A stretch of DNA of 50,832 bases from assembly GCA_903827975.1 (NCBI GenBank), contig CAIKKG010000014.1:1-50832 (forward strand), written 5' to 3'. Numbering within the stretch: position 1 is the stretch's first letter; each line of letters starts with the position of its first letter. The notes under the pieces were generated by a model. That model saw nothing but the letters and a program-made list of their open reading frames with translations, had not been told where the DNA came from and searched no databases. The stretch comes from an uncultured bacterium (lineage in GTDB: Bacteria; Patescibacteriota; Minisyncoccia; UBA6257; GWB1-50-10). A program made the translations under genes and the position numbers. Positions 1 through 50,832 of this stretch are shown one piece after another.

Positions 1-18
1 AATACATAAACGGATAAG

Positions 19-58
19 CGTAAAAATCACGTCGAAATTAGTAGGTTTCGACGCTGAT
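19..58 (-). repeat. 40-nt hairpin-containing dispersed repeat, inverted copy (1 of 3)
   Basis: cgtaaaaatcacgtcgaaattagtaggtttcgacgctgat is the exact reverse complement of the 40-mers at 32708..32747 and 32829..32868. It has an internal 8-bp stem, cgtcgaaa/tttcgacg. Confidence 0.9.
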
Positions 59-132
59 AAATATATAGGAACATTTTCGTGAATGGTCCTTTTTGAAATA
101 ATAAAAATCAAAATGTATAATTATATTAATAG

Positions 133-645
133 ATGTTAAAGCTTATTAGTTCAAAAATTACAAAATTTGAAGCATCGGTTATAATTTCAGGCTTAGTATT
201 TTTTATAGCAGAATTTTTTGGTGATTCTTGGTTTAATCTCATGGCTAATTCTAATTGTTTTAAGTATCTAGGGTGCAATATCGGTTTTTTTGGATATGAT
301 GCAATAGTACATTTTTTCAGTGGAGTATTTGAGGTTCTACTAATTGTTTGGCTTTGCACAAGATTTGGGAGATTTAGTATTCTTCATGCTGGTAATGCAT
401 GGAAAAATGCATTTATTCTTATTTCTGCGGTTGCACTTCTATCGGTTGGGTGGGAGATTTTTGAGTTTTCCGCGGATCAATTTAGGATGAAAATACTAGG
501 ATACAATCTTACAAATCCTAATGTATTGGCACAACCAAGTAATAGTGACACAATGGGTGATTTTACATTCGCACTTTCAGGATTTTTGGCTGGTGCAATG
601 ATAACCAGATTTGTATATCCAAGGTCATTGGAGGAAAAAAGTTAA
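133..645 (+). CDS. hypothetical multi-pass membrane protein
   Basis: 170-aa ORF with several hydrophobic segments. No recognisable catalytic motif. Confidence 0.5.
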   Translation: MLKLISSKITKFEASVIISGLVFFIAEFFGDSWFNLMANSNCFKYLGCNIGFFGYDAIVHFFSGVFEVLLIVWLCTRFGRFSILHAGNAWKNAFILISAVALLSVGWEIFEFSADQFRMKILGYNLTNPNVLAQPSNSDTMGDFTFALSGFLAGAMITRFVYPRSLEEKS

Positions 646-652
646 TATACAT

Positions 653-751
653 ATGAAAAAGCACCCTCATTTTTTCTATCTAATTATCGGAATCATAATA
701 TTGATTGTAGGGTTTCTTGTGTACTTCGACCTGGCTGCAAAAACCATCTAA
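653..751 (+). CDS. possible 32-aa single-TM micro-protein (MKKHPHFFYLIIGIIILIVGFLVYFDLAAKTI)
   Basis: Hand-translated ORF below the track cutoff. It has a hydrophobic core and is followed directly by the hairpin at 759..776. No clear SD. Confidence 0.3.
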   Translation: MKKHPHFFYLIIGIIILIVGFLVYFDLAAKTI

Positions 752-752
752 T

Positions 753-782
753 AAAAAACCGCACGTGTCCGTGCGGTTTGAA
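753..782. terminator. bidirectional intrinsic terminator hairpin
   Basis: Stem ccgcacg / loop tgtc / stem cgtgcgg, flanked by an A-run upstream and a T-run downstream. It sits between convergent ORFs. Confidence 0.6.
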
Positions 783-784
783 AT

Positions 785-1072
785 TTATAAAACAAATCTT
801 ACTTTTAGCCATACAGTGAGTGTTTTTGATTGAGATAAAAATATAGGCGGTGGCCGTTCTTTTTTTGTTTCGCATGTGAATATAACATCACATGTCCTAA
901 GTTTAATGCGTATTCTTGAAAATTGTGGATTTGTTAAGCCATTGTTTGTTAGGGCATCACTATTTGCCACAACCTTTTCAATTTCTATGGCTTTTATGCA
1001 TTCAGCAAATGCAGGTGGGGAATATCCAAGTGACATTAGGGCGGTTAAAAACAATACATATGGCCGTTCCAT
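785..1072 (-). CDS. small secreted hypothetical protein (95 aa)
   Basis: Internal ATG of the 785..1156 ORF, preceded by a strong SD (aaggaggtgtgagATG). Signal-peptide-like N-terminus MERPYVLFLTALMSLGYSPPAFA. Confidence 0.55.
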   Translation of the reverse strand: MERPYVLFLTALMSLGYSPPAFAECIKAIEIEKVVANSDALTNNGLTNPQFSRIRIKLRTCDVIFTCETKKERPPPIFLSQSKTLTVWLKVRFVL

Positions 1073-1152
1073 CTCACACCTCCTTAAAGGTAAGTATTCA
1101 GGTTTAAAATGCTTTATACATTGTAGTTTGATATATAGAATTCGGCAATATA

Positions 1153-2013
1153 TCAAACATTTTGTGGTGTTTTTCCGGCAATTTGTATTTTTTTGAGAAT
1201 TAACTTGCCACCACGCAACTCCGATTCTAGTAATTTTGTGCGTTCTCCATTAAGGATTGTGTATACGCCAGGCTCAGGATTAAGCGCTCGTATTTTCCTA
1301 TCGATTATTATGGATAGCTCGGCGTTTTTGTCTGATACCGCATCGTTCAATGAATTTTCATCAACGAAGCCGTCCTCTGTTATAAATTTTTTGGTAAATG
1401 TAACTTGCGCATCATCTTGATGAGTAAGCTCTATTTTCTCTACGCCAATTCTTGGTATTAAATCCACGAGCATTTCCGCGCCAAGATTCGCAAGAGAGTC
1501 GTGTAAATTCGCATAGGTTATCGAATTCATATCACATTCAAGAGACTCATTTGAAATTATTGGGCCATTATCTACAAATGCATCAACCATAAATAATGAG
1601 ACTCCAGTTTCTTTTTCTCCAAAGAGAATTGAACTTTGGATTGGGGAGGATCCACGAAGTTTTGGTAGTAGAGATGGATGAACGCCCACAGTTCCAAACT
1701 TCGGGATCTCTAAAATAGCTTTAGAGATAATCTTGCCGTAAGCAGCAATTACAAATAAATCAAAATTTCCATCTCTTAATACGCTTTCAATCTCCTTAAC
1801 TTTTTCCGGCTGATAAATTGATATTTGTTCGCGTATGTTTTCGTCCTGGTCAAGTATGCTTTGTTTTGCAGGAGGGGGAGTGACTATTTTTTTTCTTCCA
1901 ACTGGCCTATCTGGATTACACACAACAGCCGCAGGTGGAAGGCCAGCGCTTATTAATTTTTCAAGCACAATAGATGCAAATTCGGGCGTTCCAAAAAATG
2001 CGTATTTTATCAT
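1153..2013 (-). CDS. fmt: methionyl-tRNA formyltransferase
   Basis: FGTPEFA N-terminus and VGVHPSLLPKLRGSSPIQ core. Start trimmed to the ATG at 2013, which abuts the def stop. Canonical def-fmt order. Confidence 0.9.
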   Translation of the reverse strand: MIKYAFFGTPEFASIVLEKLISAGLPPAAVVCNPDRPVGRKKIVTPPPAKQSILDQDENIREQISIYQPEKVKEIESVLRDGNFDLFVIAAYGKIISKAILEIPKFGTVGVHPSLLPKLRGSSPIQSSILFGEKETGVSLFMVDAFVDNGPIISNESLECDMNSITYANLHDSLANLGAEMLVDLIPRIGVEKIELTHQDDAQVTFTKKFITEDGFVDENSLNDAVSDKNAELSIIIDRKIRALNPEPGVYTILNGERTKLLESELRGGKLILKKIQIAGKTPQNV

Positions 2014-2014
2014 T

Positions 2015-2521
2015 TTATTTTTTTGCTCTCGGAGCAACTTTTGTTATGGCTTTTGCTTTATCAATAAAAAGTTTCCCATCTAGATGGTCAACCTCATGCT
2101 GGAATACTCTAGCAAGAAGACCCCATGCTTTTATTTTTATTTTTTTTCCATTTGCGTCATATCCGTCCAATGTTACACGATATGAGCGTGGTGTCTGACC
2201 GTATGATCTAGGAACACTAAGACAGCCTTCTTCTATGTTGGATAATTCGGTGGACATCTTTGTAATTTGTGGATTAAATATCGCATAGAATTCAGGCTTA
2301 CCCTGGGTATTTGGAATTTGTGCGACAAAAAATCTTTCATTGCGCCCAATCTGATTTGCGCTTAATCCTACGCCATCAGCCTTTTTCATTGTTTCGCGCA
2401 TAACGCGTATCAGTTCACGCAACTCCTTTTTTGTGAATTTTGAAAAATCAAAAGGAACGGTTTTCGTTCTTAAAAATGCCTCACCCTCCTTTTTTTCAAT
2501 TGTTACTATTGGTTCTGTCAT
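2015..2521 (-). CDS. def: peptide deformylase
   Basis: The three PDF motifs are present: GLSANQIG, EGCLSVP, HEVDHLDG. Confidence 0.95.
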   Translation of the reverse strand: MTEPIVTIEKKEGEAFLRTKTVPFDFSKFTKKELRELIRVMRETMKKADGVGLSANQIGRNERFFVAQIPNTQGKPEFYAIFNPQITKMSTELSNIEEGCLSVPRSYGQTPRSYRVTLDGYDANGKKIKIKAWGLLARVFQHEVDHLDGKLFIDKAKAITKVAPRAKK

Positions 2522-2772
2522 TCCTTAGAGTGTAAAACCTTCATAAAGTATGCCCCTTTATTTTTTATATTTTTCATACCAGAAATTCTTTTTGCAAGGT
2601 TTAAAAGCTTATCCGAATCGTGTTGTTTTGCCAGTTTTATATATAAAGCCTTGTGTTTCTCATCACATAAAAGCTCCGTAAGTGTTAATCCGACATCCTG
2701 AAACTGGGCATAAACTCTGCTTTTTTTGCCGCGTTCCTTGAGTGTCGACATGTAGTTTTCGCTAAGCGGCAT
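2518..2772 (-). CDS. hypothetical protein (84 aa)
   Basis: ORF overlaps the def start by 4 nt (ATGA coupling). No recognisable motif. Confidence 0.55.
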   Translation of the reverse strand: MPLSENYMSTLKERGKKSRVYAQFQDVGLTLTELLCDEKHKALYIKLAKQHDSDKLLNLAKRISGMKNIKNKGAYFMKVLHSKE

Positions 2773-2801
2773 TAGATTTATTGTATGATATTATAAATGT
2801 A

Positions 2802-3362
2802 ATGAAAAGACGCTTATTTTTAGGTATCTCACTATCCAAGGAGGTAGTCGAAAAGGTAGAAATACAGGCAGATTTGCTAAAGCAGAGATTTATTGAATCT
2901 GTTCGATTTGTGCCAAGTAAGAACTGGCACATGACTCTTATTTTCCTTGGCGATCAGGATGAGGAAAATATACAAAAAATTAGTGATTCTGTTGACTTGG
3001 TGATTTCAGGTTCATCTAATAATGCAATAGCTTTTGACGACATAACATATGGTCCACCAGAACATAAACCAAGGATGATATGGTTGAATGCAACCAAGAC
3101 AACATCAGAGTATCTAGACTCACTTAGGAAGCAGATTGCAAAAGAATTAAAAACAATAGGTATTTTTTGGGATGATGACGGTCGCGCATTTCACGGGCAC
3201 ATAACACTCGCAAGATTTAACGAAGAATCAGATGAAATTAATATGCCGCTGTTAGTGCGTGGTAGTACGGCGTGCAAAGATTATACGGTTGAATTATTTT
3301 CGGTCACTTTAACACCAGCCGGCTCGGAATATAAGTCATTGCACTCAGTTTCAGTAGAATAG
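2802..3362 (+). CDS. thpR: 2H-phosphoesterase / RNA 2',3'-cyclic phosphodiesterase (LigT/ThpR-like)
   Basis: Two HxT/S motifs, HMTLIFLG and HITLARF. The first ATG at 2802 is preferred over the TTG at 2781. Confidence 0.75.
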   Translation: MKRRLFLGISLSKEVVEKVEIQADLLKQRFIESVRFVPSKNWHMTLIFLGDQDEENIQKISDSVDLVISGSSNNAIAFDDITYGPPEHKPRMIWLNATKTTSEYLDSLRKQIAKELKTIGIFWDDDGRAFHGHITLARFNEESDEINMPLLVRGSTACKDYTVELFSVTLTPAGSEYKSLHSVSVE

Positions 3363-3406
3363 TTATTCATTGCGAATATGGTGGAATTTTGGTTAAATTG
3401 AGTTAC

Positions 3407-4624
3407 ATGAATACGAAATATAAAATTGGAATAGCCACAGCACTTCTTATCGTTGCTCTTGGTGGCTCTGCATATGGAGGATATTATTTTGGAAATAAAC
3501 GCTCTGTTGTTGTAACCGACAGCAAACAGCTTATTAATGGTGACTTTAATCTATTTTGGGAAGCGGTTGATATTGTTAAGGGGAAACATGTTGATGGCTC
3601 CGGTAGTGATGAAAATAAATTGGTGTATGGGGCAATCAAGGGAATGCTATCCGCTTATGACGACCCATATACAGCATTTTTCAATCCAGCAGATGCAAAA
3701 AAATTCAACGAAGACCTCAGTGGAAACTTTGGTGGAATTGGCGCCCAGATAGGAATGCGAAATGAACAGCTTTTGGTAATTGCACCACTTAAGGGGACTC
3801 CTGCGGAGAAGGCTGGATTAAGACCATTGGATAAGATTTGGAAGATTGATGATAAGGATACTTCAGGACTTTTAGTTGAAGAGGCAATAAAACTAATCAG
3901 AGGAAAAGAAGGAACCACCGTAAAGCTTTCTATTTATAGAGAGGGTTGGAAAAATTCAAAAGATTTTAGTATTACTCGAGGAATTATTCAGGTGCCGACA
4001 CTTGATTTAAGCATGAAGACACTTAAGTCTGGCAAGAAGGTTGCTGTAATAAGTTTGTATAATTTTAATTCAAATGTCCCAGGAATATTTAAGAATGCTG
4101 CTTTAGAGGCAATCTCTAGTGGTGCGGAAGGAATAGTATTTGATCTTCGTAATAACCCTGGTGGATTTTTGGATGTAGCTACTAATCTGAGTGGGTGGTT
4201 TATGAAAAAGGGAAGTGTTGTTGTAATTGAAAAAAATAGATCCGGAAATGACGAGAAATTATTTGCTGATGGTAATGCAGCGCTATCAAATCTTCCTGTT
4301 GTTGTTGTTGTAAATGGTGGGTCAGCCTCAGCATCAGAAATCGTTGCCGGTGCACTTCATGACAATGTTGGTGCAAAAATTATTGGAGAAAAAACTTTTG
4401 GAAAGGGAAGTGTGCAGGAGGTTGATACTATGTCAGACGGTTCAACACTTAAGGTTACAATAGCGCATTGGTTTACACCTAACGGTACAATAATAAATAA
4501 GGTTGGACTAAAACCAGACATAGAGGTTGCTCTTACTGATGCTGATGTGGAAAAAGGTATTGATACTCAGATGGATAAGGCACTCAAGGTAATTGATTCT
4601 GAGATTCTCGCTAAGAAACAATAA
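3407..4624 (+). CDS. ctpA: carboxy-terminal processing protease (S41 family)
   Basis: N-terminal TM, PDZ-like GIGAQIG region, and NNPGG, GGSASASEIVAGAL, GEKTFGKG motifs. ATG at 3407 lies inside the 3389 ORF. Confidence 0.9.
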   Translation: MNTKYKIGIATALLIVALGGSAYGGYYFGNKRSVVVTDSKQLINGDFNLFWEAVDIVKGKHVDGSGSDENKLVYGAIKGMLSAYDDPYTAFFNPADAKKFNEDLSGNFGGIGAQIGMRNEQLLVIAPLKGTPAEKAGLRPLDKIWKIDDKDTSGLLVEEAIKLIRGKEGTTVKLSIYREGWKNSKDFSITRGIIQVPTLDLSMKTLKSGKKVAVISLYNFNSNVPGIFKNAALEAISSGAEGIVFDLRNNPGGFLDVATNLSGWFMKKGSVVVIEKNRSGNDEKLFADGNAALSNLPVVVVVNGGSASASEIVAGALHDNVGAKIIGEKTFGKGSVQEVDTMSDGSTLKVTIAHWFTPNGTIINKVGLKPDIEVALTDADVEKGIDTQMDKALKVIDSEILAKKQ

Positions 4625-4630
4625 AGAATT

Positions 4631-5074
4631 ATGAAGATTATTTTATTAAAAGATATTAAAGGCTTTGGCAAGAAGGGTGATGTGATGGAGGTGAACGATG
4701 GATACGCACGTAACTCTCTAATTCCCAAGAAGCTTGCAGAGATCGCCACTTCCTCAATTATTGGGGTTGTTAGGAACACAATCGCACTTAAGAAGGGTTC
4801 TCATGATGCGAAGATTGCGCGTTCAAAAGAAATAGCAAAATCAATTGAAAATACCAAGATATCTTTTTTCTTAAAAACCGGAAACAAGGGTGAGCTTTTC
4901 GGTTCAGTCTCTATTAAAGACATTCAGAATGAACTTAAGAAGTTTAACCTGAGTGATGCAGAGGTTGTCCTTGAACATCAGATTAAAACCGTCGGTACTC
5001 ATCCAGTAATTATAGATTTTGGAGACGGAATACATGCAACTATTCAGGTAGACGTTCTAGCAGAAAAAAAATAG
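4631..5074 (+). CDS. rplI: 50S ribosomal protein L9
   Basis: [28 protein letters not shown] is a typical L9 N-terminus. Confidence 0.9.
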
Positions 5075-5082
5075 TGTAAATA

Positions 5083-5112
5083 AAAACCCCCGCAAAGCGC
5101 GGGGATTTTTTT
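5083..5112. terminator. bidirectional intrinsic terminator between rplI and rpmA
   Basis: Stem ccccgc / gcgggg, flanked by A-run and T-run (aaaaacccccgcaaagcgcgggggattttttt). Confidence 0.7.
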
Positions 5113-5386
5113 AGATTAATACGTTTACTATCTTGATTCTCTTAAATGAGCCATCAAAGTTTTCCTTTTTCTTTGATGCAAATTTGATTACTCCTGCTTT
5201 TTTTGCGTAGAGTGTATCATCTCCTCCTCTTAGAACGTTTGTTCCAGGGTAGAATTTTGTGCCACGCTGGCGAATAATAACACCACCAGCATTTACTTTC
5301 TGACCGTCAAAAAGTTTAACGCCAAGACGTTTTGATTCGGAATCGCGACCTAATTTAGTAGAGCCTTTAGCTTTTGTATGTGCCAT
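5111..5386 (-). CDS. rpmA: 50S ribosomal protein L27
   Basis: [24 protein letters not shown]...[12 protein letters not shown], a typical L27 sequence. Confidence 0.95.
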
Positions 5387-5408
5387 ATCTTCTTATAAAC
5401 GCCGCCTC

Positions 5409-5633
5409 TTGGCGGTCTTTTCTTATGCAATGTATAATAATGCAAATAGGGCTTTTATGTCAACTCTATATATGAATAAGCTAAACTTACAAACTTACGG
5501 TGTCAGGGTGGCCATATTGGGAGGGGTATTACTGCTGATTTTCGTATTTGGCTTGGCCCTCGGGTATTTGTTGAGGGGTGATATTAGACAGGCTCAGATA
5601 GTTATAGAAAAGTGCTCTGAGGTGGGCAATTGA
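5409..5633 (+). CDS. doubtful small membrane protein
   Basis: One hydrophobic segment (VAILGGVLLLIFVFGLALGYLL). No convincing SD or start codon. Confidence 0.25.
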   Translation: MAVFSYAMYNNANRAFMSTLYMNKLNLQTYGVRVAILGGVLLLIFVFGLALGYLLRGDIRQAQIVIEKCSEVGN

Positions 5634-5671
5634 ATTTTTATTAATTGTTTGTTATTATTTTGCGGTACATT

Positions 5672-5755
5672 GCGCGGGTGGCGAAACTGGCAGACGCACT
5701 ACCTTGAGGTGGTAGCGCCCGTAAGGGCTTGCAGGTTCAACTCCTGTCCCGCGCA
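5672..5755 (+). tRNA. tRNA-Leu (anticodon GAG), class II with long variable arm
   Basis: Hand fold: acceptor GCGCGGG/CCCGCGC; anticodon stem CTACC/GGTAG with loop TTGAGGT; variable-arm hairpin GCCC-GTAA-GGGC; T-loop TTCAACT; discriminator A. No encoded CCA. Confidence 0.9.
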
Positions 5756-5819
5756 CTAATTACAAAATACACTCCTTCTGAGTGTTTTTTGTTATTTACA
5801 TATAATATGGAGTTGAACC
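5738..5819 (+). repeat. 82-bp direct repeat, copy 1 (tRNA-Leu 3' end plus 64 bp of flank)
   Basis: caactcctgtcccgcgcactaattacaaaatacactccttctgagtgttttttgttatttacatataatatggagttgaacc is identical to 5886..5967. It contains a terminator hairpin, acactc/gagtgt plus T-run. Confidence 0.9.
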
Positions 5820-5885
5820 ATTGGCGCCCAGAAAAAAGGAATCTGAATGACTATTTTTCTGGTGCGTTTCGAGTGAAACTAGAGG

Positions 5886-5967
5886 CAACTCCTGTCCCGC
5901 GCACTAATTACAAAATACACTCCTTCTGAGTGTTTTTTGTTATTTACATATAATATGGAGTTGAACC
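5886..5967 (+). repeat. 82-bp direct repeat, copy 2 (orphan tRNA-Leu 3' end plus flank)
   Basis: Exact copy of 5738..5819, 148 bp downstream. No matching tRNA 5' half precedes it. Confidence 0.9.
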
Positions 5968-5983
5968 TAATAAAGAGATATAT

Positions 5984-6010
5984 ATAAAACCCCGCGCTAT
6001 GCGCGGGGAG
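5984..6010 (-). terminator. intrinsic terminator for the 6022..6528 gene
   Basis: Stem ccccgcgc / loop tat / stem gcgcgggg, with a T-run on the minus strand. Confidence 0.6.
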
Positions 6011-6021
6011 ATAAATTAAAT

Positions 6022-6528
6022 TCAGCTTTTTGGAACAACGACTATATGATGGAATTCAGAAAGCCACTCACTTGGATAATCAAGTATAAACATACCAATG
6101 AGTAGATCCCCATCAGCTTTTGCGGAGATTTCAGCAACCCAGAACTGCCCCTTAGATTTGAAAAGAATGAATGTGCCAGCGCCAGACTTACCAAGCCAGG
6201 TTGGATAGAGTTTAGCAACCTCTTTGATCTGATGTTGTGTTAAGCAAAGATCATCAAGTCCTTTTTCAAATTTTTTTGCAATCCATTCGAACATTTCTCT
6301 AAATGTTGCATCTTTTTGAAGCTCAAATGGCACCAAAGAAATCCTTGGTGTTGCCTTTGAGGGCTCATAGAACCTTCTAAATGAAGGGTCTATTTTATCG
6401 AAAATGTATCTTGCAGAAAAAATAGTCTCGGTTCCGGAAGTTGCTTCAATCATTACAGCACTGTAATTAAGTTTAAACATGTCTTTTTTGCGAGAAAACA
6501 CGTTACGAAGAAAATTAATCAGGCCCAT
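6022..6528 (-). CDS. hypothetical protein (168 aa)
   Basis: Clean ORF with its own terminator. No recognisable motif. Confidence 0.6.
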   Translation of the reverse strand: MGLINFLRNVFSRKKDMFKLNYSAVMIEATSGTETIFSARYIFDKIDPSFRRFYEPSKATPRISLVPFELQKDATFREMFEWIAKKFEKGLDDLCLTQHQIKEVAKLYPTWLGKSGAGTFILFKSKGQFWVAEISAKADGDLLIGMFILDYPSEWLSEFHHIVVVPKS

Positions 6529-6660
6529 GGCACCCTCCTTTTGGTTTGACTATAGGCAGGAATTTTTAAAGAACTTACTAGTATTTTTACATAAACTAGG
6601 CATATTCGCCAATCTACCCAATATTTAATATTTCCGTGTTTAGATATATAATGGGTACTG

Positions 6661-7005
6661 ATGATTCCTTATTTATTCAAAAAACACAGGGTATTTTCAG
6701 CGCTAGTTTTAATAACACTTTTGCTTACATTAGTTTCTCTTTTAATTTTAGCCCTCAATTATGGAAGATTAGGTCAATCAATAGTTTTGCACTTTGATCA
6801 GTTCCACGGAGTAGATGTTTTTGGTTCGCGTTCAAGTATTTTGTGGATCTGGTTATTAGGCATTGCAGTTTTGAGTGTTAATTCCGGTTTGATTTATGAG
6901 TTTTATAATCGCGAAAGATTTCTCTCTTACATTTTTCTTGGCGCAAGCGTTCTTTCATCCCTTTTCGTTCTTATTGTGATAAGTGTTATTGTTTCTATAA
7001 ATTAA
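6661..7005 (+). CDS. hypothetical membrane protein (114 aa)
   Basis: Three or four hydrophobic helices. Ends 4 nt upstream of rmuC. Confidence 0.55.
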   Translation: MIPYLFKKHRVFSALVLITLLLTLVSLLILALNYGRLGQSIVLHFDQFHGVDVFGSRSSILWIWLLGIAVLSVNSGLIYEFYNRERFLSYIFLGASVLSSLFVLIVISVIVSIN

Positions 7006-7008
7006 AAC

Positions 7009-8076
7009 ATGAATGAATCACTTTTCTTTTTCATTATAGTTATCGCGGTAATCATTACTGGGTTTTTTATTATTTTCCGCGTTATTAAAAAAAAGATTGA
7101 ACCAAAGGATGCTCAATCGTTCGTGCTTTTACAAAATCAGATTCAGGAATTGAATAGGACGCTCGATTCGAAGATGGGTGAGTCTTCTCGCTTTATGCAA
7201 TTCCAGCATGGAGAGTCGGCGAAGCTTATTAGAGACGTAACTGAGCGCCTTACAAAGTTAGATGAGACAAATCGCCAGGTTGTGAATTTTGCAGACCAAC
7301 TACAGTCGCTTCAGGATATTTTAAAAAATCCAAAACAGCGCGGAGTGCTAGGCGAATATTATTTGGAAACCCTTTTGAAAAATGTACTTCCAACAGGAAG
7401 TTATGAGGTTCAGTATCACATGGGAATGGACGAAAAGACGGGTAAGGAGCTTATTGTTGATGCTGTAGTTTTTGTTAAAGATAAAATTATTCCAATAGAC
7501 TCTAAATTTTCTTTGGAAAATTATAATCGTCTAGCTGAGGAGAGAGATCCAGCTGAGCGCGAACGCCTAGAGAAATTATTTAGAAATGATTTAAAAAACA
7601 GGATAGATGAGACGGCAAAATATGTACGCCCTACAAAAGGGACAATGGATTTTGCTTTTATGTTTATTCCACATGAGGCCATTTATTATGACCTACTTGT
7701 TGCGCAGGTTGGCGCTGTTAAGGTAAATACAAGAGATTTAATAGAATACGCATTTAAAGAAAAACATGTAATCATTGTTTCTCCAACATCATTTTTGGCT
7801 TATCTACAGACTGTTTTGCAGGGCTTAAAAGCATTACAGATAGAGGAGTCTGCCAAGGATATTATTAAGCGCGTAGAGGAATTGGGGCGTCATGTGGCGA
7901 GCTATGAGTCCTACCTGCAGAAATTAGGAAATCATCTTGGTACTTCAGTTAGTACATATAATTTGGCGTATAAAGAATTCGCTAAGATAGACAAGGATGT
8001 TACGAGAGTTACTGGAATTGTTTCGAAAGTCGAACCAATCACATTAGAGAGTCCTACGCACCGTGAGGAGGAGTAG
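7009..8076 (+). CDS. rmuC: DNA recombination protein RmuC
   Basis: N-terminal TM, a long coiled-coil, then an RmuC-type nuclease-like core (IVDAVVF..IPIDSKFSLENY, FAFMFIPHEAIY). Confidence 0.8.
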   Translation: MNESLFFFIIVIAVIITGFFIIFRVIKKKIEPKDAQSFVLLQNQIQELNRTLDSKMGESSRFMQFQHGESAKLIRDVTERLTKLDETNRQVVNFADQLQSLQDILKNPKQRGVLGEYYLETLLKNVLPTGSYEVQYHMGMDEKTGKELIVDAVVFVKDKIIPIDSKFSLENYNRLAEERDPAERERLEKLFRNDLKNRIDETAKYVRPTKGTMDFAFMFIPHEAIYYDLLVAQVGAVKVNTRDLIEYAFKEKHVIIVSPTSFLAYLQTVLQGLKALQIEESAKDIIKRVEELGRHVASYESYLQKLGNHLGTSVSTYNLAYKEFAKIDKDVTRVTGIVSKVEPITLESPTHREEE

Positions 8077-8977
8077 CGAGAAAGTTATTAAGGATTTATT
8101 TGAATTTTATGGCACTCTCGGGCGCCCGTTAACTTTTATTGAGCTTAGTATTAGAACGGTGTCGGATGAAGTTACTTATGACGAGCTCGTTCAGTTTTTA
8201 GAAGTTGGTGTTAGTTCTGGTAAAATCATAACGGAAGATGGTTTTTATTGGAGTAGAGAATTTAAACTTTCTAGTATTGGAAGGCGAGAGCAGGACCTTT
8301 TCCTTGATGAGAAATGGAAAAAACTAGAATCTCTTTCACATTGGTTTAGGCATGTCCCATTTTTTGATTTCGTAATGGCTAATGGCTCTATGGCGTTCGG
8401 AAATGTGAATGCAAATTCTGATTTTGATGTTCTAACTGGCGTACGAAAAGGAAGAATATTTACTGCCCGATATTTTTCAAGCGCTTTATTTTCGATTTTG
8501 CGTGCGAGAAGGTTCGATGATCTTCAGGAGAGTAGCCCTGATAAGTTGTGCTTCAATCACTTTATTACAAGAGATGCATATATGAAGCCGCCATTTAATT
8601 ATTATAGGCGTGAATCATATAGGAATATGGTTCCACTCTGGTGCAGTGATCTATCATGCAAAGAATTCATTGTTAAAAATGGCTGGTCAGGACTTACGGC
8701 GAGCGTTCTTTTGGATTTGCACAGAGTAACAAAGCAGAAAAGTTTATTCGCTATATTTTTCGAAAAAATTCTCGGAGGACGGCTAGGGGATTTTGTAGAG
8801 AAGCGAATCTCAAAGCCAATAGCAATGCGTCGTCTTAATGTATATCTTTCAAATAAAAGCACGGGAAATAGCGAAGAGGAGCGCATAACAATAGGGGATA
8901 ATGAATTAGAGTTTCACTTTTCTTTAAAATATGAAAAAAGTTTTGGGCATCTGGATGCTAATAAAGTACCACAATAA
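8063..8977 (+). CDS. nucleotidyltransferase-domain protein (Pol-beta superfamily)
   Basis: GSMAFGNVNANSDFDVL matches the GS...DxD minimal NTase motif. GTG start overlaps the rmuC end. Confidence 0.55.
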   Translation: MRRSSEKVIKDLFEFYGTLGRPLTFIELSIRTVSDEVTYDELVQFLEVGVSSGKIITEDGFYWSREFKLSSIGRREQDLFLDEKWKKLESLSHWFRHVPFFDFVMANGSMAFGNVNANSDFDVLTGVRKGRIFTARYFSSALFSILRARRFDDLQESSPDKLCFNHFITRDAYMKPPFNYYRRESYRNMVPLWCSDLSCKEFIVKNGWSGLTASVLLDLHRVTKQKSLFAIFFEKILGGRLGDFVEKRISKPIAMRRLNVYLSNKSTGNSEEERITIGDNELEFHFSLKYEKSFGHLDANKVPQ

Positions 8978-9017
8978 TTGCGACTTATTATGCGAATAAT
9001 CTCATCATTGTGACCTC

Positions 9018-9046
9018 TTGCATTTTTTAAAAAACTGTGTTATATT
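9018..9046 (+). promoter_or_regulatory. sigma70-like promoter candidate (TTGCAT-N17-TATATT)
   Basis: Hexamers at 9018..9023 and 9041..9046 with a 17-nt spacer, counted by hand. Confidence 0.35.
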
Positions 9047-9052
9047 TTTGGA

Positions 9053-9162
9053 GTTGAGCAGTGCTGGGTTCTTCGTTTGCAAGTAGGTATTAATTTATTT
9101 GGTTGTTCAGGAAGAATCCTATCTGGTTCCAATCCCGCCGCAAGGCGGGATTGGTTTTTTAT
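9053..9162 (+). ncRNA. candidate small RNA of about 105 nt, unknown family
   Basis: Lies between the promoter-like element and a strong terminator (aatcccgcc-gcaa-ggcgggatt plus T6). Internal 9-bp pairing gggttcttc/gaagaatcc. No ORF. Confidence 0.3.
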
Positions 9163-9200
9163 TACTCGGGTGATATACTAGGAATGAGCTGATTTTATTG

Positions 9201-9280
9201 GGTTGTATGAGCGGCAGCGGATGCGCACTCGCTCAACAATGTAAAAATTGGAGGTCACCACCGCAGCCGCTCATACAACC
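9201..9280 (+). promoter_or_regulatory. 20-bp-stem hairpin in the secA leader
   Basis: ggttgtatgagcggcagcgg (9201..9220) pairs with ccgcagccgctcatacaacc (9261..9280), with one mismatch and a 40-nt loop. It ends 15 nt before the secA ATG. Confidence 0.6.
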
Positions 9281-9299
9281 TAATACAGCAATTTTATGA
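9207..9299 (+). CDS. possible 30-codon leader ORF coupled to secA (MSGSGCALAQQCKNWRSPPQPLIQPNTAIL)
   Basis: Hand translation. Its TGA overlaps the secA ATG (ATGA). The ORF spans the whole hairpin. secA itself has no visible SD. Confidence 0.25.
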   Translation: MSGSGCALAQQCKNWRSPPQPLIQPNTAIL

Positions 9300-11797
9300 T
9301 GTCGTTTTTGTCAAAATTATTTCCGGATAGTAATTTAAAGCGCCTAGAGGGCGTTGTTTTTAGTATTAACGAGCTTGAGCCCGAGATAAAAAAAATGTCC
9401 TCAGATGAGTTAATAGCAGAGTCAAATTTACTTAAATCTAAAGTTATAGAGAGTGAGAGCGACGCGGTTTTAAAAAATGAAACATTAATTCGGGCGTTTG
9501 CACTCGTACGCGAGGCTAGTAGCAGGACCCTAGGTCAGCGTCATTTCGATGTTCAACTTATTGGAGGTGCTGTATTAAATGATGGAAAGATAGCAGAAAT
9601 GTTGACTGGTGAGGGTAAGACATTAACTGCGACATCAGCTGTGTATTTTAATGCACTTTCTGGAAAGGGAGCCCACGTTGTTACCGTTAACGATTATTTA
9701 GCAAAGCGCGATGCAGTCTGGATGGGACAGATTTATAATGCACTTGGTCTTTCTGTTTCGTGCATAGTTCATGATTCAGCATATATATATGATCCAAAAT
9801 TTGAATCAGAAGCATTAGATAAGGAGCGTGATGAGGTTGGTGGATTTCGTATTGTGGAAAAGTTTTTGCGCCCTATTTCAAGAAGGGAAGCATATGCGTG
9901 CGATATTACCTATGGAACAAATCATGAGTTTGGATTTGATTTTTTACGTGATAATTTAACACTCAACCTAAGTGAGCGCGTACAGCGAGAGCCTCATTTT
10001 GCAATAATCGATGAGGTGGATAGTATTTTGATTGATGAGGCTAGGACTCCGCTTATCATTGCATCTCCCGATGAAGAATCTAGTGAATACTATAAAACAT
10101 TTGCAAAAATAGTTGCCAGAATGATTCCTGAAGAAGATTATATTGCCGACGAAAAATTACGAACCGTATCCGCTACCGATGCTGGAATTGAGAAGGCTGA
10201 GAAGACATTAAATATAGATAATCTTTTTTCTCCAGAGAACGCACGGCTTGTTCATTATTTAAATGAAAGCTTGAAAGCGAAAGCCTTATTTCAGAAGGAT
10301 AAGCAGTATCTTATTAAAAACGATGAGGTTTTAATTGTCGATGAGTTTACCGGACGCGTACTTCAGGGAAGGCGATATTCAGGTGGTCTTCATCAGGCAA
10401 TCGAGGCAAAGGAAGGCGTCTTTGTTAAAAAAGAAAACCGCACCTATGCCCAGATTACTATTCAGAATTATTTCAGACTTTATAAAAAGATTTCGGGTAT
10501 GACTGGTACTGCTCAGACATCAGCAGAGGAGTTTCATAAAGTTTATGGATTAGATGTGGTTAGTATTCCAGCGAATAGGCCACTTGTGCGTAAGGACTTG
10601 TCTGACCTTATTTATAAAAGTAAGGAAGCGAAGTATCGCGCAATTGCTGAGGATGTTAAGGAGAGACACAAACTTGGACAGCCAGTTCTTATTGGAACAA
10701 CATCAATCGCGAACAACGAAATTATTTCTGAGTATCTAGCAGGACAGCATATTCCACATGAAGTTTTAAATGCAAAGAACAATGAGCGTGAAGGTTCTAT
10801 AATCGCACAGGCAGGACGTGTAGGCGCTGTTACTGTTGCAACAAACATGGCCGGAAGAGGAGTTGATATTTTGCTTGGTGGAAATCCACGCAATGATGAA
10901 GAAGCGAAAAAAATATTAGACCTCGGAGGATTACACGTAATCGGCACTGAGCGTCACGAGGCGCGTCGTATTGATAATCAGTTGCGTGGTCGCGCAGGTA
11001 GGCAGGGCGATCCTGGCTCCTCAAGATTCTTTTTGTCTATGGAGGACGATTTGATGAGAATCTTTGGCGGGGACAGAATGAAAAACCTGATGCAGATGGT
11101 AAACCTACCAGATGATGTTCCTATTGAGTCAAAAATGGTCTCACGATCAGTTAACCAGGCTCAGCAGAAAGTTGAAGGTAATAATTTCGACGCCAGAAAA
11201 CATCTTTTGGATTTTGACGATGTTCTTAATAAGCAACGTTCCGCAATTTATAATAAACGCACAAAATATTTACAGATGGGTGAGAGTGGAGAAATACTTC
11301 CACTTGTGCATGAAGTTTTAGAACACTTTGTTGAGATGTATGAGAGACAACACAAAGCGGGTATTTATAGTGCAGAAGGATCCAAACTAGTAGAAGAGGC
11401 GAAGTCAAAACTCGTGCTTATTCCTGAGACTGTTGAAAAAGAGCGCTCTATAATGCTAGGACAGCATCTTGTTCGCATATTGGATATGCTTTGGGTAGAG
11501 CACTTGGAAAATCTTGAATCACTTCGTGATACCGTAAATATAAGGGCATATGGTCAACACGAACCTCTTGTTGAATACAGAAAGGAGGCATTCCAATTAT
11601 TCCAGAGATTACAGATGAATTTTGAGCAGTATGCATTTAATTCTGTATTTTCTTTATTTGAACTTGATTCGAACAAAATTAAAGTGCAGGAGGCTGTGCC
11701 TAATAATGTAAAACCTGAAGAGGCGAGAGAGCTTGGTCGTAATGACCCATGCTATTGTGGAAGCGGGAAAAAGTATAAGCATTGTCACGGCAAATAA
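9296..11797 (+). CDS. secA: preprotein translocase ATPase SecA
   Basis: MLTGEGKTL Walker A, DEVDSILIDEARTPLII, TNMAGRGVDI, and a C-terminal zinc motif CYCGSGKKYKHCHG. Confidence 0.97.
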   Translation: MMSFLSKLFPDSNLKRLEGVVFSINELEPEIKKMSSDELIAESNLLKSKVIESESDAVLKNETLIRAFALVREASSRTLGQRHFDVQLIGGAVLNDGKIAEMLTGEGKTLTATSAVYFNALSGKGAHVVTVNDYLAKRDAVWMGQIYNALGLSVSCIVHDSAYIYDPKFESEALDKERDEVGGFRIVEKFLRPISRREAYACDITYGTNHEFGFDFLRDNLTLNLSERVQREPHFAIIDEVDSILIDEARTPLIIASPDEESSEYYKTFAKIVARMIPEEDYIADEKLRTVSATDAGIEKAEKTLNIDNLFSPENARLVHYLNESLKAKALFQKDKQYLIKNDEVLIVDEFTGRVLQGRRYSGGLHQAIEAKEGVFVKKENRTYAQITIQNYFRLYKKISGMTGTAQTSAEEFHKVYGLDVVSIPANRPLVRKDLSDLIYKSKEAKYRAIAEDVKERHKLGQPVLIGTTSIANNEIISEYLAGQHIPHEVLNAKNNEREGSIIAQAGRVGAVTVATNMAGRGVDILLGGNPRNDEEAKKILDLGGLHVIGTERHEARRIDNQLRGRAGRQGDPGSSRFFLSMEDDLMRIFGGDRMKNLMQMVNLPDDVPIESKMVSRSVNQAQQKVEGNNFDARKHLLDFDDVLNKQRSAIYNKRTKYLQMGESGEILPLVHEVLEHFVEMYERQHKAGIYSAEGSKLVEEAKSKLVLIPETVEKERSIMLGQHLVRILDMLWVEHLENLESLRDTVNIRAYGQHEPLVEYRKEAFQLFQRLQMNFEQYAFNSVFSLFELDSNKIKVQEAVPNNVKPEEARELGRNDPCYCGSGKKYKHCHGK

Positions 11798-11798
11798 T

Positions 11799-12071
11799 AT
11801 GTACGAACGACCCCTTACTATTGCAGAAATAAGGGAACAATATCCTGATAAAGCCGAAGCACTTTTGAAGGATCCTGTGCACGTATGGCGAGCTGAGACT
11901 GGAATAGAATTGATTCATAAAGAGCCAACAATGGATGAGCAAATAAGGATTTGGAATAATTGGAATGAGATGACCGATGAGATGAAAAAGAAAAGCGACG
12001 GAAAAAGTAAGGAATTATTTGGTAGTGAGAATGCTTTGCATAACGAGGAAATAATGCGAAATTTGAGATAA
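11799..12071 (+). CDS. hypothetical protein (90 aa)
   Basis: The track ORF from 11733 overlaps the secA end. The in-frame ATG at 11799 starts 2 nt after the secA stop. Confidence 0.5.
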   Translation: MYERPLTIAEIREQYPDKAEALLKDPVHVWRAETGIELIHKEPTMDEQIRIWNNWNEMTDEMKKKSDGKSKELFGSENALHNEEIMRNLR

Positions 12072-12097
12072 TAATAAGCCTTATCATACTAAGTAAA

Positions 12098-12126
12098 ATC
12101 CCCGCCAATATGGCGGGGATTTGTTT
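12098..12126. terminator. bidirectional intrinsic terminator
   Basis: Stem atccccgcc / loop aatat / stem ggcggggat, with A-run and T-run flanks between convergent genes. Confidence 0.7.
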
Positions 12127-12406
12127 AGAAGAAAACTCTGTCTAATAGTTTACTTAATTTTTTTTGCAAAGTTGATTTGCTAAAATATTTTTCCGAAATT
12201 TCAGGAATTCTTAAAATTGATTTTCTCGTTTTATCGCCGTTAATGTGCTCAATTTCTACTCGGATTGTACCACAAATCATGCACCAACGAATTACATCGA
12301 TTGTTCCTAGTGGTGCTATACCACAATAAATTACTGTAAAATCGTGAAGCTCCTTAGAGCACTTTACTGGAGTTCCTTCAATCTGAATTTTTTGATTTTC
12401 GCGCAC
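12125..12406 (-). CDS. hypothetical Cys-containing small protein (93 aa)
   Basis: GTG start preceded by aaggag with about 7-nt spacing. Four Cys, including CMIC. Confidence 0.55.
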   Translation of the reverse strand: MRENQKIQIEGTPVKCSKELHDFTVIYCGIAPLGTIDVIRWCMICGTIRVEIEHINGDKTRKSILRIPEISEKYFSKSTLQKKLSKLLDRVFF

Positions 12407-12464
12407 CGGTTACTCCTTTTAAATAACTTTTTTTATCGTAGACGTACAAAGGAAAAAGAGCAAC

Positions 12465-13268
12465 TTATTTTAAATATCCCGCCTTCGTAAGCCACTCCGC
12501 ATTTTCCCACTCCCAAAGTTTTTTAGCGCCTAGGAATGCAGTGAAATCTTCCTGCCAGTAAGGGGATTCCTTGAGTTCTATATGACCTTGCATCGCGCCC
12601 CATTCGTGTCTGCATGAGCGCATGACTGGATCATTCCATTGTATTTTTATCTGCGGTCTACCACCCTTGTTTCTTAAAAAGCCACCGCAAAAAATACATG
12701 GTCTACTCTGATCAATGCGCAATATCCAGCGCGTTTCTAAACCCTTAACATCGTCCTTCATTGCAGCAAGATACGCTGATGTCTGAAGATTATAGTCACG
12801 ATAAATTTCCTGTGATGTCTTAATGTCTAATATTCCAAGTTTCCCATCTATAAGAGCAATTGCATCAAGTGTACCAGCGTATCTGTGCTCATGGTTTACA
12901 AGACGAGCCTCAACATATTCCGGATCAACATGAATTTTTTTCTCTGACATAAAATTTCTCAATGCAGAAATAGAAGCTTCTATTGATTCAGGAACATCCA
13001 CAGGCTGATTTAAAAATATTTTTTCTGCAGTCTCGTGAATTAGGGTGCCCTCTACGGCCGACTGATTTTTTATTCGCTCTCCCTCGGCAAAACTAGAGAC
13101 CTTACCATAAAATCTATAGAGGGCTGGCTTCGCCTTAATTTCTAATATTCTAGTTACGCGTGGATACCAACCTGTATCAATTTCGTACCCACAACCGCTT
13201 TTAAATTCCTCAAGTGTTTTAAATTCATCCATAATGTTTGTGATATGTATGATACCAGTAAAAAGCAC
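12465..13268 (-). CDS. PD-(D/E)XK superfamily nuclease (RecB/Cas4-like fold)
   Basis: GTLIHE...YAGTLDAIALIDGKLGILDIKTS...YLAAM matches the D...D/ExK core plus a C-terminal Cys cluster. Start uncertain; the alternative ATG is at 13232. Confidence 0.65.
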   Translation of the reverse strand: MLFTGIIHITNIMDEFKTLEEFKSGCGYEIDTGWYPRVTRILEIKAKPALYRFYGKVSSFAEGERIKNQSAVEGTLIHETAEKIFLNQPVDVPESIEASISALRNFMSEKKIHVDPEYVEARLVNHEHRYAGTLDAIALIDGKLGILDIKTSQEIYRDYNLQTSAYLAAMKDDVKGLETRWILRIDQSRPCIFCGGFLRNKGGRPQIKIQWNDPVMRSCRHEWGAMQGHIELKESPYWQEDFTAFLGAKKLWEWENAEWLTKAGYLK

Positions 13269-13555
13269 TGTCTGGCAGTTGACCCAAAACGAGTTAAGTG
13301 GGGGAATATGAATTTATATAAAAGAATATAAATCCAGTGCAAATATTTTTTTATATTTCAAAACAAGAAACAGTAGCAAAGTAAAAATAAAATATATTTA
13401 TATTTTATCTATTAAATATGAGTTCGGGTGCGATATGAAGGTTTATGAGTTCTATACCTCAAACCCAAGGGGAAGTGTGGTTTTAAGAGGATTAAAACAG
13501 ATTAGACGTGTCGCACAATATATCTTTTACGACATAACAATGGTTTTTCTCCCTG

Positions 13556-14017
13556 TTATATAAAACTTATCACTTTACTCACTAGCTCTATTATTAATAG
13601 GATTATTCGCTTTATAAAGTCTACCGCCCACGTTACAAGCGCTGGTGTATTTAATAAATTCATCTTCTCCTTTACCCACTCTCCCATATTTAAGATCCAA
13701 TTTTTTATTGATTCAAATGTAATGCCATTTCTTTGAAGCCAATTTGTAATTCCACCGGTATCAATATTTCCACTAACGCCTGAGACCTTGTTTGAAATCT
13801 GGTTTGTTAGGTCTTCTACGGGCCCTTTAAGCTCATCTATTGGCCCATTTACGGTGTTTTTAAGCGCATCTACGGTATTTGTACCTACCTGAGCCATTGT
13901 GCTCAAAGGGAGTGAAAATAGGCCTAAAACACCAATAATTCCACATGTTACAAGTGTTACATGTATACTTTTACAAAATTTAGTGCGTTTCATCTGCTTA
14001 TTATACCATTTTGGCAT
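13556..14017 (-). CDS. hypothetical membrane-anchored/secreted protein
   Basis: N-terminal and C-terminal hydrophobic segments. Start overlaps the M23 gene stop (TAATG). Confidence 0.5.
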   Translation of the reverse strand: MPKWYNKQMKRTKFCKSIHVTLVTCGIIGVLGLFSLPLSTMAQVGTNTVDALKNTVNGPIDELKGPVEDLTNQISNKVSGVSGNIDTGGITNWLQRNGITFESIKNWILNMGEWVKEKMNLLNTPALVTWAVDFIKRIILLIIELVSKVISFI

Positions 14018-15345
14018 TATTTGCAGGATGAATCACTGGAGTGCGAAACATTAGAAATATCAGGTATATAGTCAATGGGATTTACCGTAATACCAATTGG
14101 CACGACGCCAGCTGCTGGTGGTACTGATTTAAACTGAATACTTGGTGCCCAGAAAACCGTGAAGTGGAGATGTGGACCGAATGTGTAGCCGGTATTTCCG
14201 CTATAGCCTATTACATCACCGCGATTTACAACCTGGCCTTCTTTAACAATTATGCGTGAAAGGTGTGCGTATAAAGTTGCGAGATTATTGTTGTGTTTGA
14301 TAATAATATATTTTCCATATTGAAATTTATTCCAGCGAGATGTTCCTCGGTCATTATTTCCAACCTTAAGTATTGTTCCAGATTCCGCAGCAAGTATAGG
14401 CGTTCCTATAGCACCACCAAAATCAACGCCATTATGCATTTTTGAACGATATGCACGGGCCGCAAATTTTGTAGGACCATAGCACTGTGTTATGTATGGC
14501 TCCTCTGCGGGAAAACCGAGTACACCAGTCCGCTTCAATGGTAGTAGCGTAGGATCAAATGTTGATCGAAGTTTATACTCAGCATCATCTATAACCGCGC
14601 TTATCTCGGCCTGCTTCTTATCTAGTTCTTCAATTTGTTGTGCATAAAATTGTTCCTGACTTTTTGTCTGTTCCAGAATCTTCTGCTTTTCATTTTTCTG
14701 TTCATTAACAATTATTTGAAGGTTAACTAAATTACTTGTCTGCGCCTGCTTAGTAACTTTTTTCTGTTTATTCTCGTCAATTTTATTTGTATAATCCTCT
14801 CTAAGATTTTTTAATTCAGTTATATTAGTACTAAGTGCTGTGTTTAGCGTTGTTATACTTTGAACCTCTGCAATGCTCTCACTTAATGAATTGCCCTTCA
14901 GTATGCGCGTAAATAAATCCTCACTTTCTTTTTGTTGTAACTCAGTGAGAAGATTTGCAATTGCCTGTTTCCTTATTGATATTGAAGAGCCGATTCCTCC
15001 GATTTGTCCGGAGAGAGAATTTATTTCAAGTTCTAACTTATTTACATTTACAGAATTAGCCTTAATTGAAAGATTAAGCTCGTTAATACTCGTGTTATAT
15101 GTCTGAATATCTTTTTTGATTGAGTTTCCAGACTTACTAATTTCCTCTAGAGTGTTATTTAATATTTCTCTCTGAGCCTGGATTTTTTGGAGTTCCGTGC
15201 CCTTCTCATCTATGCGCTTTTGAAGCTCCTCAAGGCTTGCTGATGACGATTGAGCAATATCTGCTGCGACCACATACGAAATATTATTTACCAAAAGGGC
15301 GGACACAAAAATAAACACAATACTTTTTTTAAAAAAGTTGCTCAT
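14017..15345 (-). CDS. M23 family murein endopeptidase with N-terminal coiled coil (EnvC-like)
   Basis: Signal or TM segment, a long Q/E/K/L-rich coiled coil, and M23 motifs HNGVDF and GNTGYTFGPHLHF. Confidence 0.85.
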   Translation of the reverse strand: MSNFFKKSIVFIFVSALLVNNISYVVAADIAQSSSASLEELQKRIDEKGTELQKIQAQREILNNTLEEISKSGNSIKKDIQTYNTSINELNLSIKANSVNVNKLELEINSLSGQIGGIGSSISIRKQAIANLLTELQQKESEDLFTRILKGNSLSESIAEVQSITTLNTALSTNITELKNLREDYTNKIDENKQKKVTKQAQTSNLVNLQIIVNEQKNEKQKILEQTKSQEQFYAQQIEELDKKQAEISAVIDDAEYKLRSTFDPTLLPLKRTGVLGFPAEEPYITQCYGPTKFAARAYRSKMHNGVDFGGAIGTPILAAESGTILKVGNNDRGTSRWNKFQYGKYIIIKHNNNLATLYAHLSRIIVKEGQVVNRGDVIGYSGNTGYTFGPHLHFTVFWAPSIQFKSVPPAAGVVPIGITVNPIDYIPDISNVSHSSDSSCK

Positions 15346-15348
15346 AAA

Positions 15349-16764
15349 TTATGATGACACTTCTAATTTGCGAAGCGCAATATTAATACGCTCTATGGAT
15401 TCAGCGCGACCAAGCACATAAAGAAGATCTGTTGGGCCTGGAGAGGACTCCATTCCAGATAGGGCTGTTCGTAGAGGCCACAATACATTACCTCTCCCCT
15501 CTTCATCGGCAAATTTAAGTATCGCGTCTTTTAATTCGGTACTAGGAAAATTTTCGTCAATTTCGTTTTTTATTAAATCCAAAATATTTTTTAGATTTTT
15601 AATAGCATCTTGCTGTGTTGTATCTTTCCATGGGATGGTTTCAACTTTATATTCCGGCAAGGTAAATATAAATTTTGAGTCATTCTGGAAGTCACATAAA
15701 TTTTTAAGTCTATCTTTTGATATTATTACTGAGCGATTAAATTTTGCTGAATCACTTAACCAGTCTGTTGGTACAAATGGAATTAGATTCTTTGAAAGTT
15801 CCTCGCTATCCATAGCTCTTATATGCATGAAGTTCAACCAGTCTAATTTTTCAGGGTTAAAAACGGCGCCAGCCTTTTGCACTCTTTTTATGGCAAACTC
15901 ATTGACCATTTCAAAAATTGATAACACTTCCCTATCTTCCTTTGGGTGCCAACCAAGTAAAACAAGAAAATTCAAAACTGCGGATGGAAGATACCCTTTA
16001 TTTTTATAGTCTGATAGAGAATTTGTTAAAAATCTTTTTGAAAGTTTCTTCTTATCTGCGCCTAAAATAAGTGGAAGATGGGCATAAGTTACTAAAGGAA
16101 ATCCAAGTGCCTCCTGTATGACTATTTGTTTAGGGGTATTTGATAGGTGTTCCTCGCCTCTTATAACGTGAGTTATTCTTTGTTCCTCATCATCAACCAC
16201 AACAGCCAGATTGTATAGTGGTTCTCTTAGTCCTTTGGCAATAATAATATCTCCGAATAGTTTTGTATCGAATTCAACTTTTCCGCGAATCATGTCAGAA
16301 AACGAAATAATTCGTTCTGGCATTTTCAATCTTATTACAGCCGACGAAGATTTTAGTTTGATTTCAAGATTTTCTTTTGAAATATTTTTACACTTCCCAC
16401 TATATTTAGGAATTATTCCCTGAGAGAGTTGTGCTTGATATTCCTCCTCCAGTTCTTTTGAGGAGCAGAAACAATAATATGCCTTGTTTTCTTCAAGGAG
16501 TTGCTTAAGAAATTTTTCGTATGCATCAAGACGATCTGTCTGACGAATTATAGGTTCATCTGGCACAATCCCAAGCCATTCAAGGTTTTGGAGTATGTCA
16601 TCTTCAAATCTTTTTTCCGAGCGCTCTTTGTCGGTATCCTCAATACGTAATAAAAATTTACCGCCCTCGTTTCTGGCAAAAAGCCAGTTAAATAAAGCAG
16701 TTCTTACGCCTCCAAGATGTAAAAATCCTGTTGGTGAAGGTGCGAATCGCACTCGTACATCCAT
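15349..16764 (-). CDS. gltX: glutamyl-tRNA synthetase
   Basis: RFAPSPTGFLHLGG (HIGH region), KLSKR (KMSKS region), and a class I GluRS layout. Confidence 0.95.
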   Translation of the reverse strand: MDVRVRFAPSPTGFLHLGGVRTALFNWLFARNEGGKFLLRIEDTDKERSEKRFEDDILQNLEWLGIVPDEPIIRQTDRLDAYEKFLKQLLEENKAYYCFCSSKELEEEYQAQLSQGIIPKYSGKCKNISKENLEIKLKSSSAVIRLKMPERIISFSDMIRGKVEFDTKLFGDIIIAKGLREPLYNLAVVVDDEEQRITHVIRGEEHLSNTPKQIVIQEALGFPLVTYAHLPLILGADKKKLSKRFLTNSLSDYKNKGYLPSAVLNFLVLLGWHPKEDREVLSIFEMVNEFAIKRVQKAGAVFNPEKLDWLNFMHIRAMDSEELSKNLIPFVPTDWLSDSAKFNRSVIISKDRLKNLCDFQNDSKFIFTLPEYKVETIPWKDTTQQDAIKNLKNILDLIKNEIDENFPSTELKDAILKFADEEGRGNVLWPLRTALSGMESSPGPTDLLYVLGRAESIERINIALRKLEVSS

Positions 16765-16811
16765 GGTTCAGATTATACCCCGAAATATGAACTTTGTCAC
16801 CCAAACTTAGA

Positions 16812-17939
16812 TTATATGCCGTGCGCAAGTCTAAGTATCTCATCCGAAATATCCTGAGCTGCTCTTGGTTTGAAAAAGTTTTTTGCCGCCATTTCTATTG
16901 ATTTTATTTTGTTCTCATCCTTAAGCATTGAATGAATTAAAGAAAGAACCAGATTTGTAGTTAGGTTTGACTCCTCTACTACTTGTGCTGCGCCGGTTTT
17001 GGAGTATGAATAAGCATTTTCTTTCTGGTGGTCATTTGCAGAGTCACTAAGTGGAATTAATATCGAAGGTCTTCCTAGTGCTGCAATTTCAAATATTGCG
17101 CCGGACCCAGCTCTTGAAATAACTATATCCGCAGATCCAAGTGCCTCTCTCATTCTGTTTTGAGCAAAATATGGAAATGGATGATAGTGGGCTCGAGTTG
17201 CAGAGTCTAATCCCATAAGTATCGATGAAGCTTGCGACTGAATCTCATCAAAGTTTAAATCCCCAGTCTGGTGCGTAATCTGCATATCAGTAAGAAATGT
17301 AGGTAGTGATTCAAGTATAAATAAATTTATTCTCGTTGATCCCTGAGAACCACCAAGCACAAGAATATTAATTTTATTAGGGTCTAGTTGCATGCCTCTT
17401 TTTATAGCTGGCATATCACCTATGTCTCCAGTTAATTCCCTTCTTACTGGATTTCCAACAACCCTAGCTTTTTTAGCCGAAAAATACTGAGCTGACTCCT
17501 CAAATGACAAGAGTACTCTTTTCGCAAATTTAGCCGAAATTCTATTTGTTAATCCTGGAACTGCATCTGATTCGTGAATAACAATCGGAATCATGTACCA
17601 CTTGGCCGCAATTATTACAGGTAGTGCCCCTGGGCCACCTTTTGAAAAAATAACGTCCGGCATTTCAAAATATAGTTTTACTAATGCCTGTAATATTCCG
17701 AAAAAGAATTTTGGAATGTCTATTATATTTTGAATATCAAAATATCTTCGTAACTTACTTGGTGCAATATTGTGAATAGAAATATTTCGTCTTTCAAACT
17801 CATCCATCATCGAATTTCTTGGTCCAAAATAAGAAAGTCGTAAATTATTTGAGGTTGCTTGTAATTCATCTGCAACCGCAAGAAGCGGATATAAATGTCC
17901 TCCTGTTCCGCCACCCACAAAAGCAACTCTGGTAATCAT
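16812..17939 (-). CDS. murG: undecaprenyl-PP-MurNAc-pentapeptide GlcNAc transferase
   Basis: VAFVGGGTGGHLYPLLAVADEL. ATG at 17939 lies just downstream of the ftsW stop (17941). Confidence 0.93.
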   Translation of the reverse strand: MITRVAFVGGGTGGHLYPLLAVADELQATSNNLRLSYFGPRNSMMDEFERRNISIHNIAPSKLRRYFDIQNIIDIPKFFFGILQALVKLYFEMPDVIFSKGGPGALPVIIAAKWYMIPIVIHESDAVPGLTNRISAKFAKRVLLSFEESAQYFSAKKARVVGNPVRRELTGDIGDMPAIKRGMQLDPNKINILVLGGSQGSTRINLFILESLPTFLTDMQITHQTGDLNFDEIQSQASSILMGLDSATRAHYHPFPYFAQNRMREALGSADIVISRAGSGAIFEIAALGRPSILIPLSDSANDHQKENAYSYSKTGAAQVVEESNLTTNLVLSLIHSMLKDENKIKSIEMAAKNFFKPRAAQDISDEILRLAHGI

Positions 17940-17940
17940 T

Positions 17941-19053
17941 TTAGCGTCTGTATTTAGATATATTAGCAATTATGCCGCACATGGTCAAAAAAACTGCGAG
18001 CGCGGTGCCACCATAGCTTATGAATGGTAGAGGAACTCCAGTCATCGGAATAACTCCTGAGATTGCACCGATATTAACAAATGCCTGTAGGCCGAACATG
18101 CACATAAAACTTGTGGCTAGGTAGCGGGCAAAAGTGTCCGATGAGTCGCGAGCAATTTTTAAACCACGCCAAAGGAACGCGAGGAATGCAATTAGTAGTG
18201 CTCCAGCACCAACAAATCCAAGCTCTTCAGAAATAACAGCAAAAATAGAATCACCCATAGGTTCAGGAAGGTAATATTTTGTTGTAGATTTTCCGAATCC
18301 AACTCCAAATAGTCCACCTGAACCTATTGCCAGCTGTGCCTGTGCAATATGATATCCCTTGCCTTGTGGGTCGCTCGCTGCATTTACAAACGTATCTAGA
18401 CGAGCTGTTCTATATGATTTAAAAGAAAAAAGTCCTATAACACCTAAGCAAGCTATTAATACAAGTGCTGCTAAAAATCGTATTTTTGCACCTGACGTGA
18501 AGTATACAAAAAGTGATGTGAAGAAAATTAATCCCGCCATTGATGTTGCTGGTTGTAATAGTAATAGTGACATCACGAGCCCGATGAGTATTGTAAATGG
18601 AGCAAGGCCCTCCAAAAAGTTTTTCCCTCTCTGTATATTTTTACTAATCCAGGCGGACAGGTAAATAAAAAAAGTCAGCTTCATTATTTCCCCGGGCTGG
18701 AAGGAAAATGTGCCTAGGTTTATCCATCTCGTTCCGCCTTTTAGTGTAACCCCAACGTGTGGAATTAAAACAAGAACAAGTAAAATTATTCCAGTTATTA
18801 AAATATAAGGAGCGAGTTTTTCCCATATCCTGTAGTAAATAAAATATCCAAGTAAAAACCCAATTATTCCTGGGATAAGACCACTTAATATCTGGTGCTT
18901 AACATAGTAGGCACTGTCATTAAATGCGCTTCTCGCACCTTCTGATGACGCACTCATAAGCATTACAAGTCCGAAAATTACAAAAATAACAACAAAGGAA
19001 ATAAATACCATGTCGGCGCCCGAACTTTTTGGATTTGAAAAACGCAAATTCAT
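17941..19053 (-). CDS. ftsW: SEDS-family peptidoglycan polymerase FtsW/RodA
   Basis: About 10 TM segments with SEDS-typical regions (QPGEIMK, LPEPMGDSIFAVISEELG, PFISYGGT). Position is between mraY and murG. Confidence 0.9.
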   Translation of the reverse strand: MNLRFSNPKSSGADMVFISFVVIFVIFGLVMLMSASSEGARSAFNDSAYYVKHQILSGLIPGIIGFLLGYFIYYRIWEKLAPYILITGIILLVLVLIPHVGVTLKGGTRWINLGTFSFQPGEIMKLTFFIYLSAWISKNIQRGKNFLEGLAPFTILIGLVMSLLLLQPATSMAGLIFFTSLFVYFTSGAKIRFLAALVLIACLGVIGLFSFKSYRTARLDTFVNAASDPQGKGYHIAQAQLAIGSGGLFGVGFGKSTTKYYLPEPMGDSIFAVISEELGFVGAGALLIAFLAFLWRGLKIARDSSDTFARYLATSFMCMFGLQAFVNIGAISGVIPMTGVPLPFISYGGTALAVFLTMCGIIANISKYRR

Positions 19054-19055
19054 TA

Positions 19056-20549
19056 TTATTTTTTTAGAACTGAACCAGCTAGTAGGTGCATTGACTTGCC
19101 ATCATTTAATGCGAGCTCACCATTTATAAACACGTGCGTTGGTTCAAAATTAGATAGGATTGTAATGTCAGCAAAATAACCCTCTTCAATTTTACCGCGA
19201 TTTTTTATTCCGTACTTTTGAGCTGGAATTGATGTGGACTTATGAATAGCCTTTTCAACACTTAGTAATTTTGAGCCGTCAGCAAATCTCAAAAATGAAG
19301 GAAATGTCTCTGTGCTTGGTGTAAACTTGAACTCCTTTTTACCAAATGCTGCGCTGTTTGTTGAAATTATTGAGTTTGGGTGTGCTAGAAAAGAGTTTAG
19401 TGTGTCAGTGTCAACATTTTTTATCGCCAAAGTCGCCCTTAGATGCGTAAGCTCCATAATTTTTAATATTCCCTCCTCATATTTTATTCCGTTACGAAGC
19501 GAGAATTCCTTTATTGACTTGCCTTCCAAATATTTTAGTGACGGGTCTGTTACGTGCGTAATAAAGCAATCTCGTGGAGCATTCTCCTTGAGGTATGGTA
19601 GAAGCCTTTCTCTGCCAGCTCTAGTTAATGCTTTCTTATGCATTATTTCTATATTCTCCTCATTAAACCATTTAGGAAGTAGTTCATAAATTAATGATGG
19701 AATTGAATCAAAAGGATTAACATCAAAATTTATGCGGTGTCTCGCCGACTCTTTTTCTATTCTTTTCGCCGCTTCTTCGTATAGGTTTTTATATTTCTTT
19801 AAAGGTTGTAAGTGTTGTATTTCTATATTTGCATTTGTTTCATCCGCTAATTCAAGTGTCTCATCTATCGCGGAATTAAGTCCTTCTTGTGTGTCTCGTA
19901 AGTGAGTTGCATATACAGCATTATGACTTGAAACGGTCTTAACCAGTTCTTTCAATTCTGAAAAAGGTGTTCTTATTGCGTGCGTGTGTTCTAATCCTAC
20001 CGAAAGTCCAAATGCACCTTCCTTTATAGAATCGCTAACCATTTTTTTCAACATCTCTAATTCACTTTCTGTAAGATCTCTAAACTTATTTTGAGTTATT
20101 GCTCTACGCATTGATGTGTGACCAACCAATGTGCCAAAATTAACTCCAATCTTTCTTTTTGAAAGCGTTGAGAGAAAATCTTTTACTGAGTGCCAGTTTA
20201 TATTTGTCCCCATTACATTTCCCCACTCTCTAATAGATTCGAGCGAGCCATTTAAAATCGGAGCAAGTGATACGCCACAATTTCCACCTATAATTGTAGT
20301 TATTCCTTGTTTAATAAAATCCTCTTGGTGAGGCTCATAGAAAATAGACATGTGGTGATCCGAGTGCGATGTTATATCTATAAAGCCAGGCATGACAGAT
20401 GCGCCTCCCGCATCAATTACTACATCAGCTTGTTCGCGAGAAAGCGTACCGCATTTAGCTATATATTTTCCTCGTATTAAAATATCTCTTCTGGACGGCG
20501 CAGAACCGCTTCCGTCATAAACTAGGCCGTTTTTAATAAGCGTTTTCAT
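19056..20549 (-). CDS. metal-dependent amidohydrolase, N-acyl-D-amino-acid deacylase (D-aminoacylase)-like
   Basis: N-terminus KNGLVYDGSG...DAGGASVMPGFIDITSHSD and a GGNCGVSLAP motif, typical of the D-aminoacylase branch of the amidohydrolase superfamily. Confidence 0.75.
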   Translation of the reverse strand: MKTLIKNGLVYDGSGSAPSRRDILIRGKYIAKCGTLSREQADVVIDAGGASVMPGFIDITSHSDHHMSIFYEPHQEDFIKQGITTIIGGNCGVSLAPILNGSLESIREWGNVMGTNINWHSVKDFLSTLSKRKIGVNFGTLVGHTSMRRAITQNKFRDLTESELEMLKKMVSDSIKEGAFGLSVGLEHTHAIRTPFSELKELVKTVSSHNAVYATHLRDTQEGLNSAIDETLELADETNANIEIQHLQPLKKYKNLYEEAAKRIEKESARHRINFDVNPFDSIPSLIYELLPKWFNEENIEIMHKKALTRAGRERLLPYLKENAPRDCFITHVTDPSLKYLEGKSIKEFSLRNGIKYEEGILKIMELTHLRATLAIKNVDTDTLNSFLAHPNSIISTNSAAFGKKEFKFTPSTETFPSFLRFADGSKLLSVEKAIHKSTSIPAQKYGIKNRGKIEEGYFADITILSNFEPTHVFINGELALNDGKSMHLLAGSVLKK

Positions 20550-20574
20550 TTACTATATTATTTTAGCATTTTAC

Positions 20575-21621
20575 CTACAAAAATCTTTCTAAAAAGAAAA
20601 GTGCAAGACCTATTATCGTTGTCACAATAGAAATAATCCAAAAACGCATTGTAATCTGACTCTCTGGCCAGCCGAGTGCTTCGAAGTGGTGATGAATAGG
20701 GGTCGAGAGAAAAACCTTCTTATGCCTTACTTTTTTGCTTATCACCTGGATTATTACCGTTGCCGATTCAAAGATAAGTATTGAGCCAAAAAATGGAAGA
20801 AAGAGTGCTGTATTTGTAAGCATGACCATAACACCGAGCGTTATGCCAAGTGACATTGAGCCGGTATCACCCATAAAGAATCTGGCTGGATGAATATTGA
20901 ACCAGAGGAATGCAAGAATGGCGCCAAGTATTACAGCATTCATTGCTGCAAGATCAAAGCGATGCATCGCAAATGAAATTACTGCGAGTGCTCCAAATGC
21001 AAAAAATAAAGTTCCAGCTGCAAGCCCATCGAGGCCATCCGTCTCATTTGTTGAAAATGCTGTGGCGATTAAAATAAAAAGGAAAAATGGTATGTACCAC
21101 CAACCCATAGTTATATTCCCGTAAAAAGGAACGTATAGAGTATTCCAACCAAGGCGGAAGTAGAACCACCAGGCTCCAACCGCAGAAATAGCTGTATATA
21201 AAATTAATTTTTGTTTAACGCTCAATCCTCCTCCATGAGGACCTTTTCCCATAATTCCGTAAATGTCGTCAATTAAGCCTATTATCGCCGCAAAGAAAAG
21301 CGATGCGAGCGGAAGATATGTTTCTGATCTGCTTACAAAATTAAAATAGTTGGCAAACCCTGCAAATAATTTTTGTAGTATGAAAAATAATAATGCCAGC
21401 CCTATTACTGTTCCCCATATAATTATTCCTCCCATTGTCGGAGTATCAGCCTTTTTCTTGTGGAACTGGTAGAAAATCGGAGCACTACTCTCATCTCTAA
21501 TATTTGTTTTCTTAATGTTCAACTTTTTAAGTAGGGCAACAACGAATGGCGTTAAAAACATCGCCACAACGAATCCGAGTGCAAACAATATAAGAATGCG
21601 AATTGCTTCAAAAATAATCAT
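20575..21621 (-). CDS. mraY: phospho-N-acetylmuramoyl-pentapeptide transferase
   Basis: LIDDIYG, NETDGLDGLA, GDTGSMSLG and PIHHHFE motifs. Confidence 0.95.
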   Translation of the reverse strand: MIIFEAIRILILFALGFVVAMFLTPFVVALLKKLNIKKTNIRDESSAPIFYQFHKKKADTPTMGGIIIWGTVIGLALLFFILQKLFAGFANYFNFVSRSETYLPLASLFFAAIIGLIDDIYGIMGKGPHGGGLSVKQKLILYTAISAVGAWWFYFRLGWNTLYVPFYGNITMGWWYIPFFLFILIATAFSTNETDGLDGLAAGTLFFAFGALAVISFAMHRFDLAAMNAVILGAILAFLWFNIHPARFFMGDTGSMSLGITLGVMVMLTNTALFLPFFGSILIFESATVIIQVISKKVRHKKVFLSTPIHHHFEALGWPESQITMRFWIISIVTTIIGLALFFLERFL

Positions 21622-21622
21622 T

Positions 21623-22567
21623 TTAGTTAAATATGTATGCTTGATTTATCCAGTCTAGAATTTTGTCTGTCTGTGTAATTCGGTTATGTGTTCCGAGGAT
21701 AATGTATATTATACGGTCATTATTAAATGAGAAAAGAGCTAGTAGATTTTCTCTAGCTTCAGGTGATGTTCCAGTCTTACCACCAAGAAATCTTGTTTGA
21801 GCTGCAAAATCATTAATGTTCCGCACATCCCTACTTACAGATGTATTTACTGGTTGGACTCTTATTGTTTGTAGTCGTGTCCAGTCAATAATTTCAGGAT
21901 GTTTTTCGATAAGATACTTAGCCAATTTTAGTAAGTCTCCAGTAGTAGAAATATTTTTTTCTGAGAGGCCAGAGCCATCAAAAAAAGTAGTATGAGTCAT
22001 TTCTAGTTCAAGTGCTTTTTTATTTTGCATTGCTGAGAATAAGTCTCTACCACCAGCATATTCTTCAAATGCCGTCGCTGCACGATTTGAAGAGACCATG
22101 AGCATTATTTTCATGAGATCTTCAGATGAATAAGACTCACCACTTTTTAATTCTCCAGCAATCCCCTCAACTGAAACGGCTGTTTTTGAGATTGGGATTT
22201 TTTTATTAAGCCCATATTCTTCTGTTATAACAATCGCAGTCATTAATTTCGTAAGAGATGCAATTGGCCATTGTTTTTCTGTGTTGTAATTAAAAAGCGG
22301 AAAATCTGAGTTGAGTGACTCAACTAAAATTGATTCAGCATCAACCTGCGGATCAAGCACGTCCATTTTGCGTACAGGAATTTTGCGTACGTCTTTTTTC
22401 GTTTCTTCTTGAACAATCGTCTGAGTTGTTCCGGTGTCAACGGTTGCTGATGCAACTTTTGCTTCTGAATTAAAATCACTAACTATGTTTGAAGAAAATA
22501 TTTTTGCCAGTAGCAGTGTTATTGAAATAACGCTTACCGCGATTATTAGTTGTGATCGTGGTTTCAT
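21623..22567 (-). CDS. D-alanyl-D-alanine carboxypeptidase (S11 penicillin-binding protein)
   Basis: SxxK (ASLTKLMT), SxN (VSSNRA) and KTG (GGKTGTS) motifs, plus an N-terminal anchor. Confidence 0.85.
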   Translation of the reverse strand: MKPRSQLIIAVSVISITLLLAKIFSSNIVSDFNSEAKVASATVDTGTTQTIVQEETKKDVRKIPVRKMDVLDPQVDAESILVESLNSDFPLFNYNTEKQWPIASLTKLMTAIVITEEYGLNKKIPISKTAVSVEGIAGELKSGESYSSEDLMKIMLMVSSNRAATAFEEYAGGRDLFSAMQNKKALELEMTHTTFFDGSGLSEKNISTTGDLLKLAKYLIEKHPEIIDWTRLQTIRVQPVNTSVSRDVRNINDFAAQTRFLGGKTGTSPEARENLLALFSFNNDRIIYIILGTHNRITQTDKILDWINQAYIFN

Positions 22568-22569
22568 TT

Positions 22570-23145
22570 TTATTGCTCTGTAGGAATTTGTACCGGCTTT
22601 ATTTCAACTGGCTTTTGTAATTGCTCTTCATATTGATGAAGTGTTTCCTTGTATTTATCGTATTCCGGCAACTGCTCGACAGACGTAAGTCCCATGTGTT
22701 TCAAAAATCTCTCGGTTATTCTGTAATGGAATGAATTACCCTTCTCATCTCCACGCTCAACCAAACCCCTCATTACAAGGCTTCTAATTGTAAAACTGGA
22801 ATTTACACCACGAATATAATCAACCGTTGCTCTAGGAACCGGACCAAGATATGCAATAAGTGACAATGTTTCAAGTGCTGCTGGTGTAAGTTGTTCACGG
22901 AACTCATCCTTAATAATTGCCTCACCTATGTGTGTAAGTTCTGGCTTAGTTACTAACTGAACCTTATTTTCCTTACGAAGTAATAAAAGTCCTCGTGCCT
23001 CACTTTCATGTAGTGTTTTTTCAATTTCAGTGATGGCTGTTTCACAATCAACCTCCTCAATTTTTAAAATTTCGGAAATCTTTTTTATTTCGATTGCTTC
23101 TCCGTAATAAAATAGAACTGCTTCAATTTGTGCAATAATGTTCAT
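22570..23145 (-). CDS. scpB: segregation and condensation protein B
   Basis: ScpB-type winged-helix pair (IEAVLFYYGEAI..., AALETLSLIAYLGPVPRATVDYIRGV). Lies downstream of scpA. Confidence 0.9.
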   Translation of the reverse strand: MNIIAQIEAVLFYYGEAIEIKKISEILKIEEVDCETAITEIEKTLHESEARGLLLLRKENKVQLVTKPELTHIGEAIIKDEFREQLTPAALETLSLIAYLGPVPRATVDYIRGVNSSFTIRSLVMRGLVERGDEKGNSFHYRITERFLKHMGLTSVEQLPEYDKYKETLHQYEEQLQKPVEIKPVQIPTEQ

Positions 23146-23150
23146 AATAA

Positions 23151-23933
23151 TTATTCTGGCTCTATATCACTATTGTATTCGTCGACATTGTTTTTCGCAA
23201 TTGTTATCTCCTCAAAATGCCCTGCTTGTTCAACTTGAACGAGCTGTTGTTTTATTAGATGCAAAATAGCCAGGAACAGAACAACTATTTCTCCGCGTGT
23301 TCCGCTCCCGCCATGTAGTTTATCAAATGTAGTTGGCGCACTTGTGAGTCGCGCTGCAATTTCCTGAATCTTTGCGCGAAGATTTACAATCTGGTTCTTC
23401 ACTGTGGCCTTGGGCTTAAAGAGCTGTTCAAGATCTCCAACAATCTTTTGAATTGGGGCTAGCATGTCGCTCGGTGTTAGTCCGCTTGGAGGATAGAACA
23501 AAGGCTCATCAGATGTTAAAAATTCGCGTGAGTACATCTGTGGCGTCTCGCTCCATAGCGCTGTTATGTGTTCCTGTGTTTTCTTAAATTCACGATAAAG
23601 TGTGAGTCTGTGTTCAAGATCCTTAATCTCACCTTCTTCCTCTTCACTTAATTCAAGCGATGGTAATAAGGACTTAGATTTAATTAAAAGTAATCTTGAA
23701 GCAACAACTAGAAAATCAGCAAGAAGTTCTGGTGGTGCATCAAAAAGCGGAGAGTCCTCGTTAGTGATGTTTTCTGTAAGAGCTATCTTAAACTGATCAA
23801 GATAGTTTAAAAAATCATTAGTAACGTTCGCAAGGTTTATCTGCGAGACTTCCATCTTTTTCTCCTCAATCAAACTGAGCAGTTTGTCTAGAGGACCCTG
23901 AAAATATTCTAAGTGCAATTCAAAATTTTGCAT
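23151..23933 (-). CDS. scpA: segregation and condensation protein A (kleisin)
   Basis: FQGPLDKLLSLIEEKKMEVSQINLANVTNDFL is a typical ScpA N-terminus. Confidence 0.9.
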   Translation of the reverse strand: MQNFELHLEYFQGPLDKLLSLIEEKKMEVSQINLANVTNDFLNYLDQFKIALTENITNEDSPLFDAPPELLADFLVVASRLLLIKSKSLLPSLELSEEEEGEIKDLEHRLTLYREFKKTQEHITALWSETPQMYSREFLTSDEPLFYPPSGLTPSDMLAPIQKIVGDLEQLFKPKATVKNQIVNLRAKIQEIAARLTSAPTTFDKLHGGSGTRGEIVVLFLAILHLIKQQLVQVEQAGHFEEITIAKNNVDEYNSDIEPE

Positions 23934-23942
23934 TTCGTAATT

Positions 23943-24938
23943 TTATCCGTGGCGAATAACCATCACATCTCCGTCCTGTACTATGTAATCCTTTCCCTCA
24001 AGACGCATCCAGCCTTTTTGTTTTGACTGACTCCAACCTCCCGCCTCCATTAATTTTTGCCAGTTAACAACCTCCGCGCGAATAAATGTTTTTTCAAAAT
24101 CAGTGTGGATTGTTCCTGCAGCCTGAGGTGCTTTCCAACCACGCTCAATTGTCCATGCGCGTGTCTCATCCTCACCAGTTGTTAGGAAACTTATTAAATC
24201 AAGAATCTCATACGCCTTTTTAATTAGCTCATCTATATTTTCCGCACTCGCCAAATTCATTGTTATGTAGCCACCACCAACTTCTTCAATTTTCTTTTTT
24301 AATTCTTCTGAAACATCATCCTCATCACCATTTAATAAAAAGACCTGCTCCTTTGCGGTAAGTAGTTCTAAGTCACGCACGATATCTTCGTGTTTATATT
24401 TTTTTGCTGTATTCCCTCTTTCTAAATCCTCTTTTACAGATTTTAAAACACCCGCATCATGTGCCGCCTTTTTATCTCCTGAGCGTACGTCCTTATCAAG
24501 CTTATCTAATCGCTTTGTAACAGTTTCTAAATCTTTAAATATTAATTCAGTGGCGATGATGTCCATATCGCGCAATGGATCAGTTGTTCCCTCAACGTGG
24601 ATTATATCTCCAAGTGGAAAACAACGAAGCACCTGAACAATCGCCTTACATTCACGAATATTTGCCAAAAATTGATTACCAAGCCCCTCACCCTCGCTCG
24701 CGCCTTTTACTAGTCCCGCGATATCATAAAACTCAACAACTGCTGGAACCTTCTTTTTTGAATTAGAAAGCTTTGCTAATTGTTCAATACGCTCGTCTGG
24801 AACTGTAACCACGCCGACATTCGGATCTATGGTTGCAAAAGGATAGTTTGCGATGTGCACCTCCTGCTTTGTTAAAATTTTGAAAAGTGTTGATTTGCCT
24901 ACGTTTGGAAGTCCAACAATTCCTATGGATAGTTTCAT
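23943..24938 (-). CDS. ychF: ribosome-binding ATPase YchF
   Basis: [15 protein letters not shown]-loop, [10 protein letters not shown], and a C-terminal TGS-like region. Confidence 0.93.
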
Positions 24939-24968
24939 ATTTTTCTTATTCTACCTCACTTATTTGAT

Positions 24969-25355
24969 TTATAAAAGACTGCGCAGTTCTGATAAAATTT
25001 CTTTAGGAATAGGGTCTCTTGATGGGCTTTTACCTGGATAACGCCAGGCAGTTATTACCCTAATTTTCTTATTGGGTAGAAAGTAATTTGCAATTGATTT
25101 TTCAACAAAATCTTTTTTTTCTGTGGGTGATTCCTTTTTGGGAGTAAAAATGGAATACATAACCCAGATTTCCTGCTGGCCTTTTGCACCAGCTGGTTGC
25201 ATTGCAGCAATAGTATCTTCAGCAACACCTTCTTCTACGCGCTTAGGAAACCGAATGATGCGCTTAATTCGTTGCTCAGAAATTGCATAATGTTGCATTT
25301 TTCCCCAAGCATGTGATGTCCAAGTATATTTGGAATCGTTTTTTGGAGGCTTCAT
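24969..25355 (-). CDS. hypothetical protein (128 aa)
   Basis: Clean ORF in the co-directional array. No motif recognised with confidence. Confidence 0.5.
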   Translation of the reverse strand: MKPPKNDSKYTWTSHAWGKMQHYAISEQRIKRIIRFPKRVEEGVAEDTIAAMQPAGAKGQQEIWVMYSIFTPKKESPTEKKDFVEKSIANYFLPNKKIRVITAWRYPGKSPSRDPIPKEILSELRSLL

Positions 25356-25360
25356 TAAAT

Positions 25361-25912
25361 TTATTGCCTACCGTAAAGCCCGACGATGCTTGTGTGCGCA
25401 ATAATGTGTTTTTCCATTGCGCGGAGTAATTCTTCTTTATTTGCTCCCTGAGCAAGTGTTAGTGATTCGCTTAGTGCGTAAAGCGTGAACACATAATGAT
25501 GTGCGGGCTTTCCCTTCTGTGGACATGGCCCCCCATATTTTTGCTTACCCCAACTGTTAGCACCAAAAATAGCATTAGAAGGAAGATTGTCTTCTGAAAT
25601 ATACTGAGTCTTTGGGTCTATGTTCCAAACTATCCAGTGATCAAAAGGAACGCCACGGGAGGCATCGGGGTCGTCCATAATTAGAGCCAGAGATTTTGCT
25701 TCAGCTGGAACGTTTCGGATTTCCAAAAGTGGATTCACATCCTCGCCATCGCAAGTGTATTTTGAGGGAATCATCTCCCCCTCCTTAAATGCCGAGCTTT
25801 TTAATTTAAATTCATTCATGGTTTGTTCTCCTGTCATTATTTGTTTTGCCGGCATCAGGTATATAAATACACCTAATAGTATTAATAAAATGGTTAATGA
25901 GGCCCACTTCAT
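25361..25912 (-). CDS. YbhB/YbcL family PEBP (Raf-kinase-inhibitor-like) protein, membrane-anchored/secreted
   Basis: DDPDA and HHYVFTLYAL motifs. N-terminal hydrophobic segment. Confidence 0.85.
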   Translation of the reverse strand: MKWASLTILLILLGVFIYLMPAKQIMTGEQTMNEFKLKSSAFKEGEMIPSKYTCDGEDVNPLLEIRNVPAEAKSLALIMDDPDASRGVPFDHWIVWNIDPKTQYISEDNLPSNAIFGANSWGKQKYGGPCPQKGKPAHHYVFTLYALSESLTLAQGANKEELLRAMEKHIIAHTSIVGLYGRQ

Positions 25913-25945
25913 TTGTTCTATTATACCATGTATAATTCCCTTTGT

Positions 25946-27049
25946 ATGGCACTCGCATTATATCGCAAATATCGCCCATCCACGTTTGAGGACCTTCTTG
26001 GACAGGATATTATCTCGCGTATTTTGCGTGAGGAGGCAAGGCAGAACAAACTTGCGCACGCATATCTATTTGCTGGTTCTAGAGGTACTGGAAAAACTAC
26101 GACAGCAAGACTTGTTGCTAAGATTGCGAATTGCGAGAAACGTCAGAGTGATGAGAAATTCCGCGCAAAAGGAGAGCCATGTAATGCATGCAGAATGTGC
26201 TCTGAGATTGATGAGGGAAAAAACCTAGATGTAATTGAGATTGATGCCGCGTCAACACGTGGTATTGATGATATCCGCGACCTAAAGGAGAATGTGCGCG
26301 TCTCACCGAGTTATGCGCGTAATAAGGTATTTATTATCGACGAGGCTCATCAGCTTACAAAGGATGCATGGAATGCACTTCTTAAAACACTAGAAGAGCC
26401 ACCTGAGTATGTAATATTAATTCTCGCGACCACTGAGGCAGATAGAGTTCCAGCTACGATCATCTCACGCACACAACAGTTTCACTTTAAGCACATCTCG
26501 CTTACAACACTTGTTAAGAAGCTAAAGCATATTGCAAAAGAAGAAGGTATCGATATCTCTGATGATGCTTTAGAGCTCGTTGCATCTTCTGCGGAAGGAA
26601 GTTTCCGTGACGCGGAATCATTACTCGATCAGCTCGTTTCGTTTAATGATAAAAAGATAAGTATTACTGAGGTTGAATCAATGGTTGGAAAGATAGGATT
26701 TGATAAGCTTTCCGCATTTGCAGAACTTTTATTGGATAAGAATATTAAGGATTCGATAAGAATTCTTTCTGAGATTTATGACGGAGGATATAATATCGTG
26801 CAATTTACCAAGGATTTAATTCAGTATATGCGTCGCGTTGCAGTGCTCTCACATAATGCGGAAATGAAAGAAGTGTTTGCGAATGAGTTAATGGCAGACC
26901 ACGTATCTCGTTTAGAGGTTCACTCAAAAAAGTTCGAGGATAAACACATTTTGCTTCTTAAGAATCTTATTAAGGCATATGGGGAGATGCGCTATAGTCA
27001 GTTCCCTATCATTCCATTAGAGGTTGCGATAATTGAAAGCCTCAAATAA
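25946..27049 (+). CDS. dnaX: DNA polymerase III subunit gamma/tau (short form)
   Basis: ALYRKYRPSTFEDLLGQ, GSRGTGKTTTARL, Zn module C..C..CNACRMC, IIDEAHQLT and SRTQ. ATG at 25946 lies inside the 25913 ORF. Confidence 0.9.
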   Translation: MALALYRKYRPSTFEDLLGQDIISRILREEARQNKLAHAYLFAGSRGTGKTTTARLVAKIANCEKRQSDEKFRAKGEPCNACRMCSEIDEGKNLDVIEIDAASTRGIDDIRDLKENVRVSPSYARNKVFIIDEAHQLTKDAWNALLKTLEEPPEYVILILATTEADRVPATIISRTQQFHFKHISLTTLVKKLKHIAKEEGIDISDDALELVASSAEGSFRDAESLLDQLVSFNDKKISITEVESMVGKIGFDKLSAFAELLLDKNIKDSIRILSEIYDGGYNIVQFTKDLIQYMRRVAVLSHNAEMKEVFANELMADHVSRLEVHSKKFEDKHILLLKNLIKAYGEMRYSQFPIIPLEVAIIESLK

Positions 27050-27097
27050 GTGCTATTCACATTATTATTTTATTTTTAGAATTTGTTTTGTCCTAAT

Positions 27098-27727
27098 CTA
27101 TTCGCTCTGGTTAATCTTTTCAAATGAAGTCTTCCAATATTCTATAAGTTTGATTCCATCAATAAGCTCGATTCTTGGATCGCCTGAGGCTGCATATTTT
27201 GCCATTTCAGAAATATTACCAGTGGTTACAAAAAATCCTTTGTCGGCGTGATCATTAACATTTTTTATTGTTCCTAGAAAATCCCTAACATCGTGAGGAG
27301 TTACTTCTGTATTTTCACTATATTTCTTACATTGAATGAAATATATTTTCTCATCTTTTTTTGCTTTAATATCAATCCCGTGATCATTTGCACCACCAAC
27401 ATTAGTGGTTGTGTAGCCCAATCTACCAAACATTTCAGCTATCTTGTGTTCGAATTCTTGCGCCGGCATTCCTTTCAGCATGTAGAGTGTATCTTCATCG
27501 TCTAACTCCCATTTTGTTTTGGAGTATTTCATTTTCTTTCCTTTTGTGACTAAAAGAATTATTATTTTAATAGTAAGTATTCCTAAGCCAACATAAATTA
27601 ATATGCGCCAAAACATCGCACGATTTACAAAAAATAATATTACTAGTGAAACTATGGTAAATGGCGCAATGTCTATTCCAATGCTCCATAGTTTATCACT
27701 AGTACTTTTGTCTCTATTTCTTTTCAT
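27098..27727 (-). CDS. membrane-anchored restriction-endonuclease-fold (Mrr_cat-like) protein
   Basis: Two N-terminal TM helices, then FEHKIAEMFGRLGY...NDHGIDIKA...FIQCKKY, which matches the D...(Q/E)xK Mrr catalytic-domain pattern. Confidence 0.7.
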   Translation of the reverse strand: MKRNRDKSTSDKLWSIGIDIAPFTIVSLVILFFVNRAMFWRILIYVGLGILTIKIIILLVTKGKKMKYSKTKWELDDEDTLYMLKGMPAQEFEHKIAEMFGRLGYTTTNVGGANDHGIDIKAKKDEKIYFIQCKKYSENTEVTPHDVRDFLGTIKNVNDHADKGFFVTTGNISEMAKYAASGDPRIELIDGIKLIEYWKTSFEKINQSE

Positions 27728-27949
27728 TTTCTTAATTATACAATAATCCGCAAATCAATTATCTTATTAAATTAACTTCCAAAAATAAATCCTCGCATAC
27801 CAATACTGCTATATATAATTCTCGCAGTAAATAACGGACCGACTACGATTTTTCTTTAAGACTTAAAATGTAGAGAATCAGCCAGTAGTTGCATGGTGTT
27901 GGTATCGCAACTTTTGCTGAAACCCTAAGTGAATGATAATTAATTCACT

Positions 27950-28045
27950 TCATAATTTTTTCCATGCTTCGGTGCACTGATTATCTTCTATTACATTCGT
28001 CGTACTTCCATGACCAACGAATATTGCTGGCATTTTTTCACTCAT
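27950..28045 (-). pseudogene. 31-codon remnant resembling the N-terminus of a class III extradiol (YgiD/4,5-DOPA dioxygenase-like) enzyme
   Basis: Hand translation MSEKMPAIFVGHGSTTNVIEDNQCTEAWKKL* resembles the MPALFxGHGSPMNxLEDN start of YgiD-type proteins. It stops after 31 codons, and no continuation was seen in other frames. Confidence 0.35.
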
Positions 28046-28872
28046 TAGATTTTATATGTGTTTTTGAACTGAGTTGTTAGGTATGGTTTTAGAGTCTCCC
28101 AATCAAGTGTAAATTCCGGCGCTCCTGATGAGCCTGGTGCAACCTGATACTCACTAAATACAAATGTAATTCCACCATCATTAATTACAAAGTTCTGGAA
28201 ATTAGATGGGAAAAAGAATCCGTCGCAGTGACACTTTTCTTTATCGAGTGTTACTCCATCTGGCTTTAGATATGCAAGTCCTAGTCCGCTATCAATCATC
28301 TCCCTATCACTATACGCACCAGCATCAGCATATATTTTATCTGAAAGAACTCTGGATAGCGCAATGTCATTATTGTTATCTACAAAATTTATAATTGCAT
28401 CAATCGCTAACTGGCCTGTTTTATCAAATGTAAATGTGGTAATCGTAGTGTTCCCATTAGCACCTCCAGTGAATTCATATGTTGAGAATACATAAGAAAC
28501 AGTTCCGAATTTTTTAGACTCGGCTTTTGTATAACTTATGAAGTACTGATACTCCATTTTTGGTCTGTCAGGAAAATCAATATTTGTTTGTTGCTCAGCT
28601 TTATAGGTTTCACCACCAATCTTCCAGTCTTCTTTTTTCTGTGCAACCTGATATTTAACAAATCTCTCCATTGCGCCACTCGTGTCCAATACTTCAATTG
28701 GATATGCGGTGTTTATGGTGTAGAAATCAGTTTTTTCCACAATACTTTTTTCAGTTGTTGAGGTAGCGATTCCGCTATTAACGGTAATCTGAATATTTTT
28801 TGGTGAGTAATAATAAATAACCGCAATAATTAGAACAAACAAAAGTGAGATAGGAATAAGATATTTCTTCAT
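28045..28872 (-). CDS. secreted DUF3298/DUF4163-like protein
   Basis: N-terminal anchor. Overall pattern (FYTINTAYPIEV, FTFDKTGQL) recalls RsiV/PdaC-type DUF4163-DUF3298 proteins. Assigned by memory only. Confidence 0.5.
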   Translation of the reverse strand: MKKYLIPISLLFVLIIAVIYYYSPKNIQITVNSGIATSTTEKSIVEKTDFYTINTAYPIEVLDTSGAMERFVKYQVAQKKEDWKIGGETYKAEQQTNIDFPDRPKMEYQYFISYTKAESKKFGTVSYVFSTYEFTGGANGNTTITTFTFDKTGQLAIDAIINFVDNNNDIALSRVLSDKIYADAGAYSDREMIDSGLGLAYLKPDGVTLDKEKCHCDGFFFPSNFQNFVINDGGITFVFSEYQVAPGSSGAPEFTLDWETLKPYLTTQFKNTYKI

Positions 28873-28889
28873 GTGTATATATATTTATT

Positions 28890-29546
28890 TTAGTTTTTCG
28901 AACACTTTCCGTTATAGAAATCGATTGTACTGCATTCCTTACCATCCTTCCATTTGCAGACAGAGTTTGGAACCGCAAAAGTTGATCCCCCACTCCAAGC
29001 ACAGTATTTCTGGTCAATCGTGTCATATCCAGTCGTTTTCATTCCGCCGACCTGACACTCTCCTCTAAACAATGCCCATTCCTCACATGCGCGCGCATCT
29101 TCGAAATAACAAAGTCCATACTCACTTCCATCTTCTTTTTTCTGCATTTGTAGATTGCCGCCAACTTTAACACAGTTTTCTGATGCAGGATTTGCGATTT
29201 GTGGATTTGGTGGTTGTGGTTCCGGCTCTGATATTACTGGTGCATTTTTAACCTCATTCATTCTAGGAATCGAGATGATCGTATATATGATTGTAGATAA
29301 TATTACTAAACCAAATATGCCAAGCATCCACGTGTCTTCCTTGTTTGGATTCTTAAATTGTGCGCGAATACTTACCACTAGACCATAAAGCAACCCGCCA
29401 AATAGGAATACTAGGCTTGTTGGAATAAGCCAGAATGGTTCCTGGAGTACCCCATTATCCAAAACCTTTGAGCCAATGAGTGTATATGCAATAAGGCAGA
29501 CGATTCCTAAAATAAATAAAATAAAAGAGATAAAATATTTCTTCAT
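28890..29546 (-). CDS. membrane protein with C-terminal DUF333 (putative-hemolysin-like) Cys-rich domains
   Basis: Three TM segments, then NPASENCVKVGGNLQ...GLCYFEDARACEEWALFRGEC, which matches the DUF333 pattern. Confidence 0.6.
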   Translation of the reverse strand: MKKYFISFILFILGIVCLIAYTLIGSKVLDNGVLQEPFWLIPTSLVFLFGGLLYGLVVSIRAQFKNPNKEDTWMLGIFGLVILSTIIYTIISIPRMNEVKNAPVISEPEPQPPNPQIANPASENCVKVGGNLQMQKKEDGSEYGLCYFEDARACEEWALFRGECQVGGMKTTGYDTIDQKYCAWSGGSTFAVPNSVCKWKDGKECSTIDFYNGKCSKN

Positions 29547-29584
29547 ATTTTGATTGTAACACAGAGAATTAGTGCACCACCCAT

Positions 29585-30544
29585 TTACACCTTTAAAATT
29601 ATTTCTATTGTGTCTCTAATAACATCTGGATCACTGAATATCTGATTGCCATCGGTAATCAGTACAAGCGGGGCTGATATAACCCTCGGGTCTTCTGATT
29701 TATTAAATAAATCTAGAATTCCTTTGCTTTCTAATGAATATTTCAAAAGTACTTCATTAGGAATTGTCGCGTTGTTACATATAATATAATCCGCATTTCT
29801 TCCTAATCGTTTTTCAATACTCTCCACGAAATCAGCGGCAGTATAATTATCCGTCTCTCCCTTTTTAGTCATAATATTCAGAATCAAAATTATTTTTGAA
29901 TTTGATTTCTGAATCGCTTCTTTTACTCCTTTTGGTAATAAAGTTGGAATAATACTCGAATATAAGTCCCCCGGGCAGATGATTATATAATCAGACTTTT
30001 CAATTGCATCTAAAGTTGCAATTGATGCACTGACTTCAGGCTTAAGATAGATATCTGATATTGAATGCACACTTGGATTCCACAAAGGATTCTTCGCAAT
30101 CATATCAATATTTGTTTCTCCTGAAATTGTATTTCCAATATTTAGCCTTGCGCACAATTCTGTTTTCTCATTTGTTACTGGCAATATTCTGTGGTCTCCC
30201 AATCCGCACAACCTCCCCATCAATTTTGGAGCTTCTTCATACCCACCAACTTTTTCAAGTGCGTGGAACAATACATTTTTTACCGAGTGACTATGCAACG
30301 GTCCATTCTCATATCGAAACATGAGTGTCTTTGCAAGAAGTTCGTCCTCGCATAATGCTGCGATGCATTTTGTCACATCGCCTGTATATCCACTTCCGTC
30401 ATACTCATTTTGTAATATGCCGGTTGATCCGCCCGAATCAGTGCTTGGGCAGATGCCGGTAATTCGAATATCTTCTAATTGTTTGAGGGCCTTAAGAACT
30501 TGTGAGTGTCCGCTTCCTCCCCCAAATGTCACGACATGTTTCAT
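29585..30544 (-). CDS. YvcK/CofD-family (gluconeogenesis factor / 2-phospho-L-lactate transferase-like) protein
   Basis: VVTFGGGSGHSQVLKALK N-terminus and an ICPGDLYSSIIP region typical of the UPF0052/CofD family. Confidence 0.75.
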   Translation of the reverse strand: MKHVVTFGGGSGHSQVLKALKQLEDIRITGICPSTDSGGSTGILQNEYDGSGYTGDVTKCIAALCEDELLAKTLMFRYENGPLHSHSVKNVLFHALEKVGGYEEAPKLMGRLCGLGDHRILPVTNEKTELCARLNIGNTISGETNIDMIAKNPLWNPSVHSISDIYLKPEVSASIATLDAIEKSDYIIICPGDLYSSIIPTLLPKGVKEAIQKSNSKIILILNIMTKKGETDNYTAADFVESIEKRLGRNADYIICNNATIPNEVLLKYSLESKGILDLFNKSEDPRVISAPLVLITDGNQIFSDPDVIRDTIEIILKV

Positions 30545-30671
30545 ACAGTTTTAGTATACCCGAGGGGTGTGTCTGTGCAATCGGCCTAATGTGTGGGTTT
30601 GGCAACTAAATCAGGAATCCAAGGGTGTGTCCTCATTCAATTTATGCCAACTAGTGATACACTTTATTCAT

Positions 30672-31295
30672 ATGGAACTATCACTCATTATTGTTGTACT
30701 AGTCTTAATCGCATGGTCACTCATTGGATACTTCTCTTCTAGAGTAGAACAGACCGAATATTCCACACTAAAGAAGGCGGAGGGTTACGAAATCCGCAAA
30801 TACCCTGCTCATATAGTTGCAGAGACGATTGTTTCAGGGCCATATCGCGAAGCATTGAGTCAAGGATTTCGCATAGTAGCCGGTTATATATTTGGTGGAA
30901 ACACAAAGAAGGAGAGTATCTCGATGACTGCGCCTGTTACTCAGCAAACGTCCCGTGGGCAGTCAATTGCAATGACCGCACCCGTAATCGCAAGTATTGA
31001 TGGAGAGTCTCACACGATTGCATTTGGAATGCCTCGCTCACATACATTAGCAACACTCCCCACACCTACTGACTCGCGTGTAAGTATTGTTGAAGTGCCA
31101 GCAAAGAAGATGGCGGCAAAAAGATTCACTATGTGGCGCACTGGTGTAGGTTTTCAATCTAAAAAACAAGAACTCCTTTCAGCATTAGAAAAAGATAAAA
31201 TTACTGTAATCGGAGAACCTCAATATGCTGGATACAATGCACCATGGACTCCACCATGGATGATGCGCAACGAAGTATTAGTAGAAATTTTATAA
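30672..31295 (+). CDS. SOUL heme-binding family protein with N-terminal anchor
   Basis: YEIRKYPAHIVAET plus two MTAPV motifs. ATG at 30672 (MELSLIIVV...) is preferred over the GTG at 30567. Confidence 0.8.
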   Translation: MELSLIIVVLVLIAWSLIGYFSSRVEQTEYSTLKKAEGYEIRKYPAHIVAETIVSGPYREALSQGFRIVAGYIFGGNTKKESISMTAPVTQQTSRGQSIAMTAPVIASIDGESHTIAFGMPRSHTLATLPTPTDSRVSIVEVPAKKMAAKRFTMWRTGVGFQSKKQELLSALEKDKITVIGEPQYAGYNAPWTPPWMMRNEVLVEIL

Positions 31296-31306
31296 CGTCT
31301 TTCGCC

Positions 31307-31756
31307 TTATATTTTATTTGGCAATAAATACCTCAAGACACTTTCCCAATCCGGAAATGTTTCGGAGCCGAAATGGATGAATTCACCCGCAAATTCAGAT
31401 GCTCCATTTTTCATCCGGTCATCAATTAAGTAATCACCCATATTTAGATTTTTGTGGTGCGTAAGAATGAGCCGTTTATGTGCTGGCTGTCCGAGATATT
31501 TTTTCACCCACTCCAACTTATCAGACCATGCAGACGGATTGTTCCATGGCGAGGTAGATAAAATATATACATCAAAAACCTGCGATAATTCCTCAAAAGC
31601 GCTAATTGCCCCATCGATTGGATCCATAAGTGCGAATATTCCCGGTATGTCGTCCTTGTCTCCAGGGGCGTCTAAAATACTTTTATCTAATTTTGGAAAG
31701 GCCGAAGGGAAATTTACCAGTACATTGTCTAGGTCGATGTAGAGAATTTTCTTCAT
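31307..31756 (-). CDS. 5'(3')-deoxyribonucleotidase-like HAD phosphatase (NT5C family)
   Basis: HAD motif I in YIDLDNVLVNF. Size and layout are typical of NT5C. Confidence 0.7.
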   Translation of the reverse strand: MKKILYIDLDNVLVNFPSAFPKLDKSILDAPGDKDDIPGIFALMDPIDGAISAFEELSQVFDVYILSTSPWNNPSAWSDKLEWVKKYLGQPAHKRLILTHHKNLNMGDYLIDDRMKNGASEFAGEFIHFGSETFPDWESVLRYLLPNKI

Positions 31757-31917
31757 ACAGTGATTTTACACTTAAAATTTATCTTGTGGTACTTTTTGGT
31801 GAAGTATGAGTATTTTTTGTGAGCAATTACACATACTTGCTTTTCCAAAACACATAACGCAGAGTATGAATAGAACCTAATGGTTTCTTTAAACCATTAA
31901 CAAAAAAAGGAGGATAT

Positions 31918-32328
31918 ATGAGCTCAGATTGTCGCTGTAATCAGTGCGGTTGTACTTTTGAACCTGTTTGGCTTGGCTCCCACTCTCTTTGCTCAGATTG
32001 TGAGAGTGAGGCCAATGAGGCCGCTAGTTTAGCAGCAGCAGAAGCGAGAGAGTCCTTGACGGATATGGGTTACACTGGGGATATTGAAGGCGCTTCTCAT
32101 ACTGTACGCTGTCGCGTTTTTCACAGCCAGGAATCCAGTGGAAGGTTCGAGGGTGGCGATATCCACCGCTGTGCTCGTTGTGAGTGCGAGATTAAGTCAG
32201 ATTTTTCAATGTGTGAAAGTTGCCTCTCAACGGCCAGAGCTGAGAGTGAGGAAAGAGACCGGCAGAGAGAATACGAACAGTCGAAAATTGACTCTGAGCT
32301 TGATAGTATCGTTAGGCGTTATACTTAG
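31918..32328 (+). CDS. hypothetical Cys-rich (double zinc-ribbon-like) protein
   Basis: Strong SD (aaaggaggatatATG). CxCxxCxC...CxxC and CxxCxC...CxxC clusters, an acidic C-terminus, and its own terminator. Confidence 0.6.
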   Translation: MSSDCRCNQCGCTFEPVWLGSHSLCSDCESEANEAASLAAAEARESLTDMGYTGDIEGASHTVRCRVFHSQESSGRFEGGDIHRCARCECEIKSDFSMCESCLSTARAESEERDRQREYEQSKIDSELDSIVRRYT

Positions 32329-32334
32329 TAAATT

Positions 32335-32362
32335 AACCCGCCAAATTGGCGGGTTTTTATTT
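32335..32362. terminator. intrinsic terminator
   Basis: Stem aacccgcc / loop aaatt / stem ggcgggtt, followed by a T-run. Confidence 0.7.
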
Positions 32363-32389
32363 TGTGCTTTTTAGGTAATAGATGGAGTA

Positions 32390-32683
32390 CTAACTCAAAC
32401 AAAAATAAAAAGTAGTGATGATTATGATTTGGAAAAGGATTGCCATTAAAATCCTTTTGATGCCTGCGAACGATAAAATAGAAACGCGATAAAACGCGCT
32501 TGTTTTTGAAGGATTGAATAAATATACCGATAGCGATAAAAAATATATTATAGCTGACATTACCATAACCACCAGAAGATTCGGACCCTCCGGATCATTG
32601 AAAAAAAAGAACATTGTCCTAGAACACACGATGGACATTAGACCCAAGATTAGTAGTGAGGTCTTTTTTGATTTGAAGTACAT
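32390..32683 (-). CDS. hypothetical 3-TM membrane protein (97 aa)
   Basis: Hydrophobic profile. Competes with the overlapping plus-strand ORF 32514..32849, which runs into the hairpin repeats and is judged spurious. Confidence 0.45.
   Translation of the reverse strand: MYFKSKKTSLLILGLMSIVCSRTMFFFFNDPEGPNLLVVMVMSAIIYFLSLSVYLFNPSKTSAFYRVSILSFAGIKRILMAILFQIIIITTFYFCLS
32477..32494 (+). repeat. 18-bp direct repeat, left copy (aatagaaacgcgataaaa)
   Basis: Exact match to 33460..33477. Lies inside the 97-aa ORF. Confidence 0.85.
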
Positions 32684-32707
32684 ATCTAAAATTATATCGG
32701 AAAATTT

Positions 32708-32747
32708 ATCAGCGTCGAAACCTACTAATTTCGACGTGATTTTTACG
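32708..32747 (+). repeat. 40-nt hairpin repeat (2 of 3)
   Basis: atcagcgtcgaaacctactaatttcgacgtgatttttacg: an 8-bp stem plus a T-rich tail. Confidence 0.9.
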
Positions 32748-32828
32748 TATACTTATTTACTTCTTGTGTCCCTAACTGGACATCCGCGAAGCGAATTCGA
32801 GCTTTTTACAAAGCCTAAAGCAATACTA

Positions 32829-32868
32829 ATCAGCGTCGAAACCTACTAATTTCGACGTGATTTTTACG
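32829..32868 (+). repeat. 40-nt hairpin repeat (3 of 3)
   Basis: Identical 40-mer 121 bp after the previous copy, 12 nt from the tRNA-Gln 3' end. Confidence 0.9.
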
Positions 32869-32880
32869 CTTAAAAATCAG

Positions 32881-32951
32881 CTGAGGGACTAGGAATCGGA
32901 CCTAGATTCACGGCTTCAAAGGCCGCTGTCCTACCATTAGACGATCCCTCA
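32881..32951 (-). tRNA. tRNA-Gln (anticodon UUG)
   Basis: Hand fold of the reverse complement: acceptor TGAGGGA/TCCCTCA (U1-A72), discriminator G73; D-arm GTCT-AATGGTA-GGAC; anticodon stem GCGGC/GCCGT with loop CTTTGAA; T-arm CTAGG-TCCGATT-CCTAG. Caveats are a C at position 55 and a 4-nt variable loop. Confidence 0.85.
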
Positions 32952-33200
32952 ATTTTGTAATCTTTCGATAATACTTAATTTCTCTTTTGCTCCTCCATAG
33001 CTTTTGAGAAATTTCTCACGCTGTCTCGCTTCCATTCTATATTGGAAAGATTCTGTATGTATTAACTCGAATGGTCTTCTGCTCTTCGTTGATCTTACGC
33101 GTCCTTTATTATGATATTCCAATCGCTTTGAAATATCACTCGTTAATCCAACGTAGTGTTTATTATCCTTAAGACTTTTGAGAATGTATACAAAATACAT
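32949..33200 (-). CDS. small GIY-YIG nuclease-domain protein (UPF0213/YhbQ-like)
   Basis: MYFVYILKS...HYVGLTSDISKRLEYHN...R..E carries the GIY-YIG signature. Its TGA stop is the first 3 nt of tRNA-Gln. Confidence 0.85.
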   Translation of the reverse strand: MYFVYILKSLKDNKHYVGLTSDISKRLEYHNKGRVRSTKSRRPFELIHTESFQYRMEARQREKFLKSYGGAKEKLSIIERLQN

Positions 33201-33206
33201 AATGCG

Positions 33207-33261
33207 GTCCTACCATTAGCCTGCCCGCGGACGGGCCTACCCGGCCAGGGACGATCCCTCA
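33207..33261 (-). pseudogene. orphan tRNA-Gln 5' fragment A (nt 1-24), interrupted by a 31-nt GC-rich palindrome
   Basis: gtcctaccattag + cctgcccgcggacgggcctacccggccaggg + acgatccctca. The flanking 13+11 nt are identical to 32928..32951 of the intact tRNA. Confidence 0.85.
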
Positions 33262-33385
33262 ATATACTTAGACTATCAGTAATCGTAGTTATATCTACGC
33301 ACCTATCTATCCACGGACTGCGACTCGCTTTGCTCGCTTGCACTGCTGTTTGTAATCAATCGAAGACTCTTGAACAAACAGGGAG

Positions 33386-33436
33386 CCTACCATTAGCCTG
33401 CCCGCAGACGGGTACCCGGCCAGGGACGATCCCGCA
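33386..33436 (-). pseudogene. orphan tRNA-like 5' fragment B, interrupted at the same position by a 29-nt GC-rich palindrome
   Basis: cctaccattag + cctgcccgcagacgggtacccggccaggg + acgatcccgca. Acceptor variant TGCGGGA. No matching 3' half downstream. Confidence 0.75.
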
Positions 33437-33459
33437 ATTGGTGAACTAGTATATTTAAC

Positions 33460-33477
33460 AATAGAAACGCGATAAAA
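33460..33477 (+). repeat. 18-bp direct repeat, right copy
   Basis: aatagaaacgcgataaaa is identical to 32477..32494. Confidence 0.85.
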
Positions 33478-33604
33478 TCTAGGGTTACTATTAAAATGTA
33501 CGTAAACTGAATTTGTGTTTACAAGGCATTGTGAATTAAGCATATTCTAGTTAGTTCAATGTAGGTTTTTGATTCGATATTAACAAACGAAAGGAGGTGT
33601 TTAT

Positions 33605-33700
33605 ATGCGAATTTTGTTTGAAATTACCTCTCACATTTTGAAGATTTGTGCAGATTGTCGTAAGGGCGATCATTGTGGAGAGTGCAATTGTTGCAAGTAG
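33605..33700 (+). CDS. 31-aa Cys-rich micro-protein (MRILFEITSHILKICADCRKGDHCGECNCCK)
   Basis: Hand-translated. Strong SD (aaaggaggtgtttatATG). Six Cys in the last 17 residues. Followed by the hairpin terminator at 33714. Confidence 0.45.
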   Translation: MRILFEITSHILKICADCRKGDHCGECNCCK

Positions 33701-33713
33701 TTGATTTACAAAG

Positions 33714-33740
33714 GGCCACGAAATTTCGTGGCCTTTATAT
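33714..33740 (+). terminator. intrinsic terminator after the micro-ORF
   Basis: Stem ggccacg / loop aaattt / stem cgtggcc, followed by tttatatat. Confidence 0.65.
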
Positions 33741-33770
33741 ATGATTTAAAGCACTTATAATGGATAAGTA

Positions 33771-34250
33771 ATGAAAAATGATTTGAGCAAAAAAATTGAA
33801 GAGCTCAGTTTAATAAATGATGAGTGGGGTGGCATAGATAAGAAAATAGTTATGCTTGTTGCCGCTCTAAATCTATCAGGAGTAAAGACCTCTATTTCTT
33901 GTGCTGGACATGTTGATAGGAGTTCCCAATTTCCTTATGTTACATTTCGCGGTTCGCGGCGGACAGTCGGAAAGTTTTTATCGGAGTTTTATAAGAATCG
34001 AAGAGTCAAAAAAGACACAAGAATTAATATTTATAAAGGTAAGGATGGTTTTTGGCTTTATAGTGGTGCTGGATTTTTAGTGTGGAAAAAAAAGGTACAG
34101 GAAAAAGCAAAAAAAATCTCTGAGGGTAAAAAAGTAGAAAGCCATAATCGCACAAGAGAAGAAAAACTTAAAATTAAAGTTAAGTTACTTTGTTATCAAA
34201 AGGAAATGAACGAATTTGCAAAGTTTTTGGAATATAAAATAAATGGTTAA
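33771..34250 (+). CDS. hypothetical protein (159 aa), Lys-rich C-terminus
   Basis: Clean ORF. No recognised motif. Confidence 0.55.
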   Translation: MKNDLSKKIEELSLINDEWGGIDKKIVMLVAALNLSGVKTSISCAGHVDRSSQFPYVTFRGSRRTVGKFLSEFYKNRRVKKDTRINIYKGKDGFWLYSGAGFLVWKKKVQEKAKKISEGKKVESHNRTREEKLKIKVKLLCYQKEMNEFAKFLEYKING

Positions 34251-34294
34251 AATATATGTGTTTCTGCGCTGAAATATTGTAAAATGATATTAAT

Positions 34295-34540
34295 ATGAAA
34301 AAAAAAACATGTGAGAGTTGTTTGATGCCCCTCTCAAAGGACACGGGGGTTGGAGAGTCAGATAAGTATTGCAGTTTTTGCTTTAGGGATGGAAAGTTGG
34401 TCTATGAAGGAAACGATGTGAATGAGTTTAAGAAAAGAGCACACGAAGGAATGATAAAAAAAGGTATGAATCCCCTTCTCGCGAAATTCTACACATGGAT
34501 GATTGGATTTGCGCCACGATGGAATAATAAACATGAGTAA
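34295..34540 (+). CDS. putative zinc-ribbon domain protein
   Basis: CESCLMPL...YCSFCFRDGKL matches the Zn_ribbon_2-type pattern (CxxCgMPl...YCxxCyxdG). Confidence 0.65.
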   Translation: MKKKTCESCLMPLSKDTGVGESDKYCSFCFRDGKLVYEGNDVNEFKKRAHEGMIKKGMNPLLAKFYTWMIGFAPRWNNKHE

Positions 34541-34946
34541 GACTCATGAGGAGCACATAAAGGATTTTCACACTGCATTTGGGCTTGATATTGGCTCGGA
34601 GCCGACTGTGAGATTATTAAAACTTCGTCGCGCACTTATCGATGAAGAAACAAAAGAATTGTTTGCCGATATTGATTCGGCTATTTTGCATTTGGAAAAA
34701 GGAGAGTTGGTCCCCCATGAGCTCTATGTAAATATGCTAAAGGAGCTTTCTGATGTGCAGGTTGTCGTGTCTGGTACTGCGGTTGCGGTTAAGCCGTTGG
34801 AAAAGTTGGATGAGGCATTTATTCGTGTTCATGAATCGAATATGAGTAAGCTTGGGGATGATGGAAAGCCGATATATCGAGAGGATGGGAAGGTTTTGAA
34901 AGGTCCTAACTATTTTAAACCTGATCTTACTGATCTCGTTTCATAA
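34533..34946 (+). CDS. MazG-like all-alpha nucleoside triphosphate pyrophosphohydrolase
   Basis: FHTAFGL...LIDEETKEL...[13 protein letters not shown]...VHESNMSKL...[15 protein letters not shown] pattern. ATG at 34533 overlaps the preceding gene by 8 nt. Confidence 0.6.
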
Positions 34947-34951
34947 ATACT

Positions 34952-35179
34952 ATGCCACACGAATCGAGCGACCCATTGCACGGAAAGACATTAGAATCCA
35001 TTCTTAATTTTTTAGTTGAGCGATATGGTTGGGGTGAGCTCGGAAATCGAATCAAGATTAAGTGCTTCATGAATGATCCGAGTATTAAATCGAGTCTTAC
35101 ATTTTTACGCAAAACTCCATGGGCGAGAGAAAAGGTTGAATTGTTATATCTAATTACAATTCAGCGCGAACAGGCATAA
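34952..35179 (+). CDS. VF530/DUF2132 family small DNA-binding protein
   Basis: [25 protein letters not shown]...[26 protein letters not shown] is characteristic of DUF2132. Confidence 0.75.
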
Positions 35180-35421
35180 TGTATTACGTTTATATTTTGA
35201 AATGTGCGGATGGGTCTTTATATGCGGGGAGTACGAATAATCTTGAGAAAAGACTGAAGCAACACAACGAAGCAAAGTCGGGGGCGCATTATACGAAAAT
35301 CAGACGACCCGTTGAGCTGGTCTATAAAGAAGAGTGTGCCACGTATTCACTAGCCCGCACACGTGAGGCAGAGATTAAACGCCTTTCGAGAGAGAAGAAG
35401 TTAGGGTTGATTGAGAAATAA
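35179..35421 (+). CDS. small GIY-YIG nuclease-domain protein (second paralog)
   Basis: [28 protein letters not shown]...R..E. The start overlaps the VF530 stop (TAATG). Confidence 0.85.
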   Translation: MYYVYILKCADGSLYAGSTNNLEKRLKQHNEAKSGAHYTKIRRPVELVYKEECATYSLARTREAEIKRLSREKKLGLIEK

Positions 35422-35450
35422 AAAACGCCAGAAGGCGTTTTTCTTTTTGT
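35422..35450. terminator. bidirectional intrinsic terminator
   Basis: Stem aacgcc / loop agaa / stem ggcgtt, with A-run and T-run flanks between convergent genes. Confidence 0.7.
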
Positions 35451-35463
35451 TGTAAGTTGTATG

Positions 35464-36870
35464 TTAAATCTTTTCCAGTATCCCCAAAATCTTTACCATC
35501 ACCTCGGTGTCGCGTTCGCAATACTTCAACATGTTTTCGTAGAGCGCTTTCTCTTCTTCTTTCGGAAGTGTGTGATTCACAAGTGTGAGCCAGCCATTTG
35601 ATGCCTCCATACCCTCCTGAATCTCTAATTCAGAATAGGAAAGCTCTGGTACCATAACAGGCGCCACAACTTTCAATGAGCTACTCTTTCCAAACTCATT
35701 TCGTCGATATAACCTCTCTTTGAAAATAGTCATTAGGTCATACATACGCTTTTTATTCACTGCGCGTAAAAATAGCGCGTATTCTGGATGCATCACTGCC
35801 ATCTCCTTGTTTCTTCCCTTCTCAAATGTCTCATACCAGACAATCACACTTCCTTTTTCTCCTAAGTCCTCCTGCATCTGTTTCAAAAGTGCGGGAATAG
35901 GATTCTCTTTTTCTTTTGCCAAAAAATACTTGTGTGTCGTTGGGCCTCCGCGATTCTCCTGGATATGCACCGAGTACTGAAACGGCATATTCTGATATGG
36001 GTGGAATCCATCAAAAAATGGAATGGCGGGTGCGTAGGTTTCGTAATCAAAAAAGTAGAGTGGATAGACAAGCTTTTGTAACTCCGCCTTTATTGCCGGC
36101 GCGTTGCAAATTTGCTCTCCACGCACTTCGGGTACCGTGGTGCCGAGTGTGGTAACTGCCTCAGGGGAAAGCTTACGTAGAAAATCTAATGCACCATTGG
36201 GGCATAATTTTTTGAATACTACCGCAGGATCTGTATCTCCCGAGATTTTCAATGCATTTAAGGCCCCCGCAATATCCGCCCATATCTCTTTCATCATTTC
36301 GCGGGCATCGTTTGTCACGTCTTCTTTTATGAAGAATCCTTCCGATGGGTCGCCATCACAAAACTCTGCGCGCACCTCTCCCGCGCGGATGAACTCCTTA
36401 TTTACATAGATGATATAACTCTTATCAATCTCTATTCCCGCCTTCTCCCAGCAGATGCGTTGAAATGCAACATCGATAATGTGATTCTCATAGCGCTTTA
36501 ACCCTTCGCCACGTTTGACTGAAGTAGTGCTTTTTACCTCATAAAGGTTCCATTTCTTTGACTCCGCATTGAAAACTAGCATGTCCGCGCGTGAGGTAAG
36601 CTCATCAGTCATTACAGTTGGTTGTATAAGGGTAGTCTTTCCGCTCTCGATTGCCTGCTTTGTGGCTTCAAATCCCTTTATACCAAACCCCTCAATCGCG
36701 AACCCATCAGGAAAAAGGCCTTTTGAAAGCTCATCAATCTCCTTTCCCTCGTCAATTTGCTTTCCTTCTACCACAAGCAACTCCTGAGGAAGGAGGTCTT
36801 TGCGATACATAAAAAGCCATAGGTGGATGGGGCTTTCTAGATACTTCTTAAAATTTGTCTTAGTGAGCAT
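35464..36870 (-). CDS. DUF2779 domain protein (N-terminal Cas4-like PD-(D/E)XK plus C-terminal RNase H-like module)
   Basis: ADMLVF...WNLYEVKSTTSVK nuclease-like core, and LYFFDYETYAPAIPFFDGFHPYQNMPFQYSVHI typical of DUF2779. Confidence 0.7.
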   Translation of the reverse strand: MLTKTNFKKYLESPIHLWLFMYRKDLLPQELLVVEGKQIDEGKEIDELSKGLFPDGFAIEGFGIKGFEATKQAIESGKTTLIQPTVMTDELTSRADMLVFNAESKKWNLYEVKSTTSVKRGEGLKRYENHIIDVAFQRICWEKAGIEIDKSYIIYVNKEFIRAGEVRAEFCDGDPSEGFFIKEDVTNDAREMMKEIWADIAGALNALKISGDTDPAVVFKKLCPNGALDFLRKLSPEAVTTLGTTVPEVRGEQICNAPAIKAELQKLVYPLYFFDYETYAPAIPFFDGFHPYQNMPFQYSVHIQENRGGPTTHKYFLAKEKENPIPALLKQMQEDLGEKGSVIVWYETFEKGRNKEMAVMHPEYALFLRAVNKKRMYDLMTIFKERLYRRNEFGKSSSLKVVAPVMVPELSYSELEIQEGMEASNGWLTLVNHTLPKEEEKALYENMLKYCERDTEVMVKILGILEKI

Positions 36871-36910
36871 GGGTTATTGCCTTTACATTACCTTAATTAA
36901 GGATAATTAG

Positions 36911-36935
36911 AAACTCCAGCGTTTCGCTGGAGTTT
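36911..36935. terminator. 10-bp-stem hairpin, probable terminator
   Basis: aaactccagc / loop gtttc / gctggagttt, followed by ctttggtgctttctt. Confidence 0.45.
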
Positions 36936-36984
36936 CTTTGGTGCTTTCTTAAAAAGTTTATAGCGTTTGTTGATTTAGATTCCC

Positions 36985-37764
36985 CTATCCGCAAGCGCCA
37001 TTCACTGGTTTATATCCTTCGTGCGTTTCATCAATTAGATTTTGTAAGAACTCCACATTTTCTTTATAGAATTTCACCTTGCACTTAGTTTCCAGATCTA
37101 TTGTCGCGCTTGTGCTTACTCTTTGTTCGAGAAAACATCTGTTACTTAGATACGAATCAACCTGCGAGTGCCATTTTATAATTCCTTCTTTAATCGAATC
37201 ATACGAAAATGCTTGGCATAACTCCGTTTCATTTATAAAACCATCTAATTTTTTCAGGTATTCTTTGTACTTAGACTCCTGCAATTTTTTAAATGATTGA
37301 TAGAGCCCATCAACGCAATTATTATATGCACCGCTACTTTCGGACATGTCACACTCCATGGTCGGGTTTTTCGTGAGCTTATCGTTATATATCTTCATAT
37401 TTCTATCGCAATTCTCCTCGAAATTTCGCTGGATTTCTGCGGGGCCAAATTCCTGTGTTGAGGAGCCCTCCCCGTATTCCATATAGTCGCTCAAAACTAG
37501 ATTTGCGACCTCCCAATTTATATTGTCGGTTGCTGGGCATACCTTCGAAATCGTGGAGGTTCCCATAGCGTCTGAATAGAAATAAAGAAGAGATATCTCC
37601 CCATCTGAGGTATTCGGCTTCTGTGCATTTTTTAATCCGTTTGTTTTATAAAAATAAAATGAAACTATCGCAACAATTAGTAGCGCTAAGATTATTAATA
37701 CATTCCCCTTCTTTTTAAGAATTTCCATTGTTTTCTTTTTTATCTTCCTCATAATATCCTTCAT
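36985..37764 (-). CDS. hypothetical membrane-anchored Cys-containing extracytoplasmic protein
   Basis: Lys-rich N-terminus, one TM (VLIILALLIVAIVSFYF), and multiple Cys. Start uncertain, with in-frame Met codons at 37752 and 37728. Confidence 0.5.
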   Translation of the reverse strand: MKDIMRKIKKKTMEILKKKGNVLIILALLIVAIVSFYFYKTNGLKNAQKPNTSDGEISLLYFYSDAMGTSTISKVCPATDNINWEVANLVLSDYMEYGEGSSTQEFGPAEIQRNFEENCDRNMKIYNDKLTKNPTMECDMSESSGAYNNCVDGLYQSFKKLQESKYKEYLKKLDGFINETELCQAFSYDSIKEGIIKWHSQVDSYLSNRCFLEQRVSTSATIDLETKCKVKFYKENVEFLQNLIDETHEGYKPVNGACG

Positions 37765-38056
37765 GCTTCATAATCAGATAAATCTGCCAGGCGTAGCGGA
37801 ATGGAAGGATTGGCCCTAGGAAATTTCCAGCTCGATTCTTTGGGGTGTATTCATCCACAATATCTAGAACATGGAACTGTTCTTCATCTGTCACACTTCT
37901 GCCGATATGTTTAGAAAGATATTCCATCATATCGTCTATATCCGTTATATTCATCTCAATTTCCTCTGGGTCTTTTGCAATCACATCTAAGAGTGTGTAT
38001 TTCGGAATGATGTCGGAGAGTTTTTTCCTTTTCGTGTGCTTATCCATATTGTGCAT
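37715..38056 (-). CDS. hypothetical protein (113 aa)
   Basis: ORF divergent from msrA. No motif recognised. Confidence 0.45.
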   Translation of the reverse strand: MHNMDKHTKRKKLSDIIPKYTLLDVIAKDPEEIEMNITDIDDMMEYLSKHIGRSVTDEEQFHVLDIVDEYTPKNRAGNFLGPILPFRYAWQIYLIMKHEGYYEEDKKENNGNS

Positions 38057-38080
38057 TCTCTATTTAGGTATAATAACAAT

Positions 38081-38647
38081 ATGACAGATGTACGCAATGA
38101 GCAGAATGCGAATGGAATAGCAGTATTTGGAGGAGGGTGCTTTTGGTGCACGGAGGCGATATTTAAGGAGCTTAGGGGTGTGATTGGGGTTACTCCCGGA
38201 TATACGGGTGGAACGGTTGCGAATCCTACATATGAGGATGTCTCGAGTGGGACGACGGGACATGTGGAGGCCACAAAGATTGAGTATGACCAAAAGGAAG
38301 TCTCATATAAGACACTTCTTACGGTATTTTTTGCGACTCATGACCCAACGAGTTTGAACCGACAAGGGAATGATGTGGGTACGCAGTATCGATCCGCAAT
38401 CTTTTATGCGGATGAGATGCAGAAAGAGGAGGTGAAAAAGTTTATTGAGGAATTAAATAAGGAGGGTGGGAATGCGATTGTGACTGAGCTTAATCCCCTT
38501 TCTGAATTCTATGTGGCTGAGGATTATCATATGAATTATTACGAGAGTCATAAGAATGCACCATATTGCATGCTTGTGATTGCGCCGAAGCTTGAGAAAC
38601 TACATCACACATTTGCAGAATTATTAAAATCAAACGAACAAAAATAA
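38081..38647 (+). CDS. msrA: peptide-methionine (S)-S-oxide reductase
   Basis: AVFGGGCFWCTEA and GYTGG motifs. ATG at 38081 lies inside the 38036 ORF. Confidence 0.93.
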   Translation: MTDVRNEQNANGIAVFGGGCFWCTEAIFKELRGVIGVTPGYTGGTVANPTYEDVSSGTTGHVEATKIEYDQKEVSYKTLLTVFFATHDPTSLNRQGNDVGTQYRSAIFYADEMQKEEVKKFIEELNKEGGNAIVTELNPLSEFYVAEDYHMNYYESHKNAPYCMLVIAPKLEKLHHTFAELLKSNEQK

Positions 38648-38653
38648 TTATTA

Positions 38654-39034
38654 ATGAAAAAAGACGAAGAATTACCGAAGGATTTGTATGCTATCGCTCG
38701 AGAGAAAGGAACCGAGATGCCCTACACCGGAAAGTATTGGAATGAGCATTCTGCAGGGACATATAAATGTGCGATATGTGGCGCGGAGCTTTTTAGTTCG
38801 GATACGAAGTTTGATTCAGGAACTGGGTGGCCGAGTTTTAGTGAGCCGACTAACTTACAGCACATACAACTAACAACTGATAACAGCGGAGGGATGCAAC
38901 GGACCGAGGTTACGTGCAAAAATTGTAGGGCACATCTTGGACATTTGTTTGATGATGGGCCGAGTGAGAAAGGTGGAAAGAGATATTGTATTAATTCCGC
39001 ATGTCTTGAGTTAGATAAGAAAGGAGTACAATAA
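38654..39034 (+). CDS. msrB: peptide-methionine (R)-S-oxide reductase
   Basis: CAICGAELFSSDTKFDSGTGWPSF, CKNCRAHLGHLFDDGP and RYCINS motifs. Confidence 0.95.
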   Translation: MKKDEELPKDLYAIAREKGTEMPYTGKYWNEHSAGTYKCAICGAELFSSDTKFDSGTGWPSFSEPTNLQHIQLTTDNSGGMQRTEVTCKNCRAHLGHLFDDGPSEKGGKRYCINSACLELDKKGVQ

Positions 39035-39040
39035 AGACAT

Positions 39041-39337
39041 ATGGACTTCTTTAAAAGACATTATGAATACCTTAAGGATAATCCTGAAGGGCTATGGTTT
39101 AAGCGAAAGCTATATGGATGGGGTTGGACGCCAGTAAGATGGCAGGGATGGGCTGTAATAGGCCTTTTTGTGGCGTATATGACCTGGATTATCGTTGGAT
39201 TGCCTAAGGGAAGGAATCCAGTGGATGCGGTTATGTATCTCTATTTAGCGAAGGTTGCTGTGGGTGTCGCCGTGCTTATATTCATCTGCTACAAGAAAGG
39301 AGAAAAGCCTCGGTGGCAGTGGGGGTTGAAGAAATAA
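39041..39337 (+). CDS. hypothetical 2-TM membrane protein
   Basis: 98-aa ORF 6 nt after msrB with two hydrophobic helices. Confidence 0.55.
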   Translation: MDFFKRHYEYLKDNPEGLWFKRKLYGWGWTPVRWQGWAVIGLFVAYMTWIIVGLPKGRNPVDAVMYLYLAKVAVGVAVLIFICYKKGEKPRWQWGLKK

Positions 39338-39349
39338 ATAACTACAAAC

Positions 39350-39380
39350 ATGCACGCAGAAATGCGTGTTTGTTTTTTTA
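39350..39380 (+). terminator. intrinsic terminator
   Basis: Stem cacgca / loop gaaa / stem tgcgtg, followed by tttgttttttt. Confidence 0.6.
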
Positions 39381-39456
39381 TTGATGCTATTGTAAAATTC
39401 TCCCTGGTACGATAAGCTTTTCGTCGGTACCTTAACCAAAAAGGAGAGCAAATAAT

Positions 39457-40482
39457 ATGAATACAGAAAAGAAACATCAGTCGCTTATGAAGAAGCATCA
39501 CACAGAAAGTGTGAAGAAGAACCTTGCAGGAGTTTCGACTCCGCATGGCTTTACTCTTGATGATGCTATTCGTTCAGGTGTGGAAAATGAAGATTCGGGT
39601 GTCGGCATTTATGCCGGTGACGAAGAGTCGTACGTTCTTTTTTCAGAGATTTTTGATCCCGTTATTGAAGAGTATCACGGTGGCTACAAGCCAACTGATA
39701 TGCATACTGCGGATCTTGATTCAGAGAAGCTTATTGCGGACAGCATTGATCCTGATGGCACCTTTGTCGTCTCGACACGCATCCGTGTGGGCCGTAACTT
39801 GAAGGGCACAGGATTCTCCCCCGCCATCAAGCAGGACGAGCGTCGTGAAGTGGAACAGAATGTAGTGAATGCACTTTCTACGTTGTCCGGCGAATTGAGC
39901 GGAGAGTATTATCCGATTTTGGGCATGAACGAAGAAATTCGTGAAAGGCTCGTCACTGACCATTTCTTATTTAAGCAGGGTGACCGATTCCTCGCATCCG
40001 CAGGCGCAAACCGCGACTGGCCGGAAGGACGAGGTATTTTCCACTCAGGCGACAAGCGTTTTCTTGTCTGGGTCAATGAAGAAGACCAGCTTCGCATTAT
40101 TTCCATGCAGGAAGGTGGTGGCATCCGAGAGGTGTTCGAACGTCTCTCAGGTGGCATCCGCACATTGCAGGAGAAACTTGCGTTCGCATACACGGACCAT
40201 CTCGGATATCTTTCGAGCTGCCCGACGAACCTCGGAACTGCGATGCGCGCCAGCGTGCATGTGAAGTTGCCGAAGCTAGGCAAGAACGAGGAGCACTTGA
40301 AGCGAATCTGTAAGGAATTGAAACTCTCTGTGCGTGGCATTAATGGTGAGCACTCAGATAGTGAAGGTGGTGTCTATGACATTTCGAACAAACAGCGCCT
40401 TGGAATTTCCGAGGTGAATGCAGTAAACCTGCTCATTCGAGGTGTTGGCACTCTCATTATGCTTGAAAAGTGCGCAGACTAA
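39457..40482 (+). CDS. two-domain phosphagen kinase, arginine-kinase type (ATP:guanidino phosphotransferase)
   Basis: N-terminal guanidino-specificity region SGVENEDSGVGIYAGDEESY..FDPVIEEYHGG. Catalytic region DHFLFKQGDRFL, VWVNEEDQLRIISMQ, active-site CPTNLGT, VRGINGEHSDSEGGVYDISNKQRLG. Collinear with arthropod arginine kinases as I recall them. Confidence 0.9.
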   Translation: MNTEKKHQSLMKKHHTESVKKNLAGVSTPHGFTLDDAIRSGVENEDSGVGIYAGDEESYVLFSEIFDPVIEEYHGGYKPTDMHTADLDSEKLIADSIDPDGTFVVSTRIRVGRNLKGTGFSPAIKQDERREVEQNVVNALSTLSGELSGEYYPILGMNEEIRERLVTDHFLFKQGDRFLASAGANRDWPEGRGIFHSGDKRFLVWVNEEDQLRIISMQEGGGIREVFERLSGGIRTLQEKLAFAYTDHLGYLSSCPTNLGTAMRASVHVKLPKLGKNEEHLKRICKELKLSVRGINGEHSDSEGGVYDISNKQRLGISEVNAVNLLIRGVGTLIMLEKCAD

Positions 40483-40504
40483 TGTTTCGCAAGTAATTAA
40501 AAAA

Positions 40505-40537
40505 ACTCCCGCTAATCCCGGGAGTTTATTTTTTTCA
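40505..40537 (+). terminator. intrinsic terminator after the kinase gene
   Basis: Stem actcccg / 7-nt loop / stem cgggagt, followed by ttattttttt. Confidence 0.7.
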
Positions 40538-40585
40538 TTAAAACAAAAAACCCCGATTTAATTCGGAGTTTTTTGTTTTCTTACT

Positions 40586-43500
40586 TTATCGTGATGTCTG
40601 CATTTTCTTTAACACATCCATCATGTAATTTAACTGTTCAATTATTGATGCCTGAATTTGAGAATTATCTGGCTTAATAATAGCGGGTTGGATAATTATA
40701 TTTCCCGTACTATATTCGCATGCCTGCGATTGCCAGTTATCTGTGGACAAGCAGACATTTAGTTTATACACGCCAGGGTCAACATTTGGTGAAAATATTG
40801 CAGAATTTGAACCAGCAGTACCCTGAGTCGATTGCTGTTCCTGCTGATACCCAGAGTCCGTTGTTAAATAGATTTTTATTGATCCATTAACATTTTGATT
40901 CCATTTTGCAGTAATGGATCTCATCGGCATGTATGAGCCAGACTGTGGAGATGTCAGGGTAACTGTAGGAGTTACACTTATTATTGGTGTTGGTATAAGA
41001 GTGAAGCTCGATAAATTGCTATAGCCGGTACCTTTGGCAATAACACGAATATTATAGTACTGACTAGAACCAGATCCCTGCAATTTTAGAACCTCATCTG
41101 TAAGTTTAAGGATTACATCATCTGCCATTGTGAACTGAACAGAGTCTGTTGTGGAATTTGTTGAGAATGAGATGTTATTTGAGGTTATCGTAGTTTTCAG
41201 CACCCCTCCACTATAAAACTCAACTGCATAAACATATGCGAGATTTGTACCATTAATAGTAACTGTGGTATTTATATCTCCGCGTACAGGATTAACCGAC
41301 GTTATTTTTGGCGATGTTTCTGAATTGAGGCAGAATGTACCATCGCTTTGATCAAGATTTGTTCCGTATGGTAATTGCAAAGCAATTTTATAGTCGCAAC
41401 CCGCTACTGGCGTTGAGTTATTAGTGGTTGCGCCTGCGTCCCACCATATGGTGCCTGATCCTATACTTCCATCATCTGAACCGGTTTGAAGGGTGGAAAA
41501 AATCGTACCCACATTAACACCTCCTTTGACCAGAACAACACTTGGCTTTGCGCCAGACTTGTATTTATACGTTATGATCGTCGACTGGCCCTGGGTGAAC
41601 TGTTCTCCACCATTTGGACTTACTACTCTATATGTCGATGTTGCAACGCTATCACCCCTCATTGTTACGGTGGCAAGTGACGCACTGTTGATGGAAAGCT
41701 GGAACGTATCCCCATTATTTCCCGTGTTCGCTGTCTTAACTGTTAGATATCTGAAGCCGCCGATAGCAATATCGCGAGCCATCTTAGAAACATTTGAGAT
41801 ATCAAGGAAGCAGATTCCCTTATCGCAAGGAGTGTTTGATCCATACGAGTACATCGTGTCGCTTTGTGAGCCACCATCAGCAGAAGCGAACAGATTAAAT
41901 TTCATTTCTGACTGAGTGCTACCGCTATTCGAAATCGTGAATGGTTCATTCAGAACATATAGAGATGAGCCATTGTTTGTGAGCTTGAATACTCCAATGG
42001 TTTGTCCCGCTGAGGTTCCAACTTGCGTTGCGCTGAGTGGTGAAATTGAAGTTATTGTAGGAGTTACACTTATTATTGGTGTTGGTATAAGAGTGAAGCC
42101 ATAGGAATTGCTATAGCCGGTACCTTTGGCAATAACACGAATATCATAGTACTGACTAGAACCAGATCCCTGTAACTTTAGAACCTCATTTGCAAGTTTA
42201 AGGATTACATTATCTGCCATTGTGAACCGAACAGAGTCTGTTGTGGAATTTTTTGAGAATGAGATGTTATTTGAGGTTATCGTAGTTTTCAGCACCCCTC
42301 CACTATAAAACTCAACTGCATAAACATATGCAAGATTTGTACCATTAATAGTAACGGCGGTATCTATATCTCCGCGTACAGGATTAACCGACGTTATTTT
42401 AGGAGCGTCAGACTGAAGTGCATTTAATGTGAAATTAAAACGGTTACTATTGCATCCGCCTTGGCAGGCATTTGTAACCACTCCAAGTTGGTATGTGCCT
42501 GGTTCCACATTTGCAGCAAAGATGCTAGCTACGGTAAATACAACACTATTTGCGGATACTGAAGATGGGAAGATGGTCGCCGCAAGAGAGTTATTTGAGT
42601 TGTAGAATTCAACATTTGATGTGCCGGAAAGATTAGTACCATAAATAGTTACACTAGTTCCAGAAGTTCCTGAGGTTGGCGAAATTGAAGAGATTGATGG
42701 CATGCTTTTGGTATTTGGATAAGTAAGCGTGAAAGCGACCTTGTTACTTGTTCCGTTTGATGTTACAACATCAATCCAAAATGTTCCTGAATATCCGAGT
42801 AAATCCATTAAGCTCTTTGTTATCAAAAACCCTGCTGGACTTGCAGCTGAAATATCTGAACCCGATAGTGTGGCTAGAATATTTCCATTACCAGAAACAA
42901 ATTCAATCGACTTTACAACGCCGTAGATATTATTTCCATATATAGCAATAGTATTATTTATCGTACCCTGTGATGGTCTGATATCTGTAATATATGGGGT
43001 TGCTGAATTAGATTCAATTAGGATGCTAATGCTAACTACATTGCTGCCAACGCCACCACCTAATAAAACCTGAATTACATCAGAACCAACTCCTGGGGGT
43101 ACTACAAATGTAAGTTGTGAACTGGAGAGTACTTTTGCCCATGCACCCACTGAAGTTTTTAGAAATACTACTGACGCACCTTCTGTAAAGTTAGTCCCAT
43201 ATACTGTAACAGTATCACCTATTTTTGCAGTTGTCGGATAAATTGAAGTGATTGTAGGAGTGGTAGATGTGGATGTTATTATTTTTGAACTAATTACTGT
43301 AAATGACTGAGTTCTCGCAATTGCGCAGCTATATGTTTTCTCACAGAGGCCCGTCTGGGTCATTGAGAGTGTGTATGATGCCGGTATTACATTTGTCGGG
43401 ATTTTAAACGCCTCCTTATTAGCATAAGCCGTAGAATATGATTTTACGTTTCCGAGAGTGTACTCATAACCGCCCTTAACATCGGATGTTGAGATTCTTA

Positions 43501-44200
43501 CTACAAACTGGTCACCAATTTTTGATGGTTTGTATGTTAATCCAATCTTGTCACCGACGGTGAAGGTTTCTCCGCCAGATGGGTTTACAATTGAAACCGA
43601 TGAAGATGGCTTCTTCTTTGCTAATTCTGTTTCGGAGCCACCAGAAGTTGCAGATGAGCTATCTAATGAAGCACTTCCTGATGCTGAACTGTTTGATGAA
43701 GAATTGTCTGAGGTTGAGCTAACATCTGAGCCAGATGACTGTGTTACGCAAGAACTTAGACCACCAAGTGCTTTAAGTGTTGCGCTATCAACCATTCCTG
43801 AGACACCAAGACCGTTTTCATCCTGAAAACTCTTAAGAGCAATCTGTGTCATTGAACCAAAATAACCCGTCGGTTTAGCGGATAAGTATCCGTTATCGTT
43901 TAGGATTTTTTGTAATTTTGATACGGCTGAGCTTGAGCTTCCTTTCTTTAGTCCGCTAAAGCCTGATGTGTCACAGGACGTAGTTACTGAGGTTATTGAA
44001 TCAGATGAAGCACTTGAGCCAGACGATGAGCCTGACTGGCTATTTTGCGAATCTACTTTTGCTTGAAGCAGCTTTAACTGCGCCATCAAAGCCTGAATCT
44101 GAGAGGACAGATCTGATGTCTGTGCCTGACCTTTTGCTGGGATGACTACTCCTGCAAAAATGAGAACTACTGCAAAACCTATGACGAGAAACCTTTTCAT
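40586..44200 (-). CDS. 1204-aa secreted surface protein: signal peptide, PG_binding_1-like domain, Ser-rich linkers, multiple IPT/TIG-like repeats
   Basis: MKRFLVIGFAVVLIFAGVVIPAKG signal. LQKILNDNGYL...GYFGSMTQIALKSFQ peptidoglycan-binding repeat. Recurrent ITS(I/V)xPxxGxxxTxVTIxGTN(F/L) modules. Confidence 0.85.
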   Translation of the reverse strand: MKRFLVIGFAVVLIFAGVVIPAKGQAQTSDLSSQIQALMAQLKLLQAKVDSQNSQSGSSSGSSASSDSITSVTTSCDTSGFSGLKKGSSSSAVSKLQKILNDNGYLSAKPTGYFGSMTQIALKSFQDENGLGVSGMVDSATLKALGGLSSCVTQSSGSDVSSTSDNSSSNSSASGSASLDSSSATSGGSETELAKKKPSSSVSIVNPSGGETFTVGDKIGLTYKPSKIGDQFVVRISTSDVKGGYEYTLGNVKSYSTAYANKEAFKIPTNVIPASYTLSMTQTGLCEKTYSCAIARTQSFTVISSKIITSTSTTPTITSIYPTTAKIGDTVTVYGTNFTEGASVVFLKTSVGAWAKVLSSSQLTFVVPPGVGSDVIQVLLGGGVGSNVVSISILIESNSATPYITDIRPSQGTINNTIAIYGNNIYGVVKSIEFVSGNGNILATLSGSDISAASPAGFLITKSLMDLLGYSGTFWIDVVTSNGTSNKVAFTLTYPNTKSMPSISSISPTSGTSGTSVTIYGTNLSGTSNVEFYNSNNSLAATIFPSSVSANSVVFTVASIFAANVEPGTYQLGVVTNACQGGCNSNRFNFTLNALQSDAPKITSVNPVRGDIDTAVTINGTNLAYVYAVEFYSGGVLKTTITSNNISFSKNSTTDSVRFTMADNVILKLANEVLKLQGSGSSQYYDIRVIAKGTGYSNSYGFTLIPTPIISVTPTITSISPLSATQVGTSAGQTIGVFKLTNNGSSLYVLNEPFTISNSGSTQSEMKFNLFASADGGSQSDTMYSYGSNTPCDKGICFLDISNVSKMARDIAIGGFRYLTVKTANTGNNGDTFQLSINSASLATVTMRGDSVATSTYRVVSPNGGEQFTQGQSTIITYKYKSGAKPSVVLVKGGVNVGTIFSTLQTGSDDGSIGSGTIWWDAGATTNNSTPVAGCDYKIALQLPYGTNLDQSDGTFCLNSETSPKITSVNPVRGDINTTVTINGTNLAYVYAVEFYSGGVLKTTITSNNISFSTNSTTDSVQFTMADDVILKLTDEVLKLQGSGSSQYYNIRVIAKGTGYSNLSSFTLIPTPIISVTPTVTLTSPQSGSYMPMRSITAKWNQNVNGSIKIYLTTDSGYQQEQQSTQGTAGSNSAIFSPNVDPGVYKLNVCLSTDNWQSQACEYSTGNIIIQPAIIKPDNSQIQASIIEQLNYMMDVLKKMQTSR
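40964..41308 (-). repeat. 345-bp intragenic direct repeat, copy 1
   Basis: Aligns without indels to 42056..42400. Roughly 15-20 mismatches by eye. Confidence 0.85.
42056..42400 (-). repeat. 345-bp intragenic direct repeat, copy 2
   Basis: Offset of 1092 bp (364 codons, in frame) from copy 1. Confidence 0.85.
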
Positions 44201-44274
44201 AATGAACTGGATATATTTTATTATTTAAATTGTGTATCCGACCTTTCATTAAACTGCTGTTACTATTAAAAATA

Positions 44275-44284
44275 CCCCCCCCCC
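44275..44284. repeat. homopolymeric C10 (G10 on the coding strand of the neighbouring genes)
   Basis: aaatacccccccccccactggg. Lies 75-84 nt upstream of the surface-protein ATG (44200) and 46 nt after the upstream gene's stop. Confidence 0.9.
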
Positions 44285-44329
44285 ACTGGGAAACGCAATG
44301 AAAATTTGGGGATAAGTATTAGGAGTTTT

Positions 44330-45580
44330 CTATTCTACTACTGAATTTCCCGCGACAAAGCCAGTCGTCCAGCAGAGCTGAAGACTATATCCGCCAGATG
44401 GCCTATCAATGTCTAAAATATCGCCTACGAGATAAAGATTTGGATATAGACGTGAACGCATTGTTTTAAAATCAACCTCGCTGAGTGTTACCCCACCACT
44501 TGTGACAATCGCCTTATCAAGACCAAGGAGTTTATCAACATTCATTGGAATCGCTTTTAATAAATGAATGAGCTTTATGCGCGACTCACGTGTTACGCTG
44601 TGGCACTTTGTTTCTGGATTTATTCCAGAGAGTTCAATAATAATCGGTGCGATTGATGAGGGAATAAGATTTACGAGTGCATTTCCAAAATTTTTCTTAT
44701 CGTGCTCCTTAAACAATTCTTGAAGTTTTGTATTTAGCATTCCGTAGTCCTCCTTTGGTAATACATCAAGCGATAGAATCACGCTCCCATATTTTAAGAG
44801 CTCGCCCACATCCTTACTCATATTTAATATTGTTGGACCACTTAATCCAACATGTGTGAAAAGAATCTTTCCTTTTGAAACGCCCTGCTTCTCATTATTT
44901 TGAAAAATTGTGATTTTAACATTCTCCAAGCTAACACCTGAAAGTTGTCTGACCCATTTATCTTTTATTGCGATAGGTACAAGTGATGCCTCTGGCTTTA
45001 TGATTGTGTGGCCAATGTCTCTTAACCACGAATATCCGTCTCCAGTTGAGCCAGTTTCTGGGCGTGAGGTTCCTCCTGTTGCTATGATTACAGAATTTCC
45101 TCGGATTATTTTCTTATTTTTTAATTTAACTCCGATTATTTTTTTATCCTCGCGAGCTATCTCAACAACTCCCGAATTTGAAAGAATGGTCACATTGTGT
45201 GCCTTCATATATTCCGAAAGGACGTGTAGCACGGATTTTGAGGAGTCTGATGTTGGAAATACGCGCAGACCAGCCTCTACTTTCGTAGGCATTCCTTTTG
45301 TATGAAAAAATTCTAGTGTCTCCCCTACGCTCCACTGAGAAAATGCGGAAAATAAAAATTGTTCTGCCACCTTGAATTTTGCTAGAAGCTTTCTTGTATC
45401 AGTCTCCGCATTTGTGAGATTGCACCTGCCTCCACCCGTTATTAGAAGCTTCTTCCCGAGGGACTCATTTTTCTCAACTAAAAGCACGCGCGCGCCTTTC
45501 TCTGCGGCTCTTCCGGCTGACATCATTCCAGCAGGACCACCACCAACCACAATTACGTCCCAGACTGAGTTATCTTCCAT
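44330..45580 (-). CDS. HI0933/BaiN-like FAD-dependent oxidoreductase
   Basis: DVIVVGGGPAGMMSAGRAAEKGARVLLVEKN dinucleotide fold, followed by GKKLLITGGGRCNLTN. Confidence 0.85.
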   Translation of the reverse strand: MEDNSVWDVIVVGGGPAGMMSAGRAAEKGARVLLVEKNESLGKKLLITGGGRCNLTNAETDTRKLLAKFKVAEQFLFSAFSQWSVGETLEFFHTKGMPTKVEAGLRVFPTSDSSKSVLHVLSEYMKAHNVTILSNSGVVEIAREDKKIIGVKLKNKKIIRGNSVIIATGGTSRPETGSTGDGYSWLRDIGHTIIKPEASLVPIAIKDKWVRQLSGVSLENVKITIFQNNEKQGVSKGKILFTHVGLSGPTILNMSKDVGELLKYGSVILSLDVLPKEDYGMLNTKLQELFKEHDKKNFGNALVNLIPSSIAPIIIELSGINPETKCHSVTRESRIKLIHLLKAIPMNVDKLLGLDKAIVTSGGVTLSEVDFKTMRSRLYPNLYLVGDILDIDRPSGGYSLQLCWTTGFVAGNSVVE

Positions 45581-45615
45581 TTAGGCCATACTAACAGAAA
45601 AACTGAATAGTATAA

Positions 45616-45646
45616 ACAAAAAACGCCACCCCGCAAGGGTGGCGTA
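45616..45646 (-). terminator. intrinsic terminator
   Basis: Stem acgccaccc / loop cgcaa / stem gggtggcgt, with a T-run on the minus strand. Confidence 0.65.
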
Positions 45647-45650
45647 ATTA

Positions 45651-47066
45651 TTAACTTAATAGATAATTCATCGCATCTTGTGCGAAATAATCCCCCTCAT
45701 CGTCCTTCATTATGAGTTTCAGGAAGCTCAGATCATCACCCATTGTAATTATTGGTGCCTCACTAGGATTCCCGAGATCAACTGCGGACATGAGTCCATT
45801 GCAGAGACAGCCACGACCTTCACAATCCGCAACGTTACCACCTTTCACAAAGAAGTTCGTTAAGGGTTCACTCGCACATCTGTATCCTATCGTTCCATCG
45901 GCCTTTTCGTAAAGTGAGACCAACTCACCCTGATTACAAATGCGAGCTCGTTCATTGTAGACACCTGAATCAGCAATTGTTTCACCAAGCTCAACAACCT
46001 TAAAAGGAAATCCAGTTGGTGAGATTCGCATGTCTGTTCGAATTGTTAGTTCGTTATTAAATCCAAGCTTACGGATTTTTTTGCGAAGTTCAGGATTCAT
46101 TCCAGATTCCTCACAGAGTGCGAAGATTGAACCGGCTTGAATACCACTTGCGCCGACTGAGAGTGCCCATTTTAATTTTTCTGGTGATGCATGCGAGCCA
46201 CCAATCCAGAATGGAATCCCAAGTTTGGCAAGTAAGGGATAATCAACAAAATCTTTTTCACCATACACTGGAAGCGGTTCACCCTGTGCACCCAACAAGA
46301 GCTTTCTCGGTGGCGCATTGTGTCCGCCAGCAGTTGGTTCCTCAACTACGAATCCATCAATACTTCCTGCTGGCAGTTTCTTCATGAACATATTTGCGAG
46401 CAGATTTGATGCGATGATTGGAACGAATCCAGGCTTCTTCATTTTGGGAAGTCGGTCTCCAAAAAACTTCTCGGCATCAAACTTCATTGTGTGACTTTTA
46501 ATATCATCCCCAATTACTGGAACTCTGTAGCTTGCTTCTCTTCCATTATAAATATCATCAATCAATTTCGGAATCTGAAGCGGAATGCCAGCACCCATTG
46601 TTATGTAATCAACTCCAGCAAGCATTGCACCAGTAATTGCATACACATGATGCATGGCAATTTTTTCCAGATAATTAATGCTTATTGGATTTGGATTATT
46701 TTCCTTTGCTAGCCAGACGAATGCAAAATTTGAGCAAACCGTAAGAGCAATCAGTAAGCTAGTCGGGTTTACTGTGAACATTGGAACTGACTTAAAAGAC
46801 TTTCCTTTCGGAATACCACCCTCAACAAAATAGATTTTAATGAGAGGTTCTGAAATATGCGGGAATGGAAAATGCGAAAGTGCACGACGCATGTGTCCGC
46901 CAGGATCACCTAACTGCAAAACTCTTGGAAGTAGTCTTTGCAAGACCACTCCAGAGATTGTTCCTCTTCCTCCTAAAAGTGATACTGAACGTGCAAGGTG
47001 CCATCCTGACACATTTACGCCCATTCCACCCTGAATGACCTTCGGTAATGCCGTGTATGATTCCAT
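45651..47066 (-). CDS. nitronate monooxygenase (NMO/2-nitropropane dioxygenase)-family FMN TIM-barrel oxidoreductase, long form
   Basis: VIQGGMGVNVSGWHLARSVSLLGGRGTISG N-terminus and GASGIQAGSIFA are typical of NMO/FabK/PfaD-like proteins. Confidence 0.75.
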   Translation of the reverse strand: MESYTALPKVIQGGMGVNVSGWHLARSVSLLGGRGTISGVVLQRLLPRVLQLGDPGGHMRRALSHFPFPHISEPLIKIYFVEGGIPKGKSFKSVPMFTVNPTSLLIALTVCSNFAFVWLAKENNPNPISINYLEKIAMHHVYAITGAMLAGVDYITMGAGIPLQIPKLIDDIYNGREASYRVPVIGDDIKSHTMKFDAEKFFGDRLPKMKKPGFVPIIASNLLANMFMKKLPAGSIDGFVVEEPTAGGHNAPPRKLLLGAQGEPLPVYGEKDFVDYPLLAKLGIPFWIGGSHASPEKLKWALSVGASGIQAGSIFALCEESGMNPELRKKIRKLGFNNELTIRTDMRISPTGFPFKVVELGETIADSGVYNERARICNQGELVSLYEKADGTIGYRCASEPLTNFFVKGGNVADCEGRGCLCNGLMSAVDLGNPSEAPIITMGDDLSFLKLIMKDDEGDYFAQDAMNYLLS

Positions 47067-47262
47067 GATTTTCTCCTTTTTGAATCATCTATTTATGAAA
47101 TTGTGTAGTGCTATTAATAGGTATACCACTCGTAGATGAGCGTATCAAGTAAGAATAAACACGATGCACCAAATAATGAACCTTAGTTGTATTATTTATA
47201 TAGCAATCTGTTGGGTCTTAAAAAAACTCTATTTTTGTGCTAGACTAGTTTACATTACAATT

Positions 47263-48096
47263 ATGCAATTAAAACAAATTCAAAAACTAATTCTGTCAAC
47301 TTTTATCGTCACGTCATTCAGTGGTTATGTATATTGGTTGCGTTCCAGCGCCATGGTTGTTACAAATGTGGCACCTGTAACAGATGAGAACACAAAGGTA
47401 ATAGATAAGGTAGTTCCGGTTGTTCCAGTAGTTCCAGTTGTTCTACCAGTGATAGAGCCAGTAAAAGAGCCAGTAAAAGTAGTTATTCCAGTCGTTGTTC
47501 CTGAGACGCCAGTTACTCCAACTGAGACAACAACAACCTGCATAACAACATACACGCTTATTGATGTCCCTGTAATTAATTCAAATCGCGAGGATGATGA
47601 TGAGGATAATCGCTCATCGGTTCCTGCCACGGTTCAGAGGCAAGTTCCTGTAGTTACTTGTACTACTTCTAATGTTGCGTCAGCTGGACCAAAACCCCCA
47701 GTAAGTGTTCCAGTTACACCTGCACCAACTCCGACACCAACTCCGACACCAACTCCGACACCAACTCCGACACCTACACCTGTACCTACACCAACTCCGA
47801 CACCTGTACCGACCGGAATGTATAAGAATGGAACATATGCTAATACAATAACGTATTCGCGTGGCGTGTTTAATGTTTCTCTAATAGTGAGTGGTGGAAA
47901 AATTACCAATGTTCAGTTTACTGATACCTCAGGAAGTGGAACATCACAGCAGATTAATGCGGGAGCATTTCCTATATTGAAGACTGAGACAATCTCATCA
48001 CAGAGTGCGAGCGTGAATACTGTTTCTGGCGCGACACTTACAAGCAATGCATACCGTGCGTGGCTTACAACAACACTTGCAAGCGCAAAAGTGTAA
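47263..48096 (+). CDS. exported FMN-binding-domain protein with Val/Pro/Thr-rich linker (predicted ApbE substrate)
   Basis: TM anchor, VPVV and PTPT low-complexity linker, and a C-terminal FMN_bind-like domain with flavinylation motif NTVSGATLTS (SGAT at 48025..48036). ATG at 47263 is preferred. Confidence 0.8.
   Translation: MQLKQIQKLILSTFIVTSFSGYVYWLRSSAMVVTNVAPVTDENTKVIDKVVPVVPVVPVVLPVIEPVKEPVKVVIPVVVPETPVTPTETTTTCITTYTLIDVPVINSNREDDDEDNRSSVPATVQRQVPVVTCTTSNVASAGPKPPVSVPVTPAPTPTPTPTPTPTPTPTPTPVPTPTPTPVPTGMYKNGTYANTITYSRGVFNVSLIVSGGKITNVQFTDTSGSGTSQQINAGAFPILKTETISSQSASVNTVSGATLTSNAYRAWLTTTLASAKV
47725..47772 (+). repeat. 4 x 12-bp perfect tandem repeat (ccaactccgaca) encoding (PTPT)n, with degenerate units to about 47812
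   Basis: Counted by hand inside the linker of the FMN-binding protein gene. Confidence 0.85.
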
Positions 48097-48839
48097 TGAA
48101 GCGAACCGAGATTATTATGGGAATGCCAGTAACCGTTGAGATTACTGATCGTTTTGTAACTGACGCGGATCTTGAATATATATTTTCTTACTTCAAGAAA
48201 ATTGATGAGCAATTTAGTCCGTATAAAGAGACAAGTGAAGTTACCAGATTAAATAGAAAGGAAGTAAATGAAAGTAGCTGCAGTGAGGAGATGAAAGAAA
48301 TTCTAAAGCTTGCAGAAAAAACAAAGCAGGAGACGAGAGGATATTTTGATGTCTGGAATAATAATGTTTTTAATCCATCGGGAATTGTTAAGGGTTGGGC
48401 AATATATGAGGCTTCTAAAATATTAGATGATAAGGGATTCAAGAATTTTTATGTAGATGCGGGTGGCGACATAGAGGTTCGAGGAAAAAATGAAGATGGT
48501 GATTTGTGGCGAATAGGAATACGAAACCCGTTTGATATGCATGCTATTATTAAGACATTAGCCGTAACCGACTGTGGAGTCGCAACATCAGGAACATATG
48601 TACGCGGGCAGCACATTTACGACCCACATGAGCCCGAGAAGGAGCTTAAGGATATGGTGAGTGTCACAGTTATAGGGCCAAATGTGTTGGAAGCGGATAG
48701 ATTTGCAACAGCAGCATTTGCGATGGAGGAAAAAGGAATTGTATTTATTTCAGCAATACCACACTTAGCTGGATACTCAGTTGATTCCAAGGGAACCGCA
48801 ACAATGACAAATAATTTTGATTCGTTTGTTTTAAAATAA
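48096..48839 (+). CDS. apbE: FAD:protein FMN transferase (ApbE family)
   Basis: IIMGMPVTVEI N-terminus, GWAIYEA, YVDAGGDI, GVATSGTY and ADRFATAAFAM motifs. ATG overlaps the upstream stop (TAATG). Confidence 0.85.
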   Translation: MKRTEIIMGMPVTVEITDRFVTDADLEYIFSYFKKIDEQFSPYKETSEVTRLNRKEVNESSCSEEMKEILKLAEKTKQETRGYFDVWNNNVFNPSGIVKGWAIYEASKILDDKGFKNFYVDAGGDIEVRGKNEDGDLWRIGIRNPFDMHAIIKTLAVTDCGVATSGTYVRGQHIYDPHEPEKELKDMVSVTVIGPNVLEADRFATAAFAMEEKGIVFISAIPHLAGYSVDSKGTATMTNNFDSFVLK

Positions 48840-48850
48840 AATAAACCTAT

Positions 48851-50374
48851 ATGCAAGTAATTGATTCATTTCTCAATAAAATAACAATGTACCGGTTGGT
48901 GCTTTACTATCTTGCAGTTCTTCTTGGTATAGCATTTATATTAAGTTTTTTTGGCTTACTCCCATTTACTCCCGTTGAGTTACTTGTGTCAGTTGTTACT
49001 ATAGTCCTCATATCGTGGGGCGCTAATACATTATTCGGTTTTGTTTTCAATGCTCCTACGAATGTTGAATCAACTTTTATTACAGCTCTCATTCTTGCGC
49101 TTATAATAACTCCGCAGACATTCGCACATTATAGTTTGTTTCTGCCTTTTCTAGTCTGGGTCTCAATAATTGCAATGGCGTCAAAATTCATTTTTGCTAT
49201 TGGCAATAAGCACGTATTTAATCCTGCGGCTGTAGCAGTTGTAATTACGGCATTTGCAATAAATCAGTTTGCGAGCTGGTGGATTGGCTCTGCTTCAATG
49301 CTTCCTTTTGTTCTTATTGGTGGATTTCTTATTGTGAGAAAAATACGAAGGTTCGATATGGCATTCTCATTTTTCATTGTTGCTCTTCTTACCATTACCA
49401 TTTCTGGCCTAATGAGCAATCAGAGTATTGGTTCAATTATGGATCAGGCACTTCTTGGTTCTCCACTATTCTTTTTTGCATTCATAATGATTACTGAGCC
49501 ACTTACCACGCCTCCAACGCGTTGGTTAAGAGCTTCTTACGGCGCTCTCGTTGGATTTCTTTTTGCTCCCGCAATTCATTTGGGTTCAATCTACTCGACC
49601 CCCGAACTTGCACTACTTGTCGGTAATTTATATTCATACGCAATTAGCCCAAAGCAAAAATTAATATTGCTTTTGGATAGAAAGGAAAAGGTTACTCCAA
49701 CTATTTATGATTTTGTATTTAAGGCAGATAAGCCATTTAATTTTGAACCAGGACAATATCTAGAGTGGACACTTGGACACTTCCGCCCAGATTCCAGAGG
49801 AAATCGCAGGTATTTTACAATTGCCTCATCACCTACTGAAAATGAAATTCATCTTGGTGTGAAATTTTACGAACCCGCAAGTAGTTTCAAAAAGGCACTA
49901 GCATTTATGAGTAATGGAAATGAATTGGTCGCATCGCAACTTGCCGGTGACTTTGTAATGCCACGTGACCCATCTAAAAAGCTCGTATTCATTGCTGGTG
50001 GAATTGGTGTTACTCCATTTCGTAGTATGGTTAAGTATCTCTCGGATAAAGGTGAGAAGCGTGACATTGTTCTACTATATTCAAATAGAACTGCTGATGA
50101 GATTGCATTTAAGGAAATATTTGATGAGGCTGGTCAGAAGTTTGGAATGAAAACTGTGTATGCTGTTACAAATGCTGATGAGAATCTTCCTGCTTGGTGC
50201 TGTGGAGGAATGATTAATGCAAAGATGATTATGGAAAGCGTTCCTGACTATAAAGAAAGAATGTTCTATATCTCTGGACCAAAGGTAATGATTGATGCGT
50301 TTACTATAACACTTCAAGGTTTGGGTGTTGCACGAAATAAAATAAAGACTGATTTTTTCCCGGGATTCGTATAA
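48851..50374 (+). CDS. fusion protein: RnfD/NqrB-like polytopic membrane domain plus FNR-type FAD/NAD(P)H-binding reductase domain
   Basis: N-terminal half has KFIFAIGNKHVFNPAAVAVV and FAFIMITEPLTTPP, resembling the RnfD/NqrB GxNxFNPA and FFMxTDPxTxP motifs. C-terminal half has RRYFTIAS (RxYS/T FAD motif) and FIAGGIGVTPFRSM (NAD(P)H motif). Confidence 0.8.
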   Translation: MQVIDSFLNKITMYRLVLYYLAVLLGIAFILSFFGLLPFTPVELLVSVVTIVLISWGANTLFGFVFNAPTNVESTFITALILALIITPQTFAHYSLFLPFLVWVSIIAMASKFIFAIGNKHVFNPAAVAVVITAFAINQFASWWIGSASMLPFVLIGGFLIVRKIRRFDMAFSFFIVALLTITISGLMSNQSIGSIMDQALLGSPLFFFAFIMITEPLTTPPTRWLRASYGALVGFLFAPAIHLGSIYSTPELALLVGNLYSYAISPKQKLILLLDRKEKVTPTIYDFVFKADKPFNFEPGQYLEWTLGHFRPDSRGNRRYFTIASSPTENEIHLGVKFYEPASSFKKALAFMSNGNELVASQLAGDFVMPRDPSKKLVFIAGGIGVTPFRSMVKYLSDKGEKRDIVLLYSNRTADEIAFKEIFDEAGQKFGMKTVYAVTNADENLPAWCCGGMINAKMIMESVPDYKERMFYISGPKVMIDAFTITLQGLGVARNKIKTDFFPGFV

Positions 50375-50378
50375 TCTT

Positions 50379-50408
50379 AAAACCCCCGCTTGTTGCGGGG
50401 GTTTTATT
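50379..50408. terminator. bidirectional intrinsic terminator
   Basis: Stem aacccccgc / loop ttgtt / stem gcgggggtt, followed by a T-run. Confidence 0.7.
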
Positions 50409-50416
50409 CATTTAGC

Positions 50417-50827
50417 TTACTGAGCCTGTATAGGGCGTGGCATGAATGCTCTTAGTTGAATTGTTTGTGCTGTTACACTTCCGTCGGAATTTGCTGTTCC
50501 ATTTGCTGTAACATCTTTTCCAATTTCAAGATCAGTTGCAGTTCCATCGGTTGATTTAGTTATTTTTGTTGTTCCTGAGAAGAATATAAATTTAGAACTT
50601 CCATCCTGTGCCTTCACAGTAATGCTTTTATCATCCTTACTCACAATTGAACCTGAAATAAATCCAGCATTCTGCATTCCACCTCTGCGTGTTGAACTGC
50701 TATTCATTCCACCAGTTCGCTGGTATCCATTCTGACTTACGGCCTGACCTTTTGGAGCTCCAAATGTGGAACCTGCCCAGAAACTTACAAGTGCTACAAC
50801 AACCACAATAACGCCCCAAACAACCAT
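50417..50827 (-). CDS. secreted hypothetical protein (DUF5666-like beta-rich C-terminus)
   Basis: TM/signal segment VVWGVIVVVVALVSFWAG, then a G/S/T-rich region. The start lies 5 nt from the window edge, so the N-terminus may be incomplete. Confidence 0.5.
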   Translation of the reverse strand: MVVWGVIVVVVALVSFWAGSTFGAPKGQAVSQNGYQRTGGMNSSSTRRGGMQNAGFISGSIVSKDDKSITVKAQDGSSKFIFFSGTTKITKSTDGTATDLEIGKDVTANGTANSDGSVTAQTIQLRAFMPRPIQAQ

Positions 50828-50832
50828 ATTAT

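Follow-up and report, generated by a model that had tools for sequence, protein, structure and literature searches.

A small predicted nuclease gene was found between an intact tRNA-Gln gene and its presumed promoter, with its upstream end marked by a GC-rich palindrome that splits a redundant 5' copy of the tRNA, and the same arrangement was found at tRNA genes in many uncultured bacteria. Literature searches, including searches with the palindrome strings themselves, found no description of it. The analysis started from two palindromes in a 50.8-kb window (the whole stretch of DNA that was analysed, 50,832 nt), where a first-pass annotation had reported 29-31-nt GC-rich inserts at the identical D-arm position of two tRNA 5' fragments, with an uninterrupted junction in a nearby intact tRNA. 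That observation was confirmed, with coordinates and sequences exact. The features of the locus, all read on the minus strand except the last, are as follows, where INS denotes the palindromic insert and L numbers denote the retrieved related loci.

32880-32951, minus strand: intact tRNA-Gln(UUG), 72 nt, no encoded CCA, the functional copy, with an uninterrupted junction between nucleotides 11 and 12 (ARAGORN; Rfam RF00005, 60.9 bits).
32949-33200, minus strand: 83-aa stand-alone GIY-YIG nuclease ORF (UPF0213/Slx1-like), whose TGA stop codon is tRNA nucleotides 1-3.
33201-33206, minus strand: 6-nt linker CGCATT between the D-arm remnant of fragment A (..AGGAC) and the ATG; in relatives this distance is 0-15 nt.
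33207-33219, minus strand: fragment A, tRNA-Gln nucleotides 12-24 (CTAATGGTAGGAC), through the 3' strand of the D stem.
33220-33250, minus strand: INS A, a 31-nt imperfect palindrome (26/31 G+C) reading CCCTGGCCGGGTAGG + CCCGTCCGCGGGCAGG, a tandem of two about 15-nt units of the family core CCCTGGCCGGGCAGG; identical in L001-L003.
33251-33263, minus strand: fragment A, AT + tRNA-Gln nucleotides 1-11 (TGAGGGATCGT), with an acceptor strand identical to that of the local tRNA.
33264-33385, minus strand: 122-nt spacer between fragments B and A, homologous to the spacer upstream of the genome's tRNA-Gln(CUG).
33386-33396, minus strand: fragment B, tRNA-Gln nucleotides 12-22 (CTAATGGTAGG).
33397-33425, minus strand: INS B, 29 nt, a decayed copy (GG deletion, C>T) of the 31-nt form seen in L002 and in L130, the locus of tRNA-Gln(CUG).
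33426-33438, minus strand: fragment B, AT + nucleotides 1-11 (TGCGGGATCGT), with the acceptor strand of tRNA-Gln(CUG), not of the adjacent tRNA-Gln(UUG).
32701-32868, no strand assigned: two 47-nt hairpin repeats (32701-32747 and 32822-32868) downstream of the tRNA, reading as intrinsic terminators on the plus strand; the same pair follows tRNA-Gln(CUG) in L130, and a third copy lies at window 15-64.

Both inserts lie between ...GATCGT and CTAATGG..., that is between linear nucleotides 11 and 12 of tRNA-Gln. Chance was excluded, since the 31-mer is expected 0 times in shuffles, CCTACCATTAG occurs 3 times against 0.45 expected, and the same insert recurs at the same position in 63 tRNA-context sites from metagenomes and in about 25 genome loci. 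An assembly artefact is unlikely, since fragment A, the ORF and the tRNA are identical in three other independently assembled contigs whose DNA could be read (L001-L003). Predicted hairpin energies of INS A and B and their flanks (-12 to -14 kcal/mol) were no better than those of shuffles of the same composition (z about 0), and the evidence for a palindrome is therefore its symmetry and conservation, not its thermodynamics. A terminator scan found only the hairpins at 32712 and 32833, and not INS.

The ORF, which the first-pass annotation had missed, begins 6 nt after fragment A and matches the GIY-YIG catalytic domain model (Pfam PF01541, 59 bits against a cut-off of 22.6, E 6e-16, residues 1-68), with Y5, Y16, G18, R26, H30 and E62 (numbered on the window protein) invariant in 37 homologues. 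The only PDB matches were the UPF0213 proteins 1ZG2 (E 9e-8) and 1YWL (E 9e-7). The protein failed the curated cut-off of the group I intron-type GIY-YIG homing endonucleases (I-TevI-like, TIGR01453; 23.3 bits against 56, matching only residues 2-40), and ends after the catalytic domain, with no C-terminal DNA-binding module.

Related loci were retrieved with a tightened protein alignment, since the first was too diverse for this purpose. The order fragment nucleotides 1-11, palindrome, nucleotides 12 to about 25, ORF and intact tRNA was present in about 40 non-identical tRNA-Gln/Glu loci, mostly labelled Patescibacteria, with a palindrome core of CCCTGGCC..GGGCAGG that was always at 11/12. 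The same architecture, with INS at 11/12, appears in homologues of 52-75% identity, and INS occurs at 11/12 in dozens of genomes, including at tRNA-Gln genes with a different D-arm and at tRNA-Glu genes. Among 91 homologous ORFs, 78 had a same-strand tRNA within 400 nt, against a 4.4% background. All 44 of 44 ORFs followed by a tRNA had a duplicate of that tRNA (9-mer or longer) upstream, against 2 of 66 in the control, and 34 of the 44 also had a 14-mer of at least 80% G+C there. More distant relatives of the nuclease sit at other tRNA genes, with other GC hairpins in the redundant tRNA copy, and ORF clades follow tRNA identity; within the clade at issue, Gln(UUG), Gln(CUG) and Glu hosts are interleaved, and INS type tends to follow the ORF clade.

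An ORF-independent scan of metagenomes gave the 63 tRNA-context sites, of which 30 had a full ORF, 5 a partial or cut ORF, and 23 kept the fragment and palindrome without a detectable ORF. Internally deleted ORFs are visible in L019, L088, L095/L126 and L112, and several ORF-less sites retain truncated ORF starts. A search of viral contigs for the INS junction pattern gave no match.

The interpretation given by the first-pass annotation was supported in part. It had proposed a site-specific miniature palindromic element, a nuclease or recombinase recognition hairpin, or a decoy inactivating displaced tRNA copies. The insert is indeed a recurrent, position-specific and conserved palindrome, which can double, nest within itself and appear at a second site in longer fragments (L109, L115), and the last option is close to the explanation preferred here; the outcome that had been set beforehand as refuting, a motif found nowhere else and a simple tandem duplication, was not obtained. 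The fragments are, however, not orphans as had been claimed, since fragment A is the 5' boundary of the ORF that abuts the intact tRNA, and fragment B is a copy of the ORF-less fragment upstream of the genome's tRNA-Gln(CUG).

In the window and the related loci, the palindrome also does not behave as a free, dispersed miniature element. That INS is an independent palindromic element (MITE/REP/GC-cluster-like) with its own preference for the D-arm site, mobilised in trans and only incidentally or secondarily linked to the ORF, would fit its nesting inside itself (L100, L122, L147), its tandem doubling (window, L098, L134), its copying to a second site in longer fragments (L109), the 23 sites without an ORF, and a related perfect palindrome, CCTGCCTGCCGGCAGGCAGG, that occurs twice away from any detected GIY-YIG ORF (L051:1420, L081:2189). 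This reading is considered unlikely, since 13 of 13 copies of the core 15-mer in 545 kb of fetched loci lie within 400 nt of such an ORF, the 50.8-kb window holds only two copies, both at tRNA fragments, INS was never seen in a functional tRNA or elsewhere, INS type tends to follow the ORF clade, truncated ORF starts remain at several ORF-less sites, and no transposase or RAYT gene lies nearby. The CCGCGG site in long INS forms was considered as a restriction-type recognition site and rejected, because it is absent from the common 15-nt form.

A trivial origin, whether a chance insertion followed by tandem duplication, an assembly error, an integrase-type att duplication, or a tRNA intron (group I or bulge-helix-bulge) or split tRNA, is very unlikely. 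Fragments A and B are 177 nt apart and share the insert, but the architecture recurs in over 60 independent contigs, is identical in three other assemblies, and fragment B derives from the tRNA-Gln(CUG) locus. The unit contains only the 83-aa ORF and no integrase, and the duplication is of the 5' end, not the 3' end. The fragments stop at nucleotides 22-24, and are thus not interrupted full-length tRNAs, and an Rfam search at E up to 10 found only the intact tRNA.

Comparison of fragments with tRNAs showed that they match the local tRNA (0.77 and 1.57 mismatches, against 3.2 and 3.4 for non-local tRNAs), with 38 of 56 identical over nucleotides 1-11, and that the duplication begins at tRNA nucleotide +1 to -3. 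Between near-identical strains, the module of fragment B (module B) is absent in L001. The ORF-less paralogous locus L130 differs from the window by exactly the 310-nt module, whereas a search for a strictly allelic empty site through the neighbouring 159-aa gene found only non-syntenic relatives. The spacer between fragments B and A is not detectably ORF-derived (DNA alignment, z about 2; tblastn with 116 family proteins, 17.7 bits against a shuffle mean of 16.7).

That the nuclease is a domesticated host Slx1-like repair enzyme linked to highly transcribed tRNA genes, with fragments and palindromes as by-products of break repair, would fit its membership in the widely conserved UPF0213/Slx1-like family, previously predicted to act in repair (PMC1564403), the match of fragments to the local tRNA, and a second such ORF in the window (35179-35421) with no tRNA nearby. 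It is considered improbable, since INS is conserved across genomes where random repair scars would differ, ORF-loss relics, tandem modules and presence/absence among near-identical strains exist, ORF clades are specialised by tRNA type, and ORFs borrow tRNA nucleotides as their stop codons.

The explanation preferred here, with moderate confidence, is that the two interrupted fragments are the upstream ends of modules left by a tRNA-gene-resident, homing-endonuclease-like selfish element whose only gene is the minimal GIY-YIG nuclease. What the sequences establish is the architecture: the order of upstream flank, AT + nucleotides 1-11, INS, nucleotides 12-24, 6 nt, ORF and intact tRNA-Gln; the overlap of the stop codon with tRNA nucleotides 1-3; the presence in two copies of a stretch from about nucleotide -3/+1 to about 25, of which the promoter-distal copy is intact and the promoter-proximal copy is split; the conservation of this module in many mostly Patescibacteria-labelled contigs; its ORF-truncated and ORF-less versions; and the related ORFs at other tRNA genes. 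Nuclease activity, site-specific cleavage, mobility by ORF-dependent gene conversion, expression and the role of the palindrome are inferred from sequence alone. In this view, the nuclease would cut or nick tRNA-Gln/Glu gene DNA in the conserved D-arm region, and repair from an occupied copy would insert the contiguous unit [INS, nt 12-25, ORF, nt 1-11] at 11/12 (equivalently, the unit would enter with a duplication of nucleotides -3 to 11), rebuilding a working tRNA co-transcribed behind the ORF from the tRNA promoter. INS would be the element's terminal palindrome at the junction with the displaced resident 5' end and, by splitting the D-stem sequence, would stop that copy from being a second nuclease target, a long recombination partner or a D-arm fold, protecting the ORF from excision. 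Fragment B and its spacer would be a second, ORF-less module, copied from, or sharing ancestry with, the one upstream of tRNA-Gln(CUG).

Several features fit this view poorly. The intact tRNA next to the ORF keeps the presumed target, which leaves self-immunity unexplained, an 83-aa catalytic domain has no evident DNA-binding module for a long target, no strictly allelic empty site was found, and the spacer after fragment B shows no detectable ORF remnant. The outer arms of INS are almost invariant across ORFs of only 50-75% identity, implying a sequence-specific function beyond mere disruption. Anti-recombination as the sole role of the hairpins was rejected, since in some Bacteroidota tRNA-Pro loci (for example L038) more than 50 nt of perfect repeat remains.

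That INS instead acts mainly at the RNA level or as an operator in the leader of the nuclease mRNA, as a stabilising or translation-tuning hairpin or as a non-cleavable target mimic bound for autorepression, as I-TevI does at its own operator, is possible but doubtful. INS sits about 13-28 nt upstream of the ATG in most Gln/Glu loci, the variants GGGCAGG>GGGTAGG (window unit 1, L015) keep a G-U pair on the sense strand, and deleting INS in silico slightly raised predicted RBS accessibility (0.43 against 0.48, p = 0.015, n = 40), which would fit damping of a toxic nuclease driven by a strong tRNA promoter. The effect is, however, small, hairpin energy is no better than shuffles, the GC hairpins of other clades lie downstream of the ORF in the redundant tRNA copy, and the hairpin centre is free to vary and expand, with no tetraloop preference. 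The converse idea, that INS frees the Shine-Dalgarno sequence by breaking the D stem, was rejected on the same deletion result and because the AGGAC-to-ATG spacing varies from 0 to 15 nt.

A wider reading, held only tentatively and judged less likely than not, is that the bacterial UPF0213/Slx1-like mini-nucleases include a phylum-spanning class of selfish elements that colonise tRNA genes, insert at a defined nucleotide, rebuild the tRNA end so that the host gene still works, use tRNA nucleotides as their stop codon and the tRNA promoter for expression, and seal the displaced piece with a self-propagating GC palindrome that would be the terminal recognition hairpin for the nuclease, a new mode of mobility between homing and transposition. 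Such elements would assign a biological role to a large family of minimal GIY-YIG proteins that has had structures but no known function, would add bacterial tRNA genes to the targets of endonuclease-driven selfish DNA, would explain many short, fragmented contigs and spurious tRNA-like hits in assemblies of uncultured bacteria, and would provide a natural example of how a selfish element keeps an unchangeable essential RNA gene intact while neutralising the redundant copy. If the nuclease recognises a short conserved tRNA-gene site or a defined hairpin, it is also a very small candidate tool enzyme. For annotation, INS-split tRNA fragments are a simple sequence marker for these elements and their relics.

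Among known systems, the bacterial UPF0213/prokaryotic Slx1-like stand-alone GIY-YIG proteins (BH0048, EF2693; E. coli YhbQ) belong to the same minimal single-domain family, for which repair has been predicted (PMC1564403), while the searched literature reports no tRNA-gene linkage, tRNA duplication or palindromes for them. REP elements with RAYT, and IS200/IS605 terminal hairpins, are imperfect GC-rich palindromes of 20-40 nt with a conserved mismatch, recognised as hairpins by a dedicated enzyme, but those systems use HUH Y1 transposases and are dispersed in tens to hundreds of copies in intergenic DNA, whereas INS is confined to ORF-associated tRNA fragments in the 545 kb of loci, and the enzyme here is a GIY-YIG nuclease. 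The optional GC clusters of yeast mitochondrial DNA and the double-hairpin elements of Allomyces mitochondrial DNA are short GC-rich palindromes in an AT-rich genome, optional between strains, inserted at specific sites including genes, and thought to spread by gene conversion, but they are organellar, dispersed in many copies, not known to be tied to a tRNA D-arm position or to a particular nuclease ORF, and have no known sequence relationship to INS. Phage T4 SegB, encoded by a free-standing GIY-YIG gene among tRNA genes, cleaves tRNA-gene DNA of a related genome and drives its own preferential inheritance (PMC2330249), but is a full-length homing endonuclease, and is not known to involve tRNA duplication, a palindrome or ORF-tRNA overlap. 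In the mobile endonuclease ORFs (mORFs) of fungal mitochondria (Allomyces atp6; Glomus atp6, atp9, cox2, nad3), a free-standing endonuclease ORF (GIY-YIG in atp9) sits inside or at the end of an essential gene, one terminal part of which is present twice, so that the copy joined to the rest of the gene keeps it functional and the other is displaced as a fragment, and in some cases the ORF runs in frame with the host gene (PMC3630166). The element proposed here likewise has its ORF flanked by two copies of a terminal gene segment, one completing the functional gene, but its host is a bacterial tRNA gene, the duplicated part is the 5' end (about 25 nt), both copies match the local gene rather than one being foreign, the displaced copy is split by a conserved GC palindrome, and the nuclease is a minimal 83-aa UPF0213/Slx1-like domain.

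To locate the two inserts relative to tRNA genes, the sequence was searched with ARAGORN and Rfam, and both placed one intact tRNA-Gln(UUG) gene on the minus strand. The features of the locus and of the DNA around it are as follows.

33220-33250, + strand coordinates, insert of fragment A (31 nt, 26/31 G+C)
33397-33425, + strand coordinates, insert of fragment B (29 nt)
32880-32951, minus strand, intact tRNA-Gln(UUG)
32949-33200, minus strand, 83-aa open reading frame (ORF)
32701-32747 and 32822-32868, two copies of a 47-nt hairpin repeat, with a further copy at 15-64
32477-32494 and 33460-33477, two copies of an exact 18-nt direct repeat, AATAGAAACGCGATAAAA
35179-35421, + strand, second stand-alone GIY-YIG ORF (80 aa)
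9055-9165, + strand, non-coding stretch upstream of the secA-like ORF, ending in a canonical terminator (CCCGCCGCAAGGCGGG followed by a T-run), which may be a small RNA gene or a leader

Read on the minus strand, fragment A consists of AT-TGAGGGATCGT, the insert CCCTGGCCGGGTAGGCCCGTCCGCGGGCAGG, and CTAATGGTAGGAC, and fragment B consists of AT-TGCGGGATCGT, the insert CCCTGGCCGGGTACCCGTCTGCGGGCAGG, and CTAATGGTAGG, corresponding in each case to tRNA nucleotides 1-11, an insert (INS), and then nucleotides 12-24 (A) or 12-22 (B). The inserts described in the first-pass annotation are real, and the motifs do not occur by chance. Since predicted hairpin energies were no better than those of shuffles of the same composition, the case for a palindrome rests on symmetry and conservation.

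Six nucleotides after fragment A begins the 83-aa ORF, which the first-pass annotation had missed, and its TGA stop is nucleotides 1-3 of the intact tRNA. The ORF encodes a stand-alone GIY-YIG catalytic domain (Pfam PF01541, E 6e-16), the nearest solved structures are the UPF0213 proteins BH0048 and EF2693, the score was below the cut-off of the group I intron endonuclease family, and the catalytic residues were invariant among 37 homologues. The order on the minus strand is flank, fragment B, 122-nt spacer, fragment A, ORF, tRNA-Gln, and then two 47-nt hairpin repeats. Names attached to homologous proteins and to the contigs compared point to a Patescibacteria (candidate phyla radiation) organism. 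The 18-nt direct repeat brackets the whole block of fragments, ORF, tRNA-Gln, hairpin repeats and about 200 further nt, and could be the duplicated target of a larger insertion. The second GIY-YIG ORF, 41% identical to the first, starts at the last base of the stop codon of the VF530-family gene and has no tRNA or tRNA fragment nearby.

For close relatives, the identical ORF was found in three other assemblies whose DNA was compared, and fragment A, the ORF and the tRNA were identical in all of them. One of these contigs, L001, lacks fragment B and its spacer, a 177-nt difference, whereas another, L002, has fragment B with a 31-nt insert, so that the window's 29-nt insert is a decayed version of that 31-nt form. 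L002 is otherwise near-identical to the window, but the second GIY-YIG ORF and the neighbouring DUF2779 gene are absent from it. A further contig, L130, overlaps window nucleotides 1-791 at 99% identity and carries, just left of the window start (L130 5048-5298), the genome's second tRNA-Gln gene (anticodon CUG, acceptor TGCGGGA), about 115 nt after which the window starts. This tRNA is preceded by an ORF-less fragment, 31-nt insert and spacer that are the paralogue of fragment B and its spacer, and is followed by the same two hairpin repeats (L130 5306-5355 and 5428-5477). Fragment B is therefore of the CUG type, and both tRNA-Gln genes of this genome bear the mark. Relative to L130, the window locus differs by one 310-nt module [AT + nt 1-11, INS, nt 12-24, CGCATT, ORF], placed immediately before the tRNA. 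The hairpin repeat (GTCGAAA..TTTCGAC with a T-run on one side) occurs in pairs about 121 nt apart downstream of both tRNA-Gln genes, and at the UUG locus (32701-32868) reads as an intrinsic terminator for transcription converging on the tRNA. Both copies of the 18-nt direct repeat are also present in L001 and L002, and none is present in L130.

Homologues of 52-75% identity were found to have the same layout at tRNA-Gln(UUG), tRNA-Gln(CUG) and tRNA-Glu genes with different neighbouring genes, comprising a local tRNA 5' fragment, an insert at 11/12, an ATG 0-15 nt after the D-arm remnant, and an intact tRNA starting between -14 and +15 of the stop codon. The insert core is CCCTGGCCGGGCAGG, an imperfect palindrome (CCTG-G-CC / GG-G-CAGG) with a conserved G-G mismatch, and the same insert is used where the D-arm differs (GTAGC / CAAGCGG in loci L022, L023 and L031). 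Among the loci sampled through the protein, 78 of 91 homologous ORFs had a same-strand tRNA within 400 nt, against a background of 4.4% of flanking DNA, and all 44 ORFs followed by a tRNA had a duplicate of that tRNA upstream of the ORF, against 2 of 66 in the control. The 15-mer occurred 13 times in 545 kb, always within 400 nt of such an ORF.

For a sample independent of the ORF, metagenome contigs were scanned for the insert with its two junctions, producing 69 sites, of which about 6 are chance hits in GC-rich DNA and 63 are in tRNA-Gln/Glu context. Of those 63, 30 are followed by a full ORF and then the tRNA about 280-360 nt downstream, 5 are partial or cut by a contig end, 3 lie close to a contig end, 2 are second INS sites that lie beyond the intact tRNA in the same locus (L110, L151), and 23 have no detectable ORF, with the intact tRNA only 48-250 nt away. 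Several of the 23 keep a truncated ORF start (L088, L095/L126, L112), and locus L019 has an internally deleted copy in tandem with a full one. This is the pattern expected of invasion, decay and loss, although, because the scan required intact junctions, it cannot say whether the insert is maintained after ORF loss.

Analysis of the inserts revealed 25 distinct forms, in which the outer arms are nearly invariant and the centre varies and expands (CCCTGGCCGCG...CCGCGGGCAGG). The window's form is a tandem of two units, as in L098 and L134, some inserts are nested inside another (L100, L122, L147), fragments that extend into the anticodon arm carry a second copy there (L109, L115), and one variant adds a C on the left arm and a G on the right arm (L039), which preserves the pairing. 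In L032, L039 and L047, upstream of the ORF, a different interrupter occurs in tRNA-Gln fragments, a double hairpin (CCCCGCC-N3-GCGGGG + TCCCGC-N4-GCGGGA) inserted in the D-loop between AATGG and TAGGAC, and in L039 it occurs together with an INS at 11/12. Insert type tends to follow the ORF tree, and Gln(UUG), Gln(CUG) and Glu hosts are interleaved in that clade, which argues that insert and ORF travel together and move between tRNA genes that share the D-arm sequence.

To examine the origin of the duplicated tRNA segment, fragments were compared with tRNAs of their own and of other loci, and matched their own locus's tRNA far better (0.77 against 3.2 mismatches over nucleotides 1-11, and 1.57 against 3.4 over nucleotides 12-25). 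The repeat usually starts between tRNA nucleotides +1 and -3 and ends near nucleotides 23-27. Sequence alone cannot distinguish insertion of a contiguous unit [INS, nt 12-25, ORF, nt 1-11] at 11/12 from entry of the same unit with a duplication of nucleotides -3 to 11. In both cases the insert sits exactly at the junction between resident DNA and element DNA, on the side of the non-functional copy.

More distant ORFs were found at tRNA-Pro, Asn, Cys, Gly, Ser, Met, Arg, Lys, Leu, Ile, Trp, Thr and Ala genes, in contigs labelled Patescibacteria, Bacteroidota, Margulisbacteria, Elusimicrobia and others, with ORF clades following tRNA identity. The redundant tRNA copy there carries other GC hairpins, with CCTGCCTGCCGGCAGGCAGG lying at 9/10 of tRNA-Asn and inside the D-arm of tRNA-Arg, and CCCCGCC-N3-4-GGCGGGG replacing the D-arm or T-arm of tRNA-Pro copies that lie downstream of the ORF. 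The first of these, a perfect 20-nt palindrome used as the interrupter in tRNA-Asn, tRNA-Arg and tRNA-Glu fragments in several phyla, also occurs away from any detected GIY-YIG ORF (L051:1420 and L081:2189), and may have a life of its own. Stop codons are often tRNA nucleotides themselves, for example TAG at U8-A9-G10. In L024, L026, L040, L042, L068 and L074, two GIY-YIG ORFs lie in tandem at one tRNA locus, each with its own interrupted tRNA fragment, consistent with repeated invasion or unequal recombination.

The analysis establishes the architecture, its conservation and its decay series, as well as the tie between insert and ORF, whereas the mechanism is inferred from sequence. In the inferred life cycle, which is homing-endonuclease-like, the nuclease would cut or nick the conserved D-arm DNA, the module would be copied in from an occupied locus, the tRNA would be rebuilt and co-transcribed behind the ORF from the tRNA promoter, and the junction palindrome would keep the displaced copy from being a second target, a recombination partner or a D-arm fold. 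A good promoter, read from the sequence, lies directly upstream of the fragment in L130, while a simple scan found none in the window. Several points weigh against this view, since the intact tRNA keeps the presumed target, the protein has no evident DNA-binding module, the strong conservation of the outer arms suggests recognition by a protein, possibly the nuclease itself, and some tRNA-Pro loci retain long perfect repeats. An RNA-level role for the insert is possible but not supported by much. In-silico removal of the insert slightly raised RBS accessibility.

The feature is real and recurrent, and the interpretation in the first-pass annotation was partly supported, in that a site-specific palindrome is right but is one part of a nuclease-encoding module at tRNA genes. 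The finding appears to be a new form of endonuclease-driven selfish DNA, and gives a lead on the function of UPF0213-type nucleases. Literature searches, including with the insert strings, found no description, although prior description cannot be excluded since most subscription papers fell outside the literature searched. The 2006 survey of the superfamily lists the prokaryotic Slx1-like proteins as minimal domains of unknown role, and mentions tRNA only in connection with a fusion to a TrmH-like tRNA methyltransferase, not a linkage to tRNA genes (PMC1564403). Among known systems, the nearest analogue is the mitochondrial mobile endonuclease ORF that carries a duplicated gene end (PMC3630166), and the nearest by target is T4 SegB (PMC2330249). 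The palindromes resemble mitochondrial GC clusters and REP-type hairpins in kind only.

Follow-up and report, generated by a model that had tools for sequence, protein, structure and literature searches.

The arginine kinase locus

The window, a stretch of 50,832 nucleotides, forms the leading 50.8 kb of a contig of 140 kb from a Patescibacterium (CPR) genome and holds, 39 kb in, an intact arginine (phosphagen) kinase gene (hereafter AK; 39457..40482, plus strand). In the list of open reading frames the gene has an ATG start and 341 codons plus stop, and reading the sequence upstream revealed a Shine–Dalgarno-like AGGAG 10 nt 5′ of the ATG (39442..39446, plus strand). A consensus scan and inspection of the sequence placed a terminator-like hairpin with an 11-bp stem and a T run at 39344..39373 (plus strand), where it closes an upstream unit of msrA, msrB, and a 98-aa reading frame. 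A second, two-way hairpin, called on both strands, lies at 40503..40527 between AK and a convergent gene, whose product is a surface protein with peptidoglycan-binding and IPT-repeat matches in Pfam. The two hairpins agree with an earlier note on this DNA, which had described a stand-alone gene with terminators on both sides; the 3-kb region contained 8 terminator-like sites against 2.1 expected.

The two domains that the earlier note had claimed were both matched by Pfam, and the four motifs that it quoted were all found in the AK translation. The N-terminal guanidino-substrate domain (PF02807) spans residues 6–71 (39472..39669, plus strand; E 1.3e-27, 96.5 bits against a cut-off of 25.7, profile positions 2–67 of 67), and its span was the same in a search of the whole genome. 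The catalytic ATP:guanidino phosphotransferase domain (PF00217, E 1.2e-73) covers residues 131–338 (39847..40470, plus strand). AK is the sole PF00217 match in the genome, in which neither McsB nor a second PF00217 protein was found.

Fold, residues, and substrate class

Collinearity with arthropod arginine kinases, another of the earlier claims, held: residues 8–338 of AK aligned without a gap to residues 24–354 of the shrimp enzyme 4BHL (331 residues). Through the gapless offset of +16 to the Limulus numbering, we audited 18 substrate and catalytic residues (D62, S63, G64, V65, G66, Y68, R126, R193, E225, R229, C271, T273, R280, H284, R309, E314, H315, and R330), and all 18 were conserved in AK. 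The substrate-specificity loop D46-S-G-V-G-I-Y52 (39592..39612, plus strand; Limulus D62–Y68) is identical to that of the shrimp enzyme in sequence and length, and the reactive-cysteine motif C255-PTNLGT (40219..40239, plus strand; C255 being Limulus C271) is present in the translation and passed the same audit. The arginines that presumably bind the nucleotide phosphates (R110, R213, R264, R293, and R314; Limulus R126, R229, R280, R309, and R330) are all in place, as are the two glutamates that we take to be catalytic (E209 and E298; Limulus E225 and E314), both roles being those established for the Limulus structures. Across 33 relatives of AK, 15 of the audited residues were invariant and H268 nearly so, while the loop residues G48 and V49 were in neither group; within the cysteine motif, C255, P256, T257, N258, G260, and T261 were invariant.

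The AlphaFold model of AK (pLDDT 91.8, pTM 0.89) superposed in Foldseek on the transition-state structures of Limulus arginine kinase (1BG0/1P50) with a TM score of 0.92–0.93 and an rmsd of 1.9–2.2 Å. Single-unit arginine kinases in the PDB matched AK at E values of 1e-105 to 1e-114, and arginine kinase chains scored above the creatine, lombricine, glycocyamine, and taurocyamine kinase units; the specificity loop of the Schistosoma taurocyamine kinase is different and shorter. AK thus shares with the arthropod enzymes (Limulus polyphemus, 1BG0/1M15; Litopenaeus vannamei, 4BG4/4BHL) the two-domain fold, the loop, and the audited residues, but it is only about 50% identical to them in Foldseek, is about 16 residues shorter at the N terminus, is encoded by a bacterial gene with a Shine–Dalgarno site and hairpin terminators, and falls in a separate clade. 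The best sequence match in the PDB was the two-unit arginine kinase of the sea anemone Anthopleura japonica (4RF6), each unit of which is 52–53% identical to AK. That enzyme differs in being a tandem of two units and in having a 3-residue insert and a 1-residue gap relative to AK, and it showed no supported grouping with the CPR clade described below.

McsB has the PF00217 catalytic domain in common with AK but no PF02807 domain, whereas AK has PF02807 and a free-arginine loop. The five NCBIfam models for McsB-type protein-arginine kinases gave AK 83–142 bits against cut-offs of 381–679 and covered only residues ~98–340; McsB chains in the PDB likewise matched only residues ~98–339, at E values of about 1e-20. 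Pfam, the residue audit, the PDB matches, and the fold agree that the gene encodes a phosphagen kinase of two domains whose specificity loop is of the arginine type, and not McsB, as the earlier note had maintained on both counts.

Host energy metabolism and the proposed role

The host genome is 0.76 Mb in size and 97.4% complete, and in it we found phosphoglycerate kinase (PGK) but neither the alpha and beta subunits of ATP synthase nor acetate kinase, in keeping with the earlier presumption of a minimal energy metabolism. The cell's ATP apparently comes solely from glycolytic substrate-level phosphorylation. Ornithine carbamoyltransferase was not found in the genome, and arginine synthesis by the ornithine route is apparently absent. 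We also considered an arginine deiminase pathway and rejected it, the one candidate being a 304-aa protein of the ADI/DDAH superfamily with no ornithine carbamoyltransferase beside it in the genome. The search for an ATP/ADP translocase (PF03219) gave no match, but the control matched nowhere either and the search is uninformative.

The integrity of the gene, its family, fold, and residues, and its selection, distribution, and gene order were observed directly. For AK we infer the substrate, the direction of flux, the physiological role, and the history of gain and loss, and we consider a joint explanation probable: a working arginine kinase with an ATP-buffering role, belonging to a lineage of CPR bacteria and vertically inherited. 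The enzyme would be an ATP:L-arginine N-phosphotransferase (EC 2.7.3.3). To judge from the family, the N-terminal domain and the D46–Y52 loop would hold free L-arginine, R110, R213, R264, R293, and R314 the nucleotide phosphates, and E209, E298, and C255 would position the guanidinium for a reversible transfer of the gamma-phosphate from ATP to arginine. Imported arginine would then feed a phosphoarginine pool from which ATP may be buffered or held in reserve over short periods. Arginine kinase expressed in Escherichia coli and yeast buffered ATP and improved recovery from transient stress (PMC6429109). We identified neither an arginine importer nor a phosphoarginine-consuming partner. The neighbors of AK were not conserved either: 12 proteins encoded near AK in the window, tested at 15 other AK loci, gave only chance matches of small proteins, so the gene context offers no hint at the role.

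A bolder extension, which we regard as rather unlikely, is that in Paceibacteria without ATP synthase AK and imported arginine provide the cell's only energy reserve, or cash in the phosphoarginine of a host, and that the phosphagen system recurs as an adaptation among ultra-small bacteria short of energy instead of being a stray gene. Were that so, the reserve could carry host-dependent cells through periods without a host or meet sudden demands, for example during attachment or uptake. ATP synthase was absent in six of seven AK-bearing lineages, against 47% of a class sample and 72% of a family-plus-order sample, and AK-free members of the genus lack it as well. We therefore set aside a tie between AK and the loss of ATP synthase, the trend being weak and the absence being common in the samples and in AK-free genus members.

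Among the alternatives, AK might act on a guanidino substrate other than L-arginine, such as agmatine, D-arginine, glycocyamine, taurocyamine, or another compound. Specificity has shifted several times in the family, and the ADI/DDAH-superfamily protein is a second guanidino-modifying enzyme elsewhere in the genome; however, the DSGVGIY loop is that of arthropod arginine kinases, the counterparts of Y68, E225, C271, and E314 are all present, the Schistosoma loop is unlike it, and creatine, glycocyamine, and lombricine kinases score below arginine kinases, which makes another substrate improbable. The reaction of phosphagen kinases is freely reversible and CPR bacteria are generally host-dependent, and AK could also run in reverse, making ATP and arginine from ADP and phosphoarginine taken from a host or the surroundings, for example from an AK-bearing protist or bacterium. 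Such energy parasitism, in place of a self-charged buffer, would suit the tight ATP supply of a cell for which neither ATP synthase nor acetate kinase was found and the position of AK next to a gene for a peptidoglycan-binding, IPT-repeat surface protein. Against it, we know of no phosphoarginine transporter and saw none, the neighbors of AK vary among AK-bearing genomes, and phosphoarginine is labile and intracellular; we give this direction of flux little credence. Very improbable is an McsB-like protein-arginine kinase or regulator that marks proteins and makes no free phosphagen. The common catalytic domain and the developmental phenotype of Myxococcus xanthus Ark (PMC11492440) would allow for it, but AK carries an N-terminal substrate-clamping domain absent from McsB, its McsB-type scores are far below the cut-offs, McsB chains match only its catalytic core (residues ~98–339), and the sole match to a low-molecular-weight phosphatase in the genome is fragmentary and interrupted by a stop codon.

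Composition, gene order, and descent

The composition of AK is atypical. At 49.0%, its G+C content lies above the mean for genes of 39.7% (SD 3.8; z 2.4; 98th percentile), its GC3 is 51.5% against 33.7% for genes, and only 0.8% of 1,026-bp windows genome-wide reach 49% G+C. The segment at 35.4–40.6 kb has 42.7% G+C against 39.7% (SD 1.7) in windows of the same size, and the raised G+C that the earlier note had estimated from spot counts was thus recovered for both the gene and the segment. EF-Tu and RpsL have a GC3 of 41–42%, 10 points below that of AK, and expression-linked codon bias was rejected as the sole cause. The highest GC3 values in the genome belong to short hypothetical or mobile-element genes. 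The GC offset of AK recurs in sister species with different background GC.

Comparison by blastn and tblastn with the two nearest relatives (G003 and G004) placed AK in a variable stretch of 17.3 kb (27050..44330), bounded by dnaX (25913–27049) and an HI0933-like flavoprotein gene (44330–45580), both identified by Pfam. The two relatives have a collinear site without this stretch, and of its content only a tRNA-Gln gene, predicted by ARAGORN (32880..32951, minus strand), matches in their genomes, at 96–97%. This one conserved anchor inside the stretch lies 9–13 kb from AK in two sister species (G006 and G007), in which the order tRNA-Gln, AK, ABC-F is kept; in a third (G001) the order from AK to ABC-F is kept and the tRNA-Gln is on another contig. 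A contig from a more distant CPR bacterium likewise has AK, the HI0933-like gene, and ABC-F in this sequence. The stretch as a whole has an ordinary G+C content of 40.0% against 38.4% in the rest of the window, and among those of its genes that were run against Pfam no integrase was seen. With AK close to the same tRNA gene in sister species, a long-lived variable region is a better fit than a single mobile unit.

In the IQ-TREE phylogeny, AK fell in a strongly supported clade (100/98) of CPR and metagenome sequences, which contains a high-GC (60–66%) subclade, excludes all eukaryote rows, and stands apart from a Campylobacterota AK clade, whose 28 rows include every one of the 23 from Campylobacterota. 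AK is 61–78% identical to other CPR proteins, then 54–59% to Campylobacterota and 51–54% to animal arginine kinases. The tree gives no firm order for the deep branches that separate the clades of CPR, Campylobacterota, and eukaryotes, so it is compatible with an ancient transfer either way; named Myxococcus and Desulfotalea sequences are not among its rows. Within the genus, five of seven other species carry an orthologue, and a single clade of the genus copies was not rejected (AU p 0.29). The orthologues are under purifying selection, with dN/dS of 0.08–0.15 between members of the clade whose comparison was unsaturated and 0.06–0.09 for the window gene against its orthologues, and dS was saturated between the window gene and every orthologue compared. 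To judge from this saturation and from the gene order and GC offset common to relatives, AK is not a recent arrival. Most likely, the ancestor of the genus already had it, it passed down with the genome, and the two nearest relatives lost it; their lack of the gene indicates that it is dispensable. With dS saturated, vertical descent plus loss is not separable from transfer within the genus.

Phosphagen systems are textbook physiology of animals and protists; with arginine kinase, animals store the energy of ATP as phosphoarginine. Bacterial examples come chiefly from a few Proteobacteria, and their origin, ancient or by transfer, is a matter of debate (PMC6429109, PMC11492440). Characterized bacterial enzymes include those of Desulfotalea, Myxococcus, and Sulfurovum (PMC11492440), and a "cluster A" (Sulfurovum lithotrophicum, Nitratifractor, and Oceanithermus) has been separated from a "cluster B/B′" (Desulfotalea psychrophila and M. 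xanthus Ark) (PMC11492440, PMC6429109). AK resembles them in its single two-domain unit of about 340 aa and its sparse, patchy distribution and debated origin, but in the tree it does not group with the Sulfurovum/Nitratifractor type of "cluster A": the Campylobacterota proteins, among them those of Sulfurovum, Nitratifractor, and Sulfurimonas, form their own clade at the 54–59% identity given above. Its host lies outside the Proteobacteria-centered distribution in the bacterial AK reviews consulted. Bacterial phosphagen kinases, which the earlier note had called rare, turned out to be less so than assumed: a motif-seeded scan of 185,579 species genomes returned 403 stretches encoding a relative. 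AK probably belongs to a bacterial lineage that occurs sparsely but repeatedly among Patescibacteria. We found no paper linking arginine or phosphagen kinases with Patescibacteria, CPR, or Parcubacteria, only GenBank labels. Two entries named "phosphagen kinase" from Candidatus Paceibacterota bacterium (MFA6407188.1 and MFA6364860.1) are two-domain CPR proteins of about 340 aa; they cluster with P0053, itself 65% identical to AK, and this cluster includes members of the genus. An "arginine kinase" from Candidatus Niyogibacteria bacterium CG10_big_fil_rev_8_21_14_0_10_46_36 (P0172), also a two-domain CPR protein of about 340 aa, was listed only as a relative of P0081 and lies outside both the tree and the comparison with AK. 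A known kind of enzyme is here extended to a new lineage, a bacterial branch common to CPR bacteria. This conserved and selected lineage widens the distribution of phosphagen kinases in bacteria, and a genome whose ATP supply is apparently glycolytic only lends itself to a straightforward test of the value of an ATP buffer for a minimal, host-dependent cell.

Of the earlier suggestion of a metazoan-type, foreign gene, the two-domain, arthropod-like architecture and the atypical composition stood and the animal derivation did not. A recent import from an animal or protist with the donor's composition retained would account for GC and GC3 values that greatly exceed the genome mean and also surpass those of native genes with high expression, for the position beside a tRNA gene in a variable region that the nearest relatives do not have, and for the sea-anemone enzyme as best PDB match. 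That reading is already disfavored, and highly improbable, given the higher identity to CPR than to animal proteins, the exclusion of all eukaryote rows from the CPR clade, the saturated dS against orthologues, a GC offset that recurs in sister species of differing background GC, and a start context and terminators of bacterial type.

An assembly or binning artefact, with AK misjoined or misbinned from another organism, might be suspected from the gene's composition and from several small contigs of the bin that look foreign, but it is effectively refuted by the depth of AK within the long contig, core genes collinear with those of relatives on both sides (dnaX and the HI0933-like gene), an estimated contamination of 0.27%, and recurrence in other samples. 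An identical AK protein with the same gene neighborhood occurs at six listed places from different samples, and at the three whose DNA was compared, 7.6–12.9 kb across both flanks are 99.3–100% identical to the window; AK and its flanks were thus independently assembled at least three times, which settles the contig membership that the earlier note had wanted confirmed. For annotation, such genes in CPR bins should not be dismissed as contamination from eukaryotes. Between assemblies with 0.7% divergence in the flanks, AK itself differs at zero or one synonymous base.

A two-domain arginine kinase gene

The feature under study is the arginine kinase (AK) gene at 39457-40482 (+), an open frame that starts at ATG and spans 341 codons, with an AGGAG 10 nt upstream of the start (39442-39446, +). 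The four peptide motifs quoted in the earlier note were all present in the translation, and Pfam confirmed the claimed presence of both phosphagen-kinase domains, the N-terminal PF02807 at residues 6-71 (E 1.3e-27) and the catalytic PF00217 at residues 131-338 (E 1.2e-73). The protein had also been set apart from the protein-arginine kinase McsB, and rightly so: five NCBIfam protein-arginine-kinase (McsB-type) models matched the catalytic core only, with 83-142 bits against cut-offs of 381-679. Among solved structures, the two units of sea-anemone (Anthopleura) AK matched best. Next came about 20 AKs from arthropods, trypanosomes and other sources, at E 1e-105 to 1e-114; the kinases of creatine, lombricine and glycocyamine scored lower, and McsB reached only about 1e-20.

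The proposed collinearity with arthropod AKs was borne out by a gapless alignment of residues 8-338 to residues 24-354 of shrimp AK (4BHL), so that Limulus/shrimp numbering equals query numbering plus 16. All 18 audited residues, the roles of which we take from what is established for the Limulus transition-state structure, were conserved: one set covers the arginine loop D62-S-G-V-G-I-Y68, the other R126, R193, E225, R229, C271, T273, R280, H284, R309, E314, H315 and R330. Fifteen of the 18 were invariant among 33 aligned relatives and H268 (query numbering) was nearly so, with the loop residues G48 and V49 (query numbering) variable. An AlphaFold model built from the alignment of the 33 relatives had a pLDDT of 91.8 and matched Limulus AK (1BG0/1P50) at a TM score of 0.92-0.93. 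The identity of the enzyme as an arginine kinase is well supported.

Hairpins followed by T runs lie on the 5' side (39344-39373) and the 3' side (40503-40527) of the gene, in agreement with the earlier description of a monocistronic gene with terminators on both sides; because of these hairpins, the sequence fits monocistronic transcription. Upstream are msrA, msrB and a gene for a 98-aa membrane protein, and downstream, in convergent orientation, is the gene for a peptidoglycan-binding IPT-repeat surface protein of 1204 aa. The latter contains an in-frame 345-bp duplication (40964-41308 and 42056-42400, 95.4% identical).

Relatives and phylogeny

The closest proteins, at 61-78% identity, had 330-347 aa and were encoded on metagenome contigs of up to 653 kb. 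A motif-seeded scan of a collection of 185,579 species genomes identified 403 stretches encoding a relative; among those with a name, the nearest came from MAGs of Paceibacterota, Jorgensenbacteria, Brennerbacteria and Saccharibacteria (61-76%). A second tier consisted of many Campylobacterota (Sulfurovum, Sulfurimonas, Nitratifractor, Arcobacteraceae; 54-59%) and a few others. Identity to the window AK was 51-54% for animal AKs (anemone units, snail, beetle), 49% for fish CK and 42-45% for the units of fluke taurocyamine kinase.

We inferred a tree of 80 rows with IQ-TREE (LG+C20+F+G4 by PMSF), a set without named Myxococcus or Desulfotalea ("cluster B") sequences. The window AK fell in a clade (support 100/98) with all 14 rows from Patescibacteria (CPR), 23 metagenome rows and one Bacteriovoracaceae row. 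Outside it were a 28-row clade holding all 23 Campylobacterota rows, and every eukaryote row; the deep order of the CPR-dominated, Campylobacterota and eukaryote groups was not settled by the 80-row tree. Because its clade is separate from every eukaryote row, the enzyme does not derive from arthropod AKs, and the label "metazoan-type" stands for collinearity but not for descent. Within the CPR-dominated clade, a six-row subclade (100/100) comprised AKs from contigs of 60-66% G+C. On two of these contigs, L100 (SRR29054605) and L102 (JGI 3300050332), the genes adjoining AK had almost no matches in the genome under study.

Proposed origin within a variable region

The AK gene lies in a variable stretch of 17.3 kb with 23 ORFs (27050-44330), bounded by dnaX on one side and the gene for an HI0933-like flavoprotein on the other. 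The stretch contains tRNA-Gln, GIY-YIG genes, DUF2779, msrA/msrB, AK and the giant surface protein. PF02807 was found in five of the seven other species of the genus, in 1/29 genomes from other genera of the family, 1/24 from other families of the order and 4/400 others sampled from the class, and in none of 400 further genomes drawn from the phylum as a whole. The AK-bearing loci had no immediate AK neighbors in common, sharing regional order instead. In G006 and G007, two species of the genus, tRNA-Gln, AK and an ABC-F gene follow the same order as here, and in these and G001 the ABC-F gene and its neighbor are 75-80% identical to 61.4-64.5 kb of the contig. On L101, a more distant CPR contig of 335 kb (JAXOUH010055902.1, GCA_034680565.1), an AK of 62% identity has an HI0933-like gene directly after it, 58% identical to 44339-45589, and then an ABC-F gene, 66% identical to contig positions 61366-62844 (the three at L101:8001-12831). 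The order is the one seen here minus the surface-protein gene. The contig numbering of that assembly exceeds 55,000, and it could be a metagenome or a host genome.

The simplest account is that AK is an ancestral gene of a long-lived variable region, lost in the line of G003 and G004. These two nearest relatives lack AK, with ABC-F proteins 90% (G003) and 86% (G004) identical to that of the genome under study; the collinear site holds 3.3 kb with tRNA-Gln as its sole content in G003 and different DNA in G004. Their lack of the gene counts against ancestry, and AK may instead have spread by transfer within the genus, although the regional order shared with G006 and G007 speaks for the ancestral gene. 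A single clade for the AK copies of the genus was not rejected (AU p 0.29). Pairs within the CPR clade with unsaturated dS had dN/dS of 0.08-0.15. Since dN against orthologues is 0.17-0.19 with dS > 2, the gene is, on this sequence divergence, under selection and no recent arrival.

The raised G+C seen earlier was confirmed: the AK gene has 49.0% where genes average 39.7% (z 2.4), and its GC3 is 51.5% against 33.7% (z 2.6); in G+C, the gene is among the top 0.8% of equal-sized windows of the whole genome. Native highly expressed genes all had lower GC3 (EF-Tu 41%, RpsL 42%, EF-G 35%, GroEL 32%). In sister species of much higher background G+C the AK excess was +7 to +10 points in G+C and +18 to +26 in GC3, and no excess was seen in G002 and G005. 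A fresh import does not fit, because the offset follows the host genome. The top-GC3 ORFs of the bin were short genes, either hypothetical or from mobile elements, and most of them sat on small contigs; the highest, some resolvase-like or transposase-like, are on C8, C13, C21, C36, C3 and C22 (2-5 kb), contigs that could represent mobile DNA or a binning error.

The window makes up the first 50.8 kb of a contig of 140 kb. A chimeric origin, or contamination by eukaryotic DNA, can effectively be set aside: the identical protein in the same neighborhood was found at six listed places from different samples, three of them compared as DNA (99.3-100% identity over 7.6-12.9 kb across both flanks), and core genes of sister species are collinear with both sides of the region. 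The assembly has 760 kb in 42 contigs, with estimated completeness of 97.4% and contamination of 0.27%, and NCBI labels named relatives from the same genus Candidatus Jorgensenbacteria or Candidatus Paceibacterota, which makes this a genome of the Patescibacteria (CPR).

Predicted role and energy metabolism

The protein would reversibly phosphorylate free L-arginine by ATP, and the phosphoarginine pool could buffer ATP whenever supply and demand briefly diverge. This is what AK does when expressed in Escherichia coli and yeast (PMC6429109); for the organism itself we infer a physiological role as an ATP buffer. Characterized bacterial AKs come from Desulfotalea, Myxococcus and Sulfurovum and have been treated as a Proteobacteria-centered trait, possibly transferred (PMC11492440, PMC6429109). 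Our literature search found no paper mentioning CPR AKs. In GenBank, relatives from CPR genomes already carry the label "phosphagen kinase" or "arginine kinase"; the enzyme is of a known kind, its interest in this lineage being physiological.

The genome encodes no second PF00217 protein and hence no McsB. ATP synthase alpha/beta (PF00006) was not found in any of the eight genomes of the genus, this one included (93-98% complete); of 401 genomes sampled from the class, about 53% have it. As acetate kinase and ornithine carbamoyltransferase were not found either, and phosphoglycerate kinase (PGK) is present, as is enolase, the gene content suggests that ATP supply rests on glycolysis alone and that arginine would have to be imported. 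Of seven AK-bearing lineages counted as independent, six lack ATP synthase, compared with 47% of the genomes sampled from the class, uncorrected for phylogeny, and the AK-free members of the genus lack it likewise; a tie between AK presence and ATP synthase loss is a lead only.

Beyond the window, at C31:29345-30337, this genome without ornithine carbamoyltransferase encodes another enzyme related to arginine, a 304-aa protein of the guanidino-modifying ADI/DDAH superfamily that scored 57 bits with the Pfam model ADI and 53 bits with DDAH_eukar. A match to the low-molecular-weight phosphatase family PF01451 at C39:6165-6434 covers profile positions 1-87 of 144 with an internal TAA, and is possibly a decayed gene.

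Follow-up and report, generated by a model that had tools for sequence, protein, structure and literature searches.

The closest described relative of the locus analysed here is the NQR/RNF-like system, the name given by Meheust et al. 2021 (eLife, PMC8238504) to clusters in which a fusion of Pfam domains PF03116 and PF00175 is found beside FMN_bind and ApbE genes. The clusters reported there number 127, mainly from Actinobacteria and CPR, and six of them carry a VIT1 iron transporter. An AlphaFold-multimer model of the two-subunit complex was subsequently presented by Huang et al. 2024 (bioRxiv 10.1101/2024.03.13.584918, PMC11334425), who remarked that the RnfD-like subunit is without a flavinylated threonine and whose model docks the FMN domain on the outer face. 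The claim of a sequence-only reading of the present DNA, that this architecture has no characterised representative, holds insofar as no biochemical characterisation of any NQR/RNF-like member was found in the literature searched. As a claim of novelty, however, it has been overtaken, because the same fusion in the same FMN_bind/ApbE cluster was named in 2021 and modelled in 2024.

The operon lies in a window of 50,832 nucleotides (the whole stretch of DNA analysed) from a 760-kb, 97%-complete Patescibacteria genome. The three genes were confirmed as real ORFs, all on the + strand and at the positions initially listed (Table 1). The stop codon of gene 1 and the ATG of gene 2 overlap by 1 nt (TAATG), through which gene 2 is translationally coupled to gene 1, and a gap of 11 nt separates gene 2 from gene 3. 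The genes form one tight unit with a terminator 3' of gene 3, located between the operon and a convergent gene (50417–50827). A promoter scan of the divergent intergenic region returned no convincing sigma-70 consensus, and no Shine-Dalgarno sequence was found 5' of gene 1, gene 2 or gene 3. Gene 3 unites an N-terminal PF03116 and a C-terminal PF00175 domain in one protein, and both FMN_bind and ApbE are encoded immediately upstream on the same strand, where the definition of Meheust et al. 2021 asks for either or both within five genes. The three-gene operon is an ordinary member of the published NQR/RNF-like system and is not new. The two share the defining architecture, the same taxonomic range (CPR, with relatives in Chloroflexota/Actinobacteria) and a proposed electron flow that runs one way, from NAD(P)H to the outside, with no essential difference between them; this copy has an unusually long V/P/T tether (277 aa in total, compared with a median of about 184) and, in common with about a fifth of homologues, Asn in place of Asp at acceptor-motif position −5.

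Table 1. Features of the operon and its surroundings (window positions)
Feature	Position	Strand	Basis or detail
HI0933-like gene	44330–45580	−	upstream, divergent
NMO-like gene	45651–47066	−	upstream, divergent
Divergent intergenic region 5' of gene 1, presumed operon promoter region	47067–47262	.	sequence inspection and promoter scan
Gene 1, membrane-anchored FMN_bind protein (NqrC/RnfG-like subunit), 277 aa	47263–48096	+	Pfam PF04205
Predicted N-terminal signal-anchor helix, uncleaved, residues 9–26	47287–47340	+	LILSTFIVTSFSGYVYWL, K4 and K8 before helix
V/P/T-rich low-complexity linker, residues 27–195	47341–47847	+	VVP and PT repeats; composition, length rank
FMN_bind domain, residues 204–269	47872–48069	+	PF04205; flavinylation motif VNTVSGAT
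Gene 2, ApbE FAD:protein FMN transferase, 247 aa	48096–48839	+	PF02424
Gene 3, fusion protein, 507 aa	48851–50374	+	PF03116 and PF00175
RnfD/NqrB-fold polytopic membrane domain (modelled), residues 1–266, about 10 helices	48851–49648	+	
FNR-type FAD/NAD(P)H domain, residues 270–507, and stop codon	49658–50374	+	
Bidirectional intrinsic terminator hairpin	50378–50406	.	12-bp stem, 7 G-C pairs; strong

Gene 1 was matched to PF04205 over residues 204–269 (E 5.7e-7, 30.5 bits, cut-off 22), and the motif first read there as NTVSGAT is present as VNTVSGAT. The protein is a predicted ApbE substrate, whose putative acceptor, Thr258 (codon ACA, 48034–48036), lies only 19 residues before the C-terminus. 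Against the acceptor motif of FMN_bind C-termini, Dxx[ST][GS]A[TS], the single departure is Asn in place of Asp; this position is occupied by Asp, Asn or Ser among 70 homologues, with Asn in about one fifth, and the form [DNS]xx[ST]GA[TS] is retained in all 70. Alignment to 8p2a_A, a solved FMN-binding domain flavinylated by ApbE (E 1.2e-8), likewise placed SGAT over SGAT. The start at 47263 was preferred because the resulting N-terminus, MQLKQIQK-LILSTFIVTSFSGYVYWL, fits the MKKxxLS...F..Y anchor conserved in 68 homologues; an upstream ATG (47164), which would add a second hydrophobic segment, was rejected since the homologues begin at the MKK-anchor. Lysine plus arginine content was higher on the N-terminal than on the C-terminal flank in 47 of the 68 homologues and lower in 4, a positive-inside bias. 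A lipoprotein assignment was discarded, as a lipobox was found in none of 70 homologues. The long V/P/T linker described by the sequence-only reading was borne out, measuring about 165 aa with V+P+T at 62%; it ranks first in length among the sampled family members (total protein length 277 aa against a median of 183.5) and contains tandem DNA repeats at 47410–47479 and 47723–47810, the latter corresponding to (PT)n.

The identification of gene 2 as ApbE, with its start overlapping the stop of gene 1, was likewise upheld (PF02424, E 6e-41, 141 bits, above the Pfam cut-off). In alignment with Vibrio cholerae ApbE (6nxi), the ATSG motif and the catalytic His (QHIYDP) are retained, the aligned His being the residue altered in 6nxj, the structure of a variant of the V. 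cholerae enzyme. The start was placed at ATG 48096 because the homologues all open with MK(x)TR(x)(x)MGMP, and the GTG at 48060 of the listed ORF was rejected accordingly.

The reading of gene 3 as an RnfD/NqrB-FNR fusion was confirmed by matches to PF03116 (NQR2_RnfD_RnfE; E 2.6e-9, 37.3 bits, cut-off 27.7; residues 144–265) and PF00175 (NAD_binding_1; E 2.3e-14, 54.4 bits; residues 380–483), the first of which bears out the claim that the N-terminal domain would score as RnfD/NqrB-like. All motifs quoted earlier are present, and HVFNPAA (121–127), TEPLTTPP (215–222), RRYFTIAS (319–326) and GGIGVTPF (383–390) are invariant or nearly so among 21 homologues; RRYFTIAS and GGIGVTPF, both invariant, carry the signatures RxY[ST] (FAD) and GGxGxxP (NAD(P)H) of the FNR family, whose fold pairs a beta-barrel with a Rossmann domain. 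Fold searches with the whole of gene 3 were dominated by the FNR part, and demonstration of the RnfD/NqrB kinship needed a profile and a separate model of the N-terminal domain. Single-sequence phmmer against the PDB returned FNR relatives only (NADH-cytochrome b5 reductase, flavohaemoglobin and NqrF), and Foldseek matches to FNR-family structures had E values of 1e-18 to 1e-13, those to flavohaemoglobin, NqrF and b5 reductase going down to 7e-18. The N-domain family profile, searched against the PDB, matched RnfD (8ahx_D, E 1.7e-5), with a significant alignment of gene 3 residues 154–260 over RnfD 221–327; the preceding part of RnfD had no confidently aligned counterpart in gene 3. With the AlphaFold model of the N-domain (pLDDT 80.8, pTM 0.79), the best 15 Foldseek PDB matches were all RnfD or NqrB (probability 1.00, TMq 0.55–0.69), and the domain as modelled has the RnfD/NqrB fold. 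A conserved [ST]GA[ST] motif for covalent FMN is absent from the membrane domain across the 21 aligned homologues, in keeping with the trait remarked by Huang et al. 2024, and GSAS at residues 146–149 was rejected as a cryptic flavinylation site, being variable among the same homologues. Predicted inner loops hold 14 K/R residues and predicted outer loops none; both termini of gene 3 are predicted to be cytoplasmic.

Several characterised systems resemble parts of this arrangement. With Na+-NQR and Rnf the operon shares the RnfD/NqrB fold (TMq up to 0.69), an NqrC/RnfG-like protein with an SGAT acceptor and ApbE-dependent maturation, and its FNR module resembles the FAD/NADH domain of NqrF. 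It differs from them in being without the NqrD/E-RnfA/E, NqrA, RnfB and RnfC subunits and without Fe-S centres: no RnfB/RnfC-type ferredoxin-binding subunit is encoded in the operon or beside it, and no match to RnfA/RnfE or NqrD/NqrE (PF02508) was found in the 97%-complete genome. The RnfD-like domain, moreover, is about 45–100 residues shorter than RnfD/NqrB, is without the covalent-FMN loop and site, and is fused directly to the FNR domain; no UbiA/MenA quinone-synthesis gene was found in the host genome, and electron flow is presumed to be one-way rather than semicircular. In the flavin-based extracellular electron transfer of the monoderm Listeria monocytogenes (Ndh2, EetA/B, FmnB, PplA), an ApbE-type enzyme also flavinylates a tethered surface FMN_bind protein, which passes NADH-derived electrons to outside acceptors. 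There, however, the membrane is crossed via NDH-2, the quinone pool and EetA/B rather than by a single RnfD-like::FNR fusion, and FmnB and PplA are lipoproteins with a dedicated transporter supplying extracytosolic FAD, whereas the ApbE of the operon is leaderless. Prokaryotic NOX or ferric-reductase-type enzymes follow the same logic, in that a polytopic membrane domain bears an FNR-type dehydrogenase domain at its C-terminal end and NAD(P)H electrons are taken across the membrane, and Streptococcus pneumoniae NOX (8qta) was among the fold matches of gene 3. The NOX membrane domain is nevertheless a six-helix di-haem ferric-reductase, whereas that of gene 3 has the modelled RnfD/NqrB fold, presumably uses flavin and needs a flavinylated partner.

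The operon probably encodes a self-contained transmembrane electron conduit of two subunits, along with the enzyme that matures it. This NAD(P)H-to-outside reading, already proposed from the sequence and the same as the published model, was supported by all computational tests run. ApbE would move FMN from FAD to Thr258 of gene 1, and on the cytoplasmic side NADH would reduce the FAD bound to the FNR domain; the b5-reductase/NqrF-like neighbours of this domain weakly suggest NADH rather than NADPH as donor. Electrons would then cross the membrane via a non-covalent flavin in the RnfD-like domain and be received by the FMN covalently attached to the gene 1 protein, docked, as in the model of Huang et al. 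2024, on the outer face where canonical RnfD/NqrB bears its own covalent FMN. Finally, the FMN domain, on its 165-residue V/P/T tether, would hand electrons to an acceptor not encoded in the cluster; no terminal electron acceptor is encoded near the operon. Regeneration of NAD+ is the most likely benefit to a cell whose genome yielded neither cytochrome bd oxidase nor UbiA/MenA; an acceptor outside the cell or supplied by a host, such as Fe(III), O2, soluble flavin or quinone, may also be reduced.

Fusions of the gene 3 type are widespread: homologues number more than 7,900, and at least 592 species genomes carry one. The expected co-occurrence of the three genes was found, an FMN_bind homologue and an ApbE homologue each adjoining the fusion gene in 70 of 80 loci, with the order FMN_bind-ApbE-fusion retained in most and variable flanks. 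Clustering of 1,159 flanking ORFs revealed no conserved fourth gene (terminal reductase), no cluster beyond the three core genes being present in more than 22 of 81 loci; recurrent neighbours were generic (ABC/MacB-type exporters, an ECF sigma factor, two-component regulators and a DUF5666-like protein). The divergent NMO-like and HI0933-like flavoenzymes noted by the sequence-only reading are indeed present upstream, but were rejected as parts of the system, the NMO-like gene occurring in none and the HI0933-like gene in one of 80 related loci. The same neighbourhoods bear on whether the module serves chiefly as a ferric (metal) reductase in iron assimilation, with the tethered FMN reducing extracellular Fe(III) for uptake. 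An NRAMP-type transporter family in 6 of 80 loci, sometimes directly adjoining the fusion gene, a heavy-metal P-type ATPase in 5 of 80 and the six published VIT1 clusters are consistent with such a role, but metal-related neighbours occur in fewer than 10% of loci and no metal transporter flanks the operon at this locus, which makes iron assimilation an unlikely main function.

An observation overlooked by the sequence-only reading concerns ApbE itself, which is not readily reconciled with a target outside the cytoplasm. The gene 2 product has no signal peptide, lipobox, TM segment or hydrophobic window, its frame being closed upstream, and none of 68 informative homologues has room for a leader, while four of greater divergence likewise have no export signal; leaderless ApbE is thus a family-wide trait. 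No discussion of it was found in the available text of Meheust et al. 2021 or Huang et al. 2024. The FMN_bind, ApbE and RnfD-like genes of the operon are the only ones of their kind detected by search of the 760-kb genome, and gene 1, which by its sequence appears to be exported, is the sole plausible ApbE target. TatC was not found in the host genome, nor were FAD synthetase, flavokinase or an ECF S-component. An outward FMN domain would therefore need an unexplained flavinylation route, as ApbE is without an export signal and TatC was not found. Tentatively, the ApbE of NQR/RNF-like systems may act in the cytoplasm, either flavinylating the C-terminal tail before or during Sec export or serving an FMN domain that is never exported. 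Flavinylation before or during Sec export would mean that the chain passes through the membrane with its flavin attached.

In its fullest form, the cytoplasmic alternative places FMN_bind inside (anchor N-out, C-in), flavinylated there and acting as an inner-face mediator between the FNR and RnfD-like domains. Besides the missing leaders and a Tat system that was looked for and not found, it draws on leaderless ApbEs known to serve cytoplasmic targets, such as the fumarate reductase of Klebsiella pneumoniae (review, PMC12052999), whose ApbE also has no signal peptide and is encoded beside its FMN_bind target. That target is a soluble cytoplasmic protein, however, whereas gene 1 is membrane-anchored with its FMN domain predicted outside. 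The charge bias (47 to 4) and the conservation of the MKK-anchor predict an N-in, C-out orientation, long P/T/S/A-rich linkers are typical of extracytoplasmic tethers, the NqrC/RnfG homologues are periplasmic and the multimer model of Huang et al. 2024 puts the domain at the outer face. An inward FMN domain is accordingly considered quite improbable; were it correct, the module would work as a membrane oxidoreductase that faces inwards, without an exposed flavoprotein. That the RnfD/NqrB-like domain instead couples electron transfer to Na+/H+ translocation, which would make the module a minimal ion pump driven by redox chemistry and not a passive wire, is very improbable, since the retained fold and the invariant polar intramembrane residues (N59, N71, E73, K120, H121, N124 and E216) are set against the absence of NqrD/E-RnfA/E subunits and the shortened, loop-less domain.

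With the outward conduit as the preferred reading, a cytoplasmic ApbE would, if confirmed, revise the published picture of 'extracytosolic flavinylation' for a cassette that hundreds of Patescibacteria and Chloroflexota species carry, and flavinylation before or during Sec export would be an order of events unprecedented for ApbE substrates. Many ultra-small bacteria that depend on a host may have this cassette as their sole membrane redox device, and knowing the acceptor of the cassette would indicate how such cells shed reducing power or gain iron.

The interval 47263-50374 was found by ORF listing to be occupied by three plus-strand open reading frames, encoding an FMN_bind protein (gene 1), an ApbE flavin transferase (gene 2) and a fusion of an RnfD/NqrB-like domain to an FNR module (gene 3). 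Pfam searches assigned residues 204-269 of gene 1 to FMN_bind (E 5.7e-7, above the cut-off), residues 144-265 of gene 3 to NQR2_RnfD_RnfE (E 2.6e-9) and a further part of gene 3 to NAD_binding_1 (E 2.3e-14). The motifs quoted in the sequence-only reading were invariant or near-invariant among 21 aligned homologues, and the three-gene operon it had proposed was thus recovered in all of its ORFs, domains and motifs. A mechanical ORF list placed the start of gene 2 at GTG 48060; this was ruled out in favour of the ATG at 48096, as the gene 2 homologues all begin with MK-x-TR-x-x-MGMP. The proposed overlap of the gene 2 start with the gene 1 stop was likewise seen, as TAATG, in which the ATG and the TAA have one A in common, while a gap of 11 nt separates gene 2 from gene 3.

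Coordinates of the operon and of other features in the window
Feature	Position	Strand	Domains or description
Gene 1, FMN_bind protein, 277 aa	47263-48096	+	PF04205
Acceptor Thr258 of gene 1, in VNTVSGAT	48034-48036	+	codon ACA
Gene 2, ApbE	start ATG 48096	+	PF02424, E 6e-41
Gene 3, RnfD/NqrB-like::FNR fusion, 507 aa	48851-50374	+	PF03116 + PF00175
Hairpin, 12-bp stem and T-run	50378-50406		between operon and convergent gene
Small TM-anchored Gly/Ser-rich protein	50417-50827	-	weak DUF5666 match; convergent to operon
NMO-like flavoenzyme	45651-47066	-	
HI0933-like flavoenzyme	44330-45580	-	
Secreted protein, 1204 aa	40586-44200	-	peptidoglycan-binding PF01471, four IPT/TIG domains
Phosphagen (arginine) kinase, 341 aa, complete, eukaryote-type	39457-40482	+	PF02807 N-domain, PF00217 catalytic
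MsrA and MsrB, adjacent, without signal peptides	38036-39034	+	PF01625, PF01641

Several other genes of the window were also noted. For the arginine kinase, E-values were about 1e-113 with arthropod arginine kinases and 7e-228 with the two-domain sea-anemone arginine kinase 4rf6, but only about 1e-21 with the bacterial McsB protein-arginine kinases; a eukaryote-type enzyme of this kind would not be expected in a Patescibacteria genome of 760 kb. The secreted protein carries a near-identical internal duplication of about 120 aa, '...PKITSVNPVRGDI.T.VTINGTNLAYVYAVEFYSGGVLKTTITSNNISFS...'. In 10 of 81 loci a homologue of the small DUF5666-like neighbour lay no more than 7 kb from the cassette, often accompanied by genes for an ECF sigma factor and a MacB/HlyD-type exporter, and an MsrA gene was found within the same distance in six.

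The assignment of the N-terminal domain of gene 3 was examined by both profile and fold comparison. Its 272 residues matched RnfD of Azotobacter vinelandii (8ahx_D, E 1.7e-5), the sole significant alignment pairing gene 3 residues 154-260 with RnfD residues 221-327. An AlphaFold model of the domain (pLDDT 80.8, pTM 0.79) had exclusively RnfD/NqrB chains as its 15 best PDB matches (probability 1.00, TMq 0.55-0.69), with urea and ammonium channels ranking far below, and the RnfD/NqrB-like character claimed for this domain was therefore upheld. In its C-terminal half gene 3 is a typical FNR-family module, with matches that include flavohaemoglobin reductase, NqrF and NADH-cytochrome b5 reductase. 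Given the approximately ten predicted helices, all 14 loop and terminus Lys/Arg residues fall on the side of the FNR domain and none on the opposite side; both termini and the FNR domain are therefore predicted to be cytoplasmic. No conserved [ST]GA[ST] motif was found in the RnfD-like domain across the 21 aligned homologues, in agreement with Huang et al. (bioRxiv 10.1101/2024.03.13.584918), who noted the loss of the flavinylated threonine from the RnfD-like subunit.

Genes 1 and 2 resemble a flavin acceptor and its transferase. Gene 2 aligns to Vibrio cholerae ApbE (6nxi, E 4.9e-18) and retains both the ATSG motif and the QHIYDP histidine that is substituted in the variant structure 6nxj. 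The FMN_bind domain of gene 1 matched the solved domain 8p2a_A (E 1.2e-8), SGAT aligning on SGAT. At position -5 from the acceptor, where Asp predominates among 70 homologues and Asn and Ser are also found, gene 1 has Asn. In searches of the genome (760 kb in 42 contigs, 97% complete), FMN_bind, ApbE and RnfD-like genes were each found exactly once, all three within the operon, which makes gene 1 the only recognisable, putative substrate of gene 2.

More than 7,900 database homologues of the fusion protein were recovered; the best 120, which were inspected, were all about 500 aa with both domains, and their annotated sources were Patescibacteria lineages. When one genome per species was scanned, a relative was found in at least 592 species, the best 80 being nearly all Patescibacteria with a few Chloroflexota, such as Dictyobacter aurantiacus (54% identity). 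Of 300 further genomes sampled evenly from the phylum, about 28 encoded the full-length fusion, and others only a stand-alone FNR or RnfD-like gene. Of 80 fusion loci, 70 had an FMN_bind homologue beside the fusion and 70 an ApbE homologue, mostly in the order FMN_bind, ApbE, fusion. The flanks were variable, and no conserved fourth gene was found in these loci. The NMO-like and HI0933-like genes, considered as possible parts of the system, were present in none and one of the 80 loci, respectively, and are therefore incidental neighbours. NRAMP-type transporters in six loci and metal P-type ATPases in five hint weakly at a role in metal reduction for some copies; Meheust et al. (2021, PMC8238504) record VIT1 in six clusters.

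Departures from this arrangement were also observed (G047:C70, at 4258-5770 of locus L091, and G096:C134). Some Patescibacteria encode an RnfD-like gene of about 292 aa without the FNR domain, directly adjoined in L091 by a leaderless ApbE, and other genomes encode only a stand-alone FNR homologue of about 235 aa, so the cassette also exists in split or donor-less forms. In the divergent loci L085, L093 and L095 (32-43% identity to gene 3), the fusion adjoins a TM-anchored protein of 138-172 aa without the [ST]GA[ST] acceptor motif, and no ApbE was detected nearby in L093 and L095. These loci may be variants with a non-flavinylated partner.

The sequence-only reading had taken the cassette for a conduit from NAD(P)H to an extracytoplasmic flavoprotein with no known characterised representative. 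Its functional interpretation is essentially the published one, whereas the claim of novelty was overturned: Meheust et al. (2021, eLife, PMC8238504) define the 'NQR/RNF-like system' as a cluster associated with flavinylation in which the PF03116 + PF00175 fusion is encoded, and Huang et al. (2024, bioRxiv 10.1101/2024.03.13.584918) model the two-subunit complex of Ktedonobacter racemifer. The claim that no member has been biochemically characterised agrees with the literature searched, in which none was found. The feature is thus real and was correctly interpreted, but it is already described, and it is an unexceptional member of a widespread family that is in the literature.

The only hydrophobic helix of gene 1 lies at its N-terminus, preceded by K4 and K8, and among 68 homologues the Lys/Arg content was higher on the N-flank of this helix than on its C-flank in 47 and lower in four. 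None of these homologues had a lipobox. The linker that follows is P/T/S/A-rich in homologues and V/P/T-rich here, its 165 residues being the longest among those sampled; such a tether would let the FMN domain range far from the membrane. From the helix, charge bias and linker, the helix is predicted to be an uncleaved signal anchor and the FMN domain to lie outside.

Bacterial ApbEs serving exported targets are normally lipoproteins. Gene 2 has no hydrophobic segment, its frame being closed just upstream, and none of the 68 ApbE homologues whose N-terminus lay on the contig had an upstream start adding a hydrophobic leader; the ApbE genes adjoining four more divergent fusions (32-41% identity) were leaderless too. 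Possibly, the C-terminal tail of gene 1, in which Thr258 lies 19 residues before the C-terminus, receives its flavin in the cytoplasm, either ahead of Sec translocation or while it is under way. No match to TatC (PF00902) was found in the genome, so the flavoprotein is unlikely to be exported in folded form. ApbE may alternatively reach the outside by an unrecognised route. Finally, the FMN domain itself may be cytoplasmic, contrary to its predicted location; leaderless ApbEs are known with cytoplasmic targets (review PMC12052999). Of the whole cassette, only the lack of an ApbE leader throughout the family merits experiment. FAD synthetase (PF06574), flavokinase (PF01687) and the ECF S-component (PF12822) had no match in the genome, yet it encodes several flavoenzymes and the FAD-requiring ApbE, from which it appears that flavin cofactors must be imported via an unrecognised route.

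An ApbE-loaded transmembrane electron conduit is considered fairly probable overall, with doubt mostly over the membrane side of flavinylation and of the FMN domain. ApbE would load FMN onto Thr258, and NADH would reduce FAD in the FNR domain; NADH as donor is weakly suggested by the b5-reductase/NqrF-like relatives and by the acidic residue in YSNRTADEI, presumably a sign of NADH by analogy to b5 reductase and nitrate reductase. A flavin in the RnfD-like domain would then pass electrons across the membrane to the tethered FMN domain at the outer face, and from there they would reach an acceptor for which there is no local gene. Profile searches of the genome gave no matches to other Rnf/Nqr subunits, cytochrome bd or UbiA/MenA, and in such a cell the likely benefit of the cassette is regeneration of NAD+ or reduction of an external substrate.
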